A DNA stretch of 55,628 nucleotides from an uncultured Candidatus Saccharibacteria bacterium. GTDB lineage: Bacteria > Patescibacteriota > Minisyncoccia > Phycocordibacterales > PALSA-1337. The position numbers were made by a program, and so were the translations under genes. The stretch spans positions 1 through 55,628 of the forward strand of contig CAZNYP010000002.1 of the NCBI GenBank assembly GCA_964577365.1, given 5' to 3'. How positions within the stretch are numbered: the first letter of the stretch is position 1; every line of letters starts with the position of its first letter. The notes beneath the pieces are model-generated. The model did not search any database. It was not told the origin of the DNA and saw only the letters and a program-made list of their open reading frames with translations. This document shows, piece after piece, positions 1 through 55,628 of this stretch.

Positions 1-140
1 TCTCTCTCGAAAGAGAGGGGTTTCCCCATTCGGAAATCTTCGGATATAACGGTCACTAGGCACCTCCCCGAAGCGTATCGCCGCCTGTCGCGTCCTTCAT
101 CGCCTTCTAAAGCCAAGGCATCCACCATATGCACTTAAAT
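1..140 (-). rRNA. rrl: 23S rRNA, 5' end only (gene continues off the left edge)
   Basis: Reverse complement reads TTTAAGTGCATATGGTGGATGCCTTGGC...GGCGATGAAGGACG...GATTTCCGAATGGGGAAACCC. These are the conserved 5' domain I motifs of bacterial 23S rRNA. Confidence 0.85.
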
Positions 141-346
141 TTCCCATTAGGAAATCTAAAAACCACAATTACATACTTAATTCACTTTCTTACCTGTTTT
201 AACTTAAAACCCATATTCAGTTGTCAAAGTTCGCCTAAATTATTTAAAAACCGCTTCTTCGAAAGCGGCCTTCACACATCACTTCGTCGAAGCTAGTATT
301 AAGGCCGTTTTTCGTTAGGATTTAACATAATTTAGTTGTGCTCATA

Positions 347-374
347 AGTATACTTATCGCTAAAATAAAGTCAA
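347..374 (-). promoter_or_regulatory. sigma70-type promoter reading toward the 23S rRNA
   Basis: Minus strand reads TTGACT (374-369), 16 nt, TATACT (352-347). It lies about 200 nt upstream of the 23S 5' end and directly behind the terminator of the preceding gene. Confidence 0.45.
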
Positions 375-403
375 GCAAAAACCCCGCCTTTGGGCGGGGT
401 TTT
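375..403. terminator. rho-independent terminator hairpin
   Basis: CCCCGCC (382-388) / GGCGGGG (393-399) stem flanked by A-run and T-run, just downstream of the stop of the 416..1102 gene. Confidence 0.7.
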
Positions 404-415
404 CTCGAGTGGGTA

Positions 416-1102
416 TTAATTACCTGAAACCTCGTGCTTCAATTTTGAGATGAGCTCTGCTGCTGCCTCCTTACCACCTAGGCCAAATGAAAGACCTACT
501 GCAAGTGAAACTGCAACAATAACTCCCATCACCACCATCTGGAGAATCTGACCACCGATACCGAGCTGGAAGAGTACTGCGAGGATAGCAAAGATCCAGA
601 TCGCCCACTTTGTCACAGTTCCAAGGAAATTTGCGTGCATCAAGTGTGCTGCTTTTGCACTAGCTACAACGAGCTTTCGTGCTACTTCAGCAATGACGAT
701 AGATACCATGAGGATGAGTACCGCTACGATCACCTTTGGCAAGTAGTAAAGCACAACGGTTCCGAGGAATTCATTTACCTGAGTGAGTCCGAGTACATCA
801 AACGATGCAACGAGGAACACTACGATAATGAACCACTTCACAAGTGCGCCTACAAAACTACCAGAATTAAGGTTGTGACCTGAACGGCGAACTACATCTT
901 CTACGCCTGCTGCACGAAGCGCATGGTCAACTTTGATTGATCGGAAAACAGCTTCGACGATCTTTTCGACGAGGACTGCAACTACCCAACCGATAACAAA
1001 GATAACTACTGCGATAACAAGACTAGGAACAAAACTAGCGACTCCTAGCCATACCCCCTGCAATGAACGAGTGAAGATTTCACCCCAATTTTCTAACATC
1101 AT
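416..1102 (-). CDS. polytopic membrane protein with repeated conserved-TM-helix units (MscS N-terminal-like)
   Basis: 228-aa ORF with several hydrophobic helices separated by short charged loops. ATG ATG start; the second ATG (1099) sits 6 nt after a TATAAT. Confidence 0.75.
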   Translation of the reverse strand: MMLENWGEIFTRSLQGVWLGVASFVPSLVIAVVIFVIGWVVAVLVEKIVEAVFRSIKVDHALRAAGVEDVVRRSGHNLNSGSFVGALVKWFIIVVFLVASFDVLGLTQVNEFLGTVVLYYLPKVIVAVLILMVSIVIAEVARKLVVASAKAAHLMHANFLGTVTKWAIWIFAILAVLFQLGIGGQILQMVVMGVIVAVSLAVGLSFGLGGKEAAAELISKLKHEVSGN

Positions 1103-1152
1103 ACAATTATATGGTTAATATACTATTAATAATACCCTTATATTATATCACG

Positions 1153-1773
1153 CTACGAGAGAGACAACCGGTCGACAATCTTTACATGTGGAAAATCCAG
1201 TATATCCCTCACGAGCTTGTCATATACCCCGATACGGTACTCAAAATCTGCCGTCTCGAGAGCGGTATACGAGATCTCCTTGCCGAGTTCAGACTCCAAG
1301 ACTCTAATCGTATTTTCAATACGATTATCATCGAGTTCATCTCCTACGATCATGAGATCTACCCTACTCTCCCAGTCCTGGATAAATACCCCAGCAACTA
1401 TTAGTGCTTTTACCTTACCTACTTTTGAAAAGCGTCTTGCGATATCGTCATGGGAGTGCAGACTAACAGAGATAAGAAGGGTCTTTAGAGCATTGAGGTA
1501 TGGAAACTTTTGATCTAGGGCAAATCCCAGCCCCTTTACCTTTTTTACCGACACCTTTTTTTTCTTTGTAATAGTGACTTCCTTTGAAAAAGGCCGTCTC
1601 CGTACGAGCCCTACCGCGAGTAACGGTGATAGTTCTTTCTTTGCTTCACTACTAGTCATTTTGCCGCGCTCGATGATTTCATCCAGCGTAAAGATATATT
1701 CCGGATTAAAAAGGAATAGTCTCATTATCTTTACCTTTGCAGTCGTTCCGAACAATTTTTCCAATATATCCAT
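1153..1773 (-). CDS. hypothetical protein, N-terminal winged-helix-like segment
   Basis: ORF track starts at TTG 1794. ATG 1773 is preceded by TGCTAGAAT + 7 nt and lies right after the rplL terminator, so the ATG is preferred. Confidence 0.7.
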   Translation of the reverse strand: MDILEKLFGTTAKVKIMRLFLFNPEYIFTLDEIIERGKMTSSEAKKELSPLLAVGLVRRRPFSKEVTITKKKKVSVKKVKGLGFALDQKFPYLNALKTLLISVSLHSHDDIARRFSKVGKVKALIVAGVFIQDWESRVDLMIVGDELDDNRIENTIRVLESELGKEISYTALETADFEYRIGVYDKLVRDILDFPHVKIVDRLSLS

Positions 1774-1791
1774 GGCGGTTATTCTAGCATA

Positions 1792-1819
1792 CAAAAAAGC
1801 CCCGTTTCCAGGGCTTTTC
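1792..1819 (-). terminator. rho-independent terminator after rplL
   Basis: Minus strand reads AGCCCUGGAAACGGGGCU followed by UUUUUU. Confidence 0.65.
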
Positions 1820-1826
1820 TGTGGTG

Positions 1827-2216
1827 TTATTTTAGTTCTACCTTTCCACCTGCTGCTTCGATGTCTTTCTTCATCTTTTCTGCATCCTCCTTCTTTACTC
1901 CGTCCTTGACGAGAGCTGGTGCTCCATCAACGAGATCCTTTGCTTCTTTGAGACCGAGACCAAGAGCTTCTTTGATAACCTTGATAACTGCGATCTTCTG
2001 CTCACCTGCTGAAGCGAGGTGTACCGCAAATGATGATTTCTCATCCGCTGCTGCTGCACCTGCTGCTGGAGCCGCTACAGCAACTGCTGCTGCTGATACT
2101 CCAAATTTCTTTTCGAGCAATTTTACAAGCTCGTTTAGCTCAAGTACTGACATGGTCTCGATAGACTCAACGAGAGACTTGAACTTTGCTGGGATTTCTA
2201 CTGGTGTTGGTTCCAT
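1827..2216 (-). CDS. rplL: 50S ribosomal protein L7/L12
   Basis: 129 aa with an Ala-rich hinge ([16 protein letters not shown]) and the C-terminal [22 protein letters not shown]...AGGKVELK signature. Confidence 0.97.
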
Positions 2217-2231
2217 ATATTTTATAAATTA

Positions 2232-2720
2232 TTAAGCTTTCTTTTTTGCTATCTCACTGAGTGCCATAACAAATCCCTGTATAGGAGAGTTGATGACATT
2301 GACAAACATACCTCGCAATACATCCTGAGATGGGATGAGGGCAATAGACAGCATCTCGTCCTTGGTCATGTATTTTCCTTCAAATACTCCACCAATAATA
2401 CTTAGATTGTCTTTGAATTTCTTTTGAAATTCATATACTCCTCGAGCTGGAGCAATGAGATCTGTACCATATGCGATACCGACTTCACCGACGAGCTCTG
2501 GCATGGTCCCCTCGTATTTCTTTGCATCGAGCGCACGTCGAGTGAGCGTCTTCTTTGAAACAAAGAATCTTACTCCATCAGCTCGTAGTGTATTTCGAAA
2601 CTTTGTCGTATCTCCCACTTTTAGACCGTGGAAATTTACGAATACGATAGACTGTGCATCCTTCATCGCCGCATCAAGTGTTGCGACTACCTCCTTCTTT
2701 TTATTTTTTGAAAGTGCCAT
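2232..2720 (-). CDS. rplJ: 50S ribosomal protein L10
   Basis: 162 aa immediately upstream of rplL in the canonical rplJL order. L10-like N-terminus (KKEVV...SIVFVNFHGLKV). Confidence 0.93.
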   Translation of the reverse strand: MALSKNKKKEVVATLDAAMKDAQSIVFVNFHGLKVGDTTKFRNTLRADGVRFFVSKKTLTRRALDAKKYEGTMPELVGEVGIAYGTDLIAPARGVYEFQKKFKDNLSIIGGVFEGKYMTKDEMLSIALIPSQDVLRGMFVNVINSPIQGFVMALSEIAKKKA

Positions 2721-2838
2721 ACTGTTTTTTTAGCGTATAAACGACCTTTAGGCTGTAGAGTTACCTCGGTAGGACTTACTGATGCCTACGTTCTTTGGCC
2801 TATGCGGACATACTACCCCCTGTGCTTGATCCTGTCAA
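2721..2838 (-). promoter_or_regulatory. rplJL promoter plus ~83-nt structured leader (possible L10 autoregulatory leader)
   Basis: Minus strand reads TTGACA (2838-2833), 17 nt, TAGTAT (2815-2810). Unlike most genes here there is a long leader, with UAGGC/GCCUA and GUAGG/CCUAC pairings. Assignment to the L10-leader family is not verified. Confidence 0.4.
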
Positions 2839-2917
2839 TAAACCGCTTTATAACGCGATGTTTCCAGGGTTTATTCTTTCGATAAGGCTTTAGTTCTCGT
2901 TCGTATTTGCCATTTCA

Positions 2918-5242
2918 TTACTTGTTGAGTGTTATGTTTGTGTCTTCAGCTGTACCAGACACTCCCATCTCAATATTTGAACCTTTTTGTACATTTCCAG
3001 CAAAAACAGCCACCTCCTCCTGCTCACCAAGTCCGTTCTGTACACTGGTCTCCAGGGTGAAACTGCCCGACCCTGTACCATTTCCCTTTATGGTATAGTC
3101 ACCCACTGGAAGTATGATGGTTTTCACATCCCCAAAGTCACTATATGTACTGCCAGGTATGTCTTCATCATAAAACTCAAAGAGTCCGGGCTCTACATCT
3201 AATTCTCTTTCTCTTTCTAGTACATCGAGCGCTGGACCCGTGTGATTGCCTTCACTGTCATACGCATGGATATCGACCGGTGAGTGCATCTTTACCACTA
3301 TGTGATCATACTCTTTGGATATCGTGGGGGTTGTGGTGGATATACTACTCTGTATTCCAGAGATCATACTCCAGATCCACGAAAGGACACTGGCACTCTG
3401 AGTGATATTTGCATGTGATATACCTTTTTCTTTCGACAAATCAAAGAAGTAACTATTTTTAAATATATTACTACTACTTGCGAGTACCGTACCATCACCG
3501 AGTAGAGTCATTTCTGATAACGAACGGAGGGTGGGCTTGTTCCATCCTGTGAGAGAATTTATCTTAGGAAAACTGATTGTGTCGAGTATTTTATGCATGT
3601 TTTTTGCTTGCGTAGCGAGAGCAGTATTGAGCTTCATTGGTTGCTTGAGATCCTTCGAAGTCGAGGCGACTCCGGTAGCAGGGGTAGTGAATGTCGATGG
3701 CAACAAACCGTAGGCTCCAGGCATATTGGCTCCAAACTTTCGAGCGGTGAATTTGTTCAGTACGATTCCACGTCCCAGAGACTGTCCGTACCCATACTGT
3801 AATGCAGCGATGGCCTGTGGAGTGCCTGTATGGGGCACTGCGATAAAGGTGAGTGAATCTATGAGATCTTGTTTGCCCACCTTGGTGAGCTCGGCGAGGA
3901 GGGCCTTGGCGACGAGACCTCCATTGCTGTGGCCGACGATAGCAACCTTTCCCGTACGAGAATCTCTTGCGAGCTGTTCTAGAGTACCGATCATCTGCGG
4001 AGCAATAGTCGTTGGTAGCATGCGCCAATCATATGGATATGCTTTCCACGCGACAATTTCTTTTTGCCGCACTTTGTCATCGAACATATCAGTGAGATCA
4101 CTATATATGTCATAGCCGAGGCCACTGGTGAGTATGTTGCCTATACTCACCGCACTCAGACTTTTGCCTTGATTATCGAGGTTAAGTTTTTCGACGTCTG
4201 CATTACGATTTGGTGTCCATAGTTGATTGTCCCCTAGTGAAAGCAGACTTGCTTGGAACCCCGGAATAAAGAGCACACTGGAACAGCACATCCCACGAAC
4301 CACCCATGGATCCACATTTACCTTGCCTATATTTTTAGTTGGGCCTACATTGCTCCCCCACCAGTTGTTTTCTGCCTGAACAGTGATATCTGAACCATTT
4401 GCTATGTCATATCGAGACGAATCCATGAACTCACTACCATGTATTACGACTTGGTCTATCGGGGATTCTGCATTTCCCATTCCCCCAACCGAAACATCAT
4501 CCAGGACCATGGCTACAGACACAGCATCATTGTTCTCCTTGAAGAGGCTGTTCGTGATACCAACATCTGAGAATTTAGTAGATAGAGCTGTGGTATTTTT
4601 GTTGAGACTGGTTTTATCTATGCGAATTGTAGAACTGTTTGCCAAAAGTGCGTTTACGAAGTTTGACAGTGTACTACTTGATATATTTACCGAAGTGTCT
4701 TCTAGAACCAGACCCTGATTCTCATAATTCCCAGAGAGATTGCCACGGATTATTTCAATATCACTATCTATACTATATATACTGGTATTTCTACAATTTT
4801 TGAAATCGGTATCAATGAGATCTACCTGGGATCTCTCAAGTGTGATGCAGAAATCCATGGTATCAAATATGGTGTTTTTAAAAACAATATTTGAATCTCT
4901 AATAATGAGTCCGGTGTATGAATTCTCGAAAATCACATGATCAAACTCTGAACTCGTCCCTGACACTATCTGGAGTGCCCAATTTTTTGTTTCAGACGTA
5001 GAAGTAAACCGTACTGGCTCTGTGACTGTACCTTGTGCATATACTGATCCTACGACTTTTAGAGACTCTAGATTTGCATCACCCAATTTTACTGTGACTC
5101 CTGGTTCGATATACAGATCACCATTGATAACAAGGTCTGACTCTACTACATATGGACTATTTTCTTTGGTCCAGGTCACTGTCTCTGCATATATAGTATG
5201 CGGCATTACGCACAGTAGTATAAAGATAATTTTTTTAATCAT
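2918..5242 (-). CDS. secreted protein: parallel beta-helix repeat region fused to an alpha/beta-hydrolase lipase/esterase (LCAT/PGAP1-like)
   Basis: 774 aa. Signal peptide MIKKIIFILLCVMPHTIYA. N-terminal ~300 aa of short repeats rich in N/S/T/I/V/D, typical of right-handed beta-helices. Nucleophile elbow VAIVGHSNGG, then GDGTV and SHANI motifs matching a Ser-Asp-His triad. Confidence 0.8.
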   Translation of the reverse strand: MIKKIIFILLCVMPHTIYAETVTWTKENSPYVVESDLVINGDLYIEPGVTVKLGDANLESLKVVGSVYAQGTVTEPVRFTSTSETKNWALQIVSGTSSEFDHVIFENSYTGLIIRDSNIVFKNTIFDTMDFCITLERSQVDLIDTDFKNCRNTSIYSIDSDIEIIRGNLSGNYENQGLVLEDTSVNISSSTLSNFVNALLANSSTIRIDKTSLNKNTTALSTKFSDVGITNSLFKENNDAVSVAMVLDDVSVGGMGNAESPIDQVVIHGSEFMDSSRYDIANGSDITVQAENNWWGSNVGPTKNIGKVNVDPWVVRGMCCSSVLFIPGFQASLLSLGDNQLWTPNRNADVEKLNLDNQGKSLSAVSIGNILTSGLGYDIYSDLTDMFDDKVRQKEIVAWKAYPYDWRMLPTTIAPQMIGTLEQLARDSRTGKVAIVGHSNGGLVAKALLAELTKVGKQDLIDSLTFIAVPHTGTPQAIAALQYGYGQSLGRGIVLNKFTARKFGANMPGAYGLLPSTFTTPATGVASTSKDLKQPMKLNTALATQAKNMHKILDTISFPKINSLTGWNKPTLRSLSEMTLLGDGTVLASSSNIFKNSYFFDLSKEKGISHANITQSASVLSWIWSMISGIQSSISTTTPTISKEYDHIVVKMHSPVDIHAYDSEGNHTGPALDVLERERELDVEPGLFEFYDEDIPGSTYSDFGDVKTIILPVGDYTIKGNGTGSGSFTLETSVQNGLGEQEEVAVFAGNVQKGSNIEMGVSGTAEDTNITLNK

Positions 5243-5468
5243 TTTGTTTTTATTAGCTGGTATACAGCAATACTACAAAATGAGCGATAACATCTTTATA
5301 AACTTTTCACTAAAAATTAGCCCGACTTATCCCCAACTGTGGATTACTGAGCGATCCCAGAGTACTTCCCTACCATAAAGAGCACGCCGAGACTCATACT
5401 CAAAATAAAGGTAAAACCGAGGAGAAACTTGAAAAAGCTTTTATCTATCATGTATATATTATACAAAA

Positions 5469-5498
5469 CAAAAAACCACCCGTGAAGGTGGTTTTTTG
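5469..5498 (-). terminator. rho-independent terminator
   Basis: ACCACC / GGTGGT stem (5475-5492) flanked by A-run and T-run, 34 nt past the stop of the 5532..7391 gene. Confidence 0.7.
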
Positions 5499-5531
5499 TT
5501 TATCTAACCTGCTCTAACTTTCTAGCTTAGA

Positions 5532-7391
5532 TTATTGAAGAATAATCTTTGCTGTCTCAATGTTGTTCAAGTCTGAAGTGAATGCTGTGTAAGCAGATAT
5601 TGCTGCTGAGTCAGCGTCATCAAACCGAATTGTGTTGAGTTCGATACCGAATGTACCTGAAGTTGGAGTTCCGTTTAGGAGTACAACCTGGAGAGTGAAT
5701 GTTTCTGTATCACCTTCTCGTACTCGGTATGAAGCATCTTCTTCATCAGCATCTGATGAGAGTGAAGAAGTAGTTGTACCAGTGAATGTTCCACCGATAA
5801 CACTGAATTCTACACCGTGATCACCTGAAGCTGATACAAGGTTACTTGTAGAAGCAATGTAAGCATCTTCACCGAAAGCAGTCACATCAAACTCGATAGT
5901 GTAAACACCTCGTGAGTTTGGATATGTTTCACTTTCGTCTGTGATATCAGCCTTTACTGACTTCTTAACAACACTTATACCATCCATAAAGAATGTCTGT
6001 GTCTCTGATGTCATACTTCCATCGATAGTAACAGAATCGCCTTCTTCATCCTCAGCATCCCATAGGGCACTTGAGGTTGCAGACACGTATATACTGTCGC
6101 CAGCTGTGAAGCCTCCATCGAGATCATTAAGGTCAGCTACAACCTTAAGAGTTTCTGTATCTCCTTCACCGACTGTGAGGTCGATGTCTTCGAATACAAT
6201 ACTTCGTCCTGTAGCAGTAGTTGATGAAACAGAAACTGAATCAAGAGTCTTTGAACCCATCATCAATTTAACAGTTCGAACAATTTCTCCTACACCTGCA
6301 CCTGAAGAGGTAAGGTAGATAGGGAGATCAGTGATCTCAACATCCTGCTCATCTGCTTCGAGGTCGATAACAGCGAGTGTTACATCCTTTGTGTCGTTTT
6401 CGTCATCAACCTTTACAGTTGAAGCTACTGGTGACTCATCTGCCTCACTGATAGTGAGGTCTCCAGATGTTCGAGTCTCGATAGTAAATGACTCAGATAG
6501 AGAATCTCCGTCTACGTAAGTCTCAGAGATACCAGCTGCGTCGACAGCTCGGATTCCATTGTCTGGAACCTCAACTGTGATATCAACGTTAGCATCGTCT
6601 GAATCGAGGTTATTAACAGCCGTAACTGCTACATATACCTCTGCCTTGTCATTCTCCTTTACAACAGCGTTGAGGCCGGTAAATCGGAATGAGTAGACAT
6701 CGTTATCTTCATCAGCCTCATCTACATCAGCATCAGCAACTTTCTTGCCGTCTATGTAAATAGTAACTGACTCGATGTAATCCTCAAGCTTTGAACTTCC
6801 TCCAGAACCAACTGTGAAGTCAACGTCGAGACGTTCAACTGCAACGTCTGAGTCTTCAGCTTCGTATTCAACACCAAGAACTTTCTCTTCTTCACCTTCG
6901 TCAACAGTTGATTCACTGCCTCCGATAGTGTCGATGTTTGTAAGTTCTCCCTCACCTCCTGAAAGACCTACTGGTGTAGTAGGAGTTGTTGGAGTTGTAG
7001 GTGTTGTAACTGAGCCAGAAGCGTTAAGCTTTGCTCGAGTCTGTGGACCTACGAAACCTGTAGCTGGAAGAGCTACTGAAGCCTGGTAAGCTGTAACTGC
7101 TGTCTTTGTAAGCTGTCCAAAGTATCCCTTTGCTGTTCCTGCTGGAATAGAAAGGAATCCCTTTGCTGATAGCCAGTCCTGAAGTGCAACTACATCTGCT
7201 CCTGTAGAACCTACAGTAAGGTTAGTATTGAACTGGTAACCAGCTGACGCTGTACCTCCTGAAAGACCAGCGATCTGAGCAGTAAGCTGCGCGATCTGAG
7301 CCTGGAGTTCAGCAACGGTGAGAGCGTTTGCGTTTGTAGCGCCAAGACTCAATGCGAGTGCTATAGCAACTACTCCTAGAATTTTCTTCAT
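5532..7391 (-). CDS. secreted cell-surface protein: coiled-coil, peptidoglycan-binding domain, TP linker, long acidic beta-rich region
   Basis: 619 aa. Signal peptide; LTVAELQAQIAQLTAQIAGL; PG_binding_1-like GSTGADVVALQDWLSAKGF...GYFGQLTKTAVTAYQ; TPTTPTTPTTP linker; then about 470 aa rich in D/E/T/S/V. Confidence 0.8.
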   Translation of the reverse strand: MKKILGVVAIALALSLGATNANALTVAELQAQIAQLTAQIAGLSGGTASAGYQFNTNLTVGSTGADVVALQDWLSAKGFLSIPAGTAKGYFGQLTKTAVTAYQASVALPATGFVGPQTRAKLNASGSVTTPTTPTTPTTPVGLSGGEGELTNIDTIGGSESTVDEGEEEKVLGVEYEAEDSDVAVERLDVDFTVGSGGSSKLEDYIESVTIYIDGKKVADADVDEADEDNDVYSFRFTGLNAVVKENDKAEVYVAVTAVNNLDSDDANVDITVEVPDNGIRAVDAAGISETYVDGDSLSESFTIETRTSGDLTISEADESPVASTVKVDDENDTKDVTLAVIDLEADEQDVEITDLPIYLTSSGAGVGEIVRTVKLMMGSKTLDSVSVSSTTATGRSIVFEDIDLTVGEGDTETLKVVADLNDLDGGFTAGDSIYVSATSSALWDAEDEEGDSVTIDGSMTSETQTFFMDGISVVKKSVKADITDESETYPNSRGVYTIEFDVTAFGEDAYIASTSNLVSASGDHGVEFSVIGGTFTGTTTSSLSSDADEEDASYRVREGDTETFTLQVVLLNGTPTSGTFGIELNTIRFDDADSAAISAYTAFTSDLNNIETAKIILQ

Positions 7392-7777
7392 TTAAGTAAT
7401 TAATTAATTGCTTCTCTTTTATTAATAAAGTTTTGAGAAGCGGGCACAATTTATAAACTGATAAAACCTTCGTGACTGAAATTGCATATCGTCGGTCTTG
7501 CAACTCTGATATGCACTACACTAACCCTCACTCTTGTTATCGACTCGAGTGTGGGATAGCTAGTAAATGTTGGTCTGAAATACGGTCATGCAGTCGTGGC
7601 AGAATAATGCTGAATTTTCTGTATAGTTTATCCACTATTTAAATGTCAACGTCCGTTCATTTCTGGGTAAATTTCTGTCGGTATTTTGAAAGTATAACAC
7701 ATCAAAAATAGGTAGAAAATAGCCCAGTGGATAACTAGTGGATATCTTAGCTTATATTATAGACAAAGTCAAACCTT

Positions 7778-8464
7778 TTACCTTAGAGAATAGCGGCTCC
7801 AGCGACGCTCACCTTCACGCTTAACCACCCCTTTTTCGACCAATTCTATGAGCTCTCTTTGTATGGTCTTTTCACTGCATCCGGTTACGACTTGGGCCAC
7901 GTCCTTTACGGTCAGATTTGACCTATTTTTAAGGACTTCCACGATAGCTGTTTTTCGATCCATTTTTTTGGTATTATCCAAGACACTGTCCTTTATACGA
8001 ATTTCAGCCTGAGGTGCCTTATTTACTACATTATTAAAGAACTTCTCTGACAAAACATATCCTTCACGCTCCTTATTATTTACCATATTGTCTTTTAGAA
8101 TATTTATCAGTTTGTCGAGCTCCCCACGCATCACTTCATGATTCATGTCCGAGAGTAATCCCGATATGTGTCCCAAATTTATTGCTGAAATAATCTCGAA
8201 AAGATCAGAAAATATAGATCTAGCAACGGTATCTTTTTCAAACGCTTGATTGTCGTTGAGCGTCAACACTGATGAAATAAGTGACATACTGTGCTCGCGG
8301 ATCTTCCACTTTATAGGTTCTTTGTCTTTTAAAAGACCGGTGATGAGATATAGGCCGGCCACGATTCTTTCTGTCTTTTTAAATACAGCCTTAAGATAAG
8401 CCTCTCCTGAGAAGAAGCCAATTTTGTTTAGGTCTTGATTGTCCTCAATATTGTCTTTTATCAT
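7778..8464 (-). CDS. hypothetical protein with C-terminal winged-helix DNA-binding domain (DeoR/MarR-like)
   Basis: 228 aa. C-terminus LTVKDVAQVVTGCSEKTIQRELIELVEKGVVKREGERRWSRYSL resembles a wHTH. Confidence 0.7.
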   Translation of the reverse strand: MIKDNIEDNQDLNKIGFFSGEAYLKAVFKKTERIVAGLYLITGLLKDKEPIKWKIREHSMSLISSVLTLNDNQAFEKDTVARSIFSDLFEIISAINLGHISGLLSDMNHEVMRGELDKLINILKDNMVNNKEREGYVLSEKFFNNVVNKAPQAEIRIKDSVLDNTKKMDRKTAIVEVLKNRSNLTVKDVAQVVTGCSEKTIQRELIELVEKGVVKREGERRWSRYSLR

Positions 8465-8586
8465 TCTAATTTGTCTCTTACAATTTTGTGGCTTTTGGCT
8501 GTCCTTGTATGTCCATTATATCCTTTTGACTGTCTTTTTGTAAAGCAATATAGCCATATTTTTTGTGTCCATGCTATTATTATGTG

Positions 8587-10719
8587 ATGTCAGCACGAAA
8601 AAAAGAAGATAAAAGTTTTGGCTTTAAAAGTGATATAGCACGAGAGACTCTTCAGGCTATTACAGCTATTCTTTTTTTCGCATTATCACTCGTCACCGTA
8701 CTCGCAGCATTGGGCAAAGCTGGTTTTGTTGGTGATCATATATATCATTTTTTGAAGGGACTATTCGGTATTGGTTATTTTCTTTTTCCTTTGCTTTTGG
8801 TGCTCTTGGGTATTTCGATTTTAAATGGTGTTGAAAAGCGATTGAATATCCCTAAAATAGTGAGTGCCTTTCTTTTCTTTATATCAGGTCTCGGACTCAT
8901 CGACCTGTTGCCTGGTTCACAGGGAGGTATAGTGGGTAACCTTATTTCTATGCCTCTCATCAAGCTATTTGATGTATACGCGACTGTGGCTATTCTTTTG
9001 GCAGTACTCATCATCTCTATTTTGGTAATGTTCGAAACGCATTTCACTCAGGAGACTTTGGCATTCTGGCATTGGTTTAGAAAGGCAAAACCAGCTGATG
9101 TGGAGGAGGACGACGAACAGATCGAGAAAGAAGTGGCAAAGGTCCGCGAGAAAATCGAGGAGGAAGCTGAGGAAGAAGAAAAAGTTGTACCTATTCCAAA
9201 GGCAAAGACCCCTCCAGTTGAGGAGGAAAAAGACTTTGGAGTATTCCCTACTTTCAAGACTTCTGACGAGGCATACAAACCACCTCCCCTATCACTACTA
9301 GAACGGGACAAAGGCAAACCAGAGGTGGGTGATATAAAAGCAAATGCCAATATCATCAAACGTACCCTCCTCAACTTTGGTATCGACGTTGAGATGGACG
9401 AGATCTCTATCGGACCTTCTGTGACCCGTTATGCACTAAAACCTGCCGAGGGAGTAAAGCTTGCTAAAATCGTGGCACTGAACAACGACCTCGCCCTCGC
9501 CCTCGCTGCGCACCCTATTCGTATCGAGGCACCGATTCCCGGCAAGTCTCTGGTGGGTATCGAGATCCCAAATACAACCAAAACCACCGTCGGTCTTGCG
9601 TCACTTTTGGCATCTGACGAGTTCCAGGATTCGGCTAAACCACTGCTTATCTCGCTTGGAAAGGGCATCTCGGGTAAACCAGTCTTTGCAAATCTCGCCA
9701 AAGCTCCCCACATGCTCGTTGCTGGTACCACTGGATCAGGAAAATCCGTAACCATTCACACCCTCATCACATCACTTATATATCGAAACTCACCTGATGA
9801 GCTTCAGTTTATATTCATTGACCCAAAACGAGTCGAATTGACCCTTTACAACAAGATTCCTCACCTCCTCACCCCAGTTATTACTGATGCCAAAAAAGCA
9901 ATCCTCGCCCTACGCTATGCCGCAAAGGAAATGAGTCGACGATACGACGTACTAGAGAAAGCTCGGGTACGCGATATAGAGTCATACCACAAGTCTCGCA
10001 AGGCAGAGGATGAAACCATGCCCTATATGGTCATTGTGATCGATGAGCTCGCAGATATCATGCAGACATACCCGAGAGAACTGGAAAGCGCTATAGTGCG
10101 CCTAGCACAGATGAGTCGAGCTGTAGGTATACATCTTATCCTTTCTACCCAAAGACCTAGTGTAAACGTCATTACAGGCCTTATAAAGGCAAATATCCCT
10201 ACTCGCGTAGCCCTTCAAGTATCTTCACAGATAGACTCTCGTACCATCCTCGATGCACCAGGTGCAGAAAAACTCCTCGGTCAAGGAGACATGCTCTATC
10301 AAGGTGCCGATATGTCAAAGCCGCTCCGCCTCCAGTCCGCATATATCTCAGAGACTGAGCTCAAAAAAGTCGTTGACTATCTCATCGAAGCGTACAAGGA
10401 CCACATCGGTCACGAGATAAACCTAAATGCACCAGAAAACATACCGGGTAGTAGCAGTATGTTCGAAGGAAGCCTCAATGAACGTGCAGACAGTGGCGAA
10501 GAAGACGATATGTACGAAGACGCACGCCAAGTCGTCATGGAAGCTGGAAAAGCAAGCACCTCATACCTCCAACGAAAACTCGGCGTAGGATACTCACGTG
10601 CAGCAAAACTGATCGATATGCTCGAAGAAAAAGGTGTCATAGGTCCCCAGAACGGTTCAAAGCCACGAGAAGTGATCAGCGGCGCATCTGAAGCTCAGCC
10701 AGATGAGCCTGCACCGTAA
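8587..10719 (+). CDS. ftsK: DNA translocase FtsK/SpoIIIE
   Basis: N-terminal TM helices, acidic linker, Walker A GTTGSGKS, VIVIDELADIM, and a C-terminal gamma wHTH (STSYLQRKLGVGYSRAAKLIDMLEEKGVIG). ATG 8587 is preceded by TGCTATTAT + 6 nt; the track ORF begins at TTG 8563. Confidence 0.95.
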   Translation: MSARKKEDKSFGFKSDIARETLQAITAILFFALSLVTVLAALGKAGFVGDHIYHFLKGLFGIGYFLFPLLLVLLGISILNGVEKRLNIPKIVSAFLFFISGLGLIDLLPGSQGGIVGNLISMPLIKLFDVYATVAILLAVLIISILVMFETHFTQETLAFWHWFRKAKPADVEEDDEQIEKEVAKVREKIEEEAEEEEKVVPIPKAKTPPVEEEKDFGVFPTFKTSDEAYKPPPLSLLERDKGKPEVGDIKANANIIKRTLLNFGIDVEMDEISIGPSVTRYALKPAEGVKLAKIVALNNDLALALAAHPIRIEAPIPGKSLVGIEIPNTTKTTVGLASLLASDEFQDSAKPLLISLGKGISGKPVFANLAKAPHMLVAGTTGSGKSVTIHTLITSLIYRNSPDELQFIFIDPKRVELTLYNKIPHLLTPVITDAKKAILALRYAAKEMSRRYDVLEKARVRDIESYHKSRKAEDETMPYMVIVIDELADIMQTYPRELESAIVRLAQMSRAVGIHLILSTQRPSVNVITGLIKANIPTRVALQVSSQIDSRTILDAPGAEKLLGQGDMLYQGADMSKPLRLQSAYISETELKKVVDYLIEAYKDHIGHEINLNAPENIPGSSSMFEGSLNERADSGEEDDMYEDARQVVMEAGKASTSYLQRKLGVGYSRAAKLIDMLEEKGVIGPQNGSKPREVISGASEAQPDEPAP

Positions 10720-11053
10720 TCTACGAAATATCATATTGTCTACCCTTGCTATCATAGCGGTCCTCTATACCGTCTATGCTTCTCGCAACATCATCATCGG
10801 TCCCCAACTCGTCATATACGAACCTGCTGGTGGTGCTGTGATAGCAACTTCGACTGTGGTTATCAGAGGGTTTGCCCCGCGCGCAAAGTCCGTAACACTA
10901 AACGACCTGGCAATCGCTGTAGATGAGAGTGGAAATTTTGCTGAAATACGCCTCCTTGAACCAGGTCATAATGTGTATAAGTTGTTGATAACCGATCGCT
11001 TTGAGCGAAAAAACCAGAAAATACTTAACATTTACCGACAAGATACTTTTTAG
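10703..11053 (+). CDS. hypothetical membrane-anchored protein with a small beta-sandwich-like ectodomain
   Basis: 116 aa with one N-terminal TM helix. Overlaps the ftsK stop by 17 nt. Confidence 0.6.
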   Translation: MSLHRNLRNIILSTLAIIAVLYTVYASRNIIIGPQLVIYEPAGGAVIATSTVVIRGFAPRAKSVTLNDLAIAVDESGNFAEIRLLEPGHNVYKLLITDRFERKNQKILNIYRQDTF

Positions 11054-11111
11054 AAAGATTTTAGGTATGATTGTATATAGTTAGGTACGTATTACTAATT
11101 TAAATAAACAC

Positions 11112-12128
11112 ATGGCAAAAAAACAAGCGAAAACCGAAGAACCACGACCGACCCTGGAAAGTGTTGCCGATACCCTCGATGCGATACGTACCAAGTTTGG
11201 TGATGACGCAATCATGAAGCTCGGTGACAAACCAAAAGTGGATATAAATGCTATCCCTACCGGATCTATAGGACTCGACGCAGCACTCGGTGTTGGAGGT
11301 ATTCCTCGTGGACGTATTATCGAGATCTTTGGTCCAGAATCATCTGGAAAGACTACCCTCACCCTCCACATCATTGCCGAGGCACAAAAGCTCGGTGGTA
11401 TATGTGCATTTATCGACGCAGAACATGCGATGGATCCTGACTATGCAAAACGTCTAGGAGTAAAGACTGACGAACTCCTCATCTCGCAACCAGACAACGG
11501 TGAACAAGCCCTCGAAATCGTCGAGAGCCTTGTCCGTTCTGGAAAAATGGATGTCGTCGTAATCGACTCTGTCGCAGCCCTCACCCCAAAAGACGAAATC
11601 GAGGGTGATATGGGAGCACACCACGTTGGAAAACAGGCGCGCCTCATGTCTCAGGCCCTTCGCAAGCTCACCGGTATCGTCGCAAAGTCCAAGACTGTGG
11701 TGATCTTTATCAACCAGATCCGTATGCAGATCGGTGTGATGTTTGGAAATCCGGAAACTACCCCAGGAGGAAAGGCACTCAAGTTCTATACCTCGGTCCG
11801 CCTCGATATCCGACGTATTGCTCAGATAAAAAAGGGTGAGGAGATCATGGGAGGACGTACCCGAGTAAAAGTGGTCAAAAACAAAGTCGCAGCTCCCTTT
11901 AAACAGACCGAATTCGACCTCATGTACAACGAAGGCATCTCTCAGGAGGGCGAGATCATTGCCCTCGGAGAGAAAATGGGTCTCATCCAAAAGTCAGGTA
12001 CCTCATATAACTATGGCGAGGTAAAGCTCGGCCGCGGCTATGACGCCACCCGACAGTTTTTCAAAGAGAACAAAGATATAGCTGAAAAGATCCTCACTGA
12101 GATTAGACAAAAACTTAAAGAAGAGTAA
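11112..12128 (+). CDS. recA: recombinase RecA
   Basis: [10 protein letters not shown] Walker [16 protein letters not shown] and FINQIR motifs; 338 aa. Confidence 0.98.
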
Positions 12129-12137
12129 TATAGTGCA

Positions 12138-12704
12138 ATGCTCGAATATAACGAAATCGTAGAACGAAAATATATTATCTTTAACGGCGATCCATACGAG
12201 GTTCTCACTTCGCATGTATTCCGCAAACAGCAGCGCAAGCCTGTTAATGCCACAAAGCTAAAAAACCTCTTTACCGGTAAAGTAACCGAGTACTCTTTTC
12301 ACCAAAACGAAAAGGCAGAAGAGGCTATCATCGATAAACGAGACGTAAAGTTCCTCTATACAAACAAAGGAGAGCTTTGGTTTTGTGAAGCAAATGATCC
12401 CTCAAAACGATTTAGTATGTCCGAAGAATTCCTCGGCCCGCAGGCAAAGTATATAAAGGCAAATACCATCATTCCCCTTCTCTCTTTCAATGAGCGACCG
12501 ATCGGCCTCAAATTCCCTATCACTGTCGACCTCAAAGTAACCGAAGCAGCTCCAGCAGTGCGTGGTGATACCGTCACCGGAGGTTCAAAGAACGTAACCC
12601 TCGAAACAGGAGCAACGATCAACGTGCCGATGTTTGTAAGTGAAGGAGACGTCATCAGAATCAACACAGAAACAGCGGAATATCGAGAGCGAGTAGGTAA
12701 ATAA
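12138..12704 (+). CDS. efp: translation elongation factor P
   Basis: 188 aa with EF-P three-domain length and a C-terminal VPMFVSEGDVIRINTETAEYRERV signature. Confidence 0.9.
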   Translation: MLEYNEIVERKYIIFNGDPYEVLTSHVFRKQQRKPVNATKLKNLFTGKVTEYSFHQNEKAEEAIIDKRDVKFLYTNKGELWFCEANDPSKRFSMSEEFLGPQAKYIKANTIIPLLSFNERPIGLKFPITVDLKVTEAAPAVRGDTVTGGSKNVTLETGATINVPMFVSEGDVIRINTETAEYRERVGK

Positions 12705-12705
12705 C

Positions 12706-12734
12706 AAAAAAGCCACCGCGAGGTGGCTTTTTTG
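12706..12734. terminator. bidirectional rho-independent terminator (efp / rpsR)
   Basis: AGCCACC / GGTGGCT stem with an A-run on one side and a T-run on the other, between convergent genes. Confidence 0.75.
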
Positions 12735-12744
12735 TTTTGTTATC

Positions 12745-12948
12745 TTATCGCGCTACGAACGGTAGAAGTCCCATGAATCGAGCTCGCTTTACAGCCATCG
12801 CTAGCTGTCGCTGACTCTTTGCACTGACGCCTGTTCGCTTTCGAGCAATGATACGTCCGTGAGGATTTAGAAATTTCTTTAGGATTTCTGTATCCTTATA
12901 GTCGATGTATCTGATATTGTTTTGTGAGAAATAACACTGTTTGTTCAT
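12745..12948 (-). CDS. rpsR: 30S ribosomal protein S18
   Basis: 67 aa; IDYKD...LKKFLNPHGRIIARKRTGVSAKSQRQLAMAVKRARFMGLLPF is the S18 signature. Confidence 0.96.
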   Translation of the reverse strand: MNKQCYFSQNNIRYIDYKDTEILKKFLNPHGRIIARKRTGVSAKSQRQLAMAVKRARFMGLLPFVAR

Positions 12949-12958
12949 AATTGTTTAT

Positions 12959-13402
12959 TTAGAATGGTATATCATCTGGATTTATCTCTTCCTCTGGGTA
13001 GTCGATCGTGTCGGCTGGAGCTGCTTGATCCTCGGTCTTGCCAGCTGCTGCTGGAGCACTACTAGGTGCACCGCTGCCTCGTGGACCAAACTGGACTCGA
13101 TCTGCTACGATCTCGGTACGGTAGTTTTTCTTTCCCTCCTTGTCGTCCCAAGAGCGTGTCTGCATTCGTCCCTCTACGAGCGCTGAGGCACCCTTTTTGA
13201 GGTATTGAGCAGCTAGTTCAGCTGATCTACCAAAGACTACGATGTTGTGATAGTCAGCACTCTCTTGCTTTGCACCGTTCTTGTCTTTCCAGACACGATT
13301 GGTAGCGAGACTGAACTGACATACCTTTATACCCGATGGGAGAGCTTTGAGCTCTGGATCACGAGTAAGATTTCCGATGACTAATGCTTTGTTTAAATAC
13401 AT
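12959..13402 (-). CDS. ssb: single-stranded DNA-binding protein
   Basis: OB-fold N-terminus (MYLNKALVIGNLTRDPELK), disordered tail ending in the acidic DDIPF tip. Canonical rpsF-ssb-rpsR order. Confidence 0.95.
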   Translation of the reverse strand: MYLNKALVIGNLTRDPELKALPSGIKVCQFSLATNRVWKDKNGAKQESADYHNIVVFGRSAELAAQYLKKGASALVEGRMQTRSWDDKEGKKNYRTEIVADRVQFGPRGSGAPSSAPAAAGKTEDQAAPADTIDYPEEEINPDDIPF

Positions 13403-13437
13403 GTGATATACGTTAGTGATTAATACGTATATATAGT

Positions 13438-13893
13438 TTATGCTTCCTTTGGCGTTTCGTCTACTGGGACTTCGACTGGAACTTCGACAACCTCTACTGG
13501 CGCTGCTACTACCTCTTCTTTTACCGCTGATGAACGCTTGCCGAGATATGTATTTTCTCGAGGTACGGTCATGAGGATAAATCGAAGTACGTCTGTATCA
13601 GCATCGAGTTTTTCCTTTACACTATTGATTGCATCTGGCATGACTGCAAACTTTACCCATCCAAAGTACCCTTCGGTAAAGCGGTGATTTTTTGCACCGA
13701 TTTTCTTTATCATGGTATACGCTAGTGTCTCTTTCACAGGAGCTTCTTCAGATATCATTTCTGCTTTTGCAGCTGAAATGTATGCTTTGAGCTCGTCCAC
13801 CTTTGCACTCACCTTTTCCTCAGGCAATGAAGATACCAAGAGGTATCCGATTTCATAGACCTTTGGATCATCAGTTTTGATTGATCTTGTCAT
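13438..13893 (-). CDS. rpsF: 30S ribosomal protein S6 (with C-terminal extension)
   Basis: From ATG 13893: MTRSIKTDDPKVYEIGYLLV...GYFGWVKF. The track ORF is extended upstream to 14010. Confidence 0.9.
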   Translation of the reverse strand: MTRSIKTDDPKVYEIGYLLVSSLPEEKVSAKVDELKAYISAAKAEMISEEAPVKETLAYTMIKKIGAKNHRFTEGYFGWVKFAVMPDAINSVKEKLDADTDVLRFILMTVPRENTYLGKRSSAVKEEVVAAPVEVVEVPVEVPVDETPKEA

Positions 13894-14050
13894 AGATATA
13901 GAGCAGTAATCCGTCACGAATAAACGGAGCAGAGGGTGACACCCTCGGACTGCTAAAATTGATAATGTTCGTGTAATCGACAGACTAACATGCCAAAGAG
14001 CCAAACGCAATACGCCTCCTTTAGCCTAGCAAATGGGCGATAACATCTTT

Positions 14051-14782
14051 TTAAACTATTTCGAAAAAACGACGAGAATTCTCCAAAACTGTGGATTTCA
14101 TGTGGATAAAGTCGTTCCCGCGTATATCTGCCATCTTTGCTACGATATCAGTCACATTTCCTGGCTCATTTCGCTTCCCCCTCACCGGCGAGACATATGG
14201 ACTATCAGTTTCAGCCATCAGGCGATCATGCGGCACATGTTTTACCAGAGCTTCATACTCTTTTGCAAATGTAATGACACCAGTAAAAGAAATAGAATAT
14301 CCGAGGTCCAAAAATCTATCTGCATCTTCGAGAGTTCCTGCGAAAAAGTGGGCATTCGCTCTCACCTGCTTTGTTTTGAGTGCCTCATACGCCTCTTTGT
14401 ATGCATTTCGTATGTGAAGCATGAGGGGTTTGCTGAGTTCTTGTGCAAGTGAGATCTGTTTATCAAAAACCTCAGCCTGTTTTTCATTTGGATACAAGAA
14501 ATCAAAACCGCACTCCCCTATCCCCACAACTTTCTGTTCTTGGGCGAGCTGTTTGTATGCACCATAGTCAAAACCCTCTTCGGCATAGACCGGGTGACAA
14601 CCGACGATGGCCCATATGTCTGGATGTGTCTGTGCGAGCTCTACAGCCCTCTTTGAGGTCTCAAACGTAGTACCGACAACAATCGTTCCTACTTTTTTCT
14701 CTCGCATACGTGCGAGGACCTGGTCGAGATCGGACTCGAAGTCTTTGAAATTGAGGTGAGAGTGTATATCGATGTATTCCAT
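14051..14782 (-). CDS. tatD: TatD-family metal-dependent hydrolase
   Basis: 243 aa; IDIHSHLNF, GECGFD and ETDSPY motifs. ATG is preceded by TGATATATT + 7 nt. Confidence 0.92.
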   Translation of the reverse strand: MEYIDIHSHLNFKDFESDLDQVLARMREKKVGTIVVGTTFETSKRAVELAQTHPDIWAIVGCHPVYAEEGFDYGAYKQLAQEQKVVGIGECGFDFLYPNEKQAEVFDKQISLAQELSKPLMLHIRNAYKEAYEALKTKQVRANAHFFAGTLEDADRFLDLGYSISFTGVITFAKEYEALVKHVPHDRLMAETDSPYVSPVRGKRNEPGNVTDIVAKMADIRGNDFIHMKSTVLENSRRFFEIV

Positions 14783-14799
14783 GGGACTAAATATATCAT

Positions 14800-14829
14800 A
14801 AAAGCAAAGCGCGTCCTCCTCGGACGCGC
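14800..14829 (-). terminator. rho-independent terminator of the 14855..15439 orphan gene
   Basis: GCGCGTCC (14809-14816) / GGACGCGC (14822-14829) stem, followed on the minus strand by UUUGCUUUU. Confidence 0.7.
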
Positions 14830-14854
14830 GTGGACTACCATTGTATGGGTAGTC

Positions 14855-15439
14855 TCATTGTGGGCACAAAAGTGCTCGGAGTGAATCTAGCACCCCCTGG
14901 TCCTCCTTCGCAAGGAGCCTGATCACTTCTGGAGTATCACCATTGCACTCGAGTGCCACCACAGAGGCCGCTGTGAGGTGAATCATGAGCCCAGCGACTA
15001 GGGTACGGATCTGGATATCCTTGGCATTCTGCTCTAGGAGTGGCCGAACGGCTTCAAGTTTAGTGCTGTCGAGGTTTTCGCCGCTGATTAAAAAATCGAA
15101 GAATTCGCGCTCCTCCAGATCGAGGACTTTCAAGAGCTCTGGGAAACGATCTTGATTTCGAGCCAGAAACTGCAGGATGTCTCTAAAAGTTGACTGGGAA
15201 GCAAATCCTTCTCGACAAGTGTACCCCGCATCATTGAAATACTGGACGACAAGCCAAAACTGAAGAGTGTACTCTGGATCACAACTCTCGACCAAAGAGT
15301 ACAACTCGTCTAGCGTTATCCCGAGGTGTCGAGCGATCGCAGGTCGGGCTATTAAGTGCCTTTTCCACTGAGAACTGAAGGGTTCGAAATGACCATACAT
15401 TTCTGTTTCTGGGTGCTGAAGCGTTAATGTTTTAGACAT
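14855..15439 (-). CDS. hypothetical protein, compositionally atypical orphan (A)
   Basis: Clean 194-aa ORF with an ATG start, no long shadow ORFs and its own terminator. No motif I recognise. Confidence 0.65.
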   Translation of the reverse strand: MSKTLTLQHPETEMYGHFEPFSSQWKRHLIARPAIARHLGITLDELYSLVESCDPEYTLQFWLVVQYFNDAGYTCREGFASQSTFRDILQFLARNQDRFPELLKVLDLEEREFFDFLISGENLDSTKLEAVRPLLEQNAKDIQIRTLVAGLMIHLTAASVVALECNGDTPEVIRLLAKEDQGVLDSLRALLCPQ

Positions 15440-15483
15440 AATCCACCCACAAACGTATCATATTCCCACCCTATTTGCGAATA

Positions 15484-16362
15484 CTATTCCCAACAGACCC
15501 GTGACAGCTCCCTCACATCATCATGACTAAGGGTGATGATCGGCACATCCGAACTCAAGTAATGCATCACCGACCGAGGATAGTCGACATGCTCCATACC
15601 GAGAGCATGCCCCAATTCATGAGCGAGGAGCCATTTGAGCTCTCTGTCACCCTCATAGCGGTAGACCGTGATCTTGTCCTCACGCGGATCCCACCGCCCA
15701 TCCTCAACGATATCACCATCCGTACCGCCGAGCTCATTGATCCTCTCATTCAAAGCGATTCTGACTGGCTCTAGTTTTTCCTGAACCTCTTCGAGGAGGG
15801 TGGTCTCTTGTTTTAAGTATGTATATTGTGTACGCAACCTTTCATCTTCGGCACGCAATCGTCTGTATTCTGTTTCACTTCTGCGATTTCCACTGTTCCA
15901 TCGCTCTAGATCTATTTCATACTGTTCAGTATCTTCGTCGTACTGATTTGCCTGCTCCTCGTACCGGTCGAGCCTACTCTCGTATGCAGCGATAGTTTTT
16001 TCATACTGAGTGATCTCTGTATCGAGCTCCCTACTCGTGACCAACGTTTCTTGCCGATCGTCGTAGACAAAATCGATACTGATATCAGCTTTGTCTTTAC
16101 GTGGTTCGTATTCGAAAAGGTTGTACTTGCTAGATTTTTCCCACACACTCTCTGCTTCACTCAGCTCCTCTAGAATCTTTTGGTTTGTTAATTCAAATCT
16201 TTTATCGATTACACCTAGAGTGTATGTGAGCGCCCTGCTACACGGCGGAACTACCACAAGATATATGACGAGTCCGAAAAAGATAATGATGGGCAGCCAA
16301 AATAGTACGAGAGGCACTATGATGTACCATTTTTTGTACCACTTCTTTTTCTGAAGAGACAT
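15484..16362 (-). CDS. membrane-anchored coiled-coil protein with minimal C-terminal metzincin (matrixin-like) zinc protease domain
   Basis: N-terminal TM helix, long charged heptad-like region, then HELGHALGMEH (HExxHxxGxxH) and a Met-turn SVMHY. ATG 16362 is preceded by TATAAT + 6 nt. Confidence 0.8.
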   Translation of the reverse strand: MSLQKKKWYKKWYIIVPLVLFWLPIIIFFGLVIYLVVVPPCSRALTYTLGVIDKRFELTNQKILEELSEAESVWEKSSKYNLFEYEPRKDKADISIDFVYDDRQETLVTSRELDTEITQYEKTIAAYESRLDRYEEQANQYDEDTEQYEIDLERWNSGNRRSETEYRRLRAEDERLRTQYTYLKQETTLLEEVQEKLEPVRIALNERINELGGTDGDIVEDGRWDPREDKITVYRYEGDRELKWLLAHELGHALGMEHVDYPRSVMHYLSSDVPIITLSHDDVRELSRVCWE

Positions 16363-16379
16363 GCCTAAATTATACAATA

Positions 16380-17768
16380 CTATTTGCGGGGAAAGAGCAT
16401 CGGCTTTCGCTTGAGCTCGAGTGCAGTAAATATCTCTTTTGAAGTCTCTGGCATAATCGGTCCGAGGTGGTATGCGATCGTTGTGAGCTCGCTCAGCAGA
16501 TAAACCAGATCCTTTGTCGCAGCAGTAACATCTGTTTTTATTTTCTTAAACGGCTCTTCTTTTTGAATATATTCATCGGCGAGGCTTATCTTTTTCCAGA
16601 TAAGATCGCAAGCTTCTTTTATATTAAAACGCTCGAGGGCAGAGACAAACTCTGGAGAAAATTCGGTCTTTTGGATCGTGATGGGAATATTGTTAGCCAA
16701 GATCATCTGGATGATGCGACTCGAGAGATTACCGATACCATTTGCGAGGTTAGCATTGTATGAAGTCTTGAATGACTCGTGGGTAAAGTCACTGTCCTCA
16801 AACGGATTGAACTCGCGAGCTACGTGATAGCGCACTGCTTCTGCTCCATATGTGTTTACGAGATCCTGTGGGCTCACTACATTACCCAGACTCTTTGACA
16901 TCTTTTGACCCCCGACCGTGATAAAACCGTTGATGATGATGTGTGCTGATGGCTCCATACCTGCAGCGAGGAGCATGGCCTGCCACATCGCTGACTGCTG
17001 GCGGAGGTTGTCCTTTCCGCAGTACTGCACTGCTTCGTGCCATTTTTCTTTATCAAAAATATAGTTCACAAGCGCATCGAACCACACATACATGACCTGT
17101 GTCTCATCCCCAGGTACTGGCACTCCCCATGACATCTTTTCTTTGAGACGTGAGATACTGAAATCTTCGAGACCACGTTTTACAAACGCTTTTATCTCAT
17201 TGAAACGAAAATCGGGGATGACGAGTGTCGGATTCTTTTCATAAAGATCAATGAGTGGTTTCTGGAACTTTGAAAAAGCAAAGAAATAATTTTCTTCATC
17301 GATGAGCTCGATATCGAGGTTCGGATGGAGCTCGCATTTGCCTTGTACTAGCTCTGAATCAGTTTTTTCGAGCTCGCAACCGACGCAGTATTTGACTTGG
17401 TATTTCTTCTTGTAAATAAATCCATTTTTATTGCATGTCTCCCAAAAGGCCTGGGCATTCTTCTTGTGTTCTGGATTTGTCGTACGGACAAAATGCACAT
17501 CGGGTGAGACGTGGAGTGCGGGGATGAGGTCCTTAAAGTGCTGTGCAAAATCATCTACGTATTTTTGTGGATCCACATTTAGCTCTGTGGCTTTTCGATA
17601 TATCTTTACTCCATGTTCATCGGTACCTGTATTGAAAAAGACATCGTACCCCTGGGCTTTTTTAAATCGCGCGATGACATCCGCACGGATGAGTTCCATA
17701 GCAAAACCGATATGGGGCTCGCCATTTACGTACGGCAGTGTGGTGGTGATATAAAAAGGTTTAGACAT
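16380..17768 (-). CDS. metG: methionine--tRNA ligase (core enzyme, no C-terminal tRNA-binding domain)
   Basis: PYVNGEPHIGF (HIGH-type), KMSKSLGN, and a CVGC zinc knuckle. About 462 aa from ATG 17768. Confidence 0.95.
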   Translation of the reverse strand: MSKPFYITTTLPYVNGEPHIGFAMELIRADVIARFKKAQGYDVFFNTGTDEHGVKIYRKATELNVDPQKYVDDFAQHFKDLIPALHVSPDVHFVRTTNPEHKKNAQAFWETCNKNGFIYKKKYQVKYCVGCELEKTDSELVQGKCELHPNLDIELIDEENYFFAFSKFQKPLIDLYEKNPTLVIPDFRFNEIKAFVKRGLEDFSISRLKEKMSWGVPVPGDETQVMYVWFDALVNYIFDKEKWHEAVQYCGKDNLRQQSAMWQAMLLAAGMEPSAHIIINGFITVGGQKMSKSLGNVVSPQDLVNTYGAEAVRYHVAREFNPFEDSDFTHESFKTSYNANLANGIGNLSSRIIQMILANNIPITIQKTEFSPEFVSALERFNIKEACDLIWKKISLADEYIQKEEPFKKIKTDVTAATKDLVYLLSELTTIAYHLGPIMPETSKEIFTALELKRKPMLFPRK

Positions 17769-18759
17769 GTGTATTTCGTCGCTTTTCCACATCATTTACA
17801 TATTCCATAAGCGCTGCAGAGAGCGGAACAGCGAGGATCGCACCCAAGAATCCTGCGAGCTTTGCACCGATGATGAGGGCGAGGATGACGATGATCGGAG
17901 AGATACCTACAATTTTCTTTACCACGAGTGGGTAAAAGAGATGGTTTTCAAACTGGTGGATGATGACATAGAGGATGAGGACCGATATACCGAGTGAGAC
18001 TCCCCCATCCATAAATGAGATGGCGAGTGCAGGGATCGATGCGAGGATCGGACCAAAGACTGGAATGATCTCAAAGAGTGCTGCGAGCGTCGCGAGGAGG
18101 AGTGCATGTCGCACACCGATGATGGTGAGGCCGAGGTACACGAGAACTCCCACGATAAAAGCGAGTACGAGCTGCCCTTGCATCCAGTACCCCATTTTTG
18201 CCTGAGAACGTCTCCATAGATCGATGATATATTCCTGTTTGCTATCGGGTGTGATGATACGGAGAAAATTCCCCACTCCATCCTCTTGTACTGCGAGATA
18301 AAACGAGAGCACGATCATCAAAACAAGACTGAGTACTCCACCGAATACGAGACTCACCGTCTTAAAGGTTCCCTCTCCAGTACCGGTGATCACGCTACTG
18401 ATGTCTGATACGAATTCTTTTAGTGGGAAACTTTTTTCAGACGTACTATCAGTACCCCAGAGATCACTCACACTGATGCTTTCAGGTAAATTGTTGAGAT
18501 ACCCCACTGTCTCGCTCAAGAGTGATGGGATAAAAAACAGGAAAAAGCCCGCGAGGAGTGATCCGATCGCGATATAGGTCACGAGCACTCCTGGTAGGCG
18601 CTTTATCTTGTACTGGTCAAACCACTTGATGATAGGTTCGACTGACGAGGCGATGACAATAGCTGCGAGTACCACGAGGATCACATCCCTGATGTAGTAG
18701 AGAGCAACAAAGAGACCCGATATGAGGATGACGCGTACGATACTTCCAGTGGTGATCAT
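17761..18759 (-). CDS. AI-2E/PerM family membrane transporter
   Basis: 332 aa, about 8 TM helices, with the conserved IPVFGPILASIPA segment typical of UPF0118/AI-2E. Confidence 0.85.
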   Translation of the reverse strand: MITTGSIVRVILISGLFVALYYIRDVILVVLAAIVIASSVEPIIKWFDQYKIKRLPGVLVTYIAIGSLLAGFFLFFIPSLLSETVGYLNNLPESISVSDLWGTDSTSEKSFPLKEFVSDISSVITGTGEGTFKTVSLVFGGVLSLVLMIVLSFYLAVQEDGVGNFLRIITPDSKQEYIIDLWRRSQAKMGYWMQGQLVLAFIVGVLVYLGLTIIGVRHALLLATLAALFEIIPVFGPILASIPALAISFMDGGVSLGISVLILYVIIHQFENHLFYPLVVKKIVGISPIIVILALIIGAKLAGFLGAILAVPLSAALMEYVNDVEKRRNTHV

Positions 18760-18777
18760 ACCTCAATCCTACCACAT

Positions 18778-20040
18778 TTATATTTTCAATAAAGGAAGGA
18801 GTGTTTCAGACTGATACCCCTTACCTACAATAGCTAGGTTTAGGTTTTTTTCTATAAAAATCTCCTGGGCTACTTTTCTGATATCCTCGGCTGTGATCGC
18901 ACGGATCTTTTTCTCCATATCTGCAAATGTATCGATTTTCCCTTTCAAAATTTCCTGAATCACAATAAATTCTGCCTGGGCATCAGAACTCTCGAGTGAG
19001 AGTGAAGTAGAGCCAATGATATTGTTTTTGGTTCGTTCGAGCTCCTCATCTGATACCAGGTCTGTCTTTAGTTTTCTGCATTCTTCGAGAAGTACCGTGA
19101 TCACTTCATTGAGGCGCTTGCTATCGACTCCCGCAGAGATCGCAAAAACTCCGTGGTCAGTATACGTATCTTGGGCAGCATGCACATAGTATCCCACCCC
19201 CATCTCTTCGCGGAGTTTCATAAAGAGGCGTGAGCTCATGCCAGCACTCAAAATACCTGCGAGCATTTGGATCGCGGTGCTTTCTCGAGTCGCTCCAAAA
19301 CTTCTGAATCCAAGAACGAGATGTGTCTGGTCGGTATCTTTTCCAAAAATTTTAAGGGCTGGAGTGGTCTGTGTCTCTACGACTGGTTCTTTTGTCGAGC
19401 GCACCTTGCTCGGTACATTTCCAAAAAGTTTTTCCACTTTTTCTACCGCTGCATCATCAAACTTTCCTGAGATAACGACGATCGCGTGTGCCGGGGTGTA
19501 TTTTTGAGCAAAATAGTTTACAAAATTGTCCCGGTTAAATGAACTGACCGTAGCCTCAGTACCGATGATGTGACGACCTGCGGGCGTATCCCCATATAGC
19601 AAATCAGAAAAGACATACTGGATATTTCGCTGAGGTACATCACGAATCATGCGCATTTCTTCGATGATGACTCCCTTTTCCTTTTCTATTTCCCTTGCAT
19701 CAAATAACGGGTTTAGATAAATATCCGAGACCACGTCGATCGCTGTGTTGAGGAATTCTGGAGCGACTTTTGCATAATACCCAGTATATTCATGACTCGT
19801 AAATGCATTGTAGTGCGCACCGATACTATCGAGCTCTTTGGTGATGTGAAATGAAGTTGGGCGATTTTTTGTGCCCTTAAAGACCATGTGCTCGAGAAAG
19901 TGTGCGAGACCCCCCTCCTCTTTTTTCTCAAACTTTGACCCTGTATCAGACATGACCATAAAGGTCGTCGACGCAGCGTCTTTGACAGGTATAGTGACGA
20001 TGCGGAGGCCGTTAGGCAATACTTTTTTTGAGTAGTTCAT
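18778..20040 (-). CDS. M16 (pitrilysin) family zinc peptidase
   Basis: 420 aa with the inverted zinc motif HFLEHMVFKGT (HxxEH). Confidence 0.9.
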   Translation of the reverse strand: MNYSKKVLPNGLRIVTIPVKDAASTTFMVMSDTGSKFEKKEEGGLAHFLEHMVFKGTKNRPTSFHITKELDSIGAHYNAFTSHEYTGYYAKVAPEFLNTAIDVVSDIYLNPLFDAREIEKEKGVIIEEMRMIRDVPQRNIQYVFSDLLYGDTPAGRHIIGTEATVSSFNRDNFVNYFAQKYTPAHAIVVISGKFDDAAVEKVEKLFGNVPSKVRSTKEPVVETQTTPALKIFGKDTDQTHLVLGFRSFGATRESTAIQMLAGILSAGMSSRLFMKLREEMGVGYYVHAAQDTYTDHGVFAISAGVDSKRLNEVITVLLEECRKLKTDLVSDEELERTKNNIIGSTSLSLESSDAQAEFIVIQEILKGKIDTFADMEKKIRAITAEDIRKVAQEIFIEKNLNLAIVGKGYQSETLLPLLKI

Positions 20041-21280
20041 GTAGTTCTGTTATGGTTACGCGTTTTTGCTCACCAGTGTCTCGATCGCGCACGGTCACGG
20101 TACCATCCTTTTCGATCGTATCAAAGTCGATCGTCACGCAGTATGGAGTACCTACTTCGTCTTGTCGGCGATATCGTTTACCGATATTTCCATTGTCGTC
20201 GAAAACGACGCCCGGGATAATTGATTTCAATTCTTTGTATACCTCACGTGCTTTTTCGACGAGGAGCGGCTTGTTTTTGAGGAGTGGGAAAACAGCTACT
20301 TTTACTGGAGCGACTTTTGGGGCAAATTTTAGATATGTGCGGAGCTCTCCACCCAACATGTCTTCGGTATATGCATCACAAAGAATAGCGAGCATGAGTC
20401 TGCCGAGACCAAATGTAGGTTCGATACAGTGTGGTATATAACGAGATTTTGTTTCTTCGTCGAAATATGAGAGATCGACACCCGATGCAGTGCTGTGGTT
20501 TCTCAAATCAAAATCAGTACGATATGCGAGACCGAGGAGCTCCTTTTGACCCATTGGAAAGTCAAACTCAGTATCGACACTGTGTTTCGAATAGTGCGCA
20601 CGATCCTCTGGTGCGATGTCTACCTGGTGGATATGATCTTTGTTCAGGCCAAGTTCGAGGAGAAAATCTACCTGTTCTTTTTGGAATGCTTTAAATACCT
20701 CTTCCCATGCATCTGGTTTTACAAAGTATTCGATCTCCATCTGCTCGAGCTCGCGGACACGGAAAAGAAAGTCTCGGGGTGCGATCTCGTTTCGAAATGC
20801 CTTACCGATCTGTGCCATACCAAACGGGAGTTTTGGATGAAACGAGTCGAGTACATTTTTAAAGTTTACAAACATACCCTGCGCTGTTTCTGGGCGGAGA
20901 TATATACCGTTTGCTTCGTACATCATGTTGAACTGCTTTTCTTCGCCGAGCTCTCCCCCACATTCTGGACATTTCTTTTTATTTTCGAGATGATCTGCAC
21001 GGAATCTCTTTTTACATTTTTTACATTCAACGAGTGGGTCGGTAAATCCATCGACGTGACCTGAGGCTTTCCAAACTGATGGATTCATGAGGATAGAGGC
21101 GTCCATACCGTACATGTCCTCTCGATCAGTTACAAAGCGTTTCCACCAGATATTTTCGATATTTTTCTTGAGGAGTACTCCGAGAGGTCCATAGTCAAAC
21201 GTACCAGCGAGACCGCCATAGATTTCGGATCCTTGGTATATAAAACCTCTTTGTTTTGCGAGTGATATGATTTTTTCCAT
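20012..21280 (-). CDS. glyQS: glycine--tRNA ligase (class II, homodimeric type)
   Basis: GFIYQGSEIYGGLAGTFDYGPLG N-terminus, CKKCKKRFRADH...CPECG zinc ribbon, FRNEIAPR motif 2. Confidence 0.95.
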   Translation of the reverse strand: MEKIISLAKQRGFIYQGSEIYGGLAGTFDYGPLGVLLKKNIENIWWKRFVTDREDMYGMDASILMNPSVWKASGHVDGFTDPLVECKKCKKRFRADHLENKKKCPECGGELGEEKQFNMMYEANGIYLRPETAQGMFVNFKNVLDSFHPKLPFGMAQIGKAFRNEIAPRDFLFRVRELEQMEIEYFVKPDAWEEVFKAFQKEQVDFLLELGLNKDHIHQVDIAPEDRAHYSKHSVDTEFDFPMGQKELLGLAYRTDFDLRNHSTASGVDLSYFDEETKSRYIPHCIEPTFGLGRLMLAILCDAYTEDMLGGELRTYLKFAPKVAPVKVAVFPLLKNKPLLVEKAREVYKELKSIIPGVVFDDNGNIGKRYRRQDEVGTPYCVTIDFDTIEKDGTVTVRDRDTGEQKRVTITELHELLKKSIA

Positions 21281-23190
21281 TATGGTGCGATTATTTCGTC
21301 CCCACTTTTAAACTGTGGGTCGTTGCTGAATCGAGTCGTGAGCTCGCGTCGGGTAGATTCTAGCTTTGCTCCAGTGAATATGTCAACTGCAGAGAACGAT
21401 GTCTCACCGACGAGCTCGACGAGACTGCGACCAACCTGGTTCACACTCGGTTCAAAAGAGATCTGAAAGGCGACTTCGCGTCGTACGTTTCCAAAACCTG
21501 TGTATGCTGGTATATCCCCCGCTTTCCAGGTAACTTCGCCATTTTTCTGATTGTAGGCAATGTCTTCACCAGTAGGACTGACTTTGCTCACCCATTTTAC
21601 GTATGGAGGAAGAATGGCCTTGACCTCGGCATTTGATATAGCGCTCGACGTGTTTGCGATAGTCCAGACGACCGTGTATGTGGTCTGCTGCTCGGCGCGT
21701 GGCGGTACAGGTCCAGTGTTTTCAAACGGACCAGTCGAGCGTACGATCTGGGCAGAGAGTCCTGCACTCGATGCGATGCGCACGGTGCGTACTGCACTCG
21801 AAGTGAGGCTCTCCGGTACATTTTGTTCTGCGATGCGGCGAGCTTTTACGTCGACATTTATAGTCATTGTCGGATTTGTAGCAGCTGCTTTTGATCGAGG
21901 GGTAAAGCTAAATGTAACGCTACCGCTTTCCCCTGGAGCGATACTGCGGAGTTCGGGTGTCGTCTGGGTATTCCAGATGATCTCATTGTCTGCTGATCTG
22001 AAAAGTCCTTCTTCTGGCTCAACAGAATTTTTATCAAAAACAATTCCAGAAAACTTTACGCGGATCTCAGCATCAGTCACGGCTACAGGCAGGTTGTTGT
22101 ACCACTGCACCTCGACCGGCACATTCGCATCATACTGTGAGACATAGTCACTCGTATCAGAGTTGCCCTGGAGGACGAGTTTTGTACTGAGGAATGGTTT
22201 GCGGATACGTACTGACTGTGACGATGAGACGAACTCGGTAGCGATCGTGCGTTCATCCTTTAGACTCTGCAAACCTGTCGCAAAACGAAATACGCGCTCT
22301 TCATCATCCTGTCCTTCGATGCGGCCACGAATTTTTATAATCTTTTTTTCCTGAGGTTTTAGATCGCCGAGTTTCCACGTACCGTTGTCACCTAGTGGTT
22401 TTACATCAGAACCCGTAAAGGTAAATCCAAATGGATAGTAGACTTTGAGGAGCATGTCCTTGAGTACCTGATTTGAATTTGAAGAAACCTGAATATTGAA
22501 CTCCATCTCCTGGTTTGACTGGATTTCTTTGTACGAATTCACTGCGAGCGAGACAGGTGCAGCACTGATGAGTACTTCGTATGGTTTTTCTTTGTAGTAT
22601 CGCGCATTTGATCCTTTGATACGATAGTCTACCTTTATCATGATGGTCTTTTTACTATTCTCTTCACCGTAAAGGATGGTACGGACGGTCTTTTGTGCAA
22701 AAGAACCCGGCTCGATGTTTGGCAAAATCTCTTGGAATCGCGGGTATTCAGAGCCAGTGTCTGGATGCACGGTACCTCCTGGGAATTCGATCGTCATATC
22801 TACGACCTCGAGTGTGATGTTGTTTTTATTGTATACCTGTATATCAAAAGGAAATTCCTCCCCTGCTCCGACTGACAAAGGACCGGTCACTGAGATATCT
22901 ATATTTTCTGCAGACACGATATTTGCACCTTTGAACAAAAGAAAAAGACCGATACCTGATGCAAGTATGAAAAATACGAGAGAACCGATAAAGAATTTTG
23001 TAAAAAATGACATACGATCGTCTGTGTATTCGATAGACTGTTCGGTCAAGCGCTCCTCAGGGTGCACCCAGTCGGTAGGTACATCCTGGGTCTCTTTCGA
23101 GAGCACCCCTGCCTTGTGATGAGCGATATTGGGCGCCGAGCGTGAATAGAGGCCTTTTTGGAGCTTTGAGAGCTTGCTTTCTTCGTTCAT
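21280..23190 (-). CDS. large hypothetical envelope protein (one N-terminal TM helix, repeated beta-sandwich-like ectodomains)
   Basis: 636 aa. TM segment FFTKFFIGSLVFFILASGIGLFLLF, then beta-rich repeats. Its stop overlaps the glyQS start (TAATG). ATG is preceded by TGATATAAT + 7 nt. Confidence 0.8.
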   Translation of the reverse strand: MNEESKLSKLQKGLYSRSAPNIAHHKAGVLSKETQDVPTDWVHPEERLTEQSIEYTDDRMSFFTKFFIGSLVFFILASGIGLFLLFKGANIVSAENIDISVTGPLSVGAGEEFPFDIQVYNKNNITLEVVDMTIEFPGGTVHPDTGSEYPRFQEILPNIEPGSFAQKTVRTILYGEENSKKTIMIKVDYRIKGSNARYYKEKPYEVLISAAPVSLAVNSYKEIQSNQEMEFNIQVSSNSNQVLKDMLLKVYYPFGFTFTGSDVKPLGDNGTWKLGDLKPQEKKIIKIRGRIEGQDDEERVFRFATGLQSLKDERTIATEFVSSSQSVRIRKPFLSTKLVLQGNSDTSDYVSQYDANVPVEVQWYNNLPVAVTDAEIRVKFSGIVFDKNSVEPEEGLFRSADNEIIWNTQTTPELRSIAPGESGSVTFSFTPRSKAAATNPTMTINVDVKARRIAEQNVPESLTSSAVRTVRIASSAGLSAQIVRSTGPFENTGPVPPRAEQQTTYTVVWTIANTSSAISNAEVKAILPPYVKWVSKVSPTGEDIAYNQKNGEVTWKAGDIPAYTGFGNVRREVAFQISFEPSVNQVGRSLVELVGETSFSAVDIFTGAKLESTRRELTTRFSNDPQFKSGDEIIAP

Positions 23191-23203
23191 TCGATAAATT
23201 ATA

Positions 23204-23686
23204 TCACAATTGGCTCGCCTTTAGACCTTGGTTAATGAGGTGAATTATTTTCTGTTTATCTGCGTTTACAACTTCTTTTTCATCGATATACCCGAGCTCA
23301 ATCAGAATTTTTGTCATTATTTCTGTCTCATCTATATCATTAAATAGTTTTTCTTTTAGAAAATCAAAAAGTGTAACATGCTCCCCTTCCCCTTGTAGCA
23401 GACGCTTGAGGATTGAGAGTATTTGGACATAGAGCGGGTGTCGACTGGTCTGCAGTGCCTGAGCACTGGTGAGACGCCAAAACTCTTTTCCTTTGACCAA
23501 AGAAATTGATGCTAAAGAAAACTCAGTGAGGTGTCCTCGTAGTTTTGATTTTGCGAGTCGTACCCCCTGAGCAGTCGCATAGATCACACCGAACTCTCTC
23601 GTAAAAATACAGTACAATCTATTTGCCTCACCATGTGGAGAGGTAGACAAAATAAACCCTTCAGTCGTGTAGACTGTATAGGACAT
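23204..23686 (-). CDS. recO: DNA repair protein RecO (short form, OB-fold plus helical part, no zinc finger)
   Basis: 160 aa; N-terminal TEGFILSTSPHGEANRLYCIFTREFGVIYATAQGVR resembles the RecO OB fold. Confidence 0.6.
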   Translation of the reverse strand: MSYTVYTTEGFILSTSPHGEANRLYCIFTREFGVIYATAQGVRLAKSKLRGHLTEFSLASISLVKGKEFWRLTSAQALQTSRHPLYVQILSILKRLLQGEGEHVTLFDFLKEKLFNDIDETEIMTKILIELGYIDEKEVVNADKQKIIHLINQGLKASQL

Positions 23687-26600
23687 TAGCGTACGATAGT
23701 TATGATATACGTTTCGAGATCGTGGGGCGTGTAGGTCACGTCTTTTATCTGCGCGATCTTGGTGAGTGTTGCGCGATGTGCTTCGATAATCGTCTGCAGA
23801 GATTGGTTCGCAGTGACTGCAAGCGAGACCACCTCGCCCACAGACAGCCCCGCTTCTTTTCGGGCCTCCTGTACATCCCGGAGAAATTCGCGAAAGTCTC
23901 CCTCCTGTTTTAGATCTTCAGTCACAGTGGTATCGAGGAGGATCTCTCCTTCGAGATTTTTAGAGACCATGATCTGTTTTACATTTACCTCTGCCATGAT
24001 GAGTGGAATGAGATCTGCAGCAATGTCTTCATGGATATTGAGGGTGTAGAGTGGCTGACGAACTTTTATGCCTGCCTTTGCACGCGCCTCGAGACCGAGA
24101 GTGACGATGTCGCGCACCTTCTGCATATCGGTGAGAACTTTTTCATGTATCTTTTTACTCTCTGGCCATGACTGCATGTGGACACTGTCGATATTGCCGA
24201 GTCGCATATACATATCCTCGGCAAAAAATGGCATAAATGGAGCAATCACTTTTGCAAACTCACTGAGAACGGTGCGTGTAGTCGATACCGCTTGCATATC
24301 ACCATCCTTGAAACGATCACGTGAGCGACGGAGATACCAGGTCGACAGATCGTCGACAAAGTCATTTATCGGACGAGTGGCAGTGTGGAGCTCGTATTTT
24401 TCCATACCCTTTGTGATCTCGGTTATAGTTTGATTGAGACGCTCGAGTATCCAGAGGTCGAGAGGATCAGTCGAGACGACATGTCCATCTTTTTTATACA
24501 TTTCATAGAATGAGACGACATTGTCGAGGCGATTGATCACTTTTTTCACTACTTCATCGACGCCTTTTTCTGAGAAACGCACATCCTCCCCTGCCATCGC
24601 TGGTGAAAGGAGCATGAAATATCGCACCGCATCTGCACCATATTTGTTCGCAACATCCATGAGATCTGGATAGTTTTGCAATCGCTTAGACATCTTGCGC
24701 CCGTCTTCAGCGAGGACGAGTCCGTTTACAATGACGTTTTGATACGGAGATTCTCCAAATAATGCAGTCCCGAGTACGAGCATAGAGTAAAACCATCCTC
24801 GAGTCTGGTCGAGTCCTTCGGCGATGAACTGTGCCGGGTATCCTTTTATTTTTCCAAACCACTTTGGACGCACTGACTGTGAAGCAAATGGCATCGATCC
24901 TGACTCGAACCAACAATCAAAGACTTCTGGAACACGTCGCATCTCATTCCCTTTTGAGTCGTGGAGGATCACCTCGTCGATATATGGACGATGAAAGTCG
25001 ATCATGTACTCGCGGTTTCGCGGAAGCTGAGTAAAGTGGAGTGCACGTATCTCGGCATTTTCAAATAAAGCCTCCTCGCAGTCATCGTCTTTTCCTTTTG
25101 ATAACGATTGAAGGATCTTTAGCGGAGTATTGTGACTGATAACGAGGATATTTTTTTCTGTATACTTTTTATCTATTTCATATATAAAAGCACCGACACG
25201 CTTTCGCACTTCAGACAGCGTCTCGAGCCCAGCTATTTTTCGTTCAAACCACTCTTTGCGATCGCTGTACATATTTAAAATATCTGACCATGATTTGCCA
25301 TCAAAGCTCATTGCCCCTACCTCCACGAGACGAGTATCCTCGATCACCTGTTCTGGTTTCAGGCCTAGCGTCTCTGCCACTATTTTTGCAGTTTCTTTTG
25401 TGCGGAAAAACGGAGAGATGTAGACGACATCAATCTTTTTATCTTTGAGTGCTTCGGCTGATTTGTGGACTTGTTTTTTCCCCTCCTCAGTCAGTCCTTC
25501 TTTTTTATTTACATCTGCACTGATGAGATTGTTTTTATTACTTTCGATCTCACCGTGACGCATAACAAAAATATTGTTGCGTGGCTTGCATGCATTTTTA
25601 ATATCAGAAAGTGAGGCAATGATCTTTGTCTCTGTCTTACTCTTCCAGACCGGTAGTGGTGCTCCCCAGTATCGACTGCGAGAGATCGCCCAGTCACGTG
25701 CTCCTTCGAGCCAGTTTCCAAAACGATTTTTTCCCACTGATTCGGGCACCCAGTTTACCTTTTTATTTTCTGAGACAAGTTTGTTTTTAAAATCAGGTAC
25801 TTTTACAAACCATGACGAAGACGCATAGTTTAAAAGCGGTGTGTCACAACGCCAACAATGCGGATACGAGTGGACCAATTTTTCTTTTGCAAATAGAGTC
25901 CCTTTACCTGCGAGATATTTGATCACCTCGACATCGGTGCGCTGATGATCATCCTTTGGTTTTGCATCGAGTCCTTCAAACGGCGCTGTAGTCATTTTTC
26001 CGTCTGGGGTGACGTGCTGGATGAATTTGAGATCGTGTTTTTTGCCGAGCTCGTAGTCGTCTTGTCCAAATGCTGGAGCAATGTGGACGATACCCGTACC
26101 GTCAGTAGTCGTTACAAAATCGGCGGGATATACTTTTCCCTCTTTTATAAATGCATCGAATACAGGCACGTAGGTTTTACCGACGAGATTTTTTCCAAGT
26201 ATTTCTTTTTCTACAGTGTATTCTTCTTTTATGACCGAGAGTCGATCTTTTGCGAGGATATATGACGCATCTCGTATTTTTATTTGTACATAGGTGATAT
26301 CGGCGCCTACTGCGAGTGCAGCGTTCCCCTGGAGTGTCCATGGAGTCGTCGTCCATGCGAGGAGGAATAGATGTGGTTCGATTTGGAATTTTACATACAC
26401 CGAAATATCAGTGATGTCTTTGTATCCCTGATTTACTTCAAAGTTTGAAAGTGTCGTACCGCACCGAGGGCAGAGCTGCATACTCTTGTACCCTTCGTAA
26501 ACGAGACCTTTATCATGTAGTGTTTTAAACGCCCACCAGACCGACTCGGTATATGATGAGTCCATGGTCTTGTAGCTATTATCCATATCAGCCCAGCGAC

Positions 26601-27000
26601 CAAAACGTGGGATGACTTCTTTCCAAATATGTTCATACCGGAGCACTGCCTCGCGCGCAGCTTCGTTGAATTTCTCTATACCCAGGTCCTCGATGTCTTT
26701 CTTCGTCTTGAGACCGAGCTCTTTTTCGATAAGGTTTTCAAGTGGTAGTCCGTGACAGTCCCATCCCCATCGTCGTGGAACATGATACCCCTGCATCGTT
26801 TTGTAGCGAGGGATCGCATCCTTTATCGTTCCTGGCAAAATATGTCCGTAGTGCGGTGTACCGGTAGCAAACGGTGGTCCATCATAAAATACAAACTCGC
26901 CTTTTGGTGAGGCTTTCTGTAGGGTCTTTTCAAATGTTTTATCCTGCTTCCAGTAGTTGAGTATTCGCTCTTCTCTCTCAGCATGAGGGGACTTGTCCAT
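23686..27000 (-). CDS. ileS: isoleucine--tRNA ligase carrying an inserted histidine-phosphatase domain
   Basis: PPFATGTPHYGHIL (HIGH), TTTPWTLQGN editing motif, WAISRSRYWGAPLP, FDCWFESGSMPFA, KMSKRL. ATG 27000 is preceded by TGATATATT + 7 nt; the track ORF is extended to GTG 27057 through a terminator hairpin. Confidence 0.95.
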   Translation of the reverse strand: MDKSPHAEREERILNYWKQDKTFEKTLQKASPKGEFVFYDGPPFATGTPHYGHILPGTIKDAIPRYKTMQGYHVPRRWGWDCHGLPLENLIEKELGLKTKKDIEDLGIEKFNEAAREAVLRYEHIWKEVIPRFGRWADMDNSYKTMDSSYTESVWWAFKTLHDKGLVYEGYKSMQLCPRCGTTLSNFEVNQGYKDITDISVYVKFQIEPHLFLLAWTTTPWTLQGNAALAVGADITYVQIKIRDASYILAKDRLSVIKEEYTVEKEILGKNLVGKTYVPVFDAFIKEGKVYPADFVTTTDGTGIVHIAPAFGQDDYELGKKHDLKFIQHVTPDGKMTTAPFEGLDAKPKDDHQRTDVEVIKYLAGKGTLFAKEKLVHSYPHCWRCDTPLLNYASSSWFVKVPDFKNKLVSENKKVNWVPESVGKNRFGNWLEGARDWAISRSRYWGAPLPVWKSKTETKIIASLSDIKNACKPRNNIFVMRHGEIESNKNNLISADVNKKEGLTEEGKKQVHKSAEALKDKKIDVVYISPFFRTKETAKIVAETLGLKPEQVIEDTRLVEVGAMSFDGKSWSDILNMYSDRKEWFERKIAGLETLSEVRKRVGAFIYEIDKKYTEKNILVISHNTPLKILQSLSKGKDDDCEEALFENAEIRALHFTQLPRNREYMIDFHRPYIDEVILHDSKGNEMRRVPEVFDCWFESGSMPFASQSVRPKWFGKIKGYPAQFIAEGLDQTRGWFYSMLVLGTALFGESPYQNVIVNGLVLAEDGRKMSKRLQNYPDLMDVANKYGADAVRYFMLLSPAMAGEDVRFSEKGVDEVVKKVINRLDNVVSFYEMYKKDGHVVSTDPLDLWILERLNQTITEITKGMEKYELHTATRPINDFVDDLSTWYLRRSRDRFKDGDMQAVSTTRTVLSEFAKVIAPFMPFFAEDMYMRLGNIDSVHMQSWPESKKIHEKVLTDMQKVRDIVTLGLEARAKAGIKVRQPLYTLNIHEDIAADLIPLIMAEVNVKQIMVSKNLEGEILLDTTVTEDLKQEGDFREFLRDVQEARKEAGLSVGEVVSLAVTANQSLQTIIEAHRATLTKIAQIKDVTYTPHDLETYIITIVR

Positions 27001-27020
27001 AGCACTCAATATATCAGTTT

Positions 27021-27065
27021 TGTATAAAAAGAAAAAGGCCGGCAATGTCCGTGACACTGCCGACC
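27021..27065 (-). terminator. rho-independent terminator between argS and ileS
   Basis: Minus strand reads GGUCGGCA-13 nt-UGCCGGCC followed by UUUUUCUUUUU. Confidence 0.75.
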
Positions 27066-27162
27066 TCGAGATCTCCGTCCGTTATCTCCCAGCTCCAACC
27101 AAGGGGAGAGACACCGAACGCTGGCCCACAAGTACTCTAGCACGCTCATCCAGATCCGTCAA

Positions 27163-28746
27163 CTACATGTTGCTTGGTACCTTTATGGCGAGTACTTTGA
27201 GGCCGTTTTCCATAGTATGGGCAAATGCTTTGGTGAGTGCCAGGCGATACCCGGTATCCTCCCCTGCATCGAGGATTTTGTTGTGGGCATAGTAGTTGTT
27301 AAAGGCACTTGCGAGCTCAAGGAGGTAGGTCACGATATGATGTGGTGCGTATTCGGTCTGAGCGCGAAGGACGATCTCTGGAAATCGCACAAGGATGTGA
27401 TCGAGGTCGCTCACGGCTGCACGCTCGATCGGTGTAGTCTGTGCTTTGGCCAAAATACTTCGAGCACGGACCGTAGCGTACTGGAGATACGGTCCCGAGT
27501 CCCCTTCAAATGACACCGACTGCTCACGGTCAAAAATAATATCGCCACCCACTGCCTGACGGAGTACTGAAAACTTGATCGCACCGATAGCAATCGCCTC
27601 GGTATCAGACTCAGCGTTTTTTTCTTTTACTACTTCCTGAATATCCTTTATCAGATCCTCACCAGCGATGATATTCCCCTTTCGAGAAGACATTTTACCC
27701 TCTGCAAAACGGAGCATGCCGTGACCGAATTGTTTGATGTTGTATTTTGGATCGATTTTCTGTAGCGCCTCTTTTACCACTCTAAAATAATCATTTTGTT
27801 CGTTCCCAGTGATGATGAGTGAAAAAGCAAGATGGGGAAACTCGCTGAATTTCTTTGTGGTCAGACCGAGCTCTTTTGCTTCGTATGTTGGCAACCCTTT
27901 CGAGTTTAAAAATACACGAGTGTGTGAGCCTTTGAATACGGTGGCTCCTTCACTTTGTTCAAATACCTGCGGATTATCTTTTACCATTTTGATTCCATCC
28001 TGTGCTACTTCACTTTCAAAAAAGTATTTATCAAAATGAGTATCGAGTTTTTTATAAATACTTTCAAAATATTCCAGACTCAAAGCACGACCGAGATCGT
28101 AGTATTTGTTTACTTCTGGATCAGACTTCTCAAAAATCTTTTTGTTGAGTTCATCAATTTCTGCTTTATTGTTTTCGTACTCATTATTTCCGATTACGTA
28201 TATCTTCCCCCAATATTCGATGGTGTTTTGGAAATTCTCCTTGTCTTTAAGTAGTGCCCAAATAGCTTTGGCTACATGCAGCCCCACATCACCCTGGTAG
28301 CAGTCTCGGATCACCTTAGCTCCACCGAATTCAATGAGTCGTGCAAAGGTCTCGCCTATCGCATTGTTCATAAGGTGACCGATGTGGAATACCTTGAATG
28401 GATTTGGATTCGTATACTCAACCATTACCTCCTGACCTTTATAGAGATCATTCTTCCCCACCTCCGCAGTTGTCGCTTTTATTTTATTTGAAATATAGTC
28501 GTCTGATAGAAAAAAGTTTATGTATCCTGGACCTGCGATCTCTACCTTTGATATTTCTTTTGGAAGCGAGAGTCCTGCGACGATTTTTTCTGCTGCCTGT
28601 TTTGGAGACATTTTCCACTCTTTGGCGAGCGCAAAAGCAACCGGAGACGCATAGTCACCCTGGGCAAAATTTTCGGTATGAGAAAGGGGAATGGTGATCG
28701 TTTCACCCACCGCCTTTTGTAGCGTATTCTTAATGAGGTCTTGCAT
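27163..28746 (-). CDS. argS: arginine--tRNA ligase
   Basis: NPNPFKVFHIGHL (HIGH-type), MSSRKGN (KMSK-type), and a C-terminal anticodon-binding DALR-like region. ATG 28746 is preceded by TGCTATATT + 6 nt. Confidence 0.95.
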   Translation of the reverse strand: MQDLIKNTLQKAVGETITIPLSHTENFAQGDYASPVAFALAKEWKMSPKQAAEKIVAGLSLPKEISKVEIAGPGYINFFLSDDYISNKIKATTAEVGKNDLYKGQEVMVEYTNPNPFKVFHIGHLMNNAIGETFARLIEFGGAKVIRDCYQGDVGLHVAKAIWALLKDKENFQNTIEYWGKIYVIGNNEYENNKAEIDELNKKIFEKSDPEVNKYYDLGRALSLEYFESIYKKLDTHFDKYFFESEVAQDGIKMVKDNPQVFEQSEGATVFKGSHTRVFLNSKGLPTYEAKELGLTTKKFSEFPHLAFSLIITGNEQNDYFRVVKEALQKIDPKYNIKQFGHGMLRFAEGKMSSRKGNIIAGEDLIKDIQEVVKEKNAESDTEAIAIGAIKFSVLRQAVGGDIIFDREQSVSFEGDSGPYLQYATVRARSILAKAQTTPIERAAVSDLDHILVRFPEIVLRAQTEYAPHHIVTYLLELASAFNNYYAHNKILDAGEDTGYRLALTKAFAHTMENGLKVLAIKVPSNM

Positions 28747-28774
28747 GAGAGAAATATAGCATTTTTGTTCTATA

Positions 28775-28809
28775 TATAAAAGAAGTCTCGGCACGATTGC
28801 GCCGAGACT
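28775..28809 (-). terminator. rho-independent terminator of the 28838..29362 orphan gene
   Basis: 9-bp stem AGTCTCGGC (28784-28792) / GCCGAGACT (28801-28809), followed on the minus strand by UUCUUUUAU. Confidence 0.7.
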
Positions 28810-28837
28810 GTCCAAAGTTCATATTTCTAGATCCTAC

Positions 28838-29362
28838 TTAGATAAAAACTGGGTTAAAGTGCACAGGTGAGGTAACAATTAGTTCTTGGTGAACGATGCG
28901 AACTGCGGTGGGGTACTGAACACCTGGCCGTGGATCCCAATCCTCCAGGTATTCATATTGCCAGAGCTCGGATTCAGGTGCGTCAACTTCGCGCATGTAG
29001 TCCCTCGCCCTTTCGGTCACCAAAGCGTGATAGGGCCTCCAGGTCACATCGAGCGTGACGATCCCTTCCTCCTTTGGCGAAGAAAAGAGGTGCTTGTGCC
29101 GACGAGCACCTGGGAACCTATCCTTGAGCTTGGGGACCACGAACGCTTCGAGAAAAGTACTTTCATGAACATCGTCAGGAGTGTACCCTTCTGACCACAT
29201 AAACTGTTCGAGTTCTCCATTCACTTCGACAGTTGCAATGAGATACCACCGTGTCCCAAACACCCTGATCAGGGCATCTGTACGTGGGTCGAACTGATTC
29301 GACCTGTTGCTCTCTGCCCGGAGATATCCATGACAGAGTTGGGGATTGATTTCAGCGTTCAT
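28838..29362 (-). CDS. hypothetical protein, compositionally atypical orphan (B)
   Basis: 174-aa ORF with an ATG start and its own terminator. Arg-rich and Lys-poor. No recognisable motif. Confidence 0.6.
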   Translation of the reverse strand: MNAEINPQLCHGYLRAESNRSNQFDPRTDALIRVFGTRWYLIATVEVNGELEQFMWSEGYTPDDVHESTFLEAFVVPKLKDRFPGARRHKHLFSSPKEEGIVTLDVTWRPYHALVTERARDYMREVDAPESELWQYEYLEDWDPRPGVQYPTAVRIVHQELIVTSPVHFNPVFI

Positions 29363-29380
29363 AACACCAAAAACACAATA

Positions 29381-30547
29381 CTATTTTCTCAGTATTTTGT
29401 CAATCCTTTCCGCTATTTTCACCATATCCTTTTCCTTTTTCCCTCTCGTCGTCTCTGCTGGGGTTCCGAGTCGAATACCTGACGGATCCATCGGTGGTCG
29501 TGTGTCGAATGGGATCGCGTTTTTATTTACAATAATACCGGCTTTTTCGAGACGGTCTGAGGCCTGACTTCCAGAAATACCGTTTGCAGCAGTATCTACG
29601 AGGAGCAAGTGGGTATCGGTTCCGCCAGAGACGATTCTCCATCCACGCTTTGTGAGCTCTGCTGAAAGCGCTTTGGCATTTTTGATAATTTGGTGCGCGT
29701 AATTTTTAAAGCTAGGCTGGATTGCTTCTTTGAGAATGACAGCGACAGAAGCAATTTGATTTATGTGAGGTCCACCCTGGAGACCTGGAAAAACCGCTCG
29801 GTCGATCTTCTTTCCCATTTCTCTAGAATCAATCTTTGCATATATGATTGCAGAGCGTGGACCACGCAGAGTTTTGTGCGTAGTGTGAGTCACTATATCT
29901 GCGTATGGGAATGGTGAGGGATATGCCTTGCCCGCTACAAGTCCTGCAAAGTGTGACATGTCGACCATGAGGAGCGCTCCACATGCATCAGCAATTTCTC
30001 TAAACTTCTTAAAATCGATAATGCGTGGATATGCAGTATACCCAGCAACAATGATATGTGGTTTATTTTCGATTGCGATTTTCTTTAAATTTTCATAATC
30101 GATAATTTCGGTAGTTTTGTCCACTCCATAAGGAACCTGGGTCCAGATCTTTCCCGTCGCTGAAACTTTGTGGCCGTGAGTGAGATGTCCTCCCTGATCG
30201 AGACTCATTCCCATGATTTTTCCTCCCAATGGGACAAGGGCTGTGTACACTGCAAGATTTGCTGGAGAGCCAGAGAGCGCCTGTACATTTACATGCCATG
30301 TGTCCCTCTTTAAACCAAACAATTTTAACGCACGTTCAATCGCCAGATTCTCAACCTTGTCGACGACTTCGTTTCCACCATAGTATCGCTTGCCCGGATA
30401 CCCCTCAGCGTACTTGTTGTTGAACTCAGAGCCCAACGCCTTGAGTGCATCCTGGGACATATAGTTCTCAGACGGAATGAGGTTGATGACACTCTTTTGG
30501 CGTTTCTTTTCGGTATCGATGAGTTTCTGTACAGTAGTATCTTTCAT
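29381..30547 (-). CDS. glyA: serine hydroxymethyltransferase
   Basis: LIPSENY, YAEGYPGKRYYGG and TTHKTLRGPR (PLP lysine) motifs. ATG 30547 is preceded by TGTTACAAT + 6 nt; the track ORF is extended to 30658. Confidence 0.96.
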   Translation of the reverse strand: MKDTTVQKLIDTEKKRQKSVINLIPSENYMSQDALKALGSEFNNKYAEGYPGKRYYGGNEVVDKVENLAIERALKLFGLKRDTWHVNVQALSGSPANLAVYTALVPLGGKIMGMSLDQGGHLTHGHKVSATGKIWTQVPYGVDKTTEIIDYENLKKIAIENKPHIIVAGYTAYPRIIDFKKFREIADACGALLMVDMSHFAGLVAGKAYPSPFPYADIVTHTTHKTLRGPRSAIIYAKIDSREMGKKIDRAVFPGLQGGPHINQIASVAVILKEAIQPSFKNYAHQIIKNAKALSAELTKRGWRIVSGGTDTHLLLVDTAANGISGSQASDRLEKAGIIVNKNAIPFDTRPPMDPSGIRLGTPAETTRGKKEKDMVKIAERIDKILRK

Positions 30548-30661
30548 AGGGTGATTGTAACAAATTGGAGCTAAAAAGAGAAAGGGTCGCCAGCAAAAGC
30601 CGACGACCCCAACTTCCCACTTAACAGAAGGATGGTGCGAAAACACCTCACTAATCATATC

Positions 30662-31639
30662 TTATTTGCGTTTCTTTTTCACCACCCTGTCCTTTTCATT
30701 GAACCCTCCTGCCACCGTCATTGCCGCTTTGAGTGTCGGATGTGGATCGTAGTCCTCGAGGGTCACCATGTCAGGAGTAAATGTATCGAGATCTTTTATC
30801 TTGTCGCTCAAGACTAGCCGTGGGAAATTTTTTGGTTTTCGTTTTAGCTGCTCTTTTACCTGTGGAATATGGTCTTCGTAAATATGTGCATCACCGAGCG
30901 TATGGATAAATTCCCCCGGCTTGTACCCTGCTAGTTTTGCCACAACCATCGTGAGTGCGGCATAGCTCGCGATGTTAAATGGAACTCCGAGGAACATGTC
31001 GCAGCTACGTTGATACAAAAGGCATGAGAGTTTGTCACCTGATACATTGAAATGAAAGAGGATGTGGCAGAGTGGAAATGAAAGGGCCTCACCTGGCTTT
31101 GCCATGGCATATAGAAACTGAGGATTCCACGCAGAAAGGACTGCGTGTTTTCGTTCTGGAAAATTCTTGAGCGTATCGACCACCCAGCGCAGCTGATCGA
31201 TCGTCCGCCCATCAGCCGCAGGCCATGCACGCCACTGTTCCCCATAAATACGTGGAAGCTCACCGTGTAGCTTTGCAAACTTTTTATCGGTCTTTATCTT
31301 TTCGACAAATTCTTCTTTTGAAAGCTGCGGCAGTTTCTTTTTATCTGCTTTTGCTTTATAAATTTTGTATGGATAATCGTTCCAAATGGGAACTCCGTGG
31401 TCAACGAGATATTTTATGTTTGTCTGCCCCGACATGAACCAGTACAGCTCGTGCATGATACTGTTCCATGGCACTTTTTTGGTAGTTAAAAGAGGAAATC
31501 CTTTTGAAAGATCAAAGCGCATTTGCCGACCAAACACACTAGTGAGACCGGTGCCAGTATTGTGATCATGCTTTTTTGTCCCGTTCTTCAAAATATCTTT
31601 GAGGAGATCGAGATATTGTTGTTCGGGGTGATTTTTCAT
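30662..31639 (-). CDS. thyA: thymidylate synthase ThyA (long form with internal insert)
   Basis: QYLDLL, GTGLTSVFG, LPLCHILFHF (catalytic Cys) and DAHIYEDH motifs; 325 aa with a Lys-rich C-terminal tail. Confidence 0.95.
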   Translation of the reverse strand: MKNHPEQQYLDLLKDILKNGTKKHDHNTGTGLTSVFGRQMRFDLSKGFPLLTTKKVPWNSIMHELYWFMSGQTNIKYLVDHGVPIWNDYPYKIYKAKADKKKLPQLSKEEFVEKIKTDKKFAKLHGELPRIYGEQWRAWPAADGRTIDQLRWVVDTLKNFPERKHAVLSAWNPQFLYAMAKPGEALSFPLCHILFHFNVSGDKLSCLLYQRSCDMFLGVPFNIASYAALTMVVAKLAGYKPGEFIHTLGDAHIYEDHIPQVKEQLKRKPKNFPRLVLSDKIKDLDTFTPDMVTLEDYDPHPTLKAAMTVAGGFNEKDRVVKKKRK

Positions 31640-32202
31640 TATTTCTTTTTACTGATCTTTACCTTCTTTGGAGCAATGTATGAATTCCAGTCTTTGCCGT
31701 TGTATCTACCGTAGTCGGCATAGTCTCTCTGTGTAGCACCACTCATCTCAGAAAATGTGAGCTGGCCGATCTGCATACCGGGACGAAGGACGATCGGTAC
31801 TTTGTTGAGGTTACATAGTTCAAAGGTGATGTTTAGAAAGTGGCCAGGGTTGATGAGACCTGCGGTGTTGTGCACGAGGAGACCGATGCGAGCGAGACTG
31901 CTTTTTCCGTGGAGCTGGACCAAATACTTTCGAGATCCAAAAAAATCCTTTGAGGTACCGAGGATACTCACCCCTGGGTGCAGTATGTATTCACCACCTT
32001 CTTCGACGATCGCTTCGTACATGTTTGCAAATACATGTTTCTCCGGGTCGATCAGCTTTGTCGAGTGCGACTGAGTCACGAGGAATTTTGTCCCGAGACA
32101 TATATCGTAACTCGCCGGACCCAAACGTTTTGGATCAAAGTCCTTTATTACTATTTCTCCATCTTTTATTGCTTTCTTTATATCTTTATCGCAGAGGTAC
32201 AT
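31639..32202 (-). CDS. dcd: dCTP deaminase
   Basis: 187 aa; GPASYDICLG, HGKSSLARIGL and AGLINPGH motifs. Its stop overlaps the thyA start (TAATG). Confidence 0.9.
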   Translation of the reverse strand: MYLCDKDIKKAIKDGEIVIKDFDPKRLGPASYDICLGTKFLVTQSHSTKLIDPEKHVFANMYEAIVEEGGEYILHPGVSILGTSKDFFGSRKYLVQLHGKSSLARIGLLVHNTAGLINPGHFLNITFELCNLNKVPIVLRPGMQIGQLTFSEMSGATQRDYADYGRYNGKDWNSYIAPKKVKISKKK

Positions 32203-32210
32203 GGTGGTAT

Positions 32211-32891
32211 TTATTCAATAATAAAAGTTTTTTCTGTTCCATAATACTCGGGCCAATGAGTATTATAGTGCGCAAACATGCGCTCGAGTCTATCTTGTGG
32301 CAATTCGGAAATACCCAGTAGCCGCATGGTGTCGAGTAGCTCCATTCGAACTTTTTCGAGATCTGCCTCTACTGTAGTCAGTTTTTCAAATTCTACTACA
32401 TATCCGTATCCAGCATTTTTATCGAGGCATACGTTTATATCCCCAGCCTGATACACCTCTCGCTCACGAGACCATTTTGCTTGATACACACAACCCGCAG
32501 CAAGGAGCATCGCATCGAGATCGACGAGAGTCTTTGGGATGACCGCTTCGAACTCGATACGCTTTACCCCATTTGCACTCGTATCATCCCCTACCGATGC
32601 CTTGATCACAAATAGGACTTTGCCATTTGTATCACGAGTGCGTATAGAGATTTTCTTTCCCTCTTTTACAATGAGGTCGAGTGAGGTGACCTGTTCTGGT
32701 GTAAGAAATACACTGATTTCTTTTTTCAAAAGTGAGAGATCTGCAGGAGCAACAAAATAATGATTGAGCTGTTTTTCTTTATTCTCTAGTTTTGTCTGTG
32801 GGAACTTTTCCTGAAGACGAGAAATCAAACCAGAAGCGTTTTCTTGTGATCCTAGCAAACTCTTTATTTCTACTTCATAGATATGACTCAT
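32211..32891 (-). CDS. CYTH-domain (triphosphate tunnel metalloenzyme) protein
   Basis: N-terminal YEVEIK (ExExK) signature; 226 aa. ATG is preceded by TATAAT + 6 nt. Confidence 0.75.
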   Translation of the reverse strand: MSHIYEVEIKSLLGSQENASGLISRLQEKFPQTKLENKEKQLNHYFVAPADLSLLKKEISVFLTPEQVTSLDLIVKEGKKISIRTRDTNGKVLFVIKASVGDDTSANGVKRIEFEAVIPKTLVDLDAMLLAAGCVYQAKWSREREVYQAGDINVCLDKNAGYGYVVEFEKLTTVEADLEKVRMELLDTMRLLGISELPQDRLERMFAHYNTHWPEYYGTEKTFIIE

Positions 32892-32966
32892 AGACCTATT
32901 ATACCCCCCTCAAAATAAAGCAAAAGATGACAAACCAACAAAAACAATATCTGATATACTTTAGAC

Positions 32967-33464
32967 ATGATTACATTCATGATCGCTGCTATGACCGCTG
33001 ACGGATTTATCGCTCGAGATGCCCATCATCCAGCCTTTTGGTCAAGCAAAGAGGACAAAAAACGCTTTGTGGAACTCACCAAACGAGCAGGTGTCATCGT
33101 TATGGGTTCGACCACCTACAAGACACTCCCTCGCCCTCTCGCTGAACGAGTAAATATCGTCTACAGCCGCTCAAAGCAGTTTGAAGGAGTGGAAATGACC
33201 CAGAGTGACCCTCGCACCCTGCTGACCGAGCTCGAAGGACGTGGTTTTAAAGAAGTTGCGATCTGTGGAGGTGCCGAGATCTACAATCTCTTTTTACGAG
33301 CAAAATCGATTCAAAAAATATATCTTACTGTAGAACCACTGCTGTTTGGAAAAGGGGTAACGATGTTCAAAGACGAAGTAAACTTTCGCCTCGAGCTCAT
33401 GAATATTGAAAAGACAGAACACGGCGCACTCATGCTCGAGTATAACGTGCACTATAGTTCATAA
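32967..33464 (+). CDS. dihydrofolate-reductase-like protein (RibD C-terminal domain family)
   Basis: 165 aa; IAAMTADGFIA...WSSKEDKKRF...VIVMGSTTYKTLP...AICGGAEIY pattern of the RibD_C/DHFR-like fold. ATG is preceded by TGATATACT + 6 nt. Confidence 0.8.
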   Translation: MITFMIAAMTADGFIARDAHHPAFWSSKEDKKRFVELTKRAGVIVMGSTTYKTLPRPLAERVNIVYSRSKQFEGVEMTQSDPRTLLTELEGRGFKEVAICGGAEIYNLFLRAKSIQKIYLTVEPLLFGKGVTMFKDEVNFRLELMNIEKTEHGALMLEYNVHYSS

Positions 33465-33499
33465 AAAAACACCCATGGACTCGCTAGTCGCATAGGTGT
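33462..33499 (-). terminator. terminator hairpin oriented for the 33521..33973 gene
   Basis: Minus strand reads ACACCUAUGCGACUAGCGAGUCCAUGGGUGU followed by UUUUUUU. Confidence 0.6.
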
Positions 33500-33520
33500 G
33501 TAAATAAAAACGATGGATGT

Positions 33521-33973
33521 TCAGCCGATTTGGCCCGGCGCCGTCTGTGCGTTTTTGAGAATTCCTATAAGACCTTCGTCTGGAACTCCCAATCGAGAAG
33601 CTTCCACGACAACGTCTACCTCATCATGAACCTGCTCTAAAGTGAGCGGTGACTCAGGATCTGGTACCAAGACTGGGTGCCTCTTTCTGAGGACACTCAC
33701 AATCCCATCCTGCATACTGCCCAGACTTCGGAAGTGATGGATGTTGTTAAGTTCACGATCTACAGGACTTGTTCCAGACCGTATCGCTATGACAACGTCA
33801 GGAATACAACTCACATCAGCATCCTCTTTGAGATACGAGTAGCAAGGGATGATTATGTCGCTGCCTTCGCGTCCCCGATTTAGCTCCTCACTGATAGCTC
33901 GGAGCAGGTCTTCGGAAATCTGGTGAGCATTGTTACCGGAGTGGCGCAAGAATACAATATGTACAATGTGCAT
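33521..33973 (-). CDS. hypothetical protein, orphan (C)
   Basis: 150 aa from ATG 33973 (track ORF starts at GTG 33994). Has its own terminator. No recognisable motif. Confidence 0.55.
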   Translation of the reverse strand: MHIVHIVFLRHSGNNAHQISEDLLRAISEELNRGREGSDIIIPCYSYLKEDADVSCIPDVVIAIRSGTSPVDRELNNIHHFRSLGSMQDGIVSVLRKRHPVLVPDPESPLTLEQVHDEVDVVVEASRLGVPDEGLIGILKNAQTAPGQIG

Positions 33974-34013
33974 GTTTGATACCTTTCGTTCCACAACAGA
34001 CTACACCAAACGC

Positions 34014-34051
34014 AAAGAAAAAACCACTCTCTCGAGTGGTTTTTTCTTTTT
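34014..34051. terminator. rho-independent terminator after rplK
   Basis: CCACTC / GAGTGG stem (34024-34039) flanked by an A-rich and a T-rich run. Confidence 0.7.
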
Positions 34052-34054
34052 TAT

Positions 34055-34477
34055 CTATTTTACATCCACTCCCATGTTTCGAGCTGATCCTTCGATGATT
34101 CGCATTGCTGCGTTGATGTCGGTAGTGTTGAGATCTGGAAGTTTCTTTTCTGCAATTGCTTTGAGCTGTGCCTTTGTGAGTGTTCCGATCTTTGCAGTGT
34201 TTGGCTTGCCTGATCCCTTTTCCTTTCCGAGAGCCTTTAGAATGAGACTAGACGCTGGAGGGGTTTTTAGAACAAAGTCATAGGTACGGTCCTCGAATAC
34301 AGTGATTTCTACTGGAACGATATCGCCCATCATTTCTTTGGTAGCATCGTTGAACTTCTTTACAAAGTCTCCGATGTTGATACCCGCCTGGCCTAGAGCC
34401 GGACCTACTGGAGGTGCTGGGTTAGCCTTCCCTGCTGGGATGACGAGTTTTAGCTTTTTAGTGATTTTCTTTGCCAT
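34055..34477 (-). CDS. rplK: 50S ribosomal protein L11
   Basis: 140 aa; [23 protein letters not shown] signature. Confidence 0.97.
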
Positions 34478-34501
34478 ATTGGTTAGTTACAGTACTTTAT
34501 A

Positions 34502-35047
34502 TTAAATCTTCTTTACTTGCAAGAAGTCGAGCTCGACTGGAGTCTCTCGACCGAACATCGCTACGAGCACTTTTACCTTGCCTCGTTCGGTGTCTACTTC
34601 CCCTACCTTACCCTCGAGATCCTTAAATGGTCCATCAACAATCTTTACGAGATCGTCAACAATGAGGTCGATATTGTGAGAAACGGTGTCTTTTGACATA
34701 CGTGAAAAGAGTCCTTCTACTTCTTTTTTGGAAAGAGGTACTGGGACCACTCCAGAACCGACGAATCCGGTCACACGAGGAGTATTTCGTACGACATACC
34801 ATGAATCATCAGTTACCACCATATCCACGAGGATGTATCCGGGATAGATTTTCTCCTCTTCTTCGACACGCTTGCCGGCCTTTATTTTAATCTTCTTTTC
34901 AGTCGGAACGAGTACCGCAAAAATACGATCCTGCATACCGAGAGAGTCAATACGCTGCTTTAGATTTCGAGCCACCGCATTTTCATATCCAGAGTAGGTG
35001 TGGATGGCGTACCAGTTTCGATCTGTGTTTCCTTGTTGTTTTGACAT
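34502..35047 (-). CDS. nusG: transcription termination/antitermination factor NusG
   Basis: WYAIHTYSGYENAV NGN domain and a C-terminal KOW (VKIVDGPFKDLEGKVGEV). Confidence 0.96.
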   Translation of the reverse strand: MSKQQGNTDRNWYAIHTYSGYENAVARNLKQRIDSLGMQDRIFAVLVPTEKKIKIKAGKRVEEEEKIYPGYILVDMVVTDDSWYVVRNTPRVTGFVGSGVVPVPLSKKEVEGLFSRMSKDTVSHNIDLIVDDLVKIVDGPFKDLEGKVGEVDTERGKVKVLVAMFGRETPVELDFLQVKKI

Positions 35048-35051
35048 GGGT

Positions 35052-35222
35052 TTATATAAAAAGTTTTAGGATTTGAGCAAAGAGATAATCAAAGCCTCCG
35101 AGAACAACTGCGGTAAGTACTGAAAACACAATGACCACAATAGAATATGCAATAGCCTGTGAACGAGTCGGCCACTTTACATGCTTCAATTCTGCTTTTG
35201 TATCTCGTAGATAATCAAACAT
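35052..35222 (-). CDS. secE: preprotein translocase subunit SecE
   Basis: 56 aa from ATG 35222: MFDYLRDTKAELKHVKWPTRSQ followed by one TM helix. Canonical secE-nusG-rplK order. Confidence 0.88.
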   Translation of the reverse strand: MFDYLRDTKAELKHVKWPTRSQAIAYSIVVIVFSVLTAVVLGGFDYLFAQILKLFI

Positions 35223-35240
35223 AGTGTTATTTATTCCTAA

Positions 35241-35298
35241 TAAAAAACCCCGCTGCGGGGTAATGCACATATAGTAGCATAACCCTGTAAATTGTAAA
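35241..35298 (-). promoter_or_regulatory. secE-nusG-rplK promoter plus leader hairpin with U-tract
   Basis: Minus strand reads TTTACA (35298-35293), 16 nt, TGCTACTAT (35279-35271). A CCCCG-CAG-CGGGG hairpin plus UUUUUU (35260-35242) follows, about 20 nt before the secE ATG. Confidence 0.45.
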
Positions 35299-35314
35299 GG
35301 TCCCCAGTGGGCGA

Positions 35315-35348
35315 CAAAAAAAACACCACCCGGAGGTGGTGTTTTTTG
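35315..35348 (-). terminator. rho-independent terminator after the SIMPL-domain gene
   Basis: ACACCACC / GGTGGTGT stem (35323-35342) with flanking A-run and T-run. Confidence 0.75.
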
Positions 35349-35357
35349 TCGAGAAAT

Positions 35358-36158
35358 TTATCGTATCTCGTAGGTAATACTGACGTTTGAAGTAATTTTT
35401 TGATCTCCTGTTGGGATCTCAGGCGCCGCTGCTGGTCGAGCTGAGCCAACCTCCATCATCATGTCACCTCCCTTTGCGTAGTATGGGAAGTAATTTCCGT
35501 TTTCAGAGAAACTACTGATACGAACGAGTCGTACACCGAGCATATCTGCGAGGTCTTCAGCCTTTTGCTTTGCCTGCTCGATCGCAATCTCTCGAGCTTT
35601 TGCTTTCAGTTCATCCTGCTTTTCAACAGTAAATGAAATATTTCCTACATTTTCTACACCACTTGCAGTGACATCAGTGATGAGCTGGCCTACCTTTGTG
35701 AGATCGCGAACCCGGACCTCAATGGTCTGAGCCACCTCATATCCTACAAATGTTTGCTTTCCGCTCACACAGCGATACATATTACAATCTGCTCCAGTGT
35801 ATTCGTATTTTGGATTGATCGAGTATCCTACGTTTTTGATATCTGGCTCGAGGACACCTGCTTTCTTGACGATATCGAGTGCTTTGTTGATAGAAACTGC
35901 AGCTGCATCACGAGCAACGTTTACTGTCTTTGCAGTCTCGGTGACCCCAAAGCTAAATGTTGCAATGTCTGGAACTGCTACCTCTTCTCCCTCACCGCTT
36001 ACGGTGATGTAGTTGAGGTTATTTTGACCCCCTACGTACTTTATAGACTTCCACTCCTTTACTGATAATACGATTACATATAATGATAAGAGGACAGCAA
36101 GAATCGCGCCTGCTCCCAATAAAAATTGTTTGTTATTTCCTTCCATACCCGCTATCAT
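35358..36158 (-). CDS. SIMPL-domain (DUF541) periplasmic/anchored protein
   Basis: 266 aa with an N-terminal TM helix. ITVSGEGEEVAVPDIATFSFGV...GYEVAQTIEVRVRDL...AKAREIAIEQAKQKAEDLA matches SIMPL family architecture. Confidence 0.8.
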   Translation of the reverse strand: MIAGMEGNNKQFLLGAGAILAVLLSLYVIVLSVKEWKSIKYVGGQNNLNYITVSGEGEEVAVPDIATFSFGVTETAKTVNVARDAAAVSINKALDIVKKAGVLEPDIKNVGYSINPKYEYTGADCNMYRCVSGKQTFVGYEVAQTIEVRVRDLTKVGQLITDVTASGVENVGNISFTVEKQDELKAKAREIAIEQAKQKAEDLADMLGVRLVRISSFSENGNYFPYYAKGGDMMMEVGSARPAAAPEIPTGDQKITSNVSITYEIR

Positions 36159-36753
36159 ACACTATTTTCTTTCGCTCGTCTCCTGTGGCAGTCATAAAGG
36201 AAAGTTCGACTGCACAGAGCTCGATATGCTGGTCAGGAAAACTAGTTTTTGATCCATATTTTGTATCACCGACAAGTGGGTGTCCTATGTGTGAAAATTG
36301 GGCACGGATCTGGTGCTGCCGACCTGTTTCGAGAGTGATGCGCGCAACATTCCCCTTTGCAGTAAACGAAAGTTCGGCATACTGGCCGCGCGAGACCTCG
36401 TGGTCGTACACCTTTGTATAATTTTCCCTTTCATCGTGAACGAGAAAATTTTGCAGTGTGCCCGAAGCAGGCAACTCCCCTTCGACGAGCGCCTCGTATA
36501 TTTTCTCTACCGTGTGCTCGCGGAATTGTAGCGATAGACGTGATGCACCTTTTGATGTCTTTGCAAAAAGAGTGATGCCGCGGACATTGCGATCGAGCTG
36601 GTGGATCATACCGAGAAAGACATTGCCCGGTTTTTTGTATTTTTCTTTTATGTATTCTTTTACCTGGTCCTGTAGTGTATCGATAAGGACTCCTGCGGGT
36701 TTTGCCACAGCAATGAGATGATTGTCCTCATACAAAACAGTTATTTTTTCCAT
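36133..36753 (-). CDS. RluA-family pseudouridine synthase
   Basis: KPAGVL and the catalytic HQLDRNVRGITLFAKT motif. ATG 36753 preferred over the track's GTG 36771. Confidence 0.88.
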   Translation of the reverse strand: MEKITVLYEDNHLIAVAKPAGVLIDTLQDQVKEYIKEKYKKPGNVFLGMIHQLDRNVRGITLFAKTSKGASRLSLQFREHTVEKIYEALVEGELPASGTLQNFLVHDERENYTKVYDHEVSRGQYAELSFTAKGNVARITLETGRQHQIRAQFSHIGHPLVGDTKYGSKTSFPDQHIELCAVELSFMTATGDERKKIVYDSGYGRK

Positions 36754-37535
36754 CGAGCAAATATTCCACACGGGAGGAGTCGGCCCCCATCTTTTTCCTC
36801 GATCGTGAGCTCCCCTTTTTCGATATCACCACCTAGGTCGAGGATATTGTTTGCGTATGCGATCGGAGAATACCCCGCTGCATATCCATTGATTAAAAAG
36901 AATGTCGGACTCTCCGAGAGGATTTTTTTGCAATTTTCAACGAGTGGGAGAAAATGCTGTTCGATCTTCCAGAGCTCATTGTTTGCACCATGACCAAACG
37001 AAGGCGGATCCATGATGATGCCGTCATAAAAATTACCCCGTTTTATCTCGCGCTCGACAAACACGCGCACATCCTCGACGATCCAGCGGATAGGACGGTC
37101 TGCGAGCCCAGAGGCTTCGGCATTTTCACGTGCCCATGTCACAGCTGCTTTTGATCCATCGATATGTACCACTTCTGCTCCTGCCTGTGCACAGGCGAGC
37201 GTTGCTCCTCCAGTATAACCAAAGAGGTTGAGCACCTTTTTCCCTTTGAGGTCGAGTGCACGGAGCCAGTCCCAATTACTTTTATGTTCTGGAAAAAGTC
37301 CTGTATGTTTGAATGCGGTTGGTTTTATAACAAATGTGAGTCCTCCGTATTCGATGTTCCATGACTTGGGAATTTCTTTTTTGAATTGCCATGTGTCGGT
37401 AAATACTGCCACTGCATCTTTCCACAACTCTGGTCGAAGCTTTGGCCAGAGAGCTTGCGGGTCGGGACGAGACATCACCACGTCTCCAAACCGTTCCAAT
37501 TTTTCATTGTCTCCAGAATCAATTAGTTCGTACAT
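36741..37535 (-). CDS. class I SAM-dependent (RlmI/YwbD-like) RNA methyltransferase
   Basis: VLNLFGYTGGATLACA SAM-binding motif I and the IIMDPPSFG motif IV. Confidence 0.82.
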   Translation of the reverse strand: MYELIDSGDNEKLERFGDVVMSRPDPQALWPKLRPELWKDAVAVFTDTWQFKKEIPKSWNIEYGGLTFVIKPTAFKHTGLFPEHKSNWDWLRALDLKGKKVLNLFGYTGGATLACAQAGAEVVHIDGSKAAVTWARENAEASGLADRPIRWIVEDVRVFVEREIKRGNFYDGIIMDPPSFGHGANNELWKIEQHFLPLVENCKKILSESPTFFLINGYAAGYSPIAYANNILDLGGDIEKGELTIEEKDGGRLLPCGIFARWKK

Positions 37536-38967
37536 TTTTTCCAGCCTCTATCCCACTTATGACTTCAGTATTTCCATTTGAACCTTTTAGACCTATGACT
37601 ATTGGGACCTCTGCATATGTCTTGCCTGTAACGACACGTACAAATATTTGCCCTTTACGATCGATGAGTGCGCGAGTCGGGACCGTGAGCACATTTTCTT
37701 TTCGCGCTGTGAGAATATTGATATCTGCAGTCATACCCGAGCGGATACGAGGATCGGCGACGATAGAGAGAGTCACCTTGTAGGTCGGAATACCCTCAAT
37801 CACAGTCTCCGCAGGATCGATCTTTGAGACGGTAGCGGAGAAACTTGCAGTATCTCCATATGCATCGAGTCGTACAGTAGCGCTGTTTCCAACAGAGACT
37901 TTTGAAATATTTGACTCAGGTACAAACACCTCGATCTTGTAGCGATCTGCGGTCATCACAGAAAACACAACAGTGTTTGCGTTTACGGTTTCTCCGACAA
38001 CTGGTTCTACGAGTGTTACCACCCCATCAAACGGAGCGACGAGGGTCATCTTTTGTAGGACAGCCTCTTTTGTTGCAGCATCAGCTATCGCCTGTTCAGT
38101 CTTTGCGCGTTGCGCCTGGACGGACTGAGATGTGGAGCCAGCTTGTTTCAATACGAGATTTCCGCGTGCATCATCATACATAGCCTGTGCATCAATATAG
38201 TTTTTATTCAGCGTAGCAAAAGCGGTCTGTGCACCTGAGAGTGTTTGTTTGTCTGAGTTATCCCTTGCATACTGGTTCATTTTGTCGATTAGGGTCTTTG
38301 TCTTGGTGAGTGTCTCTCGTGTAAACGCAGAGACTTGGTCGACAGAAGGATTTGCGTTTACATATATATCATTCCAATTTTCTATTGACTCTTTGAGTGA
38401 GACACGCAAATTTTCTATTTCCTTTTTTCTGGTGTCACTAGATACATACAGTAGTAGTACAGGGTTGTACGAATCACCGTTTCTAAAAAGGGTATCAATG
38501 CTTTCAAAGAGCATGTCGTCGATCTGAGCAAATGTATCGCGTGCGGTATTTACGAGTGCGCGACTTTCGTTTGTATACGAAGCACCAGATATAGACAACT
38601 CTTCTCGTCGAGTACCCTTTTCGATTTCGTCGAGCTTGGCTCGTTCAGCAAGCACATTTGCCTGAGCGCTTTGATACACAGCTCTCGCCTCGCGACTATC
38701 GAGTGAGCCGAGGACCTGCCCTTTTACTACTGTATCTCCAACTTTTACACCGAGATACGCGAGTACGCCAGTATTTTCAAAAGCAAGATCTGCTTTTTCT
38801 TCTGGAGCGATTTTCCCTGTGACATCGATCTCCTGTACCACGTCAGCAAAAGCCACTTGGGCTGATTCAAAGGCGGCGTCATCTTTTCCCGATACGGATA
38901 GTACAACCACGAGGAGCACTACTACCACAAAGCCAATGATGGCGTATTTGTTCTTTAATTTCTTCAT
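37519..38967 (-). CDS. HlyD-family membrane fusion / periplasmic adaptor protein
   Basis: 482 aa: N-terminal TM helix, lipoyl-like barrel halves flanking a long coiled-coil hairpin, C-terminal beta-barrel. Confidence 0.82.
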   Translation of the reverse strand: MKKLKNKYAIIGFVVVVLLVVVLSVSGKDDAAFESAQVAFADVVQEIDVTGKIAPEEKADLAFENTGVLAYLGVKVGDTVVKGQVLGSLDSREARAVYQSAQANVLAERAKLDEIEKGTRREELSISGASYTNESRALVNTARDTFAQIDDMLFESIDTLFRNGDSYNPVLLLYVSSDTRKKEIENLRVSLKESIENWNDIYVNANPSVDQVSAFTRETLTKTKTLIDKMNQYARDNSDKQTLSGAQTAFATLNKNYIDAQAMYDDARGNLVLKQAGSTSQSVQAQRAKTEQAIADAATKEAVLQKMTLVAPFDGVVTLVEPVVGETVNANTVVFSVMTADRYKIEVFVPESNISKVSVGNSATVRLDAYGDTASFSATVSKIDPAETVIEGIPTYKVTLSIVADPRIRSGMTADINILTARKENVLTVPTRALIDRKGQIFVRVVTGKTYAEVPIVIGLKGSNGNTEVISGIEAGKNVRTN

Positions 38968-39010
38968 TCCTTTGATTTTAAGCTTTTTTTGAGCTATAGT
39001 CTATAGCTAT

Positions 39011-40228
39011 ATGGATATCAGTGCGACCATCCTCTACGTATTTATATTTTGTAGTCTCTACATTCAGCTCTTTCTACTCATCACTTTTTTTGAGGAAGAG
39101 GAAGTAGGGACCAAAAAACAGGGCGAGCTACCGACCGTATCTATCACAATTCCCTGCTACAACGAGGGCAAGACCCTGGCAAAAACCATGCACTCGCTCT
39201 TTGCACTCAACTATCCAAAAGAGAAGCTGACTTTTTTCATTGTAAATGATGGGAGCACCGACGACACTGCGGTGGTAGCAGATTCATTTAAAAGCGAGCG
39301 TGTGACCGTCCTCCATCAAAAGAATGGTGGAAAATACACCGCACTCAACTATGGTATAAAAAACTCAAAAGCAGAGTTCGTCGGCTGTCTCGATGCAGAC
39401 TCCGAGGTACACCCCGATGCATTGCGCAATATGATCCCCCACTTCAAGCATCCCGATATCGTCGCCGTCACCCCCGCAATGGTCGTACACGATCCAAAAA
39501 ATATTCTACAGCTCATGCAGCGCGTCGAGTACCAGATCGGTGTCTTTGCGAAATGGGTGTATGGAAAACTCGATGCGATCCACGTCACCCCTGGGCCTTT
39601 TTCTATATTTCGACGAGATGTCTTTGAAAAAATCGGGTACTTTAGACACGCACACAACACAGAGGATATGGAGATCGCCTTTCGTATCCAGTCACACAGA
39701 CTAAAAATCGCAAATTGCCCGAATGCCTTTGTCTACACCATCACCCCAAACACCGTAAAGAAACTGTACAAGCAACGCGTACGATGGACCTATGGCTATT
39801 TGAAAAATCTGATCGACTACAGACACCTATTCCTCAATCCTCGATACGGAAACATGGGAATGCTCACTCTCCCCTTTGGTATGGTGTCGACCATGGCAGC
39901 TATATACATCTTTGCAAACTTTATCATTCATACTGCTGATTTTATTCATACAAATATATACAAATGGACCATCGTCGGTTTTCATCCAAAATTCAGTTTT
40001 TCGTTTGACTGGTTTTATATAAATACAAATCTCTACGTCCTTCTCTCGGTGATTGTCCTCGCATTTTCTGTGAGTATTATCCTCATCGGCAAAAAAATGA
40101 CGGTTGGCAATGCACGTCCGAGTAGAGACATCATATACTTTTCTGTATTTTATGGCTTCATTGCGCCACTCTGGGTGGGTAAGGCGGTGTACAACACTAT
40201 CCTTGCAAAAAAGACTCCGTGGAGATAA
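39011..40228 (+). CDS. family 2 glycosyltransferase, membrane-integrated (processive synthase-like)
   Basis: VSITIPCYNEG, IVNDGSTDDT, LDADS and QRVRWTYG (QxxRW) motifs with flanking TM helices. Confidence 0.9.
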   Translation: MDISATILYVFIFCSLYIQLFLLITFFEEEEVGTKKQGELPTVSITIPCYNEGKTLAKTMHSLFALNYPKEKLTFFIVNDGSTDDTAVVADSFKSERVTVLHQKNGGKYTALNYGIKNSKAEFVGCLDADSEVHPDALRNMIPHFKHPDIVAVTPAMVVHDPKNILQLMQRVEYQIGVFAKWVYGKLDAIHVTPGPFSIFRRDVFEKIGYFRHAHNTEDMEIAFRIQSHRLKIANCPNAFVYTITPNTVKKLYKQRVRWTYGYLKNLIDYRHLFLNPRYGNMGMLTLPFGMVSTMAAIYIFANFIIHTADFIHTNIYKWTIVGFHPKFSFSFDWFYINTNLYVLLSVIVLAFSVSIILIGKKMTVGNARPSRDIIYFSVFYGFIAPLWVGKAVYNTILAKKTPWR

Positions 40229-40237
40229 GGTGTAGGA

Positions 40238-40909
40238 ATGAATATAAATATCCGCAAATACGTGATGGTGTTTGTCCTCACCTGTCTCATCTTTTTGACC
40301 ATATTTAGTGTGAGCAACTACATCAACAATAAAAAAATAGCTGAGATAAAACTCACCGAGGACAAGATCGCTATCGACATCCTATCACTCGAGACACAGT
40401 TCACTCTCCTCCAGGAAGCAAGCTGTAAAAAGATCCAGGGGACAATCCTCTCAGACGAGTTGAACACGCTCGGTGACCGTCTCTCGTATGCAGAATCCCA
40501 AGGGGTAAACGATCAAAACGTAAGCAACCTCAAAAAGTACTACTCGATCCTCCAGATCAAGGACTATATTTTAACCAAAAAGATTGCGGCTAAATGCCCT
40601 AACAAAGAAGAACCTGTACATACCGTACTTTATTTCTATTCAAATAAAAATAGCTGTGATGACTGCACAAAGACAGGCTTTGTCCTCACCCGTATCCGCC
40701 AGGCTTATCCAAATGTCCGTGTCTATTCATTTGACTACGATATAGATCTCAATGCAGTTGCCACACTCAGATCGATCTATGAGATACCGAATGAGCTCCC
40801 CGTACTCGTGATCAATGAAAAAGTTTTTTCAGGCTACAGAACCATAGAAGAACTGCAAGGACTGATGAAATTAAAGCCGACAGCAAGCAGTACGGACATA
40901 GTGCGTTGA
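40238..40909 (+). CDS. membrane-anchored thioredoxin-fold-like protein (CDDC motif)
   Basis: 223 aa with an N-terminal TM helix. C-terminal region YFYSNKNSCDDCTKTG...ELPVLVINEKVFSGY resembles a Trx/Grx fold. Confidence 0.6.
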   Translation: MNINIRKYVMVFVLTCLIFLTIFSVSNYINNKKIAEIKLTEDKIAIDILSLETQFTLLQEASCKKIQGTILSDELNTLGDRLSYAESQGVNDQNVSNLKKYYSILQIKDYILTKKIAAKCPNKEEPVHTVLYFYSNKNSCDDCTKTGFVLTRIRQAYPNVRVYSFDYDIDLNAVATLRSIYEIPNELPVLVINEKVFSGYRTIEELQGLMKLKPTASSTDIVR

Positions 40910-41255
40910 TCACGAAGAACTGTAGGTAGGTAAGGTACATTGAGAAAATAAATCCAAACGAGACGATTCCAGTCGCAAAGAGAAACAGCTCACGTCTCTT
41001 TAAATCGATAAAGAGAAACAGCACACTCAAGAATCCGATGTAGTAGAGAGCTCCGAGATAGGCTACCGGTATTCCAAACATGGTCGAATACTCGCTCGTT
41101 GTCACCTTTTCGCACCCACCGGTAAGCGTACATGGTGGAACCTCCCCTTTGTAGTGTTGCACCGAGAGGTACAGCGCATCAACCAGGCCGATGGCCCCGA
41201 GTACGAGCACTGCGATGAGTATCTTTTTAAATTTGGGTTGAAGATGCGACAGCAT
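40812..41255 (-). CDS. vitamin K epoxide reductase (VKOR) family protein
   Basis: 147 aa, 4 TM helices, loop cysteines CTLTGGC and the active-site CPYC. Confidence 0.88.
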   Translation of the reverse strand: MLSHLQPKFKKILIAVLVLGAIGLVDALYLSVQHYKGEVPPCTLTGGCEKVTTSEYSTMFGIPVAYLGALYYIGFLSVLFLFIDLKRRELFLFATGIVSFGFIFSMYLTYLQFFVINALCPYCLLSALISSVLAVLLWFCSLKKLFH

Positions 41256-41865
41256 TTTGAATTAATGTTTTAAACTCTTCTGCTGAACGTGGACTCTCGA
41301 TCATCACTCCGTTGAGGAAAAATGTCGGCGTCCCCCGTACCCCAGATGCACTCCCTCCACGGTAGTCATCGTTTACCTTTTGACGCACTTCGCGAGAGAT
41401 GATATCGGTATCAAACTTTTTCACATCGAGACCGAGTCCCTGTGCATAAGTAGAAAATGTCTTTAGTGCATCTGCGCTATTTGCCCAGTCGTTTTGAGTT
41501 TCAAAGAGCACATCGTGCATCTCCCAGAACTTGCCCTGGATACCTGCCGCCTCGGCTGCCGCAGCTGCATAGTCGGCGTTTTTGTGAATCGTGATAAGTG
41601 GAAAATGTCGGTAGACGAAACGAATAGAGGTACTCGCGACCACCTCCTTTGCAATCGGATAAAAAGCAGCACATGCAGGACACTGAAAGTCACTGTATTC
41701 GACGAGAGTCACTGTCGAACTAGCTCCCTTTGACCAGTCCTCGGTAGAAACCGGAACTGTCAGTGTACCTGTAGGTGTTTTCTTGCCCCCGGTACTTGCC
41801 ATCATTCCCCATACGAGTAATGCAATCACTCCGAAAAATACGATCCAAAATATAATTCTATTCAT
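41227..41865 (-). CDS. DsbA-family thiol:disulfide oxidoreductase
   Basis: Anchored thioredoxin fold with a CPAC active site (YSDFQCPACAAF). ATG is preceded by TGATATACT + 6 nt. Confidence 0.9.
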   Translation of the reverse strand: MNRIIFWIVFFGVIALLVWGMMASTGGKKTPTGTLTVPVSTEDWSKGASSTVTLVEYSDFQCPACAAFYPIAKEVVASTSIRFVYRHFPLITIHKNADYAAAAAEAAGIQGKFWEMHDVLFETQNDWANSADALKTFSTYAQGLGLDVKKFDTDIISREVRQKVNDDYRGGSASGVRGTPTFFLNGVMIESPRSAEEFKTLIQNAVASSTQI

Positions 41866-41877
41866 GCGGCTAGTATA

Positions 41878-42411
41878 TCAAAAGAGGTGGGAGAATAACA
41901 CTACCCCAGCCACCCCGAGCGCATTCATCAAAAAAGCAATGAAGAGAAACATTCTTGTTTGTACTCTTGATAGTCCCATGAGCACTATGCCAAATTCATC
42001 AGGAAGTGGTGAGGCGATGATCAGTGCACCGACTACTGGTGATAGCCACTTTAAAAATCCAAAGTGGAATGATCTGAAAAAAGACTTCCAGTGCGTATGC
42101 TTAAGCGCCTTCATCAAATGCATGGAAAAACGATCGCGAATAATATGAAAGAGTATATAATCACCCACCATTGCACCCAGCGCTCCGAATAAAATAACCC
42201 AGTGTGCTGGTAGTACTTGAGCGAGTTGTGCGAGGACGATAGCAGCTGGAGCGAGAGTGAAGGCAGATGTGAAAAAAATGCCCGCCAAAAACACATAGAA
42301 TATACTGTCTGCCCCCTGCAACACCCCGAGACTGACTACATAGAGACCCAGGACAAAAGTGAGGAGAATAATGCAGAAGTCAAAAAACAAATCTCGGTAG
42401 TATCTAGGCAT
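41878..42411 (-). CDS. integral membrane protein (weak DedA/SNARE-associated-like)
   Basis: 177 aa with 4-5 hydrophobic helices. The family call is weak. Confidence 0.6.
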   Translation of the reverse strand: MPRYYRDLFFDFCIILLTFVLGLYVVSLGVLQGADSIFYVFLAGIFFTSAFTLAPAAIVLAQLAQVLPAHWVILFGALGAMVGDYILFHIIRDRFSMHLMKALKHTHWKSFFRSFHFGFLKWLSPVVGALIIASPLPDEFGIVLMGLSRVQTRMFLFIAFLMNALGVAGVVLFSHLF

Positions 42412-42799
42412 GGTGATAGGATTCGTTTTTAATTATAGTACACGCGCGATATATTTGCTCTGCCAAAATGAGCCTGACCAATTCATGAGGAAAAACTAAT
42501 TTTGAGAGGGACCACGTAAAATCGGCTCGATCTTTCACGCTTTGCTCTGCTCCGTACGCATCACCAATGATAAAAACGATGCGTTTACCACTATCCATAC
42601 ATCGTTTTTCAATGAATTGGGATAGCTCAACCGAGCTCAATTCCTTTCCACGCTCATCGAGGAGGATGACAAAGTCTTTTTCATCATACTCTATCTTTGT
42701 TTTCCATTCACATGGAAAATAGTGGTTGATTCTGTTTGTAAAATCAATCACCTTTTCATCTTTTATTTTGTCACCCGGAGAGCAGAACAGGAATTTCAT
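42404..42799 (-). CDS. rlmH: 23S rRNA (pseudouridine1915-N3)-methyltransferase RlmH (SPOUT)
   Basis: From ATG 42799: VILLDERGKELSS, IVFIIGDAYG, and WSLSKLVFPHELVRLILAEQIYRA, the RlmH C-terminal signature. Confidence 0.85.
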   Translation of the reverse strand: MKFLFCSPGDKIKDEKVIDFTNRINHYFPCEWKTKIEYDEKDFVILLDERGKELSSVELSQFIEKRCMDSGKRIVFIIGDAYGAEQSVKDRADFTWSLSKLVFPHELVRLILAEQIYRACTIIKNESYHHA

Positions 42800-43158
42800 T
42801 ATTTTCTTTTGTGGATCATGATGAGGTTCCCGTCTGGATCCTCGACGATTGCCATATAGCACACTGGGTTTTCCAATGTCTCCATAGCAAACTTTATATT
42901 TTTTTCTTTGAGCTCTTTGATAGCCTGGTCAAAGTCCTCTACTTCGAGTGCTGCTGTTCCTCCGTCTTTTCCCGGCTTGAACTCGCCCCACATACCGATA
43001 GAGAGCGCTGCACCAGGGCCGAGGTCGTACTCCACCCACTGTGCATCTACAGCTACCTCCGCTGGAGCTACGAGCCCCAAAACTCCTTCGTAAAATTTTC
43101 TCGAAATATTAAGATCTCTCACGATGTATGACACAAACGCAATTTCTTTTATTTTCAT
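42799..43158 (-). CDS. VOC/glyoxalase-family protein
   Basis: 119 aa; FYEGVLGL...DPDGNLIMI pattern of the glyoxalase/bleomycin-resistance fold. ATG is preceded by TGATACAAT + 6 nt. Confidence 0.82.
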   Translation of the reverse strand: MKIKEIAFVSYIVRDLNISRKFYEGVLGLVAPAEVAVDAQWVEYDLGPGAALSIGMWGEFKPGKDGGTAALEVEDFDQAIKELKEKNIKFAMETLENPVCYMAIVEDPDGNLIMIHKRK

Positions 43159-43175
43159 ATGTGAATTGTATCACC

Positions 43176-43203
43176 TTGACTATAAAAATAGGAGGTGTAG
43201 TAT
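43176..43203 (+). promoter_or_regulatory. sigma70-type promoter for the GC-rich unit
   Basis: TTGACT (43176-43181), 16 nt, TAGTAT (43198-43203). Overlaps, back to back, the minus-strand promoter of the VOC gene. Confidence 0.5.
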
Positions 43204-43209
43204 TTTTGA

Positions 43210-43459
43210 TTGAGCCTTGCTCCAACCATGAATAAAAACTGGATTGAAGACGGCAACCCTAACGGGAGCCGCCGAGAAGTCGAAATTGCAGACCGGATTC
43301 GCGAGCAATCGCGCCCCCAGACGCCCGAAGGAGATGCCGAGGGTTCGCGTCTCGCAAACCGGGCTAAGCCGATCGCAGTTGAAGCCGAACTCGCTCACCA
43401 GGGCGGCTAATGCTTCCCAAACCCCACGCGGAGCTCCACACGGAGCTCCGTCTTTTTTT
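43210..43459 (+). other. GC-rich promoter-to-terminator unit: small ORF (66 aa from TTG 43210, 60 aa from ATG 43228, stop 43410) or structured sRNA
   Basis: Plus-strand-specific terminator: CGGAGCTCC (43429-43437) / GGAGCTCCG (43442-43450) plus a T-run. Local hairpins are CGCGA-GCAA-TCGCG at 43300-43313 and AGACGC/GCGTCT at 43319-43352. The 43210 frame has G-rich first codon positions. Confidence 0.5.
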
Positions 43460-43856
43460 ATTTCTCTGAGTCGATCAGCTTTCGTTTTCTCTCGCTTCCC
43501 CACCGATAGTTCCCGACACCACCTGCAGTCGGTACGACACGATGACATGGGATGAGCAACCCGATTTCGTTTTTGGCGATCGCACTCGCAACCGCGCGTA
43601 CTGCAGTAGGTTTTCCGATCATGCGCGCGACCTCGGTATATGTTTTTGTTTTGCCTTTTGGGATCTTGAGCAATGCACTCCACACTTTTTTCTGAAATAG
43701 AGTCCCTTTTAGATCGAGTCTGCTTTTATAAATATTTATCTTTCTACGAGGCAATTTTGGTATGGTTTTAGAAAAGTATAGTTTTGATATACCTCTTTCA
43801 GAATGAATCACGACATAGGTGCCGCACTCAATAGTTTGTAGGTCGTAGAAATTCAT
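43458..43856 (-). CDS. ogt: methylated-DNA--protein-cysteine methyltransferase
   Basis: 132 aa with the active site IPCHRVV. ATG is preceded by TGGTATAAT + 6 nt. Confidence 0.92.
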   Translation of the reverse strand: MNFYDLQTIECGTYVVIHSERGISKLYFSKTIPKLPRRKINIYKSRLDLKGTLFQKKVWSALLKIPKGKTKTYTEVARMIGKPTAVRAVASAIAKNEIGLLIPCHRVVPTAGGVGNYRWGSERKRKLIDSEK

Positions 43857-43870
43857 ACGCGGATTATACC

Positions 43871-43908
43871 AAAAAACAAACGCCGTCCCTCTGCGGGGAC
43901 GGCGTTTT
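43871..43908. terminator. rho-independent terminator of the 43923..44411 orphan gene
   Basis: CGCCGTCCC (43881-43889) / GGGACGGCG (43896-43904) stem. On the minus strand it is followed by UUUGUUUUUU, immediately before the ogt promoter. Confidence 0.75.
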
Positions 43909-43922
43909 GCACAGAATGCGGA

Positions 43923-44411
43923 TTATAGCAGCACCTCTGGTGGGAGAGCGTACCGTCCGGTTTTGGAAAGGCGGATCGTGGGATGATCGTCCTCAATGCA
44001 AGCGAGCACCTCACGTGTCTGCGGCCAAAAAGGCTCGGCAAAGGCCGTGTTTAAAGATGTCTCGAGTGCCTCGTAGGCAGCGGTGTATTCCAAAAAGAAT
44101 CCTACCGTATCTCGGATGAGGAACGTATTGGTGCCAAGAAGCCAGCTATCGAGCCCGCACCCAGGAGCAGGAGGTTTGTCACCCTCTAGTCTCCCGTCGG
44201 GTTCATGGGATCCTGGATACTTGAAGAGACCTGTCCCTGTGAGACCAATGTAGTAGCCGGGCATAATAATCCGATTAACAAACACAGGCTCATCGCGCGA
44301 CGAACCATGACGCACTCTCCGGAGTACAGGTTGGTCCCCGATCTGCCTTACACTGACCGCATAGAGCAAGTGACTCGCGAGTACAAAAAAGCGCAGATTG
44401 TCTGGTTGCAT
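43923..44411 (-). CDS. hypothetical protein, compositionally atypical orphan (D)
   Basis: 162 aa from ATG 44411 (track ORF extends to GTG 44486). Arg-rich and Lys-poor, with its own terminator. No recognisable motif. Confidence 0.55.
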   Translation of the reverse strand: MQPDNLRFFVLASHLLYAVSVRQIGDQPVLRRVRHGSSRDEPVFVNRIIMPGYYIGLTGTGLFKYPGSHEPDGRLEGDKPPAPGCGLDSWLLGTNTFLIRDTVGFFLEYTAAYEALETSLNTAFAEPFWPQTREVLACIEDDHPTIRLSKTGRYALPPEVLL

Positions 44412-44637
44412 ACGATGGTGGTTGGAGTTGAGAAGATCAGTCTCAAACAATTTACCACTAAACCATACACTGTCAAACCATAGCACTATAAAAATTCGTA
44501 TTCTGTTTTAAAGAGTTTCTGTGCGAGTGCAAAAATCGCATAGGTAATAAAAGGAGCAGCGAGAGCGATAAAAGTACTCACCACCGCAAACACTCCATGG
44601 ATCAGTGTACGAGATTTCATGATTGCATTATACACGA

Positions 44638-45165
44638 TTACAACCAGTCCAATTTGATTACCTCCGCATTTGCATATGCAGGTAAATCGTAAAATAGTTC
44701 GGGATCACCACCAGTTCTAATAGTCTCGATCACTCGTCCGACACCCGCATGACATACCATCAAAATGGTTTCGTCTTTGCCCTTCCAGTCATTTAGAAAA
44801 GAGTGTACACGCTCGAGGAATTTTTGTGGATTCTCGGCGTTTTCAGCCTGAATCATTTTCTTTGAGGTAATCTCGACTGTAGGTGTTCCTGTCAGATTCC
44901 CCATATCATACTCGGTGATGCGTGGATCGATCTCGATCTCTTTGGTATATCCAATAATCTCTGCCACAATTGCCGCAGTGTCTTTTGCGCGAATGAGTGG
45001 TGAGCTCACGATATGGTCGATCTTTAGTCCCATTTCTTTTATCTTATTCCCCTCTCCTTTTGCCTGCGCTCGTCCTTTTTCAGTGAGTGGCGAATCGTCT
45101 TTTTGTCCTGCAAATACATGCTTTAGATTAGCCTCACTTTCTCCGTGTCGTATAAAGTAAATCAT
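44638..45165 (-). CDS. histidine phosphatase family protein (phosphoglycerate-mutase-like, branch 1)
   Basis: 175 aa; MIYFIRHGESEAN (RHG), SSPLIRAKDTA, MVCHAGV. Confidence 0.9.
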   Translation of the reverse strand: MIYFIRHGESEANLKHVFAGQKDDSPLTEKGRAQAKGEGNKIKEMGLKIDHIVSSPLIRAKDTAAIVAEIIGYTKEIEIDPRITEYDMGNLTGTPTVEITSKKMIQAENAENPQKFLERVHSFLNDWKGKDETILMVCHAGVGRVIETIRTGGDPELFYDLPAYANAEVIKLDWL

Positions 45166-45172
45166 GAAAGGA

Positions 45173-45556
45173 TTATACTATGTATGGCACAAAAATAAAT
45201 AACCCAACAATCGCCGCAGTGATCGCAGAGATGAGTACTGCTCCCGCTGCCACGTCTTTTGTATCACGTGCATACGGATGATACTCCGGTGAGGTGAGGT
45301 CTATGTCGATCTCGATTGCAGTGTTAAACGCTTCCGCCACAAAAACAAATCCTCCAGTCAATACGAGAATCATCCACTCGATGTGAGTAATTTCGGAATA
45401 AAAACCTAGGCCAATAGCCAGAAGGAGTACGAGCACATGTATCCAGGCATTGTGTGTCGTCTTTAGAAAAAGGCGCACTCCTCTCCCTGCATGTGAAAAA
45501 CTCTGGGCACGTTTGAGGAGAGAAAATTCTTCTTTTGTATCAATTCGTTGTTCCAT
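45173..45556 (-). CDS. dgkA: prokaryotic diacylglycerol/undecaprenol kinase family protein
   Basis: 127 aa, 3 TM helices; VAEAFNTAIE...ARDTKDVAAGAVL matches the DAGK_prokar signature. Confidence 0.8.
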   Translation of the reverse strand: MEQRIDTKEEFSLLKRAQSFSHAGRGVRLFLKTTHNAWIHVLVLLLAIGLGFYSEITHIEWMILVLTGGFVFVAEAFNTAIEIDIDLTSPEYHPYARDTKDVAAGAVLISAITAAIVGLFIFVPYIV

Positions 45557-45989
45557 TGAGATTATTTATTTCGATAAATTTCTTCACCAATCCTTCTATC
45601 TGATCCACCGTCCTCACATATTCCTCCATACTCGTTCCCTTTGGATCTTTCACGTCCCAGTATTCTGCCTTATCGGACGAAGAAAGATAGTCGGGTATCG
45701 TCTCTGGCTCTGCCATCACTACGATTTTATCTGCCCAATCAACCATATCTGAAGTCAGTTGGGTACGAACATACTCGGATACATCTATCCCTTTTTCTTT
45801 TAGTGGAAGAATTATCTTTTCCGGATTGATTAAATCTTTTATTTTTTGTCCATCCCTGCTCTCTCCCTCTTTGTTTACTACTTGTGTACCCGCAGATAGT
45901 ACCTCGTGTTTATCATTCATTGTTCTAAAAAGCGCCTCTGCCATTTGGCTTCGTCCGGCATTTCCCCTACAGACAAAAAGGATTTTCAT
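45540..45989 (-). CDS. low-molecular-weight phosphotyrosine phosphatase / ArsC-like protein
   Basis: ILFVCRGNAGRSQMAEA (CX5R-S P-loop). ATG is preceded by TGCTATAAT + 6 nt. Confidence 0.88.
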   Translation of the reverse strand: MKILFVCRGNAGRSQMAEALFRTMNDKHEVLSAGTQVVNKEGESRDGQKIKDLINPEKIILPLKEKGIDVSEYVRTQLTSDMVDWADKIVVMAEPETIPDYLSSSDKAEYWDVKDPKGTSMEEYVRTVDQIEGLVKKFIEINNLNGTTN

Positions 45990-46036
45990 AGGGTGATTAT
46001 AGCAAATCGGGGTGCGGTGGTGGGGGTGTAAGAAAG

Positions 46037-46360
46037 CTATATCTGCCTTCCTGAAACCAAGTGAAAGTGTAGGTGCTGTGAATCTTGGAATTCTCCCCCA
46101 TTTGTAATAATTTTGTAATTTTTCTCATGAAGTTGGTATTTTAAAATAATTTCTTTTATCACAGTAAAGATATCGGCAATCAAAGAAATATCTTCGACGT
46201 CGGCGAGTCGTGTTATATGATGTTTGGGAACAATGACCACATGAAAAGTCCAGTCTGGTTTTGTATGGTGAAATGCTAGGACGTTATTTGTCTCAACTTC
46301 TTTCTTCACCTCAATCTTATTATTTAGCACAAAGTCACAATAGAAATCTTTTGTATCCAT
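46037..46360 (-). CDS. HIT-family nucleotide hydrolase/transferase
   Basis: 107 aa with a histidine triad HLHFHLV near the C-terminus. ATG is preceded by TGATAATAT + 6 nt. Confidence 0.88.
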   Translation of the reverse strand: MDTKDFYCDFVLNNKIEVKKEVETNNVLAFHHTKPDWTFHVVIVPKHHITRLADVEDISLIADIFTVIKEIILKYQLHEKNYKIITNGGEFQDSQHLHFHLVSGRQI

Positions 46361-46384
46361 ATATAGATATTATCATATTGCGTG

Positions 46385-46456
46385 GGTGACTACTGGGAGT
46401 TGAACCCAGACTAAGAGCTCCACAAGCTCGTGTGCTACCGCTACACCATAGCCACC
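46385..46456 (-). tRNA. tRNA-His (anticodon GTG), with genome-encoded G-1
   Basis: Reverse complement GGTGGCTATGGTGTAGCGGTAGCACACGAGCTTGTGGAGCTCTTAGTCTGGGTTCAACTCCCAGTAGTCACC folds as a cloverleaf. Anticodon loop TTGTGGA. Confidence 0.9.
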
Positions 46457-46476
46457 ATATTACATTTTACTCACGG

Positions 46477-46560
46477 TGCGCAGGAGAAGACTCGAACTTC
46501 CAAGCCCTTGCGGGCGCTACCACCTCAAGGTAGTGCGTCTACCAGTTTCGCCACCTGCGC
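46477..46560 (-). tRNA. tRNA-Leu (anticodon GAG), class II with long variable arm
   Basis: Reverse complement begins GCGCAGGTGGCGAAACTGGTAGACGC. Anticodon stem-loop CTACC-TTGAGGT-GGTAG, variable arm CGCCCGCAAGGGC, T arm GGAAGTTCGAGTCTTCT. Confidence 0.9.
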
Positions 46561-46602
46561 ATGTAACCCCACCACTATAACAAAATCTGGTTTTTAATCA
46601 AA

Positions 46603-46627
46603 TAAAAACCGCCTTTCGGCGGATTTT
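46603..46627 (-). terminator. rho-independent terminator after rplS
   Basis: CCGCC-TTTC-GGCGG hairpin flanked by an A-run and a T-run. Confidence 0.65.
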
Positions 46628-46628
46628 A

Positions 46629-47021
46629 CTATTTTGTCTCTACCGCCTCTACTGCTGGGACAACTTCTGGTTCTTCCTTTATTGCGAGTGTTTTTCGCAT
46701 TGCACGTCGGATTTCCTTTGCTGCCTTTTCTCGGACAAAGTAGAGCTTTGATCGGCGAGTCTTCGCTTTTCGGATGATTTCGATCTTGTCGATCATCGGA
46801 GAGTATAGTGGAAAGATTTTCTCTACCCCTACTCCATCCATCACCTTTCGAACAGTAAAGGTACCACCCATCTCTGCACCGTGCTTTCGAGCGAGAACGA
46901 GCCCTTCAAACGCCTGGAGGCGGAACTTGTCTTTTTCTTTGATTTTTTGCCACACACGAACAGTGTCACCTGACTGAAAATCAAGTTTTGCGCGTGCTTC
47001 GTTTGCTAAAATGGTTGTCAT
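46629..47021 (-). CDS. rplS: 50S ribosomal protein L19
   Basis: FQSGDTVRVWQKIKE...RLQAFEGLVLARKHG...TFTVRK...GVEKIFPLYSP signature. ATG 47021 or 47042. Confidence 0.95.
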   Translation of the reverse strand: MTTILANEARAKLDFQSGDTVRVWQKIKEKDKFRLQAFEGLVLARKHGAEMGGTFTVRKVMDGVGVEKIFPLYSPMIDKIEIIRKAKTRRSKLYFVREKAAKEIRRAMRKTLAIKEEPEVVPAVEAVETK

Positions 47022-47053
47022 ACGTAGAGCCAAATCTAACATAAAGCCCTTAT

Positions 47054-47767
47054 TTACGCAACTCCGAACTCCTTTTTTGCCTCTACGAAATCCTCTGGGA
47101 GGGGTGCTTCTACAGTGATTTCCTTGCCTTCCATATTGGTAAAGGTGATTTCTCCGGCATGGAGTGCATTTCGAGTAAAGCCAAACAGTGCTGCCTTTCC
47201 AGAACCATAGAGTGGGTCGTGGACGATAGGATGGTTGATCGAGGCAAAGTGTACGCGGATCTGATGTGTACGGCCTGTCTTTGGCTCTGCCATGACGTAT
47301 GAGGCTAGTTTGGTAGTCTTTATGACGGTATACCAGGTCTCGGCCTCACGCAGTTCTCCGCGAGCTCCACGAGTGGCAGACCACTTGCGAAAGTCGCTCT
47401 TGCTACGACCGATCGGACGGTTGATCGTACCGTATTTGTCTTTGAGTTCTCCGTAGACAAAGGCATAGTATTTTTTCTGTATCGTGCGGTTTTGAAACTG
47501 ATCTTTTAGGAATTGGTGAGTCTCTTGGTCTTTTGCAACGAGGATCACACCCGAAGTTTCTTTGTCGAGACGATGAACGATACCAGGACGGATGACGTCA
47601 CCCATCTTCTCCCCCACTTCTTTTGTCTGTGGATAGTGCTCGACGATCCAGTCGACGAGGGTGAGCTCGTCGCGCTTTCCGTCTGGGTGCACCGTGAGAC
47701 CTGCCGGTTTGTATAGGGCGAGTATGTGTGGATCTTCGTATAAGATATTTATGTCTAAATTGTTCAT
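47054..47767 (-). CDS. RluA/RluD-family pseudouridine synthase (no S4 domain)
   Basis: ILYEDPHILALYKPAGL and the catalytic HRLDKETSGVILVAKD. ATG 47767 overlaps the upstream stop as ATGA. Confidence 0.9.
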   Translation of the reverse strand: MNNLDINILYEDPHILALYKPAGLTVHPDGKRDELTLVDWIVEHYPQTKEVGEKMGDVIRPGIVHRLDKETSGVILVAKDQETHQFLKDQFQNRTIQKKYYAFVYGELKDKYGTINRPIGRSKSDFRKWSATRGARGELREAETWYTVIKTTKLASYVMAEPKTGRTHQIRVHFASINHPIVHDPLYGSGKAALFGFTRNALHAGEITFTNMEGKEITVEAPLPEDFVEAKKEFGVA

Positions 47768-48426
47768 TGATTTGCTTGGCGTCTGTATCCTTCGATCCAC
47801 CCTAAAATCTTCAAAAGGAGTTTGGTATCACCGACGCCAATATCCAATGTACCATACTGTAGGGTTTTGCGAATGTTTTGAGAGCTTTTACTTTTGATAA
47901 TGTATGTTTTAAAAAACTGTGACAAAGGAACCTTTGTAACTTCCGACCAGTACTTTTCCGCCTGCTTTGCTGCGACGGCTGAATGAATATGGATATGCCC
48001 TTTAAATCTATCATCTTTTACAGCACAGACTTCTCTAAAAAATCTCATCATTATAGAAATAATTGCTGGATCACTGTTACTAATACGCGCCATACCTTTA
48101 GTAGACTTAGACCCTTCACCCCAGTAGAGACCGATACCCAGTACCTTGAGCGTCGCAAGATCCATCTTCTCGACCGAAACTGCGGATTCTTCAATAGATG
48201 TACTCTTCTTCAATAATTCATTTCGAAGACGACTCTGACGTCTTTTCTCGACCACTTTCGGTGAGTGAGTATAATTCTTGAGACGTAATTTCTGCTTCGG
48301 TGTGAGAACAACACCTCTTACCCAAGTACTTACACTCCCTTGAGATGCCCCTAATTGATGAGCAATGTGTTTAACAGAAAGTCCTTTCCTTCGTAATGCA
48401 ATTGATTTGTCTCTTTTTGACATCAT
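47764..48426 (-). CDS. free-standing LAGLIDADG-type homing-endonuclease-like protein with N-terminal HTH
   Basis: 220 aa. N-terminal HTH-like RRKGLSVKHIAHQLGASQGSVSTWVRG. Single LAGLIDADG-like motif LKVLGIGLYWGEGSKS followed by a typical alpha/beta core length. Own promoter TTGACA-18-TAGTAT + 7 nt. Confidence 0.5.
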   Translation of the reverse strand: MMSKRDKSIALRRKGLSVKHIAHQLGASQGSVSTWVRGVVLTPKQKLRLKNYTHSPKVVEKRRQSRLRNELLKKSTSIEESAVSVEKMDLATLKVLGIGLYWGEGSKSTKGMARISNSDPAIISIMMRFFREVCAVKDDRFKGHIHIHSAVAAKQAEKYWSEVTKVPLSQFFKTYIIKSKSSQNIRKTLQYGTLDIGVGDTKLLLKILGWIEGYRRQANQ

Positions 48427-48514
48427 GAGATATATACTACTTCGGCATAGCTTAATATGTCAAATCTTCAAAGAGATTGAAAAATAAGTGTTTTTAGTCT
48501 ATGCTAGTCATATT

Positions 48515-48587
48515 GCGCGATTAGCTCAGTTGGTAGAGCGCCCCATTTACACTGGGAGGGTCGCAAGTTCGAGTCTTGCATCGCGCA
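48515..48587 (+). tRNA. tRNA-Val (anticodon TAC)
   Basis: GCGCGATTAGCTCAGTTGGTAGAGCGCCCCATTTACACTGGGAGGGTCGCAAGTTCGAGTCTTGCATCGCGCA. Cloverleaf with anticodon loop TTTACAC. Confidence 0.9.
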
Positions 48588-48626
48588 CCGATACCTCAAT
48601 TTTTTATGGTATAATGGTTTTTTAGA

Positions 48627-48836
48627 ATGTCCTCTCGAAAAATAGTAGTTACCTATCTCTCAAAAGATAGACCTGCGATCGTGTTCCTACCAGGCATCCT
48701 GTATGCCGAGATCACGCCTCATAAAGGTGTGCTCGAATGGCCGGATCCACCACCAATCCCTTTTTCACAATTCCTTGGGTACTATACCCAAGAAGAATTT
48801 GATCAGAGGCAGAACAAAAAGAATGATGACGAGTAA
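48627..48836 (+). CDS. small hypothetical protein
   Basis: 69-aa ORF between two tRNAs. TGGTATAAT lies 11 nt upstream and a terminator follows directly. Confidence 0.4.
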   Translation: MSSRKIVVTYLSKDRPAIVFLPGILYAEITPHKGVLEWPDPPPIPFSQFLGYYTQEEFDQRQNKKNDDE

Positions 48837-48842
48837 CACCAC

Positions 48843-48869
48843 CCGCGCTTGGCGCGGTTTGGCTTTTTT
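48843..48869 (+). terminator. rho-independent terminator
   Basis: CCGCGC-TTG-GCGCGG hairpin followed by TTTGGCTTTTTT. Confidence 0.65.
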
Positions 48870-48883
48870 ATTTCGTTACGTTG

Positions 48884-48955
48884 TGCCCCTGGTTGGAATC
48901 GAACCAACATTGACGGCTTAGAAGTCCGCAGTTCTATCCATTGAACTACAAGGGC
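48884..48955 (-). tRNA. tRNA-Arg (anticodon TCT)
   Basis: Reverse complement GCCCTTGTAGTTCAATGGATAGAACTGCGGACTTCTAAGCCGTCAATGTTGGTTCGATTCCAACCAGGGGCA. Anticodon loop CTTCTAA. Confidence 0.88.
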
Positions 48956-48968
48956 TATGTATAAGAGA

Positions 48969-49250
48969 CTATACCGAAGGGTCTCTAGCGTCAACCTTTT
49001 CTATCTCCCCTTTTTCGAATCGAGTCTTTTTTTCATTATATTGATCGAGCAATTCGTCGAGCCGTTTTGTATCAATAGCCTTTACCGTACTCGTTGCGGT
49101 CTTTGCATTGGGAATCTCGATGGTCTTGACCTTTTGAAACTCGACGACCGATAGCCCTGCAAGAGCTACGAGGGCCACCGCTGCCATCACGAGCACAATG
49201 AACCAGTCATAGTAGGCATCGTGCGTAAATTGTTTGAAAAAGCGTTTCAT
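48969..49250 (-). CDS. small membrane-anchored protein, last gene of the pilM/N/O-like block
   Basis: 93 aa with one TM helix. Start overlaps the upstream stop (ATGA). Confidence 0.6.
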   Translation of the reverse strand: MKRFFKQFTHDAYYDWFIVLVMAAVALVALAGLSVVEFQKVKTIEIPNAKTATSTVKAIDTKRLDELLDQYNEKKTRFEKGEIEKVDARDPSV

Positions 49251-49774
49251 TTTATTTTTAATAATTCAATTGAAAATGTCATACCCCAGGTCGGCACCTT
49301 CCCTTTTTCGGTAGATGGATCTCGTTTGAGACTGATATTTGAGATCGAGATCTTGTACGGCAACGATTCGATAGCATTCATATAGGTGAGCACACTGCTC
49401 CAGGTGCCGCGGGTCTCTACCCGACCTCTCACTCGACCCAAAACCCCAGTATCATCAGCAGAGAGTGATGAAATATTTACCGACACGCCGGTGCGTGTAC
49501 CGAGTGACTCGAGCTTCTCGATAACTTCAACAATACTGCTCTCAGTAACGATAAACGCCTTGAGCGCATTTTGTGTGTCGGTCGTATGCTTTAAAATACT
49601 GACCAGTTTTTGAGCTTGCGTACTCCGTATATCCTGGTCGCGTACTCCCACCGATAGCTCAGCAATCTTTTCTATATATGTTTCCGTCTTTAAAAATACA
49701 AAGACAAAGCCGAGTACGCTTCCAAAAAAGAGGAGTGTTGCTATACCGAGTAATGTTTTGAGTCTTTTTGACAT
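49247..49774 (-). CDS. PilO-like type IV pilus assembly protein
   Basis: 175 aa: N-terminal TM helix, short coiled coil, ferredoxin-like C-terminal region. Position after the pilM and pilN-like genes. Confidence 0.6.
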   Translation of the reverse strand: MSKRLKTLLGIATLLFFGSVLGFVFVFLKTETYIEKIAELSVGVRDQDIRSTQAQKLVSILKHTTDTQNALKAFIVTESSIVEVIEKLESLGTRTGVSVNISSLSADDTGVLGRVRGRVETRGTWSSVLTYMNAIESLPYKISISNISLKRDPSTEKGKVPTWGMTFSIELLKIK

Positions 49775-49775
49775 A

Positions 49776-50312
49776 TTAGTTTGCTTGGATTCGCATCACA
49801 AACGACAGATCCTTGCTCTTTGCGAGGTCAGACACCGGTAGTTCGACCTTTTGCACCCCTTTATAGCCTTCTATTTTTTTTCTAAAAGCGAGGAGTGCGT
49901 CACGGTTTGCCGATACTCCACCCACTCGCAGATCGATCGTCGAAGAAGCATTTGTCGAGAGTTCAAAGCTCGTGAGCCTTACTCCGGGAATGAGAGATTC
50001 ATTTGGAATGAGTACGGCTCGGGTGAGTATGGGGTTATTGCTTCCCTCGAGAAATCGATTACTAAAATCAGTTGCGTATTTTACCTGTAGCTCATTTTCT
50101 TTTACCTGTGCGAGGAGTTTTTTCTGTCCCTCGTTTGATAGTTGGTACTCCTTATCCCGCACATCACTCCGAGCAGCGACGTATGCTGGCAACATAAAAA
50201 TGATACCCGCAACACAAACCCCGGTACCCACGAGAAGGATCACGATCATCAACCGTGTGATGTATTCACTGCGTAGTGCTTTTTTTTGTTCTTCGGGGAG
50301 ATATGTATGCAT
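49776..50312 (-). CDS. PilN-like type IV pilus assembly protein
   Basis: From ATG 50312: a short cytoplasmic N-terminus (MHTYLPEEQKK, analogous to the PilM-binding peptide), one TM helix, and a periplasmic domain. Confidence 0.6.
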   Translation of the reverse strand: MHTYLPEEQKKALRSEYITRLMIVILLVGTGVCVAGIIFMLPAYVAARSDVRDKEYQLSNEGQKKLLAQVKENELQVKYATDFSNRFLEGSNNPILTRAVLIPNESLIPGVRLTSFELSTNASSTIDLRVGGVSANRDALLAFRKKIEGYKGVQKVELPVSDLAKSKDLSFVMRIQAN

Positions 50313-50313
50313 G

Positions 50314-51207
50314 TTAGTCGGTGAGTGAGAGTCCGAGCGCCACTCCATAGTCGAGTGACACCCCGCTCAAAATATCTGCGCTGATGACCTTTTTAATACC
50401 CGTGAGTCCTTCGAGGTTTTTGGCTACACTCACTGACTCAGCAGTACTACCAAACACATAGAGGTATTCTAGCTTGTTTTCATTGTGGGAATTCCAATAC
50501 CCCATTACTTTTTCTACCTCGGTTTTGATGAGAGCATTGTTCCCCATCGTCTGGATGGTCGAGCTAAATCGTGGAGTACGCTCAGAGATGATATACATGT
50601 TTGTTTTCTGACTCGAAACCTGGACAATCATCGCTACTTGTTTTTTGTCCGGTGATATAGAGCGGATGAGTGCATGCGGCTCGGTATCAAACGCCTGTAC
50701 TGCAAGACCTGCGATAGTACATGCCGAGAGATACGACTGCACGGTCTTTTGATGAAACGCCACCACCCCAACCCGCGTAACAAGACCCCCTCTCTTCTCG
50801 AGAGGATCACATTCAAAAATCGCCTCACTCGGTGGAAATGGCACATTTTCCTCGAGCTTTACCTCGACCATCGCGCGCACATTTTCCTCGAGTGCTCCCG
50901 GTATATCGACCTGGAAAAGATACATCTTTTCTTCGGGCAGAGACACACGCACGTTTGAGAGGCCTAGTTTTTCTCGGACTATTTTTATCTCTTGGGCGAG
51001 CGCATTTTCATTGGTTACATAGCCTGCTTCGACAAGTCCTTTTGGGAGAAGGCGCTCGACATACGCAAGTATTTTATACCCCGAGCGGCGCTTGCTCGAT
51101 ACGACCGCGCGGATGGCATCGTCGTTTATATGAAGGCCTGCACAACGCATGCTTAAAAGATCTGGTGGAGGAAACAGGGTGAAAAATTTGGATCGATGCT
51201 CGAGCAT
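50314..51207 (-). CDS. pilM: type IV pilus assembly ATPase-fold protein PilM
   Basis: 297 aa with actin/HSP70-like fold length and N-terminal GLHINDDAIRAV...LPKGLVEAGYVTNENALAQEI typical of PilM. Confidence 0.75.
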   Translation of the reverse strand: MLEHRSKFFTLFPPPDLLSMRCAGLHINDDAIRAVVSSKRRSGYKILAYVERLLPKGLVEAGYVTNENALAQEIKIVREKLGLSNVRVSLPEEKMYLFQVDIPGALEENVRAMVEVKLEENVPFPPSEAIFECDPLEKRGGLVTRVGVVAFHQKTVQSYLSACTIAGLAVQAFDTEPHALIRSISPDKKQVAMIVQVSSQKTNMYIISERTPRFSSTIQTMGNNALIKTEVEKVMGYWNSHNENKLEYLYVFGSTAESVSVAKNLEGLTGIKKVISADILSGVSLDYGVALGLSLTD

Positions 51208-51225
51208 TTACGCTCTATTATACTA

Positions 51226-51561
51226 CTATTTTGCCTTGGTCCCCTCGGGGATATCCGCAATAGGTTCGAGGAGTGAGAACTTGCCATCTTCAGTCGAAAC
51301 TGCAAAGAGCATGCCGTTACTCTCGAATCCTTTTATCATTCTCGGCAGCAGATTGGTCACAAACATGCATTTCTTCCCTACCAAGACCGCACAGTCTGGG
51401 AAATATAGAGATATTCCAGAAACAATTTGACGTGGAGTACCTTCGGCAAAGTCCACAGAGAGCTTGAGTAGCTTGTCTGTATCAGGTATTTTTTCGGCTG
51501 AGAGGATTTTCCCCACCTTTATCTCTACTTTTGCAAAATCTTCGTATGTTATTTTATCCAT
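51226..51561 (-). CDS. stand-alone tRNA-binding domain protein (CsaA/Trbp111, MetRS C-terminal-domain-like)
   Basis: 111 aa; FAKVEIKVGKILSAEKIPDTDKLLKLSVDF...VTNLLPRMIKGFESNGMLFA is the OB-fold tRNA-binding signature. Confidence 0.88.
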   Translation of the reverse strand: MDKITYEDFAKVEIKVGKILSAEKIPDTDKLLKLSVDFAEGTPRQIVSGISLYFPDCAVLVGKKCMFVTNLLPRMIKGFESNGMLFAVSTEDGKFSLLEPIADIPEGTKAK

Positions 51562-51934
51562 TGTGTTTATCTAAAAATCTTTGAAGTATAAGGGCTGCTG
51601 CTGACGCATCGAGCATATCATGTTTTCCTTGAAAAAACTCGGCATGCTGGCTCGTCATGTATTCTTTTTCAAAAATGACCGGTAGTCGCGTCGTACCCTC
51701 GAGCTCTTTTTTAAAGGGAGTGATGAGCTCCATGATTTTGTTATTCTCATTTTTATCATTGACTGACTCGCCCAAGACGATCCCCTCTACCCCACCTTTG
51801 CAAATCGCAACGATTCTTTCTATGAGTTTGTGATCGTTGGGGACCACACTGTGAGGCATCGCGAACTTTCCCCCTTCGTCAGAGAGGGCTAGTCCTACAC
51901 GTTTTGAACCAAAGTCGATGCCGAGGTATCTCAT
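51554..51934 (-). CDS. ruvX: YqgF/RuvX putative pre-16S rRNA nuclease / Holliday junction resolvase-like
   Basis: From ATG 51934: MRYLGIDFGSKRVGLALSD. TATAGT + 6 nt upstream; the track ORF begins at TTG 51949. Confidence 0.88.
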   Translation of the reverse strand: MRYLGIDFGSKRVGLALSDEGGKFAMPHSVVPNDHKLIERIVAICKGGVEGIVLGESVNDKNENNKIMELITPFKKELEGTTRLPVIFEKEYMTSQHAEFFQGKHDMLDASAAALILQRFLDKHNG

Positions 51935-51991
51935 GAGGAAACTATACAATATATTGGACTAAAATGATATTTTTGGTATGATGGCACCACT

Positions 51992-52078
51992 GGATGGGTG
52001 GCTGAGTGGTCTAAAGCAACGGTCTTGAAAACCGTCGCCCTCGTAAGGGGGCCGTGAGTTCGAATCTCACCCCATCCG
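51992..52078 (+). tRNA. tRNA-Ser (anticodon TGA), class II
   Basis: GGATGGGTGGCTGAGTGGTCTAAAGCAACGGTCTTGAAAACCGT plus the long variable arm CGCCCTCGTAAGGGGGC and T arm GTGAGTTCGAATCTCAC. Confidence 0.9.
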
Positions 52079-52087
52079 CAGAAAAGT

Positions 52088-53122
52088 TTATTCCCTACTC
52101 GCTAATGCACTCAGACATATCTGACTGTCAGTGGTGAGAAGGTTACATGCATTCGTGATCGCTCCATCAGTGAGCCCTGAAATAGTCGCGTACCCCACCA
52201 CTCCCTGATAAAAGGCTAGCTTTTGTAAAATCGGTAGCCCTACCACATACTGCTCTGACTGGTGTAGATTTTTCCCTTTGAATTTGCTCATCATGGTGAG
52301 CCCGAGACCCTTGAGGCAAAACTGAGTATCGCTCTCGGGTAGTCCACTTTTTGTACATAGCGCCGATGCTCCGGCATAGTCCCTCACATGTGTGCGCAAG
52401 TATCCAAATGTCGAATACAGAAAACACGTCGGACGTTCGTCTTCGTTTACGAGAGCTGAACAAATCTCGAGTGGTTTTTCTGAGCTCTCTGCTGTAGCAA
52501 ACGGTCCCCAAAACTGTTCCATGCGTACTCCCTCAAAACATCGATATGTATCAAAATCTTCTTTGATCACACGACAATTGCGGATAGCAGCGACAGTGTC
52601 CTGATTATTCATGAGCATGTACACGTGCCCCATCCCGTGGAAACAGCTCGCACGGCTCGCTTTTGGTAACGTATCACAGATCGCATCGGGACGCTTTGCA
52701 AATTCTGGATCATAGAGAGATAGCTCCTCGAGTACTCCGTGAACATAGCCGCCGGCGCAGATATTTTCGACGAGGGCGTGGTTTACATGTTCTGGATTGT
52801 CCATCGTCATCGCTTCGTTGAACCCATAGAGCTTGTAGGTCTTGTGGCCGATGTCGTGGGCGATATTGTGACAGTTTATCGCGAGAGACGGGTCTGCCTG
52901 GATCGCATCGACGACTTTGAAAATAGAGTTTGGATCGTTTTCATCGAGCATAGCGAGGAGCTTGTCGCGTATCGGTTTTTGATCATCAAATGTTTTGTCG
53001 ATACTCACGATGACAGGAGCTGGCTCCGGAATCGATGTTTCGGATTCTTTTGGAATAAAAAAGGCAGAAATACCCGCAACAACGAGGAGGGCGAGGATCA
53101 GAAAAATATATTTCACTTTCAT
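52088..53122 (-). CDS. membrane-anchored hypothetical protein built of cysteine-pair repeats
   Basis: 344 aa with an N-terminal TM helix. Motif C-x-x-G-x-(G/V)-H recurs about every 40-45 aa. Full promoter TTGACA-16-TACGAT + 6 nt before the ATG. Confidence 0.75.
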   Translation of the reverse strand: MKVKYIFLILALLVVAGISAFFIPKESETSIPEPAPVIVSIDKTFDDQKPIRDKLLAMLDENDPNSIFKVVDAIQADPSLAINCHNIAHDIGHKTYKLYGFNEAMTMDNPEHVNHALVENICAGGYVHGVLEELSLYDPEFAKRPDAICDTLPKASRASCFHGMGHVYMLMNNQDTVAAIRNCRVIKEDFDTYRCFEGVRMEQFWGPFATAESSEKPLEICSALVNEDERPTCFLYSTFGYLRTHVRDYAGASALCTKSGLPESDTQFCLKGLGLTMMSKFKGKNLHQSEQYVVGLPILQKLAFYQGVVGYATISGLTDGAITNACNLLTTDSQICLSALASRE

Positions 53123-53166
53123 AATGTAATCGTACGGGTATTCGATGTGCTGTCAAATAAGTGGAT

Positions 53167-53195
53167 AAAAAAACCGCCGGACAGAACGTCCGGCG
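53167..53195 (-). terminator. rho-independent terminator after gmk
   Basis: CGCCGGAC (53175-53182) / GTCCGGCG (53188-53195) stem, followed on the minus strand by UUUUUUU. Confidence 0.75.
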
Positions 53196-53214
53196 TGTGT
53201 GCTTTTGATGAGAG

Positions 53215-53793
53215 TCAGAGACCGAGCGTAGATTCCAGCACAGTGTATGCCATCTCGATCTGTCCGGAACGATTTTCGACGCGGAAATCGAACTCATTCA
53301 TCCGCGCGAGCTCCTCGATAGCGATTTTCATCCTCGCCTCGATCTGCTCCGCAGTCATGTCTCCGCGAGCATTGAGGCGTCGGCGCGACTCCTCGATACC
53401 AACATGCACGAAGATTGAAGTAATTCCCACCCCGGAAAGACGAGGATTTCCTGCATCCTGGATCAGTGCTCTTCCCTGCACATCGATCGCAAGGATGACA
53501 GTCTTTCCCGCCTGCACAGCCTCGAGGACTGTCGTGATACGGGTGCCATAGCGCTTGCTATGCACACCCGCATGTTCGAGGAATTCGCCAGCATCGACCA
53601 GACGTTGGAATTCTTCCTCCGAGACAAAGTCATAGTCGACTCCGTTTCTTTCACCAGCCCTCATGGCACGGGTGGTGGTCGATCTGGACTGAACATATTC
53701 TGGATGCCGTTCACACAGCATCCGAGTCAGGGTGGATTTGCCGGCCCCAGACGTACCGGAGATGATAAGGATCCCTCCTTTTGGAACATTCAT
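53215..53793 (-). CDS. gmk: guanylate kinase
   Basis: ISGTSGAGKSTL P-loop and TTRAMRAGERNGVDYDFVS signature. Confidence 0.93.
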   Translation of the reverse strand: MNVPKGGILIISGTSGAGKSTLTRMLCERHPEYVQSRSTTTRAMRAGERNGVDYDFVSEEEFQRLVDAGEFLEHAGVHSKRYGTRITTVLEAVQAGKTVILAIDVQGRALIQDAGNPRLSGVGITSIFVHVGIEESRRRLNARGDMTAEQIEARMKIAIEELARMNEFDFRVENRSGQIEMAYTVLESTLGL

Positions 53794-53850
53794 GCCAATC
53801 TGGAGATTAATAGATGCGAGTCGTCATGTCAAACATGCTATAATTTCCGC

Positions 53851-54315
53851 ATGGCTATCGCACCTCTCATAGAGTGGGTCACCCCAGAACATCACCAGAG
53901 CGAAAAAAGTCGCGAGTGGTACTGGGCTGTGGGCATCATTGCTGGTACCGGAGCTATACTCGCTCTTCTCTTTGGAAACAAAATCTTTGCAGTCTTTATC
54001 GTCGTTGGTGCATTTGCCCTCACGCTCAATGCCCACCGCACTCCGCGTCAGCTTCATGTCGAGATCAACGATCGCGGCCTCGTTATCGACAAAACTCTCT
54101 ACCCTTTTCAGCATCTCGAATCATTTTGGATCGATACTGATCATCACGAGCCACGCCTCATCATCAAGTCTCGAAAAACTTTTATGCCTTACCTCTCACT
54201 CATCCTCCGCGACACTGATGATGAGGATGTGCGTCAGATCATGCTCAAATATATCGCCGAGGTAGAACACCCAGAAACACTCGGCAAAAGAATACTGGAA
54301 ATGTTGGGCTTTTAA
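53851..54315 (+). CDS. hypothetical two-TM membrane protein
   Basis: 154 aa from ATG 53851, preceded by TGCTATAAT + 6 nt. The track ORF is extended antisense into gmk. Confidence 0.65.
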   Translation: MAIAPLIEWVTPEHHQSEKSREWYWAVGIIAGTGAILALLFGNKIFAVFIVVGAFALTLNAHRTPRQLHVEINDRGLVIDKTLYPFQHLESFWIDTDHHEPRLIIKSRKTFMPYLSLILRDTDDEDVRQIMLKYIAEVEHPETLGKRILEMLGF

Positions 54316-54334
54316 TGATAGTCTCTGTCATATC

Positions 54335-54406
54335 GCTCCCGTCGTTCAATGGATAGGACACAACTTTGCGGAAGTTGTGATGTAGGTTCGATTCCTACCG
54401 GGAGCA
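54335..54406 (+). tRNA. tRNA-Arg (anticodon GCG)
   Basis: GCTCCCGTCGTTCAATGGATAGGACACAACTTTGCGGAAGTTGTGATGTAGGTTCGATTCCTACCGGGAGCA. Anticodon stem CAACT/AGTTG, loop TTGCGGA. Confidence 0.85.
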
Positions 54407-54407
54407 C

Positions 54408-54881
54408 ATGTTGAAAAAATATTTACCAGAGTTCGTATACGGTGGCATCGATGGCATCATCACGACCTTTGCCGTGATCGCGGGCGCAGTAGGCGCCACC
54501 CTCTCTCCACACATCGTCCTCATTCTCGGTTTTGCAAACCTTTTTGCAGATGGCTTTTCTATGGCCGCATCAAACTATCTTTCACATACCGAGAACAATC
54601 CTGAGCGACATCCTTTCAAAACCGCCCTCGCTACATTTATTTCTTTTGTGGTGATCGGCTTTATTCCCCTCTTCTCTTTTGTATTTTTTGAAACATACCA
54701 GGTTGAGTCTGCAGTAGTACTCACCGCACTCGCATTCCTCATTGTCGGATATATAAAAGGCCATGTCGCAAAACGTCACAAAGGCAGAACGATGCTTGAA
54801 ACAATCGCAATTGGAGGTGTAGCGGCTGTTATTGCGTACTATGCGGGTAGTATTGTCGAGCGTATTGTCTCATCGCTTTAG
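54408..54881 (+). CDS. VIT1/CCC1-family (iron/manganese) transporter-like membrane protein
   Basis: 157 aa; N-terminal EFVYGGIDGIITTFAVIAG is the family signature. The ATG lies 2 nt after the tRNA-Arg discriminator base. Confidence 0.82.
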   Translation: MLKKYLPEFVYGGIDGIITTFAVIAGAVGATLSPHIVLILGFANLFADGFSMAASNYLSHTENNPERHPFKTALATFISFVVIGFIPLFSFVFFETYQVESAVVLTALAFLIVGYIKGHVAKRHKGRTMLETIAIGGVAAVIAYYAGSIVERIVSSL

Positions 54882-55116
54882 TGATCGCCTCGAGACCCTT
54901 TCCCTTTTTTGTCAGTGAGTATCCATCGCCTTTCACTATCATCCCTTCTTTTTCTAAGTTTTGTAATTTAATAGTGAGTGTTCGAGTGCTGATTCCGAGA
55001 GATTCTTCAAGCTCTGTAAATCGTTTTGGTCCAGTCAAAAGATCCCGAACAATGAGTACGGTCGAGTGATCTCCGATGAGAGCGGTCATAGTAGCGATTG
55101 GGCAGACTTTTTTCAT
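54829..55116 (-). CDS. HxlR-family winged-helix transcriptional regulator
   Basis: From ATG 55116: MKKVCPIATMTALIGDHSTVLIVRDLLTGPKRFTELEESLGISTRTLTIKLQNLEKEGMI. Confidence 0.88.
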   Translation of the reverse strand: MKKVCPIATMTALIGDHSTVLIVRDLLTGPKRFTELEESLGISTRTLTIKLQNLEKEGMIVKGDGYSLTKKGKGLEAITKAMRQYARQYYPHSTQ

Positions 55117-55178
55117 ACAAAACTTTACAAAGTAAAGTAACACCGATACAATAGCAGTATTATCAATATATCACAACC

Positions 55179-55628
55179 ATGTCTAAAAAAATTATCGCTA
55201 TCTCAGGAAGTCTAAAAAAGAATTCATACAACACCACATTACTCAATGAGATCAAGACTTTTGTCCCCGATCTCGAGATCCTCTCTATCGCAGACCTCCC
55301 CCTCTTCAATGAAGACCTTGAGGCAAACTTCCCCCCAGCAGCAACAGCCCTAAAACAAAAAATCGAAGCAGCAGATGCAGTCATCTTTGCAACACCTGAA
55401 TATAACCGCTCTATTCCAGGAGTATTAAAAAATGCCATCGATTGGGCATCTCGACCGTGGGGCAAAAACTCTTTTGCTGGCAAACAAGTCCTTGTTATCG
55501 GAGCTTCGATGGGCCCTATTTCAACAGCACTTGCTCAATATGATTTAAAGAAAGTTATGCTCTATCTCGATGCACATGTGATCGGCCAGCCAGAGTTTTA
55601 CCTAGGAACCGCTCAGGACAAGATAAAG
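55179..55628 (+). CDS. NAD(P)H-dependent FMN reductase family protein (3' end outside window)
   Basis: Read by hand: MSKKIIAISGSLKKNSYNTT...AVIFATPEYNRSIPGVLKNAIDWASRP. Open to the window edge (150 codons), so it is absent from the ORF track. Divergent from the HxlR gene, a common pairing. Confidence 0.85.
   Translation, partial: MSKKIIAISGSLKKNSYNTTLLNEIKTFVPDLEILSIADLPLFNEDLEANFPPAATALKQKIEAADAVIFATPEYNRSIPGVLKNAIDWASRPWGKNSFAGKQVLVIGASMGPISTALAQYDLKKVMLYLDAHVIGQPEFYLGTAQDKIK

What the first reader, a model, noticed from the sequence alone, without database searches (positions are those of the whole stretch)
25003..25578. Complete histidine-phosphatase (RHG) domain inserted into the catalytic core of isoleucyl-tRNA synthetase
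The IleRS is colinear with class Ia IleRS through HIGH (PHYGHIL), the editing domain (TTTPWTLQGN, GTGIVHIAPAFG) and WAISRSRYWGAPLPVW. In eukaryote-like IleRS, about 30 residues normally link ...PLW...IGS..EL... to DLHR..ID (from memory of the human enzyme). Here about 190 extra residues sit between IIASLSDIKNACKPR and NREYMIDFHRPYIDEV. These are ORF-track residues ~494-685, nt 25578-25003.

The insert has every hallmark of branch-1 histidine phosphatases (phosphoglycerate-mutase-like):
- FVMRHGE, with the R-H-G codons at 25560-25552.
- LTEEGKKQ.
- YISPFFRTKETA (second Arg).
- RLVEVGAMSFDGKSW (Glu).
- LVISHNTPL (second His).

Because these catalytic residues are intact, the domain is probably active. 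The reading frame is continuous, and normal IleRS sequence resumes afterwards (FDCWFESGSMPFA, KMSKRL). A stand-alone paralog-like gene at 44638..45165 shares block motifs with the insert (RHGE, LTE.G, SP..R.K.TA.IVAE), which suggests the insert arose from a duplicated resident gene. I do not know of a described aaRS with an embedded phosphatase. Its substrate is open; candidates include a tRNA end phosphate, an adenylate or dinucleotide polyphosphate by-product, or an inhibitor. Those suggestions are speculation.
Basis: partly seen in the sequence, partly recalled or inferred. Interest (0 to 1): 0.8.

Follow-up and report, generated by a model that had tools for sequence, protein, structure and literature searches.

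The report
Phosphatase domain nested inside isoleucyl-tRNA synthetase
This tiny-genome (CPR/Patescibacteria) bacterium makes an isoleucyl-tRNA synthetase with a complete, apparently active histidine phosphatase built into it; relatives either do the same or encode that phosphatase as a separate gene directly in front of the synthetase gene, which suggests an undescribed phosphate-removing step linked to isoleucine charging.

Summary
The minus-strand ORF 23686..27057 (protein from Met at 27000, 1104 aa) is a bona fide type-2 IleRS. A complete branch-1 histidine phosphatase (HP; residues 475-662, nt 25015..25578; Pfam E 4e-31) replaces the tip of a ~28-aa zinc hairpin in connective peptide CP2.

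It is not a misassembly. More than 300 distinct database clusters and at least 80 GTDB species (Paceibacteria/Parcubacteria, Gracilibacteria, Peregrinibacteria) share the architecture. The catalytic set R-H-R-E-H is intact in about 97% of copies.

New findings:
- The insert's closest free relatives (~190 aa, 36% identical) lie immediately upstream of insert-less ileS (42 of 70 loci; some stop/start overlaps ATGA). Another 10 of 70 are nested independently in the same loop of a different IleRS clade.
- The upstream gene and the nested domain are mutually exclusive.
- Other lineages carry 2-4 HP copies, in tandem or at three further sites.
- The resident paralog at 44638..45165 (28% identical) is not the source.

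Best reading: HP is a conserved, catalytically active partner of IleRS that has repeatedly become covalently nested. Its substrate is unknown. I found no literature on it. This is a new variant of a known kind; interest 0.75.

The parts
23686..27000 (-). ileS: type-2 (eukaryote-like) isoleucyl-tRNA synthetase with nested phosphatase, 1104 aa plus stop. The mechanical ORF extends to a GTG at 27057.
   Evidence: Continuous ORF. NCBIfam ileS equivalog TIGR00392 scores 841.9 bits against a cut-off of 621.4. The best solved relatives are IleRS2 8c8u and yeast 8wnd. An identical 1104-aa protein is called in a public assembly.
25645..27000 (-). IleRS N-terminal part, residues 1-452: first half of the Rossmann/HUP fold with HIGH (HYGH, 26842..26853), CP1 with the editing domain, and CP2 up to ...WGAPLPVW.
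   Evidence: Pfam tRNA-synt_1 covers ORF residues 32-493. Aligned to 8c8u residues 10-460. HIGH verified. The CP1 zinc ligands CPRC and CWRC are present and invariant in the 45-sequence alignment.
25579..25644 (-). Ascending arm of the CP2 hairpin, acting as N-linker (residues 453-474, KSKTETKIIASLSDIKNACKPR). The CxxC zinc ligands present in many relatives are lost here.
   Evidence: Alignments. Model pLDDT is about 86-91.
25015..25578 (-). Nested branch-1 histidine phosphatase domain (residues 475-662). Catalytic R481-H482 (25555..25560), N488, R533 (25402..25404), E560 (25321..25323), H623 (25132..25134).
   Evidence: Pfam His_Phos_1 E 1e-32. The AlphaFold model has pLDDT 94.3 and pTM 0.91. 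Foldseek TM-score is 0.83 to the PspA phosphoserine phosphatase 4ij6. Catalytic residues are invariant in 120 close homologs and intact in nearly all of 283 + 110 copies. Codons verified.
24994..25014 (-). C-linker (residues 663-669, REYMIDF), which follows the conserved 'LP(H/R)N' exit motif and leads into the descending arm of the CP2 hairpin (HRPYID).
   Evidence: P660 is 99% conserved, N662 95% and H670 100%. A similar 'IPLN/HPYN' motif occurs in an independently nested clade.
23686..24993 (-). IleRS C-terminal part, residues 670-1104: second half of the Rossmann/HUP fold (DCWFESG pocket helix; KMSKR at 24682..24696), anticodon-binding domains and the type-2 C-terminal DUF5915 domain.
   Evidence: Pfam tRNA-synt_1 (second stretch), Anticodon_1 and DUF5915. 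Aligned to 8c8u residues 485-887. KMSKR verified.
44638..45165 (-). Separate 175-aa His_Phos_1 gene. It is a distant paralog, not the donor of the insert and not part of the IleRS unit. Listed because the finding cites it.
   Evidence: Pfam E 6e-34. It is 28% identical to the insert. It lies beside DAGK_prokar and LMWPc genes rather than ileS.

Best explanation
The gene encodes a working type-2 IleRS whose CP2 zinc hairpin carries a complete, catalytically competent branch-1 histidine phosphatase (HP).

HP is not a random passenger. In this part of the CPR radiation, HP and IleRS form a conserved two-component unit that exists in two interchangeable genetic forms:
(a) a ~190-aa HP gene abutting or overlapping the start of an insert-less ileS;
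(b) HP nested inside IleRS.

The nested form arose several times: at least twice in the same CP2 loop within Paceibacteria, again in Gracilibacteria/Peregrinibacteria, and at three other loops, sometimes as 2-4 divergent copies.

Mechanism. Inferred from the family: His482 attacks a phosphomonoester to form a phospho-histidine intermediate. R481, R533 and H623 hold the phosphate, and E560 acts as the acid/base. Inferred from the comparative data: the free HP docks on IleRS at or near the CP2 hairpin, about 25 residues before the pocket-forming DCWFESG helix, and nesting simply makes that complex covalent.

My committed guess for the target is a phosphorylated ligand that IleRS itself binds. 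The favourite is a 2'/3'-phosphorylated, and therefore unchargeable, 3' end of tRNA-Ile, or a nucleotide monophosphate-type ligand at the synthetic site. The target is not shown.

Rough probabilities:
- real, active, IleRS-linked phosphatase: about 0.8
- acts on an IleRS-bound ligand rather than on an unrelated metabolite: about 0.45
- specifically a tRNA 3'-end phosphate: about 0.2
For: Shown here:
- IleRS identity and intact HIGH/KMSKS motifs.
- The HP domain is significant and well folded. The full-length model keeps the IleRS fold (TM-score 0.78-0.87 to IleRS2 structures) with HP as a confident lobe.
- The catalytic residues are essentially invariant: 100% in 120 homologs; nearly all of 283 copies, including every copy in multi-HP proteins; 107 of 110 in the second lineage.
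- HP and the IleRS body co-diverge (r = 0.87). The length of the insert region is tightly fixed at 224-226 aa in 92 of 120 sequences.
- Gene linkage: 5 of 6 looked-up stand-alone HP genes sit directly before insert-less ileS in the same ArgRS-[HP]-IleRS-RecO synteny as the window. Stop and start overlap as ATGA in two of them.
- In an unbiased scan, 42 of 70 loci have HP directly upstream of ileS, 10 of 70 have HP nested, and 18 of 70 are unlinked.
- The two forms are mutually exclusive: 87 of 91 loci (the 80 nested loci, the window and 10 contexts fetched earlier) hold a single HP within +/-6 kb. Of the four with two, two are nested loci with an extra copy (L056, L076).
- Independent nesting: the L137/L139/L153 IleRS bodies are 59-62% identical to the insert-less L082 IleRS but 42-44% to the window's. 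Their HP is of the upstream-gene type.
- Multi-site and multi-copy variants exist: B+D, B,B, B,B,B, site C and site A. Copies within one protein are at most 35-45% identical.
- The architecture occurs in at least 80 GTDB species.
Against: - No substrate evidence of any kind.
- The closest structures are small-metabolite phosphatases (PspA, PhoE, GpgP, CobC, a riboflavin-pathway phosphatase). No equivalog model is reached.
- The nested HP domains are not basic (mean net charge about -1, pI about 7.2, like the IleRS body), so nothing suggests an RNA-binding surface of their own.
- 26% of the closest free HP genes are not next to ileS.
- Insert-less Peregrinibacteria ileS genes have no HP nearby, so IleRS does not universally need HP.
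- HP evolves faster than IleRS (47% against 66% mean identity).
- By fold topology, the active site lies at the end of strand beta1 opposite both termini.
Confidence: 0.5

Rival explanations
1. Hitch-hiking housekeeping phosphatase. HP is an ordinary small-metabolite phosphatase that merely shares an operon with ileS. In-frame capture into permissive surface loops of a highly expressed essential protein gives fixed co-expression in regulation-poor, streamlined genomes. There is no chemical link to aminoacylation.
For: - The best structural and sequence neighbours are metabolite phosphatases.
- HP works as a free protein in many lineages, and 18 of 70 free copies are unlinked to ileS.
- The insertion sites are loops. 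Site C is a disordered loop at residues 709-717 in the model. Site D lies where the window protein lacks 26 alignment columns that 118 of 120 relatives fill.
- HP evolves faster than the IleRS body.
Against: - Nesting inside an essential enzyme is risky, yet it was fixed repeatedly, at least twice in the same loop, and at several sites that flank the synthetic-site elements.
- Up to 3-4 old, divergent, catalytically intact copies are kept in one IleRS.
- HP-ileS adjacency persists across IleRS that are only 35% identical.
- Among the best 150 representatives, no partner other than IleRS was seen.
Confidence: 0.33
2. Regulatory or protein phosphatase. HP removes a phosphate from IleRS itself or from a partner protein, for example reversing an inhibitory kinase modification of the kind HipA-type toxins place on other aaRS (from memory). 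Alternatively, HP senses a phospho-metabolite and tunes IleRS allosterically.
For: - The superfamily includes protein phosphatases (SixA, PGAM5, Sts-1; established knowledge).
- The N-terminal half weakly matches SixA (50 bits, below the 74.5 cut-off).
- Tight physical coupling to one enzyme.
Against: - SixA membership was tested and not met.
- No kinase is conserved in the neighbourhood.
- The structural neighbours are small-molecule enzymes.
- Several tandem copies are hard to explain with a single regulatory site.
Confidence: 0.1
3. Catalytically dead structural module, or a selfish intein-like insertion that is spliced out or merely tolerated.
For: - Multiple insertions in one host gene, at several sites, recall inteins.
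- The C-terminal junction ends in H-N in most homologs.
Against: - The whole 217-aa extra segment is accounted for by the native hairpin arms plus one His_Phos_1 fold. There is no Hint or endonuclease domain.
- The residue after H-N is Glu/Arg, not Cys/Ser/Thr.
- The catalytic pentad is under strong purifying selection.
- Free-standing copies are ordinary genes.
Confidence: 0.04
4. Assembly or gene-calling artefact that joins an IleRS gene and a phosphatase gene.
For: Read-level data were not available to me.
Against: - The same in-frame junctions occur in hundreds of independent assemblies from NCBI, JGI, ENA and Logan, including a complete 0.99-Mb chromosome (CP060229.1) and contigs above 0.5 Mb.
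- The identical protein is found on another public contig.
- Base composition across the insert is unremarkable.
Confidence: 0.01

Closest known systems
Type-2 (eukaryote-like, mupirocin-resistant) IleRS, e.g. Priestia megaterium IleRS2 (PDB 8c8u/8c8v) and yeast IleRS (8wnd)
   Same: Collinear over the whole length, apart from the insert described under 'different'. It shares HIGH, KMSKS, the CP1 editing domain, the CP2 region, the anticodon domains and the type-2 C-terminal DUF5915 domain. phmmer E 1e-205. Model TM-score 0.78-0.87. NCBIfam ileS equivalog passed.
   Different: About 185 extra residues form a phosphatase fold at the tip of the CP2 zinc hairpin. The hairpin's four Cys are lost in the window protein, although many relatives keep them. 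No solved IleRS has such a lobe.
Small branch-1 histidine phosphatases: Hydrogenobacter PspA (4ij5/4ij6), Geobacillus PhoE (1h2e), mycobacterial GpgP (4qih), CobC (6nru), riboflavin-pathway HFP (9mmh)
   Same: Same fold (TM-score 0.76-0.83), the same ~190-aa minimal size, and the catalytic residues R-H-(N)-R-E-H.
   Different: Only 19-26% identical. The insert is below every NCBIfam equivalog cut-off. It is nested in, or operon-coupled to, an aaRS, and its substrate is unknown.
The ileS-upstream ~190-aa HP family of Paceibacteria (e.g. P0179, P0292, P0287)
   Same: Closest free relatives of the insert, collinear from N-x-Y-F-x-x-RHG to G-E-x-R-x-L (36-41% identical). Found in the same synteny as the window, with HP just before ileS.
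   Different: A separate polypeptide. It has RHGQT(I)HQ and RLRDxNWG variants of the motifs and lacks the LP(H/R)N exit linker. A quarter of the sampled copies are not next to ileS.
Bifunctional RNase H / acid phosphatase (Rv2228c type; NCBIfam PRK07238)
   Same: A nucleic-acid enzyme joined to a CobC-like branch-1 histidine phosphatase. It is the second-best NCBIfam match of the insert (85 bits).
   Different: That protein is an end-to-end fusion, not a nested one. The 326-bit cut-off is not reached, and the partner enzyme is different.
Other accessory catalytic domains in class Ia synthetases: the CP1 editing domain, and NCBIfam 'ileS_w_GNAT' (NF040702)
   Same: These are precedents for a catalytic domain inserted in or appended to IleRS. 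The CP1 domain is itself nested in the Rossmann fold (established knowledge). A GNAT-bearing IleRS family exists.
   Different: CP1 is universal and hydrolyses mis-acylated tRNA. GNAT is terminal. Here the domain is a phosphomonoesterase in CP2, restricted to certain lineages and variable in copy number. The window protein does not match ileS_w_GNAT (313 bits against a cut-off of 1999).

Membership tests
Isoleucyl-tRNA synthetase (class Ia), type 2 | Whole-protein match to the curated ileS equivalog model above its cut-off | tested here: met
   TIGR00392 scores 841.9 bits against a cut-off of 621.4, in two stretches interrupted by the insert.
Isoleucyl-tRNA synthetase (class Ia), type 2 | Class I signature motifs HIGH and KMSKS | tested here: met
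   HYGH at 26842..26853 and KMSKR at 24682..24696. H50, G52, K769, M770 and K772 are invariant in 45 relatives.
Isoleucyl-tRNA synthetase (class Ia), type 2 | CP1 editing domain and type-2 C-terminal domain | tested here: met
   Residues 192-381 match isolated IleRS editing-domain structures (1wk8, E 9e-33). DUF5915 is at the C-terminus. The best full-length structures are IleRS2.
Isoleucyl-tRNA synthetase (class Ia), type 2 | Isoleucylation of tRNA-Ile | not testable with these tools
   Needs an enzyme assay. Whether a second ileS exists in the genome is also unknown, because only a 55-kb window was available.
Histidine phosphatase superfamily, branch 1 (PGM-like) | Profile match above the Pfam gathering score | tested here: met
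   PF00300 scores 108.5-113.5 bits against a cut-off of 21.7 and covers profile positions 1-182 of 194.
Histidine phosphatase superfamily, branch 1 (PGM-like) | Catalytic residues: RHG nucleophile His, second Arg, acid Glu/Asp, second His | tested here: met
   R481, H482, R533, E560 and H623 are present. They are invariant or 99% conserved in 120 homologs and kept in nearly all of 393 copies.
Histidine phosphatase superfamily, branch 1 (PGM-like) | Alpha/beta PGM-like fold | tested here: met
   The model has pLDDT 94.3. Foldseek TM-score is 0.83, E 6e-15, to 4ij6, and all top hits belong to this family.
Histidine phosphatase superfamily, branch 1 (PGM-like) | Phosphatase activity | not testable with these tools
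   Needs biochemistry.
Cofactor-dependent phosphoglycerate mutase (dPGM) | Score above the curated cut-offs of the dPGM models | tested here: not met
   dPGM_arch scores 93 bits against 225. TIGR01258 pgm_1 scores 29 against 81.7. GpmB scores 43 against 261. The HGN motif after the second His is absent; the sequence here is SHNTP (the motif's role is from memory).
Phosphoserine phosphatase PspA / alpha-ribazole phosphatase CobC / SixA | Score above each equivalog cut-off | tested here: not met
   PspA scores 73 bits against 350, CobC 76 against 163, and SixA 50 against 74.5.
Intein | Hint splicing domain with N-terminal Cys/Ser, and C-terminal His-Asn followed by Cys/Ser/Thr | tested here: not met
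   Only His_Phos_1 is detected in the insert. The whole insert is one PGM-like fold. The residue after ...PRN is Arg here, and Glu in the consensus.
Conserved HP-IleRS gene pair (proposed here) | HP either directly upstream of ileS or nested in it, the two states being mutually exclusive | tested here: met
   The window has nested HP and no HP gene in the 162-nt ArgRS-ileS spacer. In relatives, 42 of 70 loci have HP upstream, 10 of 70 nested and 18 of 70 unlinked. 87 of 91 loci (80 nested loci, the window and 10 earlier contexts) hold a single HP copy within +/-6 kb.

The most novel reading that the evidence does not exclude
In a large part of the Candidate Phyla Radiation, isoleucylation includes a previously unknown phosphate-removal step. 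The IleRS-docked or IleRS-nested histidine phosphatase would clear a blocking phosphate (or pyrophosphate, by successive copies) from the 3'-terminal adenosine of tRNA-Ile, or from a nucleotide ligand in the synthetic site. That would make IleRS a combined 'repair-and-charge' enzyme. The repeated, convergent nesting in the CP2 hairpin would mark the native docking geometry.
Probability: 0.2. Interest if true: 0.92.

Novelty: new variant of a known kind. Interest (0 to 1): 0.75.

Why it matters
Aminoacyl-tRNA synthetases are among the best-studied enzymes. A second, non-editing catalytic centre inside the catalytic domain of a bacterial synthetase has, to my knowledge and in every literature search that worked, not been described.

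The comparative pattern found here is strong genomic evidence of a functional partnership:
- an operon partner in some lineages and a nested domain in others;
- nesting gained independently in the same loop;
- multiplication to as many as four intact copies.

The partnership spans hundreds of species of Patescibacteria, a group that makes up a large share of bacterial diversity and whose translation apparatus is already known to be unusual.

If the phosphatase acts on tRNA-Ile or on a ligand of the synthetic site, it would reveal a new quality-control or repair step in translation. If it is an unrelated metabolic enzyme, the system is still a rare natural series showing how one enzyme is repeatedly inserted into another without destroying it, which is useful for protein-evolution and domain-insertion engineering.

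Practically, thousands of database entries named 'class I tRNA ligase family protein' could be re-annotated. Free HP genes that have been mis-named 'isoleucyl-tRNA synthetase' (P0302) could be corrected.

Tried and rejected
- **Misassembly.** Rejected because the architecture recurs in hundreds of assemblies.
- **Recent duplication of the resident gene at 44638..45165.** Rejected: 28% identity, against 36-41% to the ileS-upstream family.
- **True phosphoglycerate mutase, PspA, CobC or SixA.** All are below the curated cut-offs.
- **Intein or mobile element.** No Hint or endonuclease domain, and the junction residues are wrong.
- **A leader RNA (T-box or similar) or a remnant HP gene between argS and ileS.** Rfam finds nothing and the spacer is only 162 nt.
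- **HP as an RNA-binding module judged by charge.** Nested copies are near neutral, like the IleRS body. The statistic for free copies was too scattered to use.
- **Upstream HP beside the insert-less Peregrinibacteria ileS.** None found within 4 kb.
- **Literature.** Five searches found nothing relevant on IleRS or aaRS combined with histidine phosphatase or CPR. Two IleRS structure and evolution papers do not mention it.
- **Failed queries.** Five later paper queries failed on a server time-out. Statements about CP2 function, toxSAS pyrophosphorylation of the CCA end and HipA-type kinases therefore rest on my memory only.
- **Geometry.** I could not obtain model coordinates, so the direction in which the HP pocket faces was not measured.
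- **An error of my own.** My first classification of the metagenome loci wrongly counted nested loci as 'no ileS downstream'. It was corrected.
Full report
**1. What is in the window**

The minus-strand ORF 23686..27057 is uninterrupted. Gene callers on an identical public contig start it at the Met at 27000, giving 1104 aa. I number residues from that Met; ORF numbering is 19 higher.

Pfam finds tRNA-synt_1 in two pieces, with His_Phos_1 between them (108.5 bits, E 4e-31). Anticodon_1 and DUF5915 follow. The protein passes NCBI's curated ileS equivalog (841.9 bits against 621.4). Its best solved relatives are type-2 IleRS: P. megaterium IleRS2 (E 1e-205), then yeast and T. thermophilus IleRS.

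R-H-G is at 25560..25552, HYGH at 26853..26842 and KMSKR at 24696..24682.

**2. Where exactly the insert sits**

Against 8c8u, query residues 455-666 replace residues 460-485. The authors of that structure define the catalytic HUP core as residues 40-168 and 513-632, with CP1/editing and CP2 in between. The insertion is therefore in CP2, not in the core strands.

Alignment with insert-less relatives shows the host element. It is a ~28-aa zinc hairpin, PxW-CxxC-x-IGSxxELK...-xLHRPxxD-x-CxxCG-x-RV. The phosphatase is spliced into its tip.

Many nested relatives keep the four Cys. The window protein has lost them. The hairpin's descending arm runs straight into DCWFESG, a pocket-forming element of class Ia enzymes (established knowledge).

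**3. The domain itself**

An AlphaFold model of residues 475-666 is confident (pLDDT 94.3, pTM 0.91). It superposes on small branch-1 histidine phosphatases: PspA (TM-score 0.83), PhoE, GpgP, CobC and a riboflavin-pathway phosphatase.

It reaches no NCBIfam equivalog cut-off. dPGM_arch scores 93 against 225, the RNase H/acid phosphatase model 85 against 326, CobC 76 against 163, PspA 73 against 350, and SixA 50 against 74.5. It is a family member of unassigned specificity and is not a mutase.

In the full-length model (pLDDT 85.5, pTM 0.75) HP is a well-ordered lobe with confident linkers. The IleRS part still matches IleRS2 structures at TM-score 0.78-0.87.

**4. Conservation**

The 120 best database relatives (53-100% identical, 1098-1213 aa) all carry PF00300. 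In them R481, H482, G483, N488, R533, E593, R601 and H623 are invariant, and E560 is 99% conserved.

The insert evolves faster than the IleRS body (47% against 66% mean pairwise identity), but the two co-diverge (r = 0.87). The length of the inserted region is nearly fixed.

Across 283 HP copies from the first two searches and 110 from a second lineage, the catalytic pentad is intact in almost all complete copies.

**5. Distribution**

It still returned 80 species with full-length coverage of the junction-spanning query. These include Taylor-, Nomura-, Kaiser- and Adlerbacteria, Paceibacterota and Minisyncoccia, with one complete 0.99-Mb chromosome among them.

Searching every 50%-identity representative with the insert alone gave 929 hits below 1e-10. 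Most of the best 150 are IleRS or IleRS fragments.

A third search, seeded with a 1419-aa variant, reached Gracilibacteria/Altimarinota and Peregrinibacteria. Of 119 IleRS there:
- 44 have no HP;
- about 43 have one HP in CP2;
- about 17 have two in tandem;
- 2 have three in tandem (1636-1654 aa);
- 12 have one in CP2 plus one after the KMSKS/stem-contact region;
- 1 has B,B,D;
- 2 have HP only in the loop after the DCWFESG helix.

One of these proteins lies on a 1.04-Mb contig, and its precomputed Pfam order confirms two separate HP domains. One representative also has an HP at the start of CP2.

Mapped onto the window protein, the four sites are:
- site A, about residues 400-410;
- site B, residues 453-669, which is the window's site;
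- site C, about residues 708-717, a disordered loop in the model;
- site D, about residues 833-842.

Copies inside one protein are only 27-45% identical to each other, so they are old and individually maintained.

**6. The key comparative result**

The closest non-IleRS relatives of the insert are true ~190-aa proteins. They run from M..N-x-Y-F-x-L-RHG to ...GELRKLN and are collinear with the insert from end to end.

Their genes lie directly upstream of insert-less ileS (949-989 aa), in the same synteny as the window: ArgRS-[HP]-IleRS-RecO-DUF11/CLIPPER protein-ProRS. In two loci the HP stop overlaps the ileS start (ATGA). One locus has two HP genes in tandem.

An independent scan of metagenome contigs with this family gave 70 interpretable loci:
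- 42 with HP immediately before ileS;
- 10 with the same HP type nested in the CP2 hairpin of IleRS;
- 18 not linked to ileS.

Conversely, 87 of the 91 loci scanned (the 80 nested loci, the window and 10 contexts fetched earlier) hold a single HP within 6 kb. Only two nested loci, L056 and L076, carry an extra copy. The window has only a 162-nt spacer between argS and ileS.

The 10 nested cases are a separate event from the window's. Their IleRS bodies are 59-62% identical to an insert-less, HP-preceded IleRS (L082) but 42-44% to the window's clade. Their HP carries the upstream-gene signature (RHGETIYQTEKK; 30-35% identical to the window insert). Both nestings end with a similar hydrophobic-Pro-x-Asn linker: LPHN/LPRN in one, IPLN/HPYN in the other.

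The insert-less IleRS that follow an HP gene are themselves as little as 35% identical to one another, so the linkage is old.

**7. Interpretation**

Shown:
- a functional-looking IleRS2;
- a folded HP with an intact catalytic apparatus under purifying selection;
- a conserved gene pair that alternates between an operon form and a nested form;
- recurrent nesting and copy multiplication.

Inferred:
- HP and IleRS act together physically;
- the CP2 hairpin marks where free HP docks;
- catalysis proceeds by the family's phospho-histidine mechanism.

Not shown: the substrate.

By fold topology, the RHG loop follows strand beta1 (476-481), and the last strand (651-654) brings the chain back. Both termini therefore lie on the side opposite the active site, and the pocket points away from the tether (inference). 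Whether it then faces the synthetic site, the editing site or solvent needs coordinates I could not access.

Sites B and C flank the pocket helix and site D follows the KMSKS region. This is compatible with a position on the rim of the synthetic site, but does not prove it.

My committed guess is a phosphorylated ligand bound by IleRS. The favourite is a 2'/3'-phosphorylated tRNA-Ile 3' end, with nucleotide monophosphates as an alternative.

The main rival is that HP is an ordinary metabolite phosphatase captured for co-expression. Supporting that rival:
- the structural neighbours are metabolite phosphatases;
- the nested copies have a neutral charge;
- a quarter of the free copies are unlinked to ileS;
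- some CPR lineages have IleRS with no HP.

**8. Comparison with what is known, and novelty**

As an IleRS the protein is a regular member of type 2. As a phosphatase it is a regular member of branch 1 with no assignable subfamily.

The combination resembles three known cases: nested CP1 editing domains; the RNase H-CobC fusion; and an NCBIfam 'IleRS with GNAT' family. It differs from all three in chemistry, position and variability.

None of the literature searches that ran found a description. A 2026 survey that annotated the domains of 96,219 IleRS does not mention a phosphatase. Databases hold the sequences under generic names, with one JGI name that notes both parts.

I therefore rate it a new variant of a known kind: real, widespread, and mechanistically unexplained.

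**9. Limits**

- There are no read data and no coordinates.
- Only a 55-kb window was available, so I cannot say whether a second ileS exists in this genome.
- Several paper queries failed.

Noticed in passing
window 44638..45989 (-): The distant His_Phos_1 paralog (44638..45165) sits in a tight cluster with a prokaryotic diacylglycerol kinase (45173..45556) and a low-molecular-weight phosphotyrosine-phosphatase/ArsC-like gene (45540..45989, overlapping the DAGK gene).
   Followed up: partly
window 16380..28815 (-): An aaRS-rich stretch on one strand: MetRS (16380..17795), a class II ProRS-like gene (20012..21280), IleRS, and ArgRS (27163..28815). The ArgRS-IleRS-RecO-DUF11/CLIPPER-ProRS order is conserved in distant Paceibacteria.
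   Followed up: partly
window 23204..23686 (-): RecO is only 160 aa here (RecO_N only), whereas relatives have 230-249 aa with RecO_C. Its start codon overlaps the ileS stop by one base.
   Followed up: no
P0180 (1066 aa, metagenome representative): An IleRS with an IS200-type Y1 transposase domain inside the editing domain (residues 340-461), HP at the CP2 site and a GNAT acetyltransferase at the C-terminus. It may be a chimeric gene call or a further accessory-domain variant. NCBIfam has a separate 'ileS_w_GNAT' model.
   Followed up: no
P0131, P0132, P0144, P0149, P0163, P0166 and others: Twelve of the 150 best representatives begin exactly at the Met of (V)MRHGE and continue into the IleRS C-terminal half. 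They may be truncated gene calls, or naturally split IleRS genes broken at the insertion.
   Followed up: no
L137, L139, L153 vs window 25015..25030: Independently nested HP domains leave the phosphatase through a similar hydrophobic-Pro-x-Asn motif (LPHN, LPRN, IPLN, HPYN). The motif is absent from free HP proteins and from insert-less IleRS. This may be a convergent structural requirement.
   Followed up: partly
L088 5001..6182: Two tandem free HP genes precede an insert-less ileS. This mirrors the tandem HP arrays nested in Peregrinibacteria IleRS.
   Followed up: partly
L090, L105, L136 (P0377-like HP genes): The subclade of free HP genes not linked to ileS is repeatedly followed by an HI0933-like FAD oxidoreductase. 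In L090 and L105 a BipA/TypA GTPase gene comes next; in L136 it does not.
   Followed up: no
P0302: A free 197-aa HP protein is named 'isoleucyl-tRNA synthetase' by JGI. This is probably annotation transfer from the nested proteins.
   Followed up: no
window 1..148 (-) and 46384..54407: The window starts inside the 5' end of a 23S rRNA gene. It carries six tRNA genes (His, Leu, Val, Arg, Ser, Arg) and no tRNA-Ile.
   Followed up: no
window 27080..27115 (-): A GC-rich inverted repeat (TCTCCC...GGGAGA) lies in the 162-nt argS-ileS spacer. It could be a terminator or attenuator-like hairpin. There is no Rfam match.
   Followed up: no
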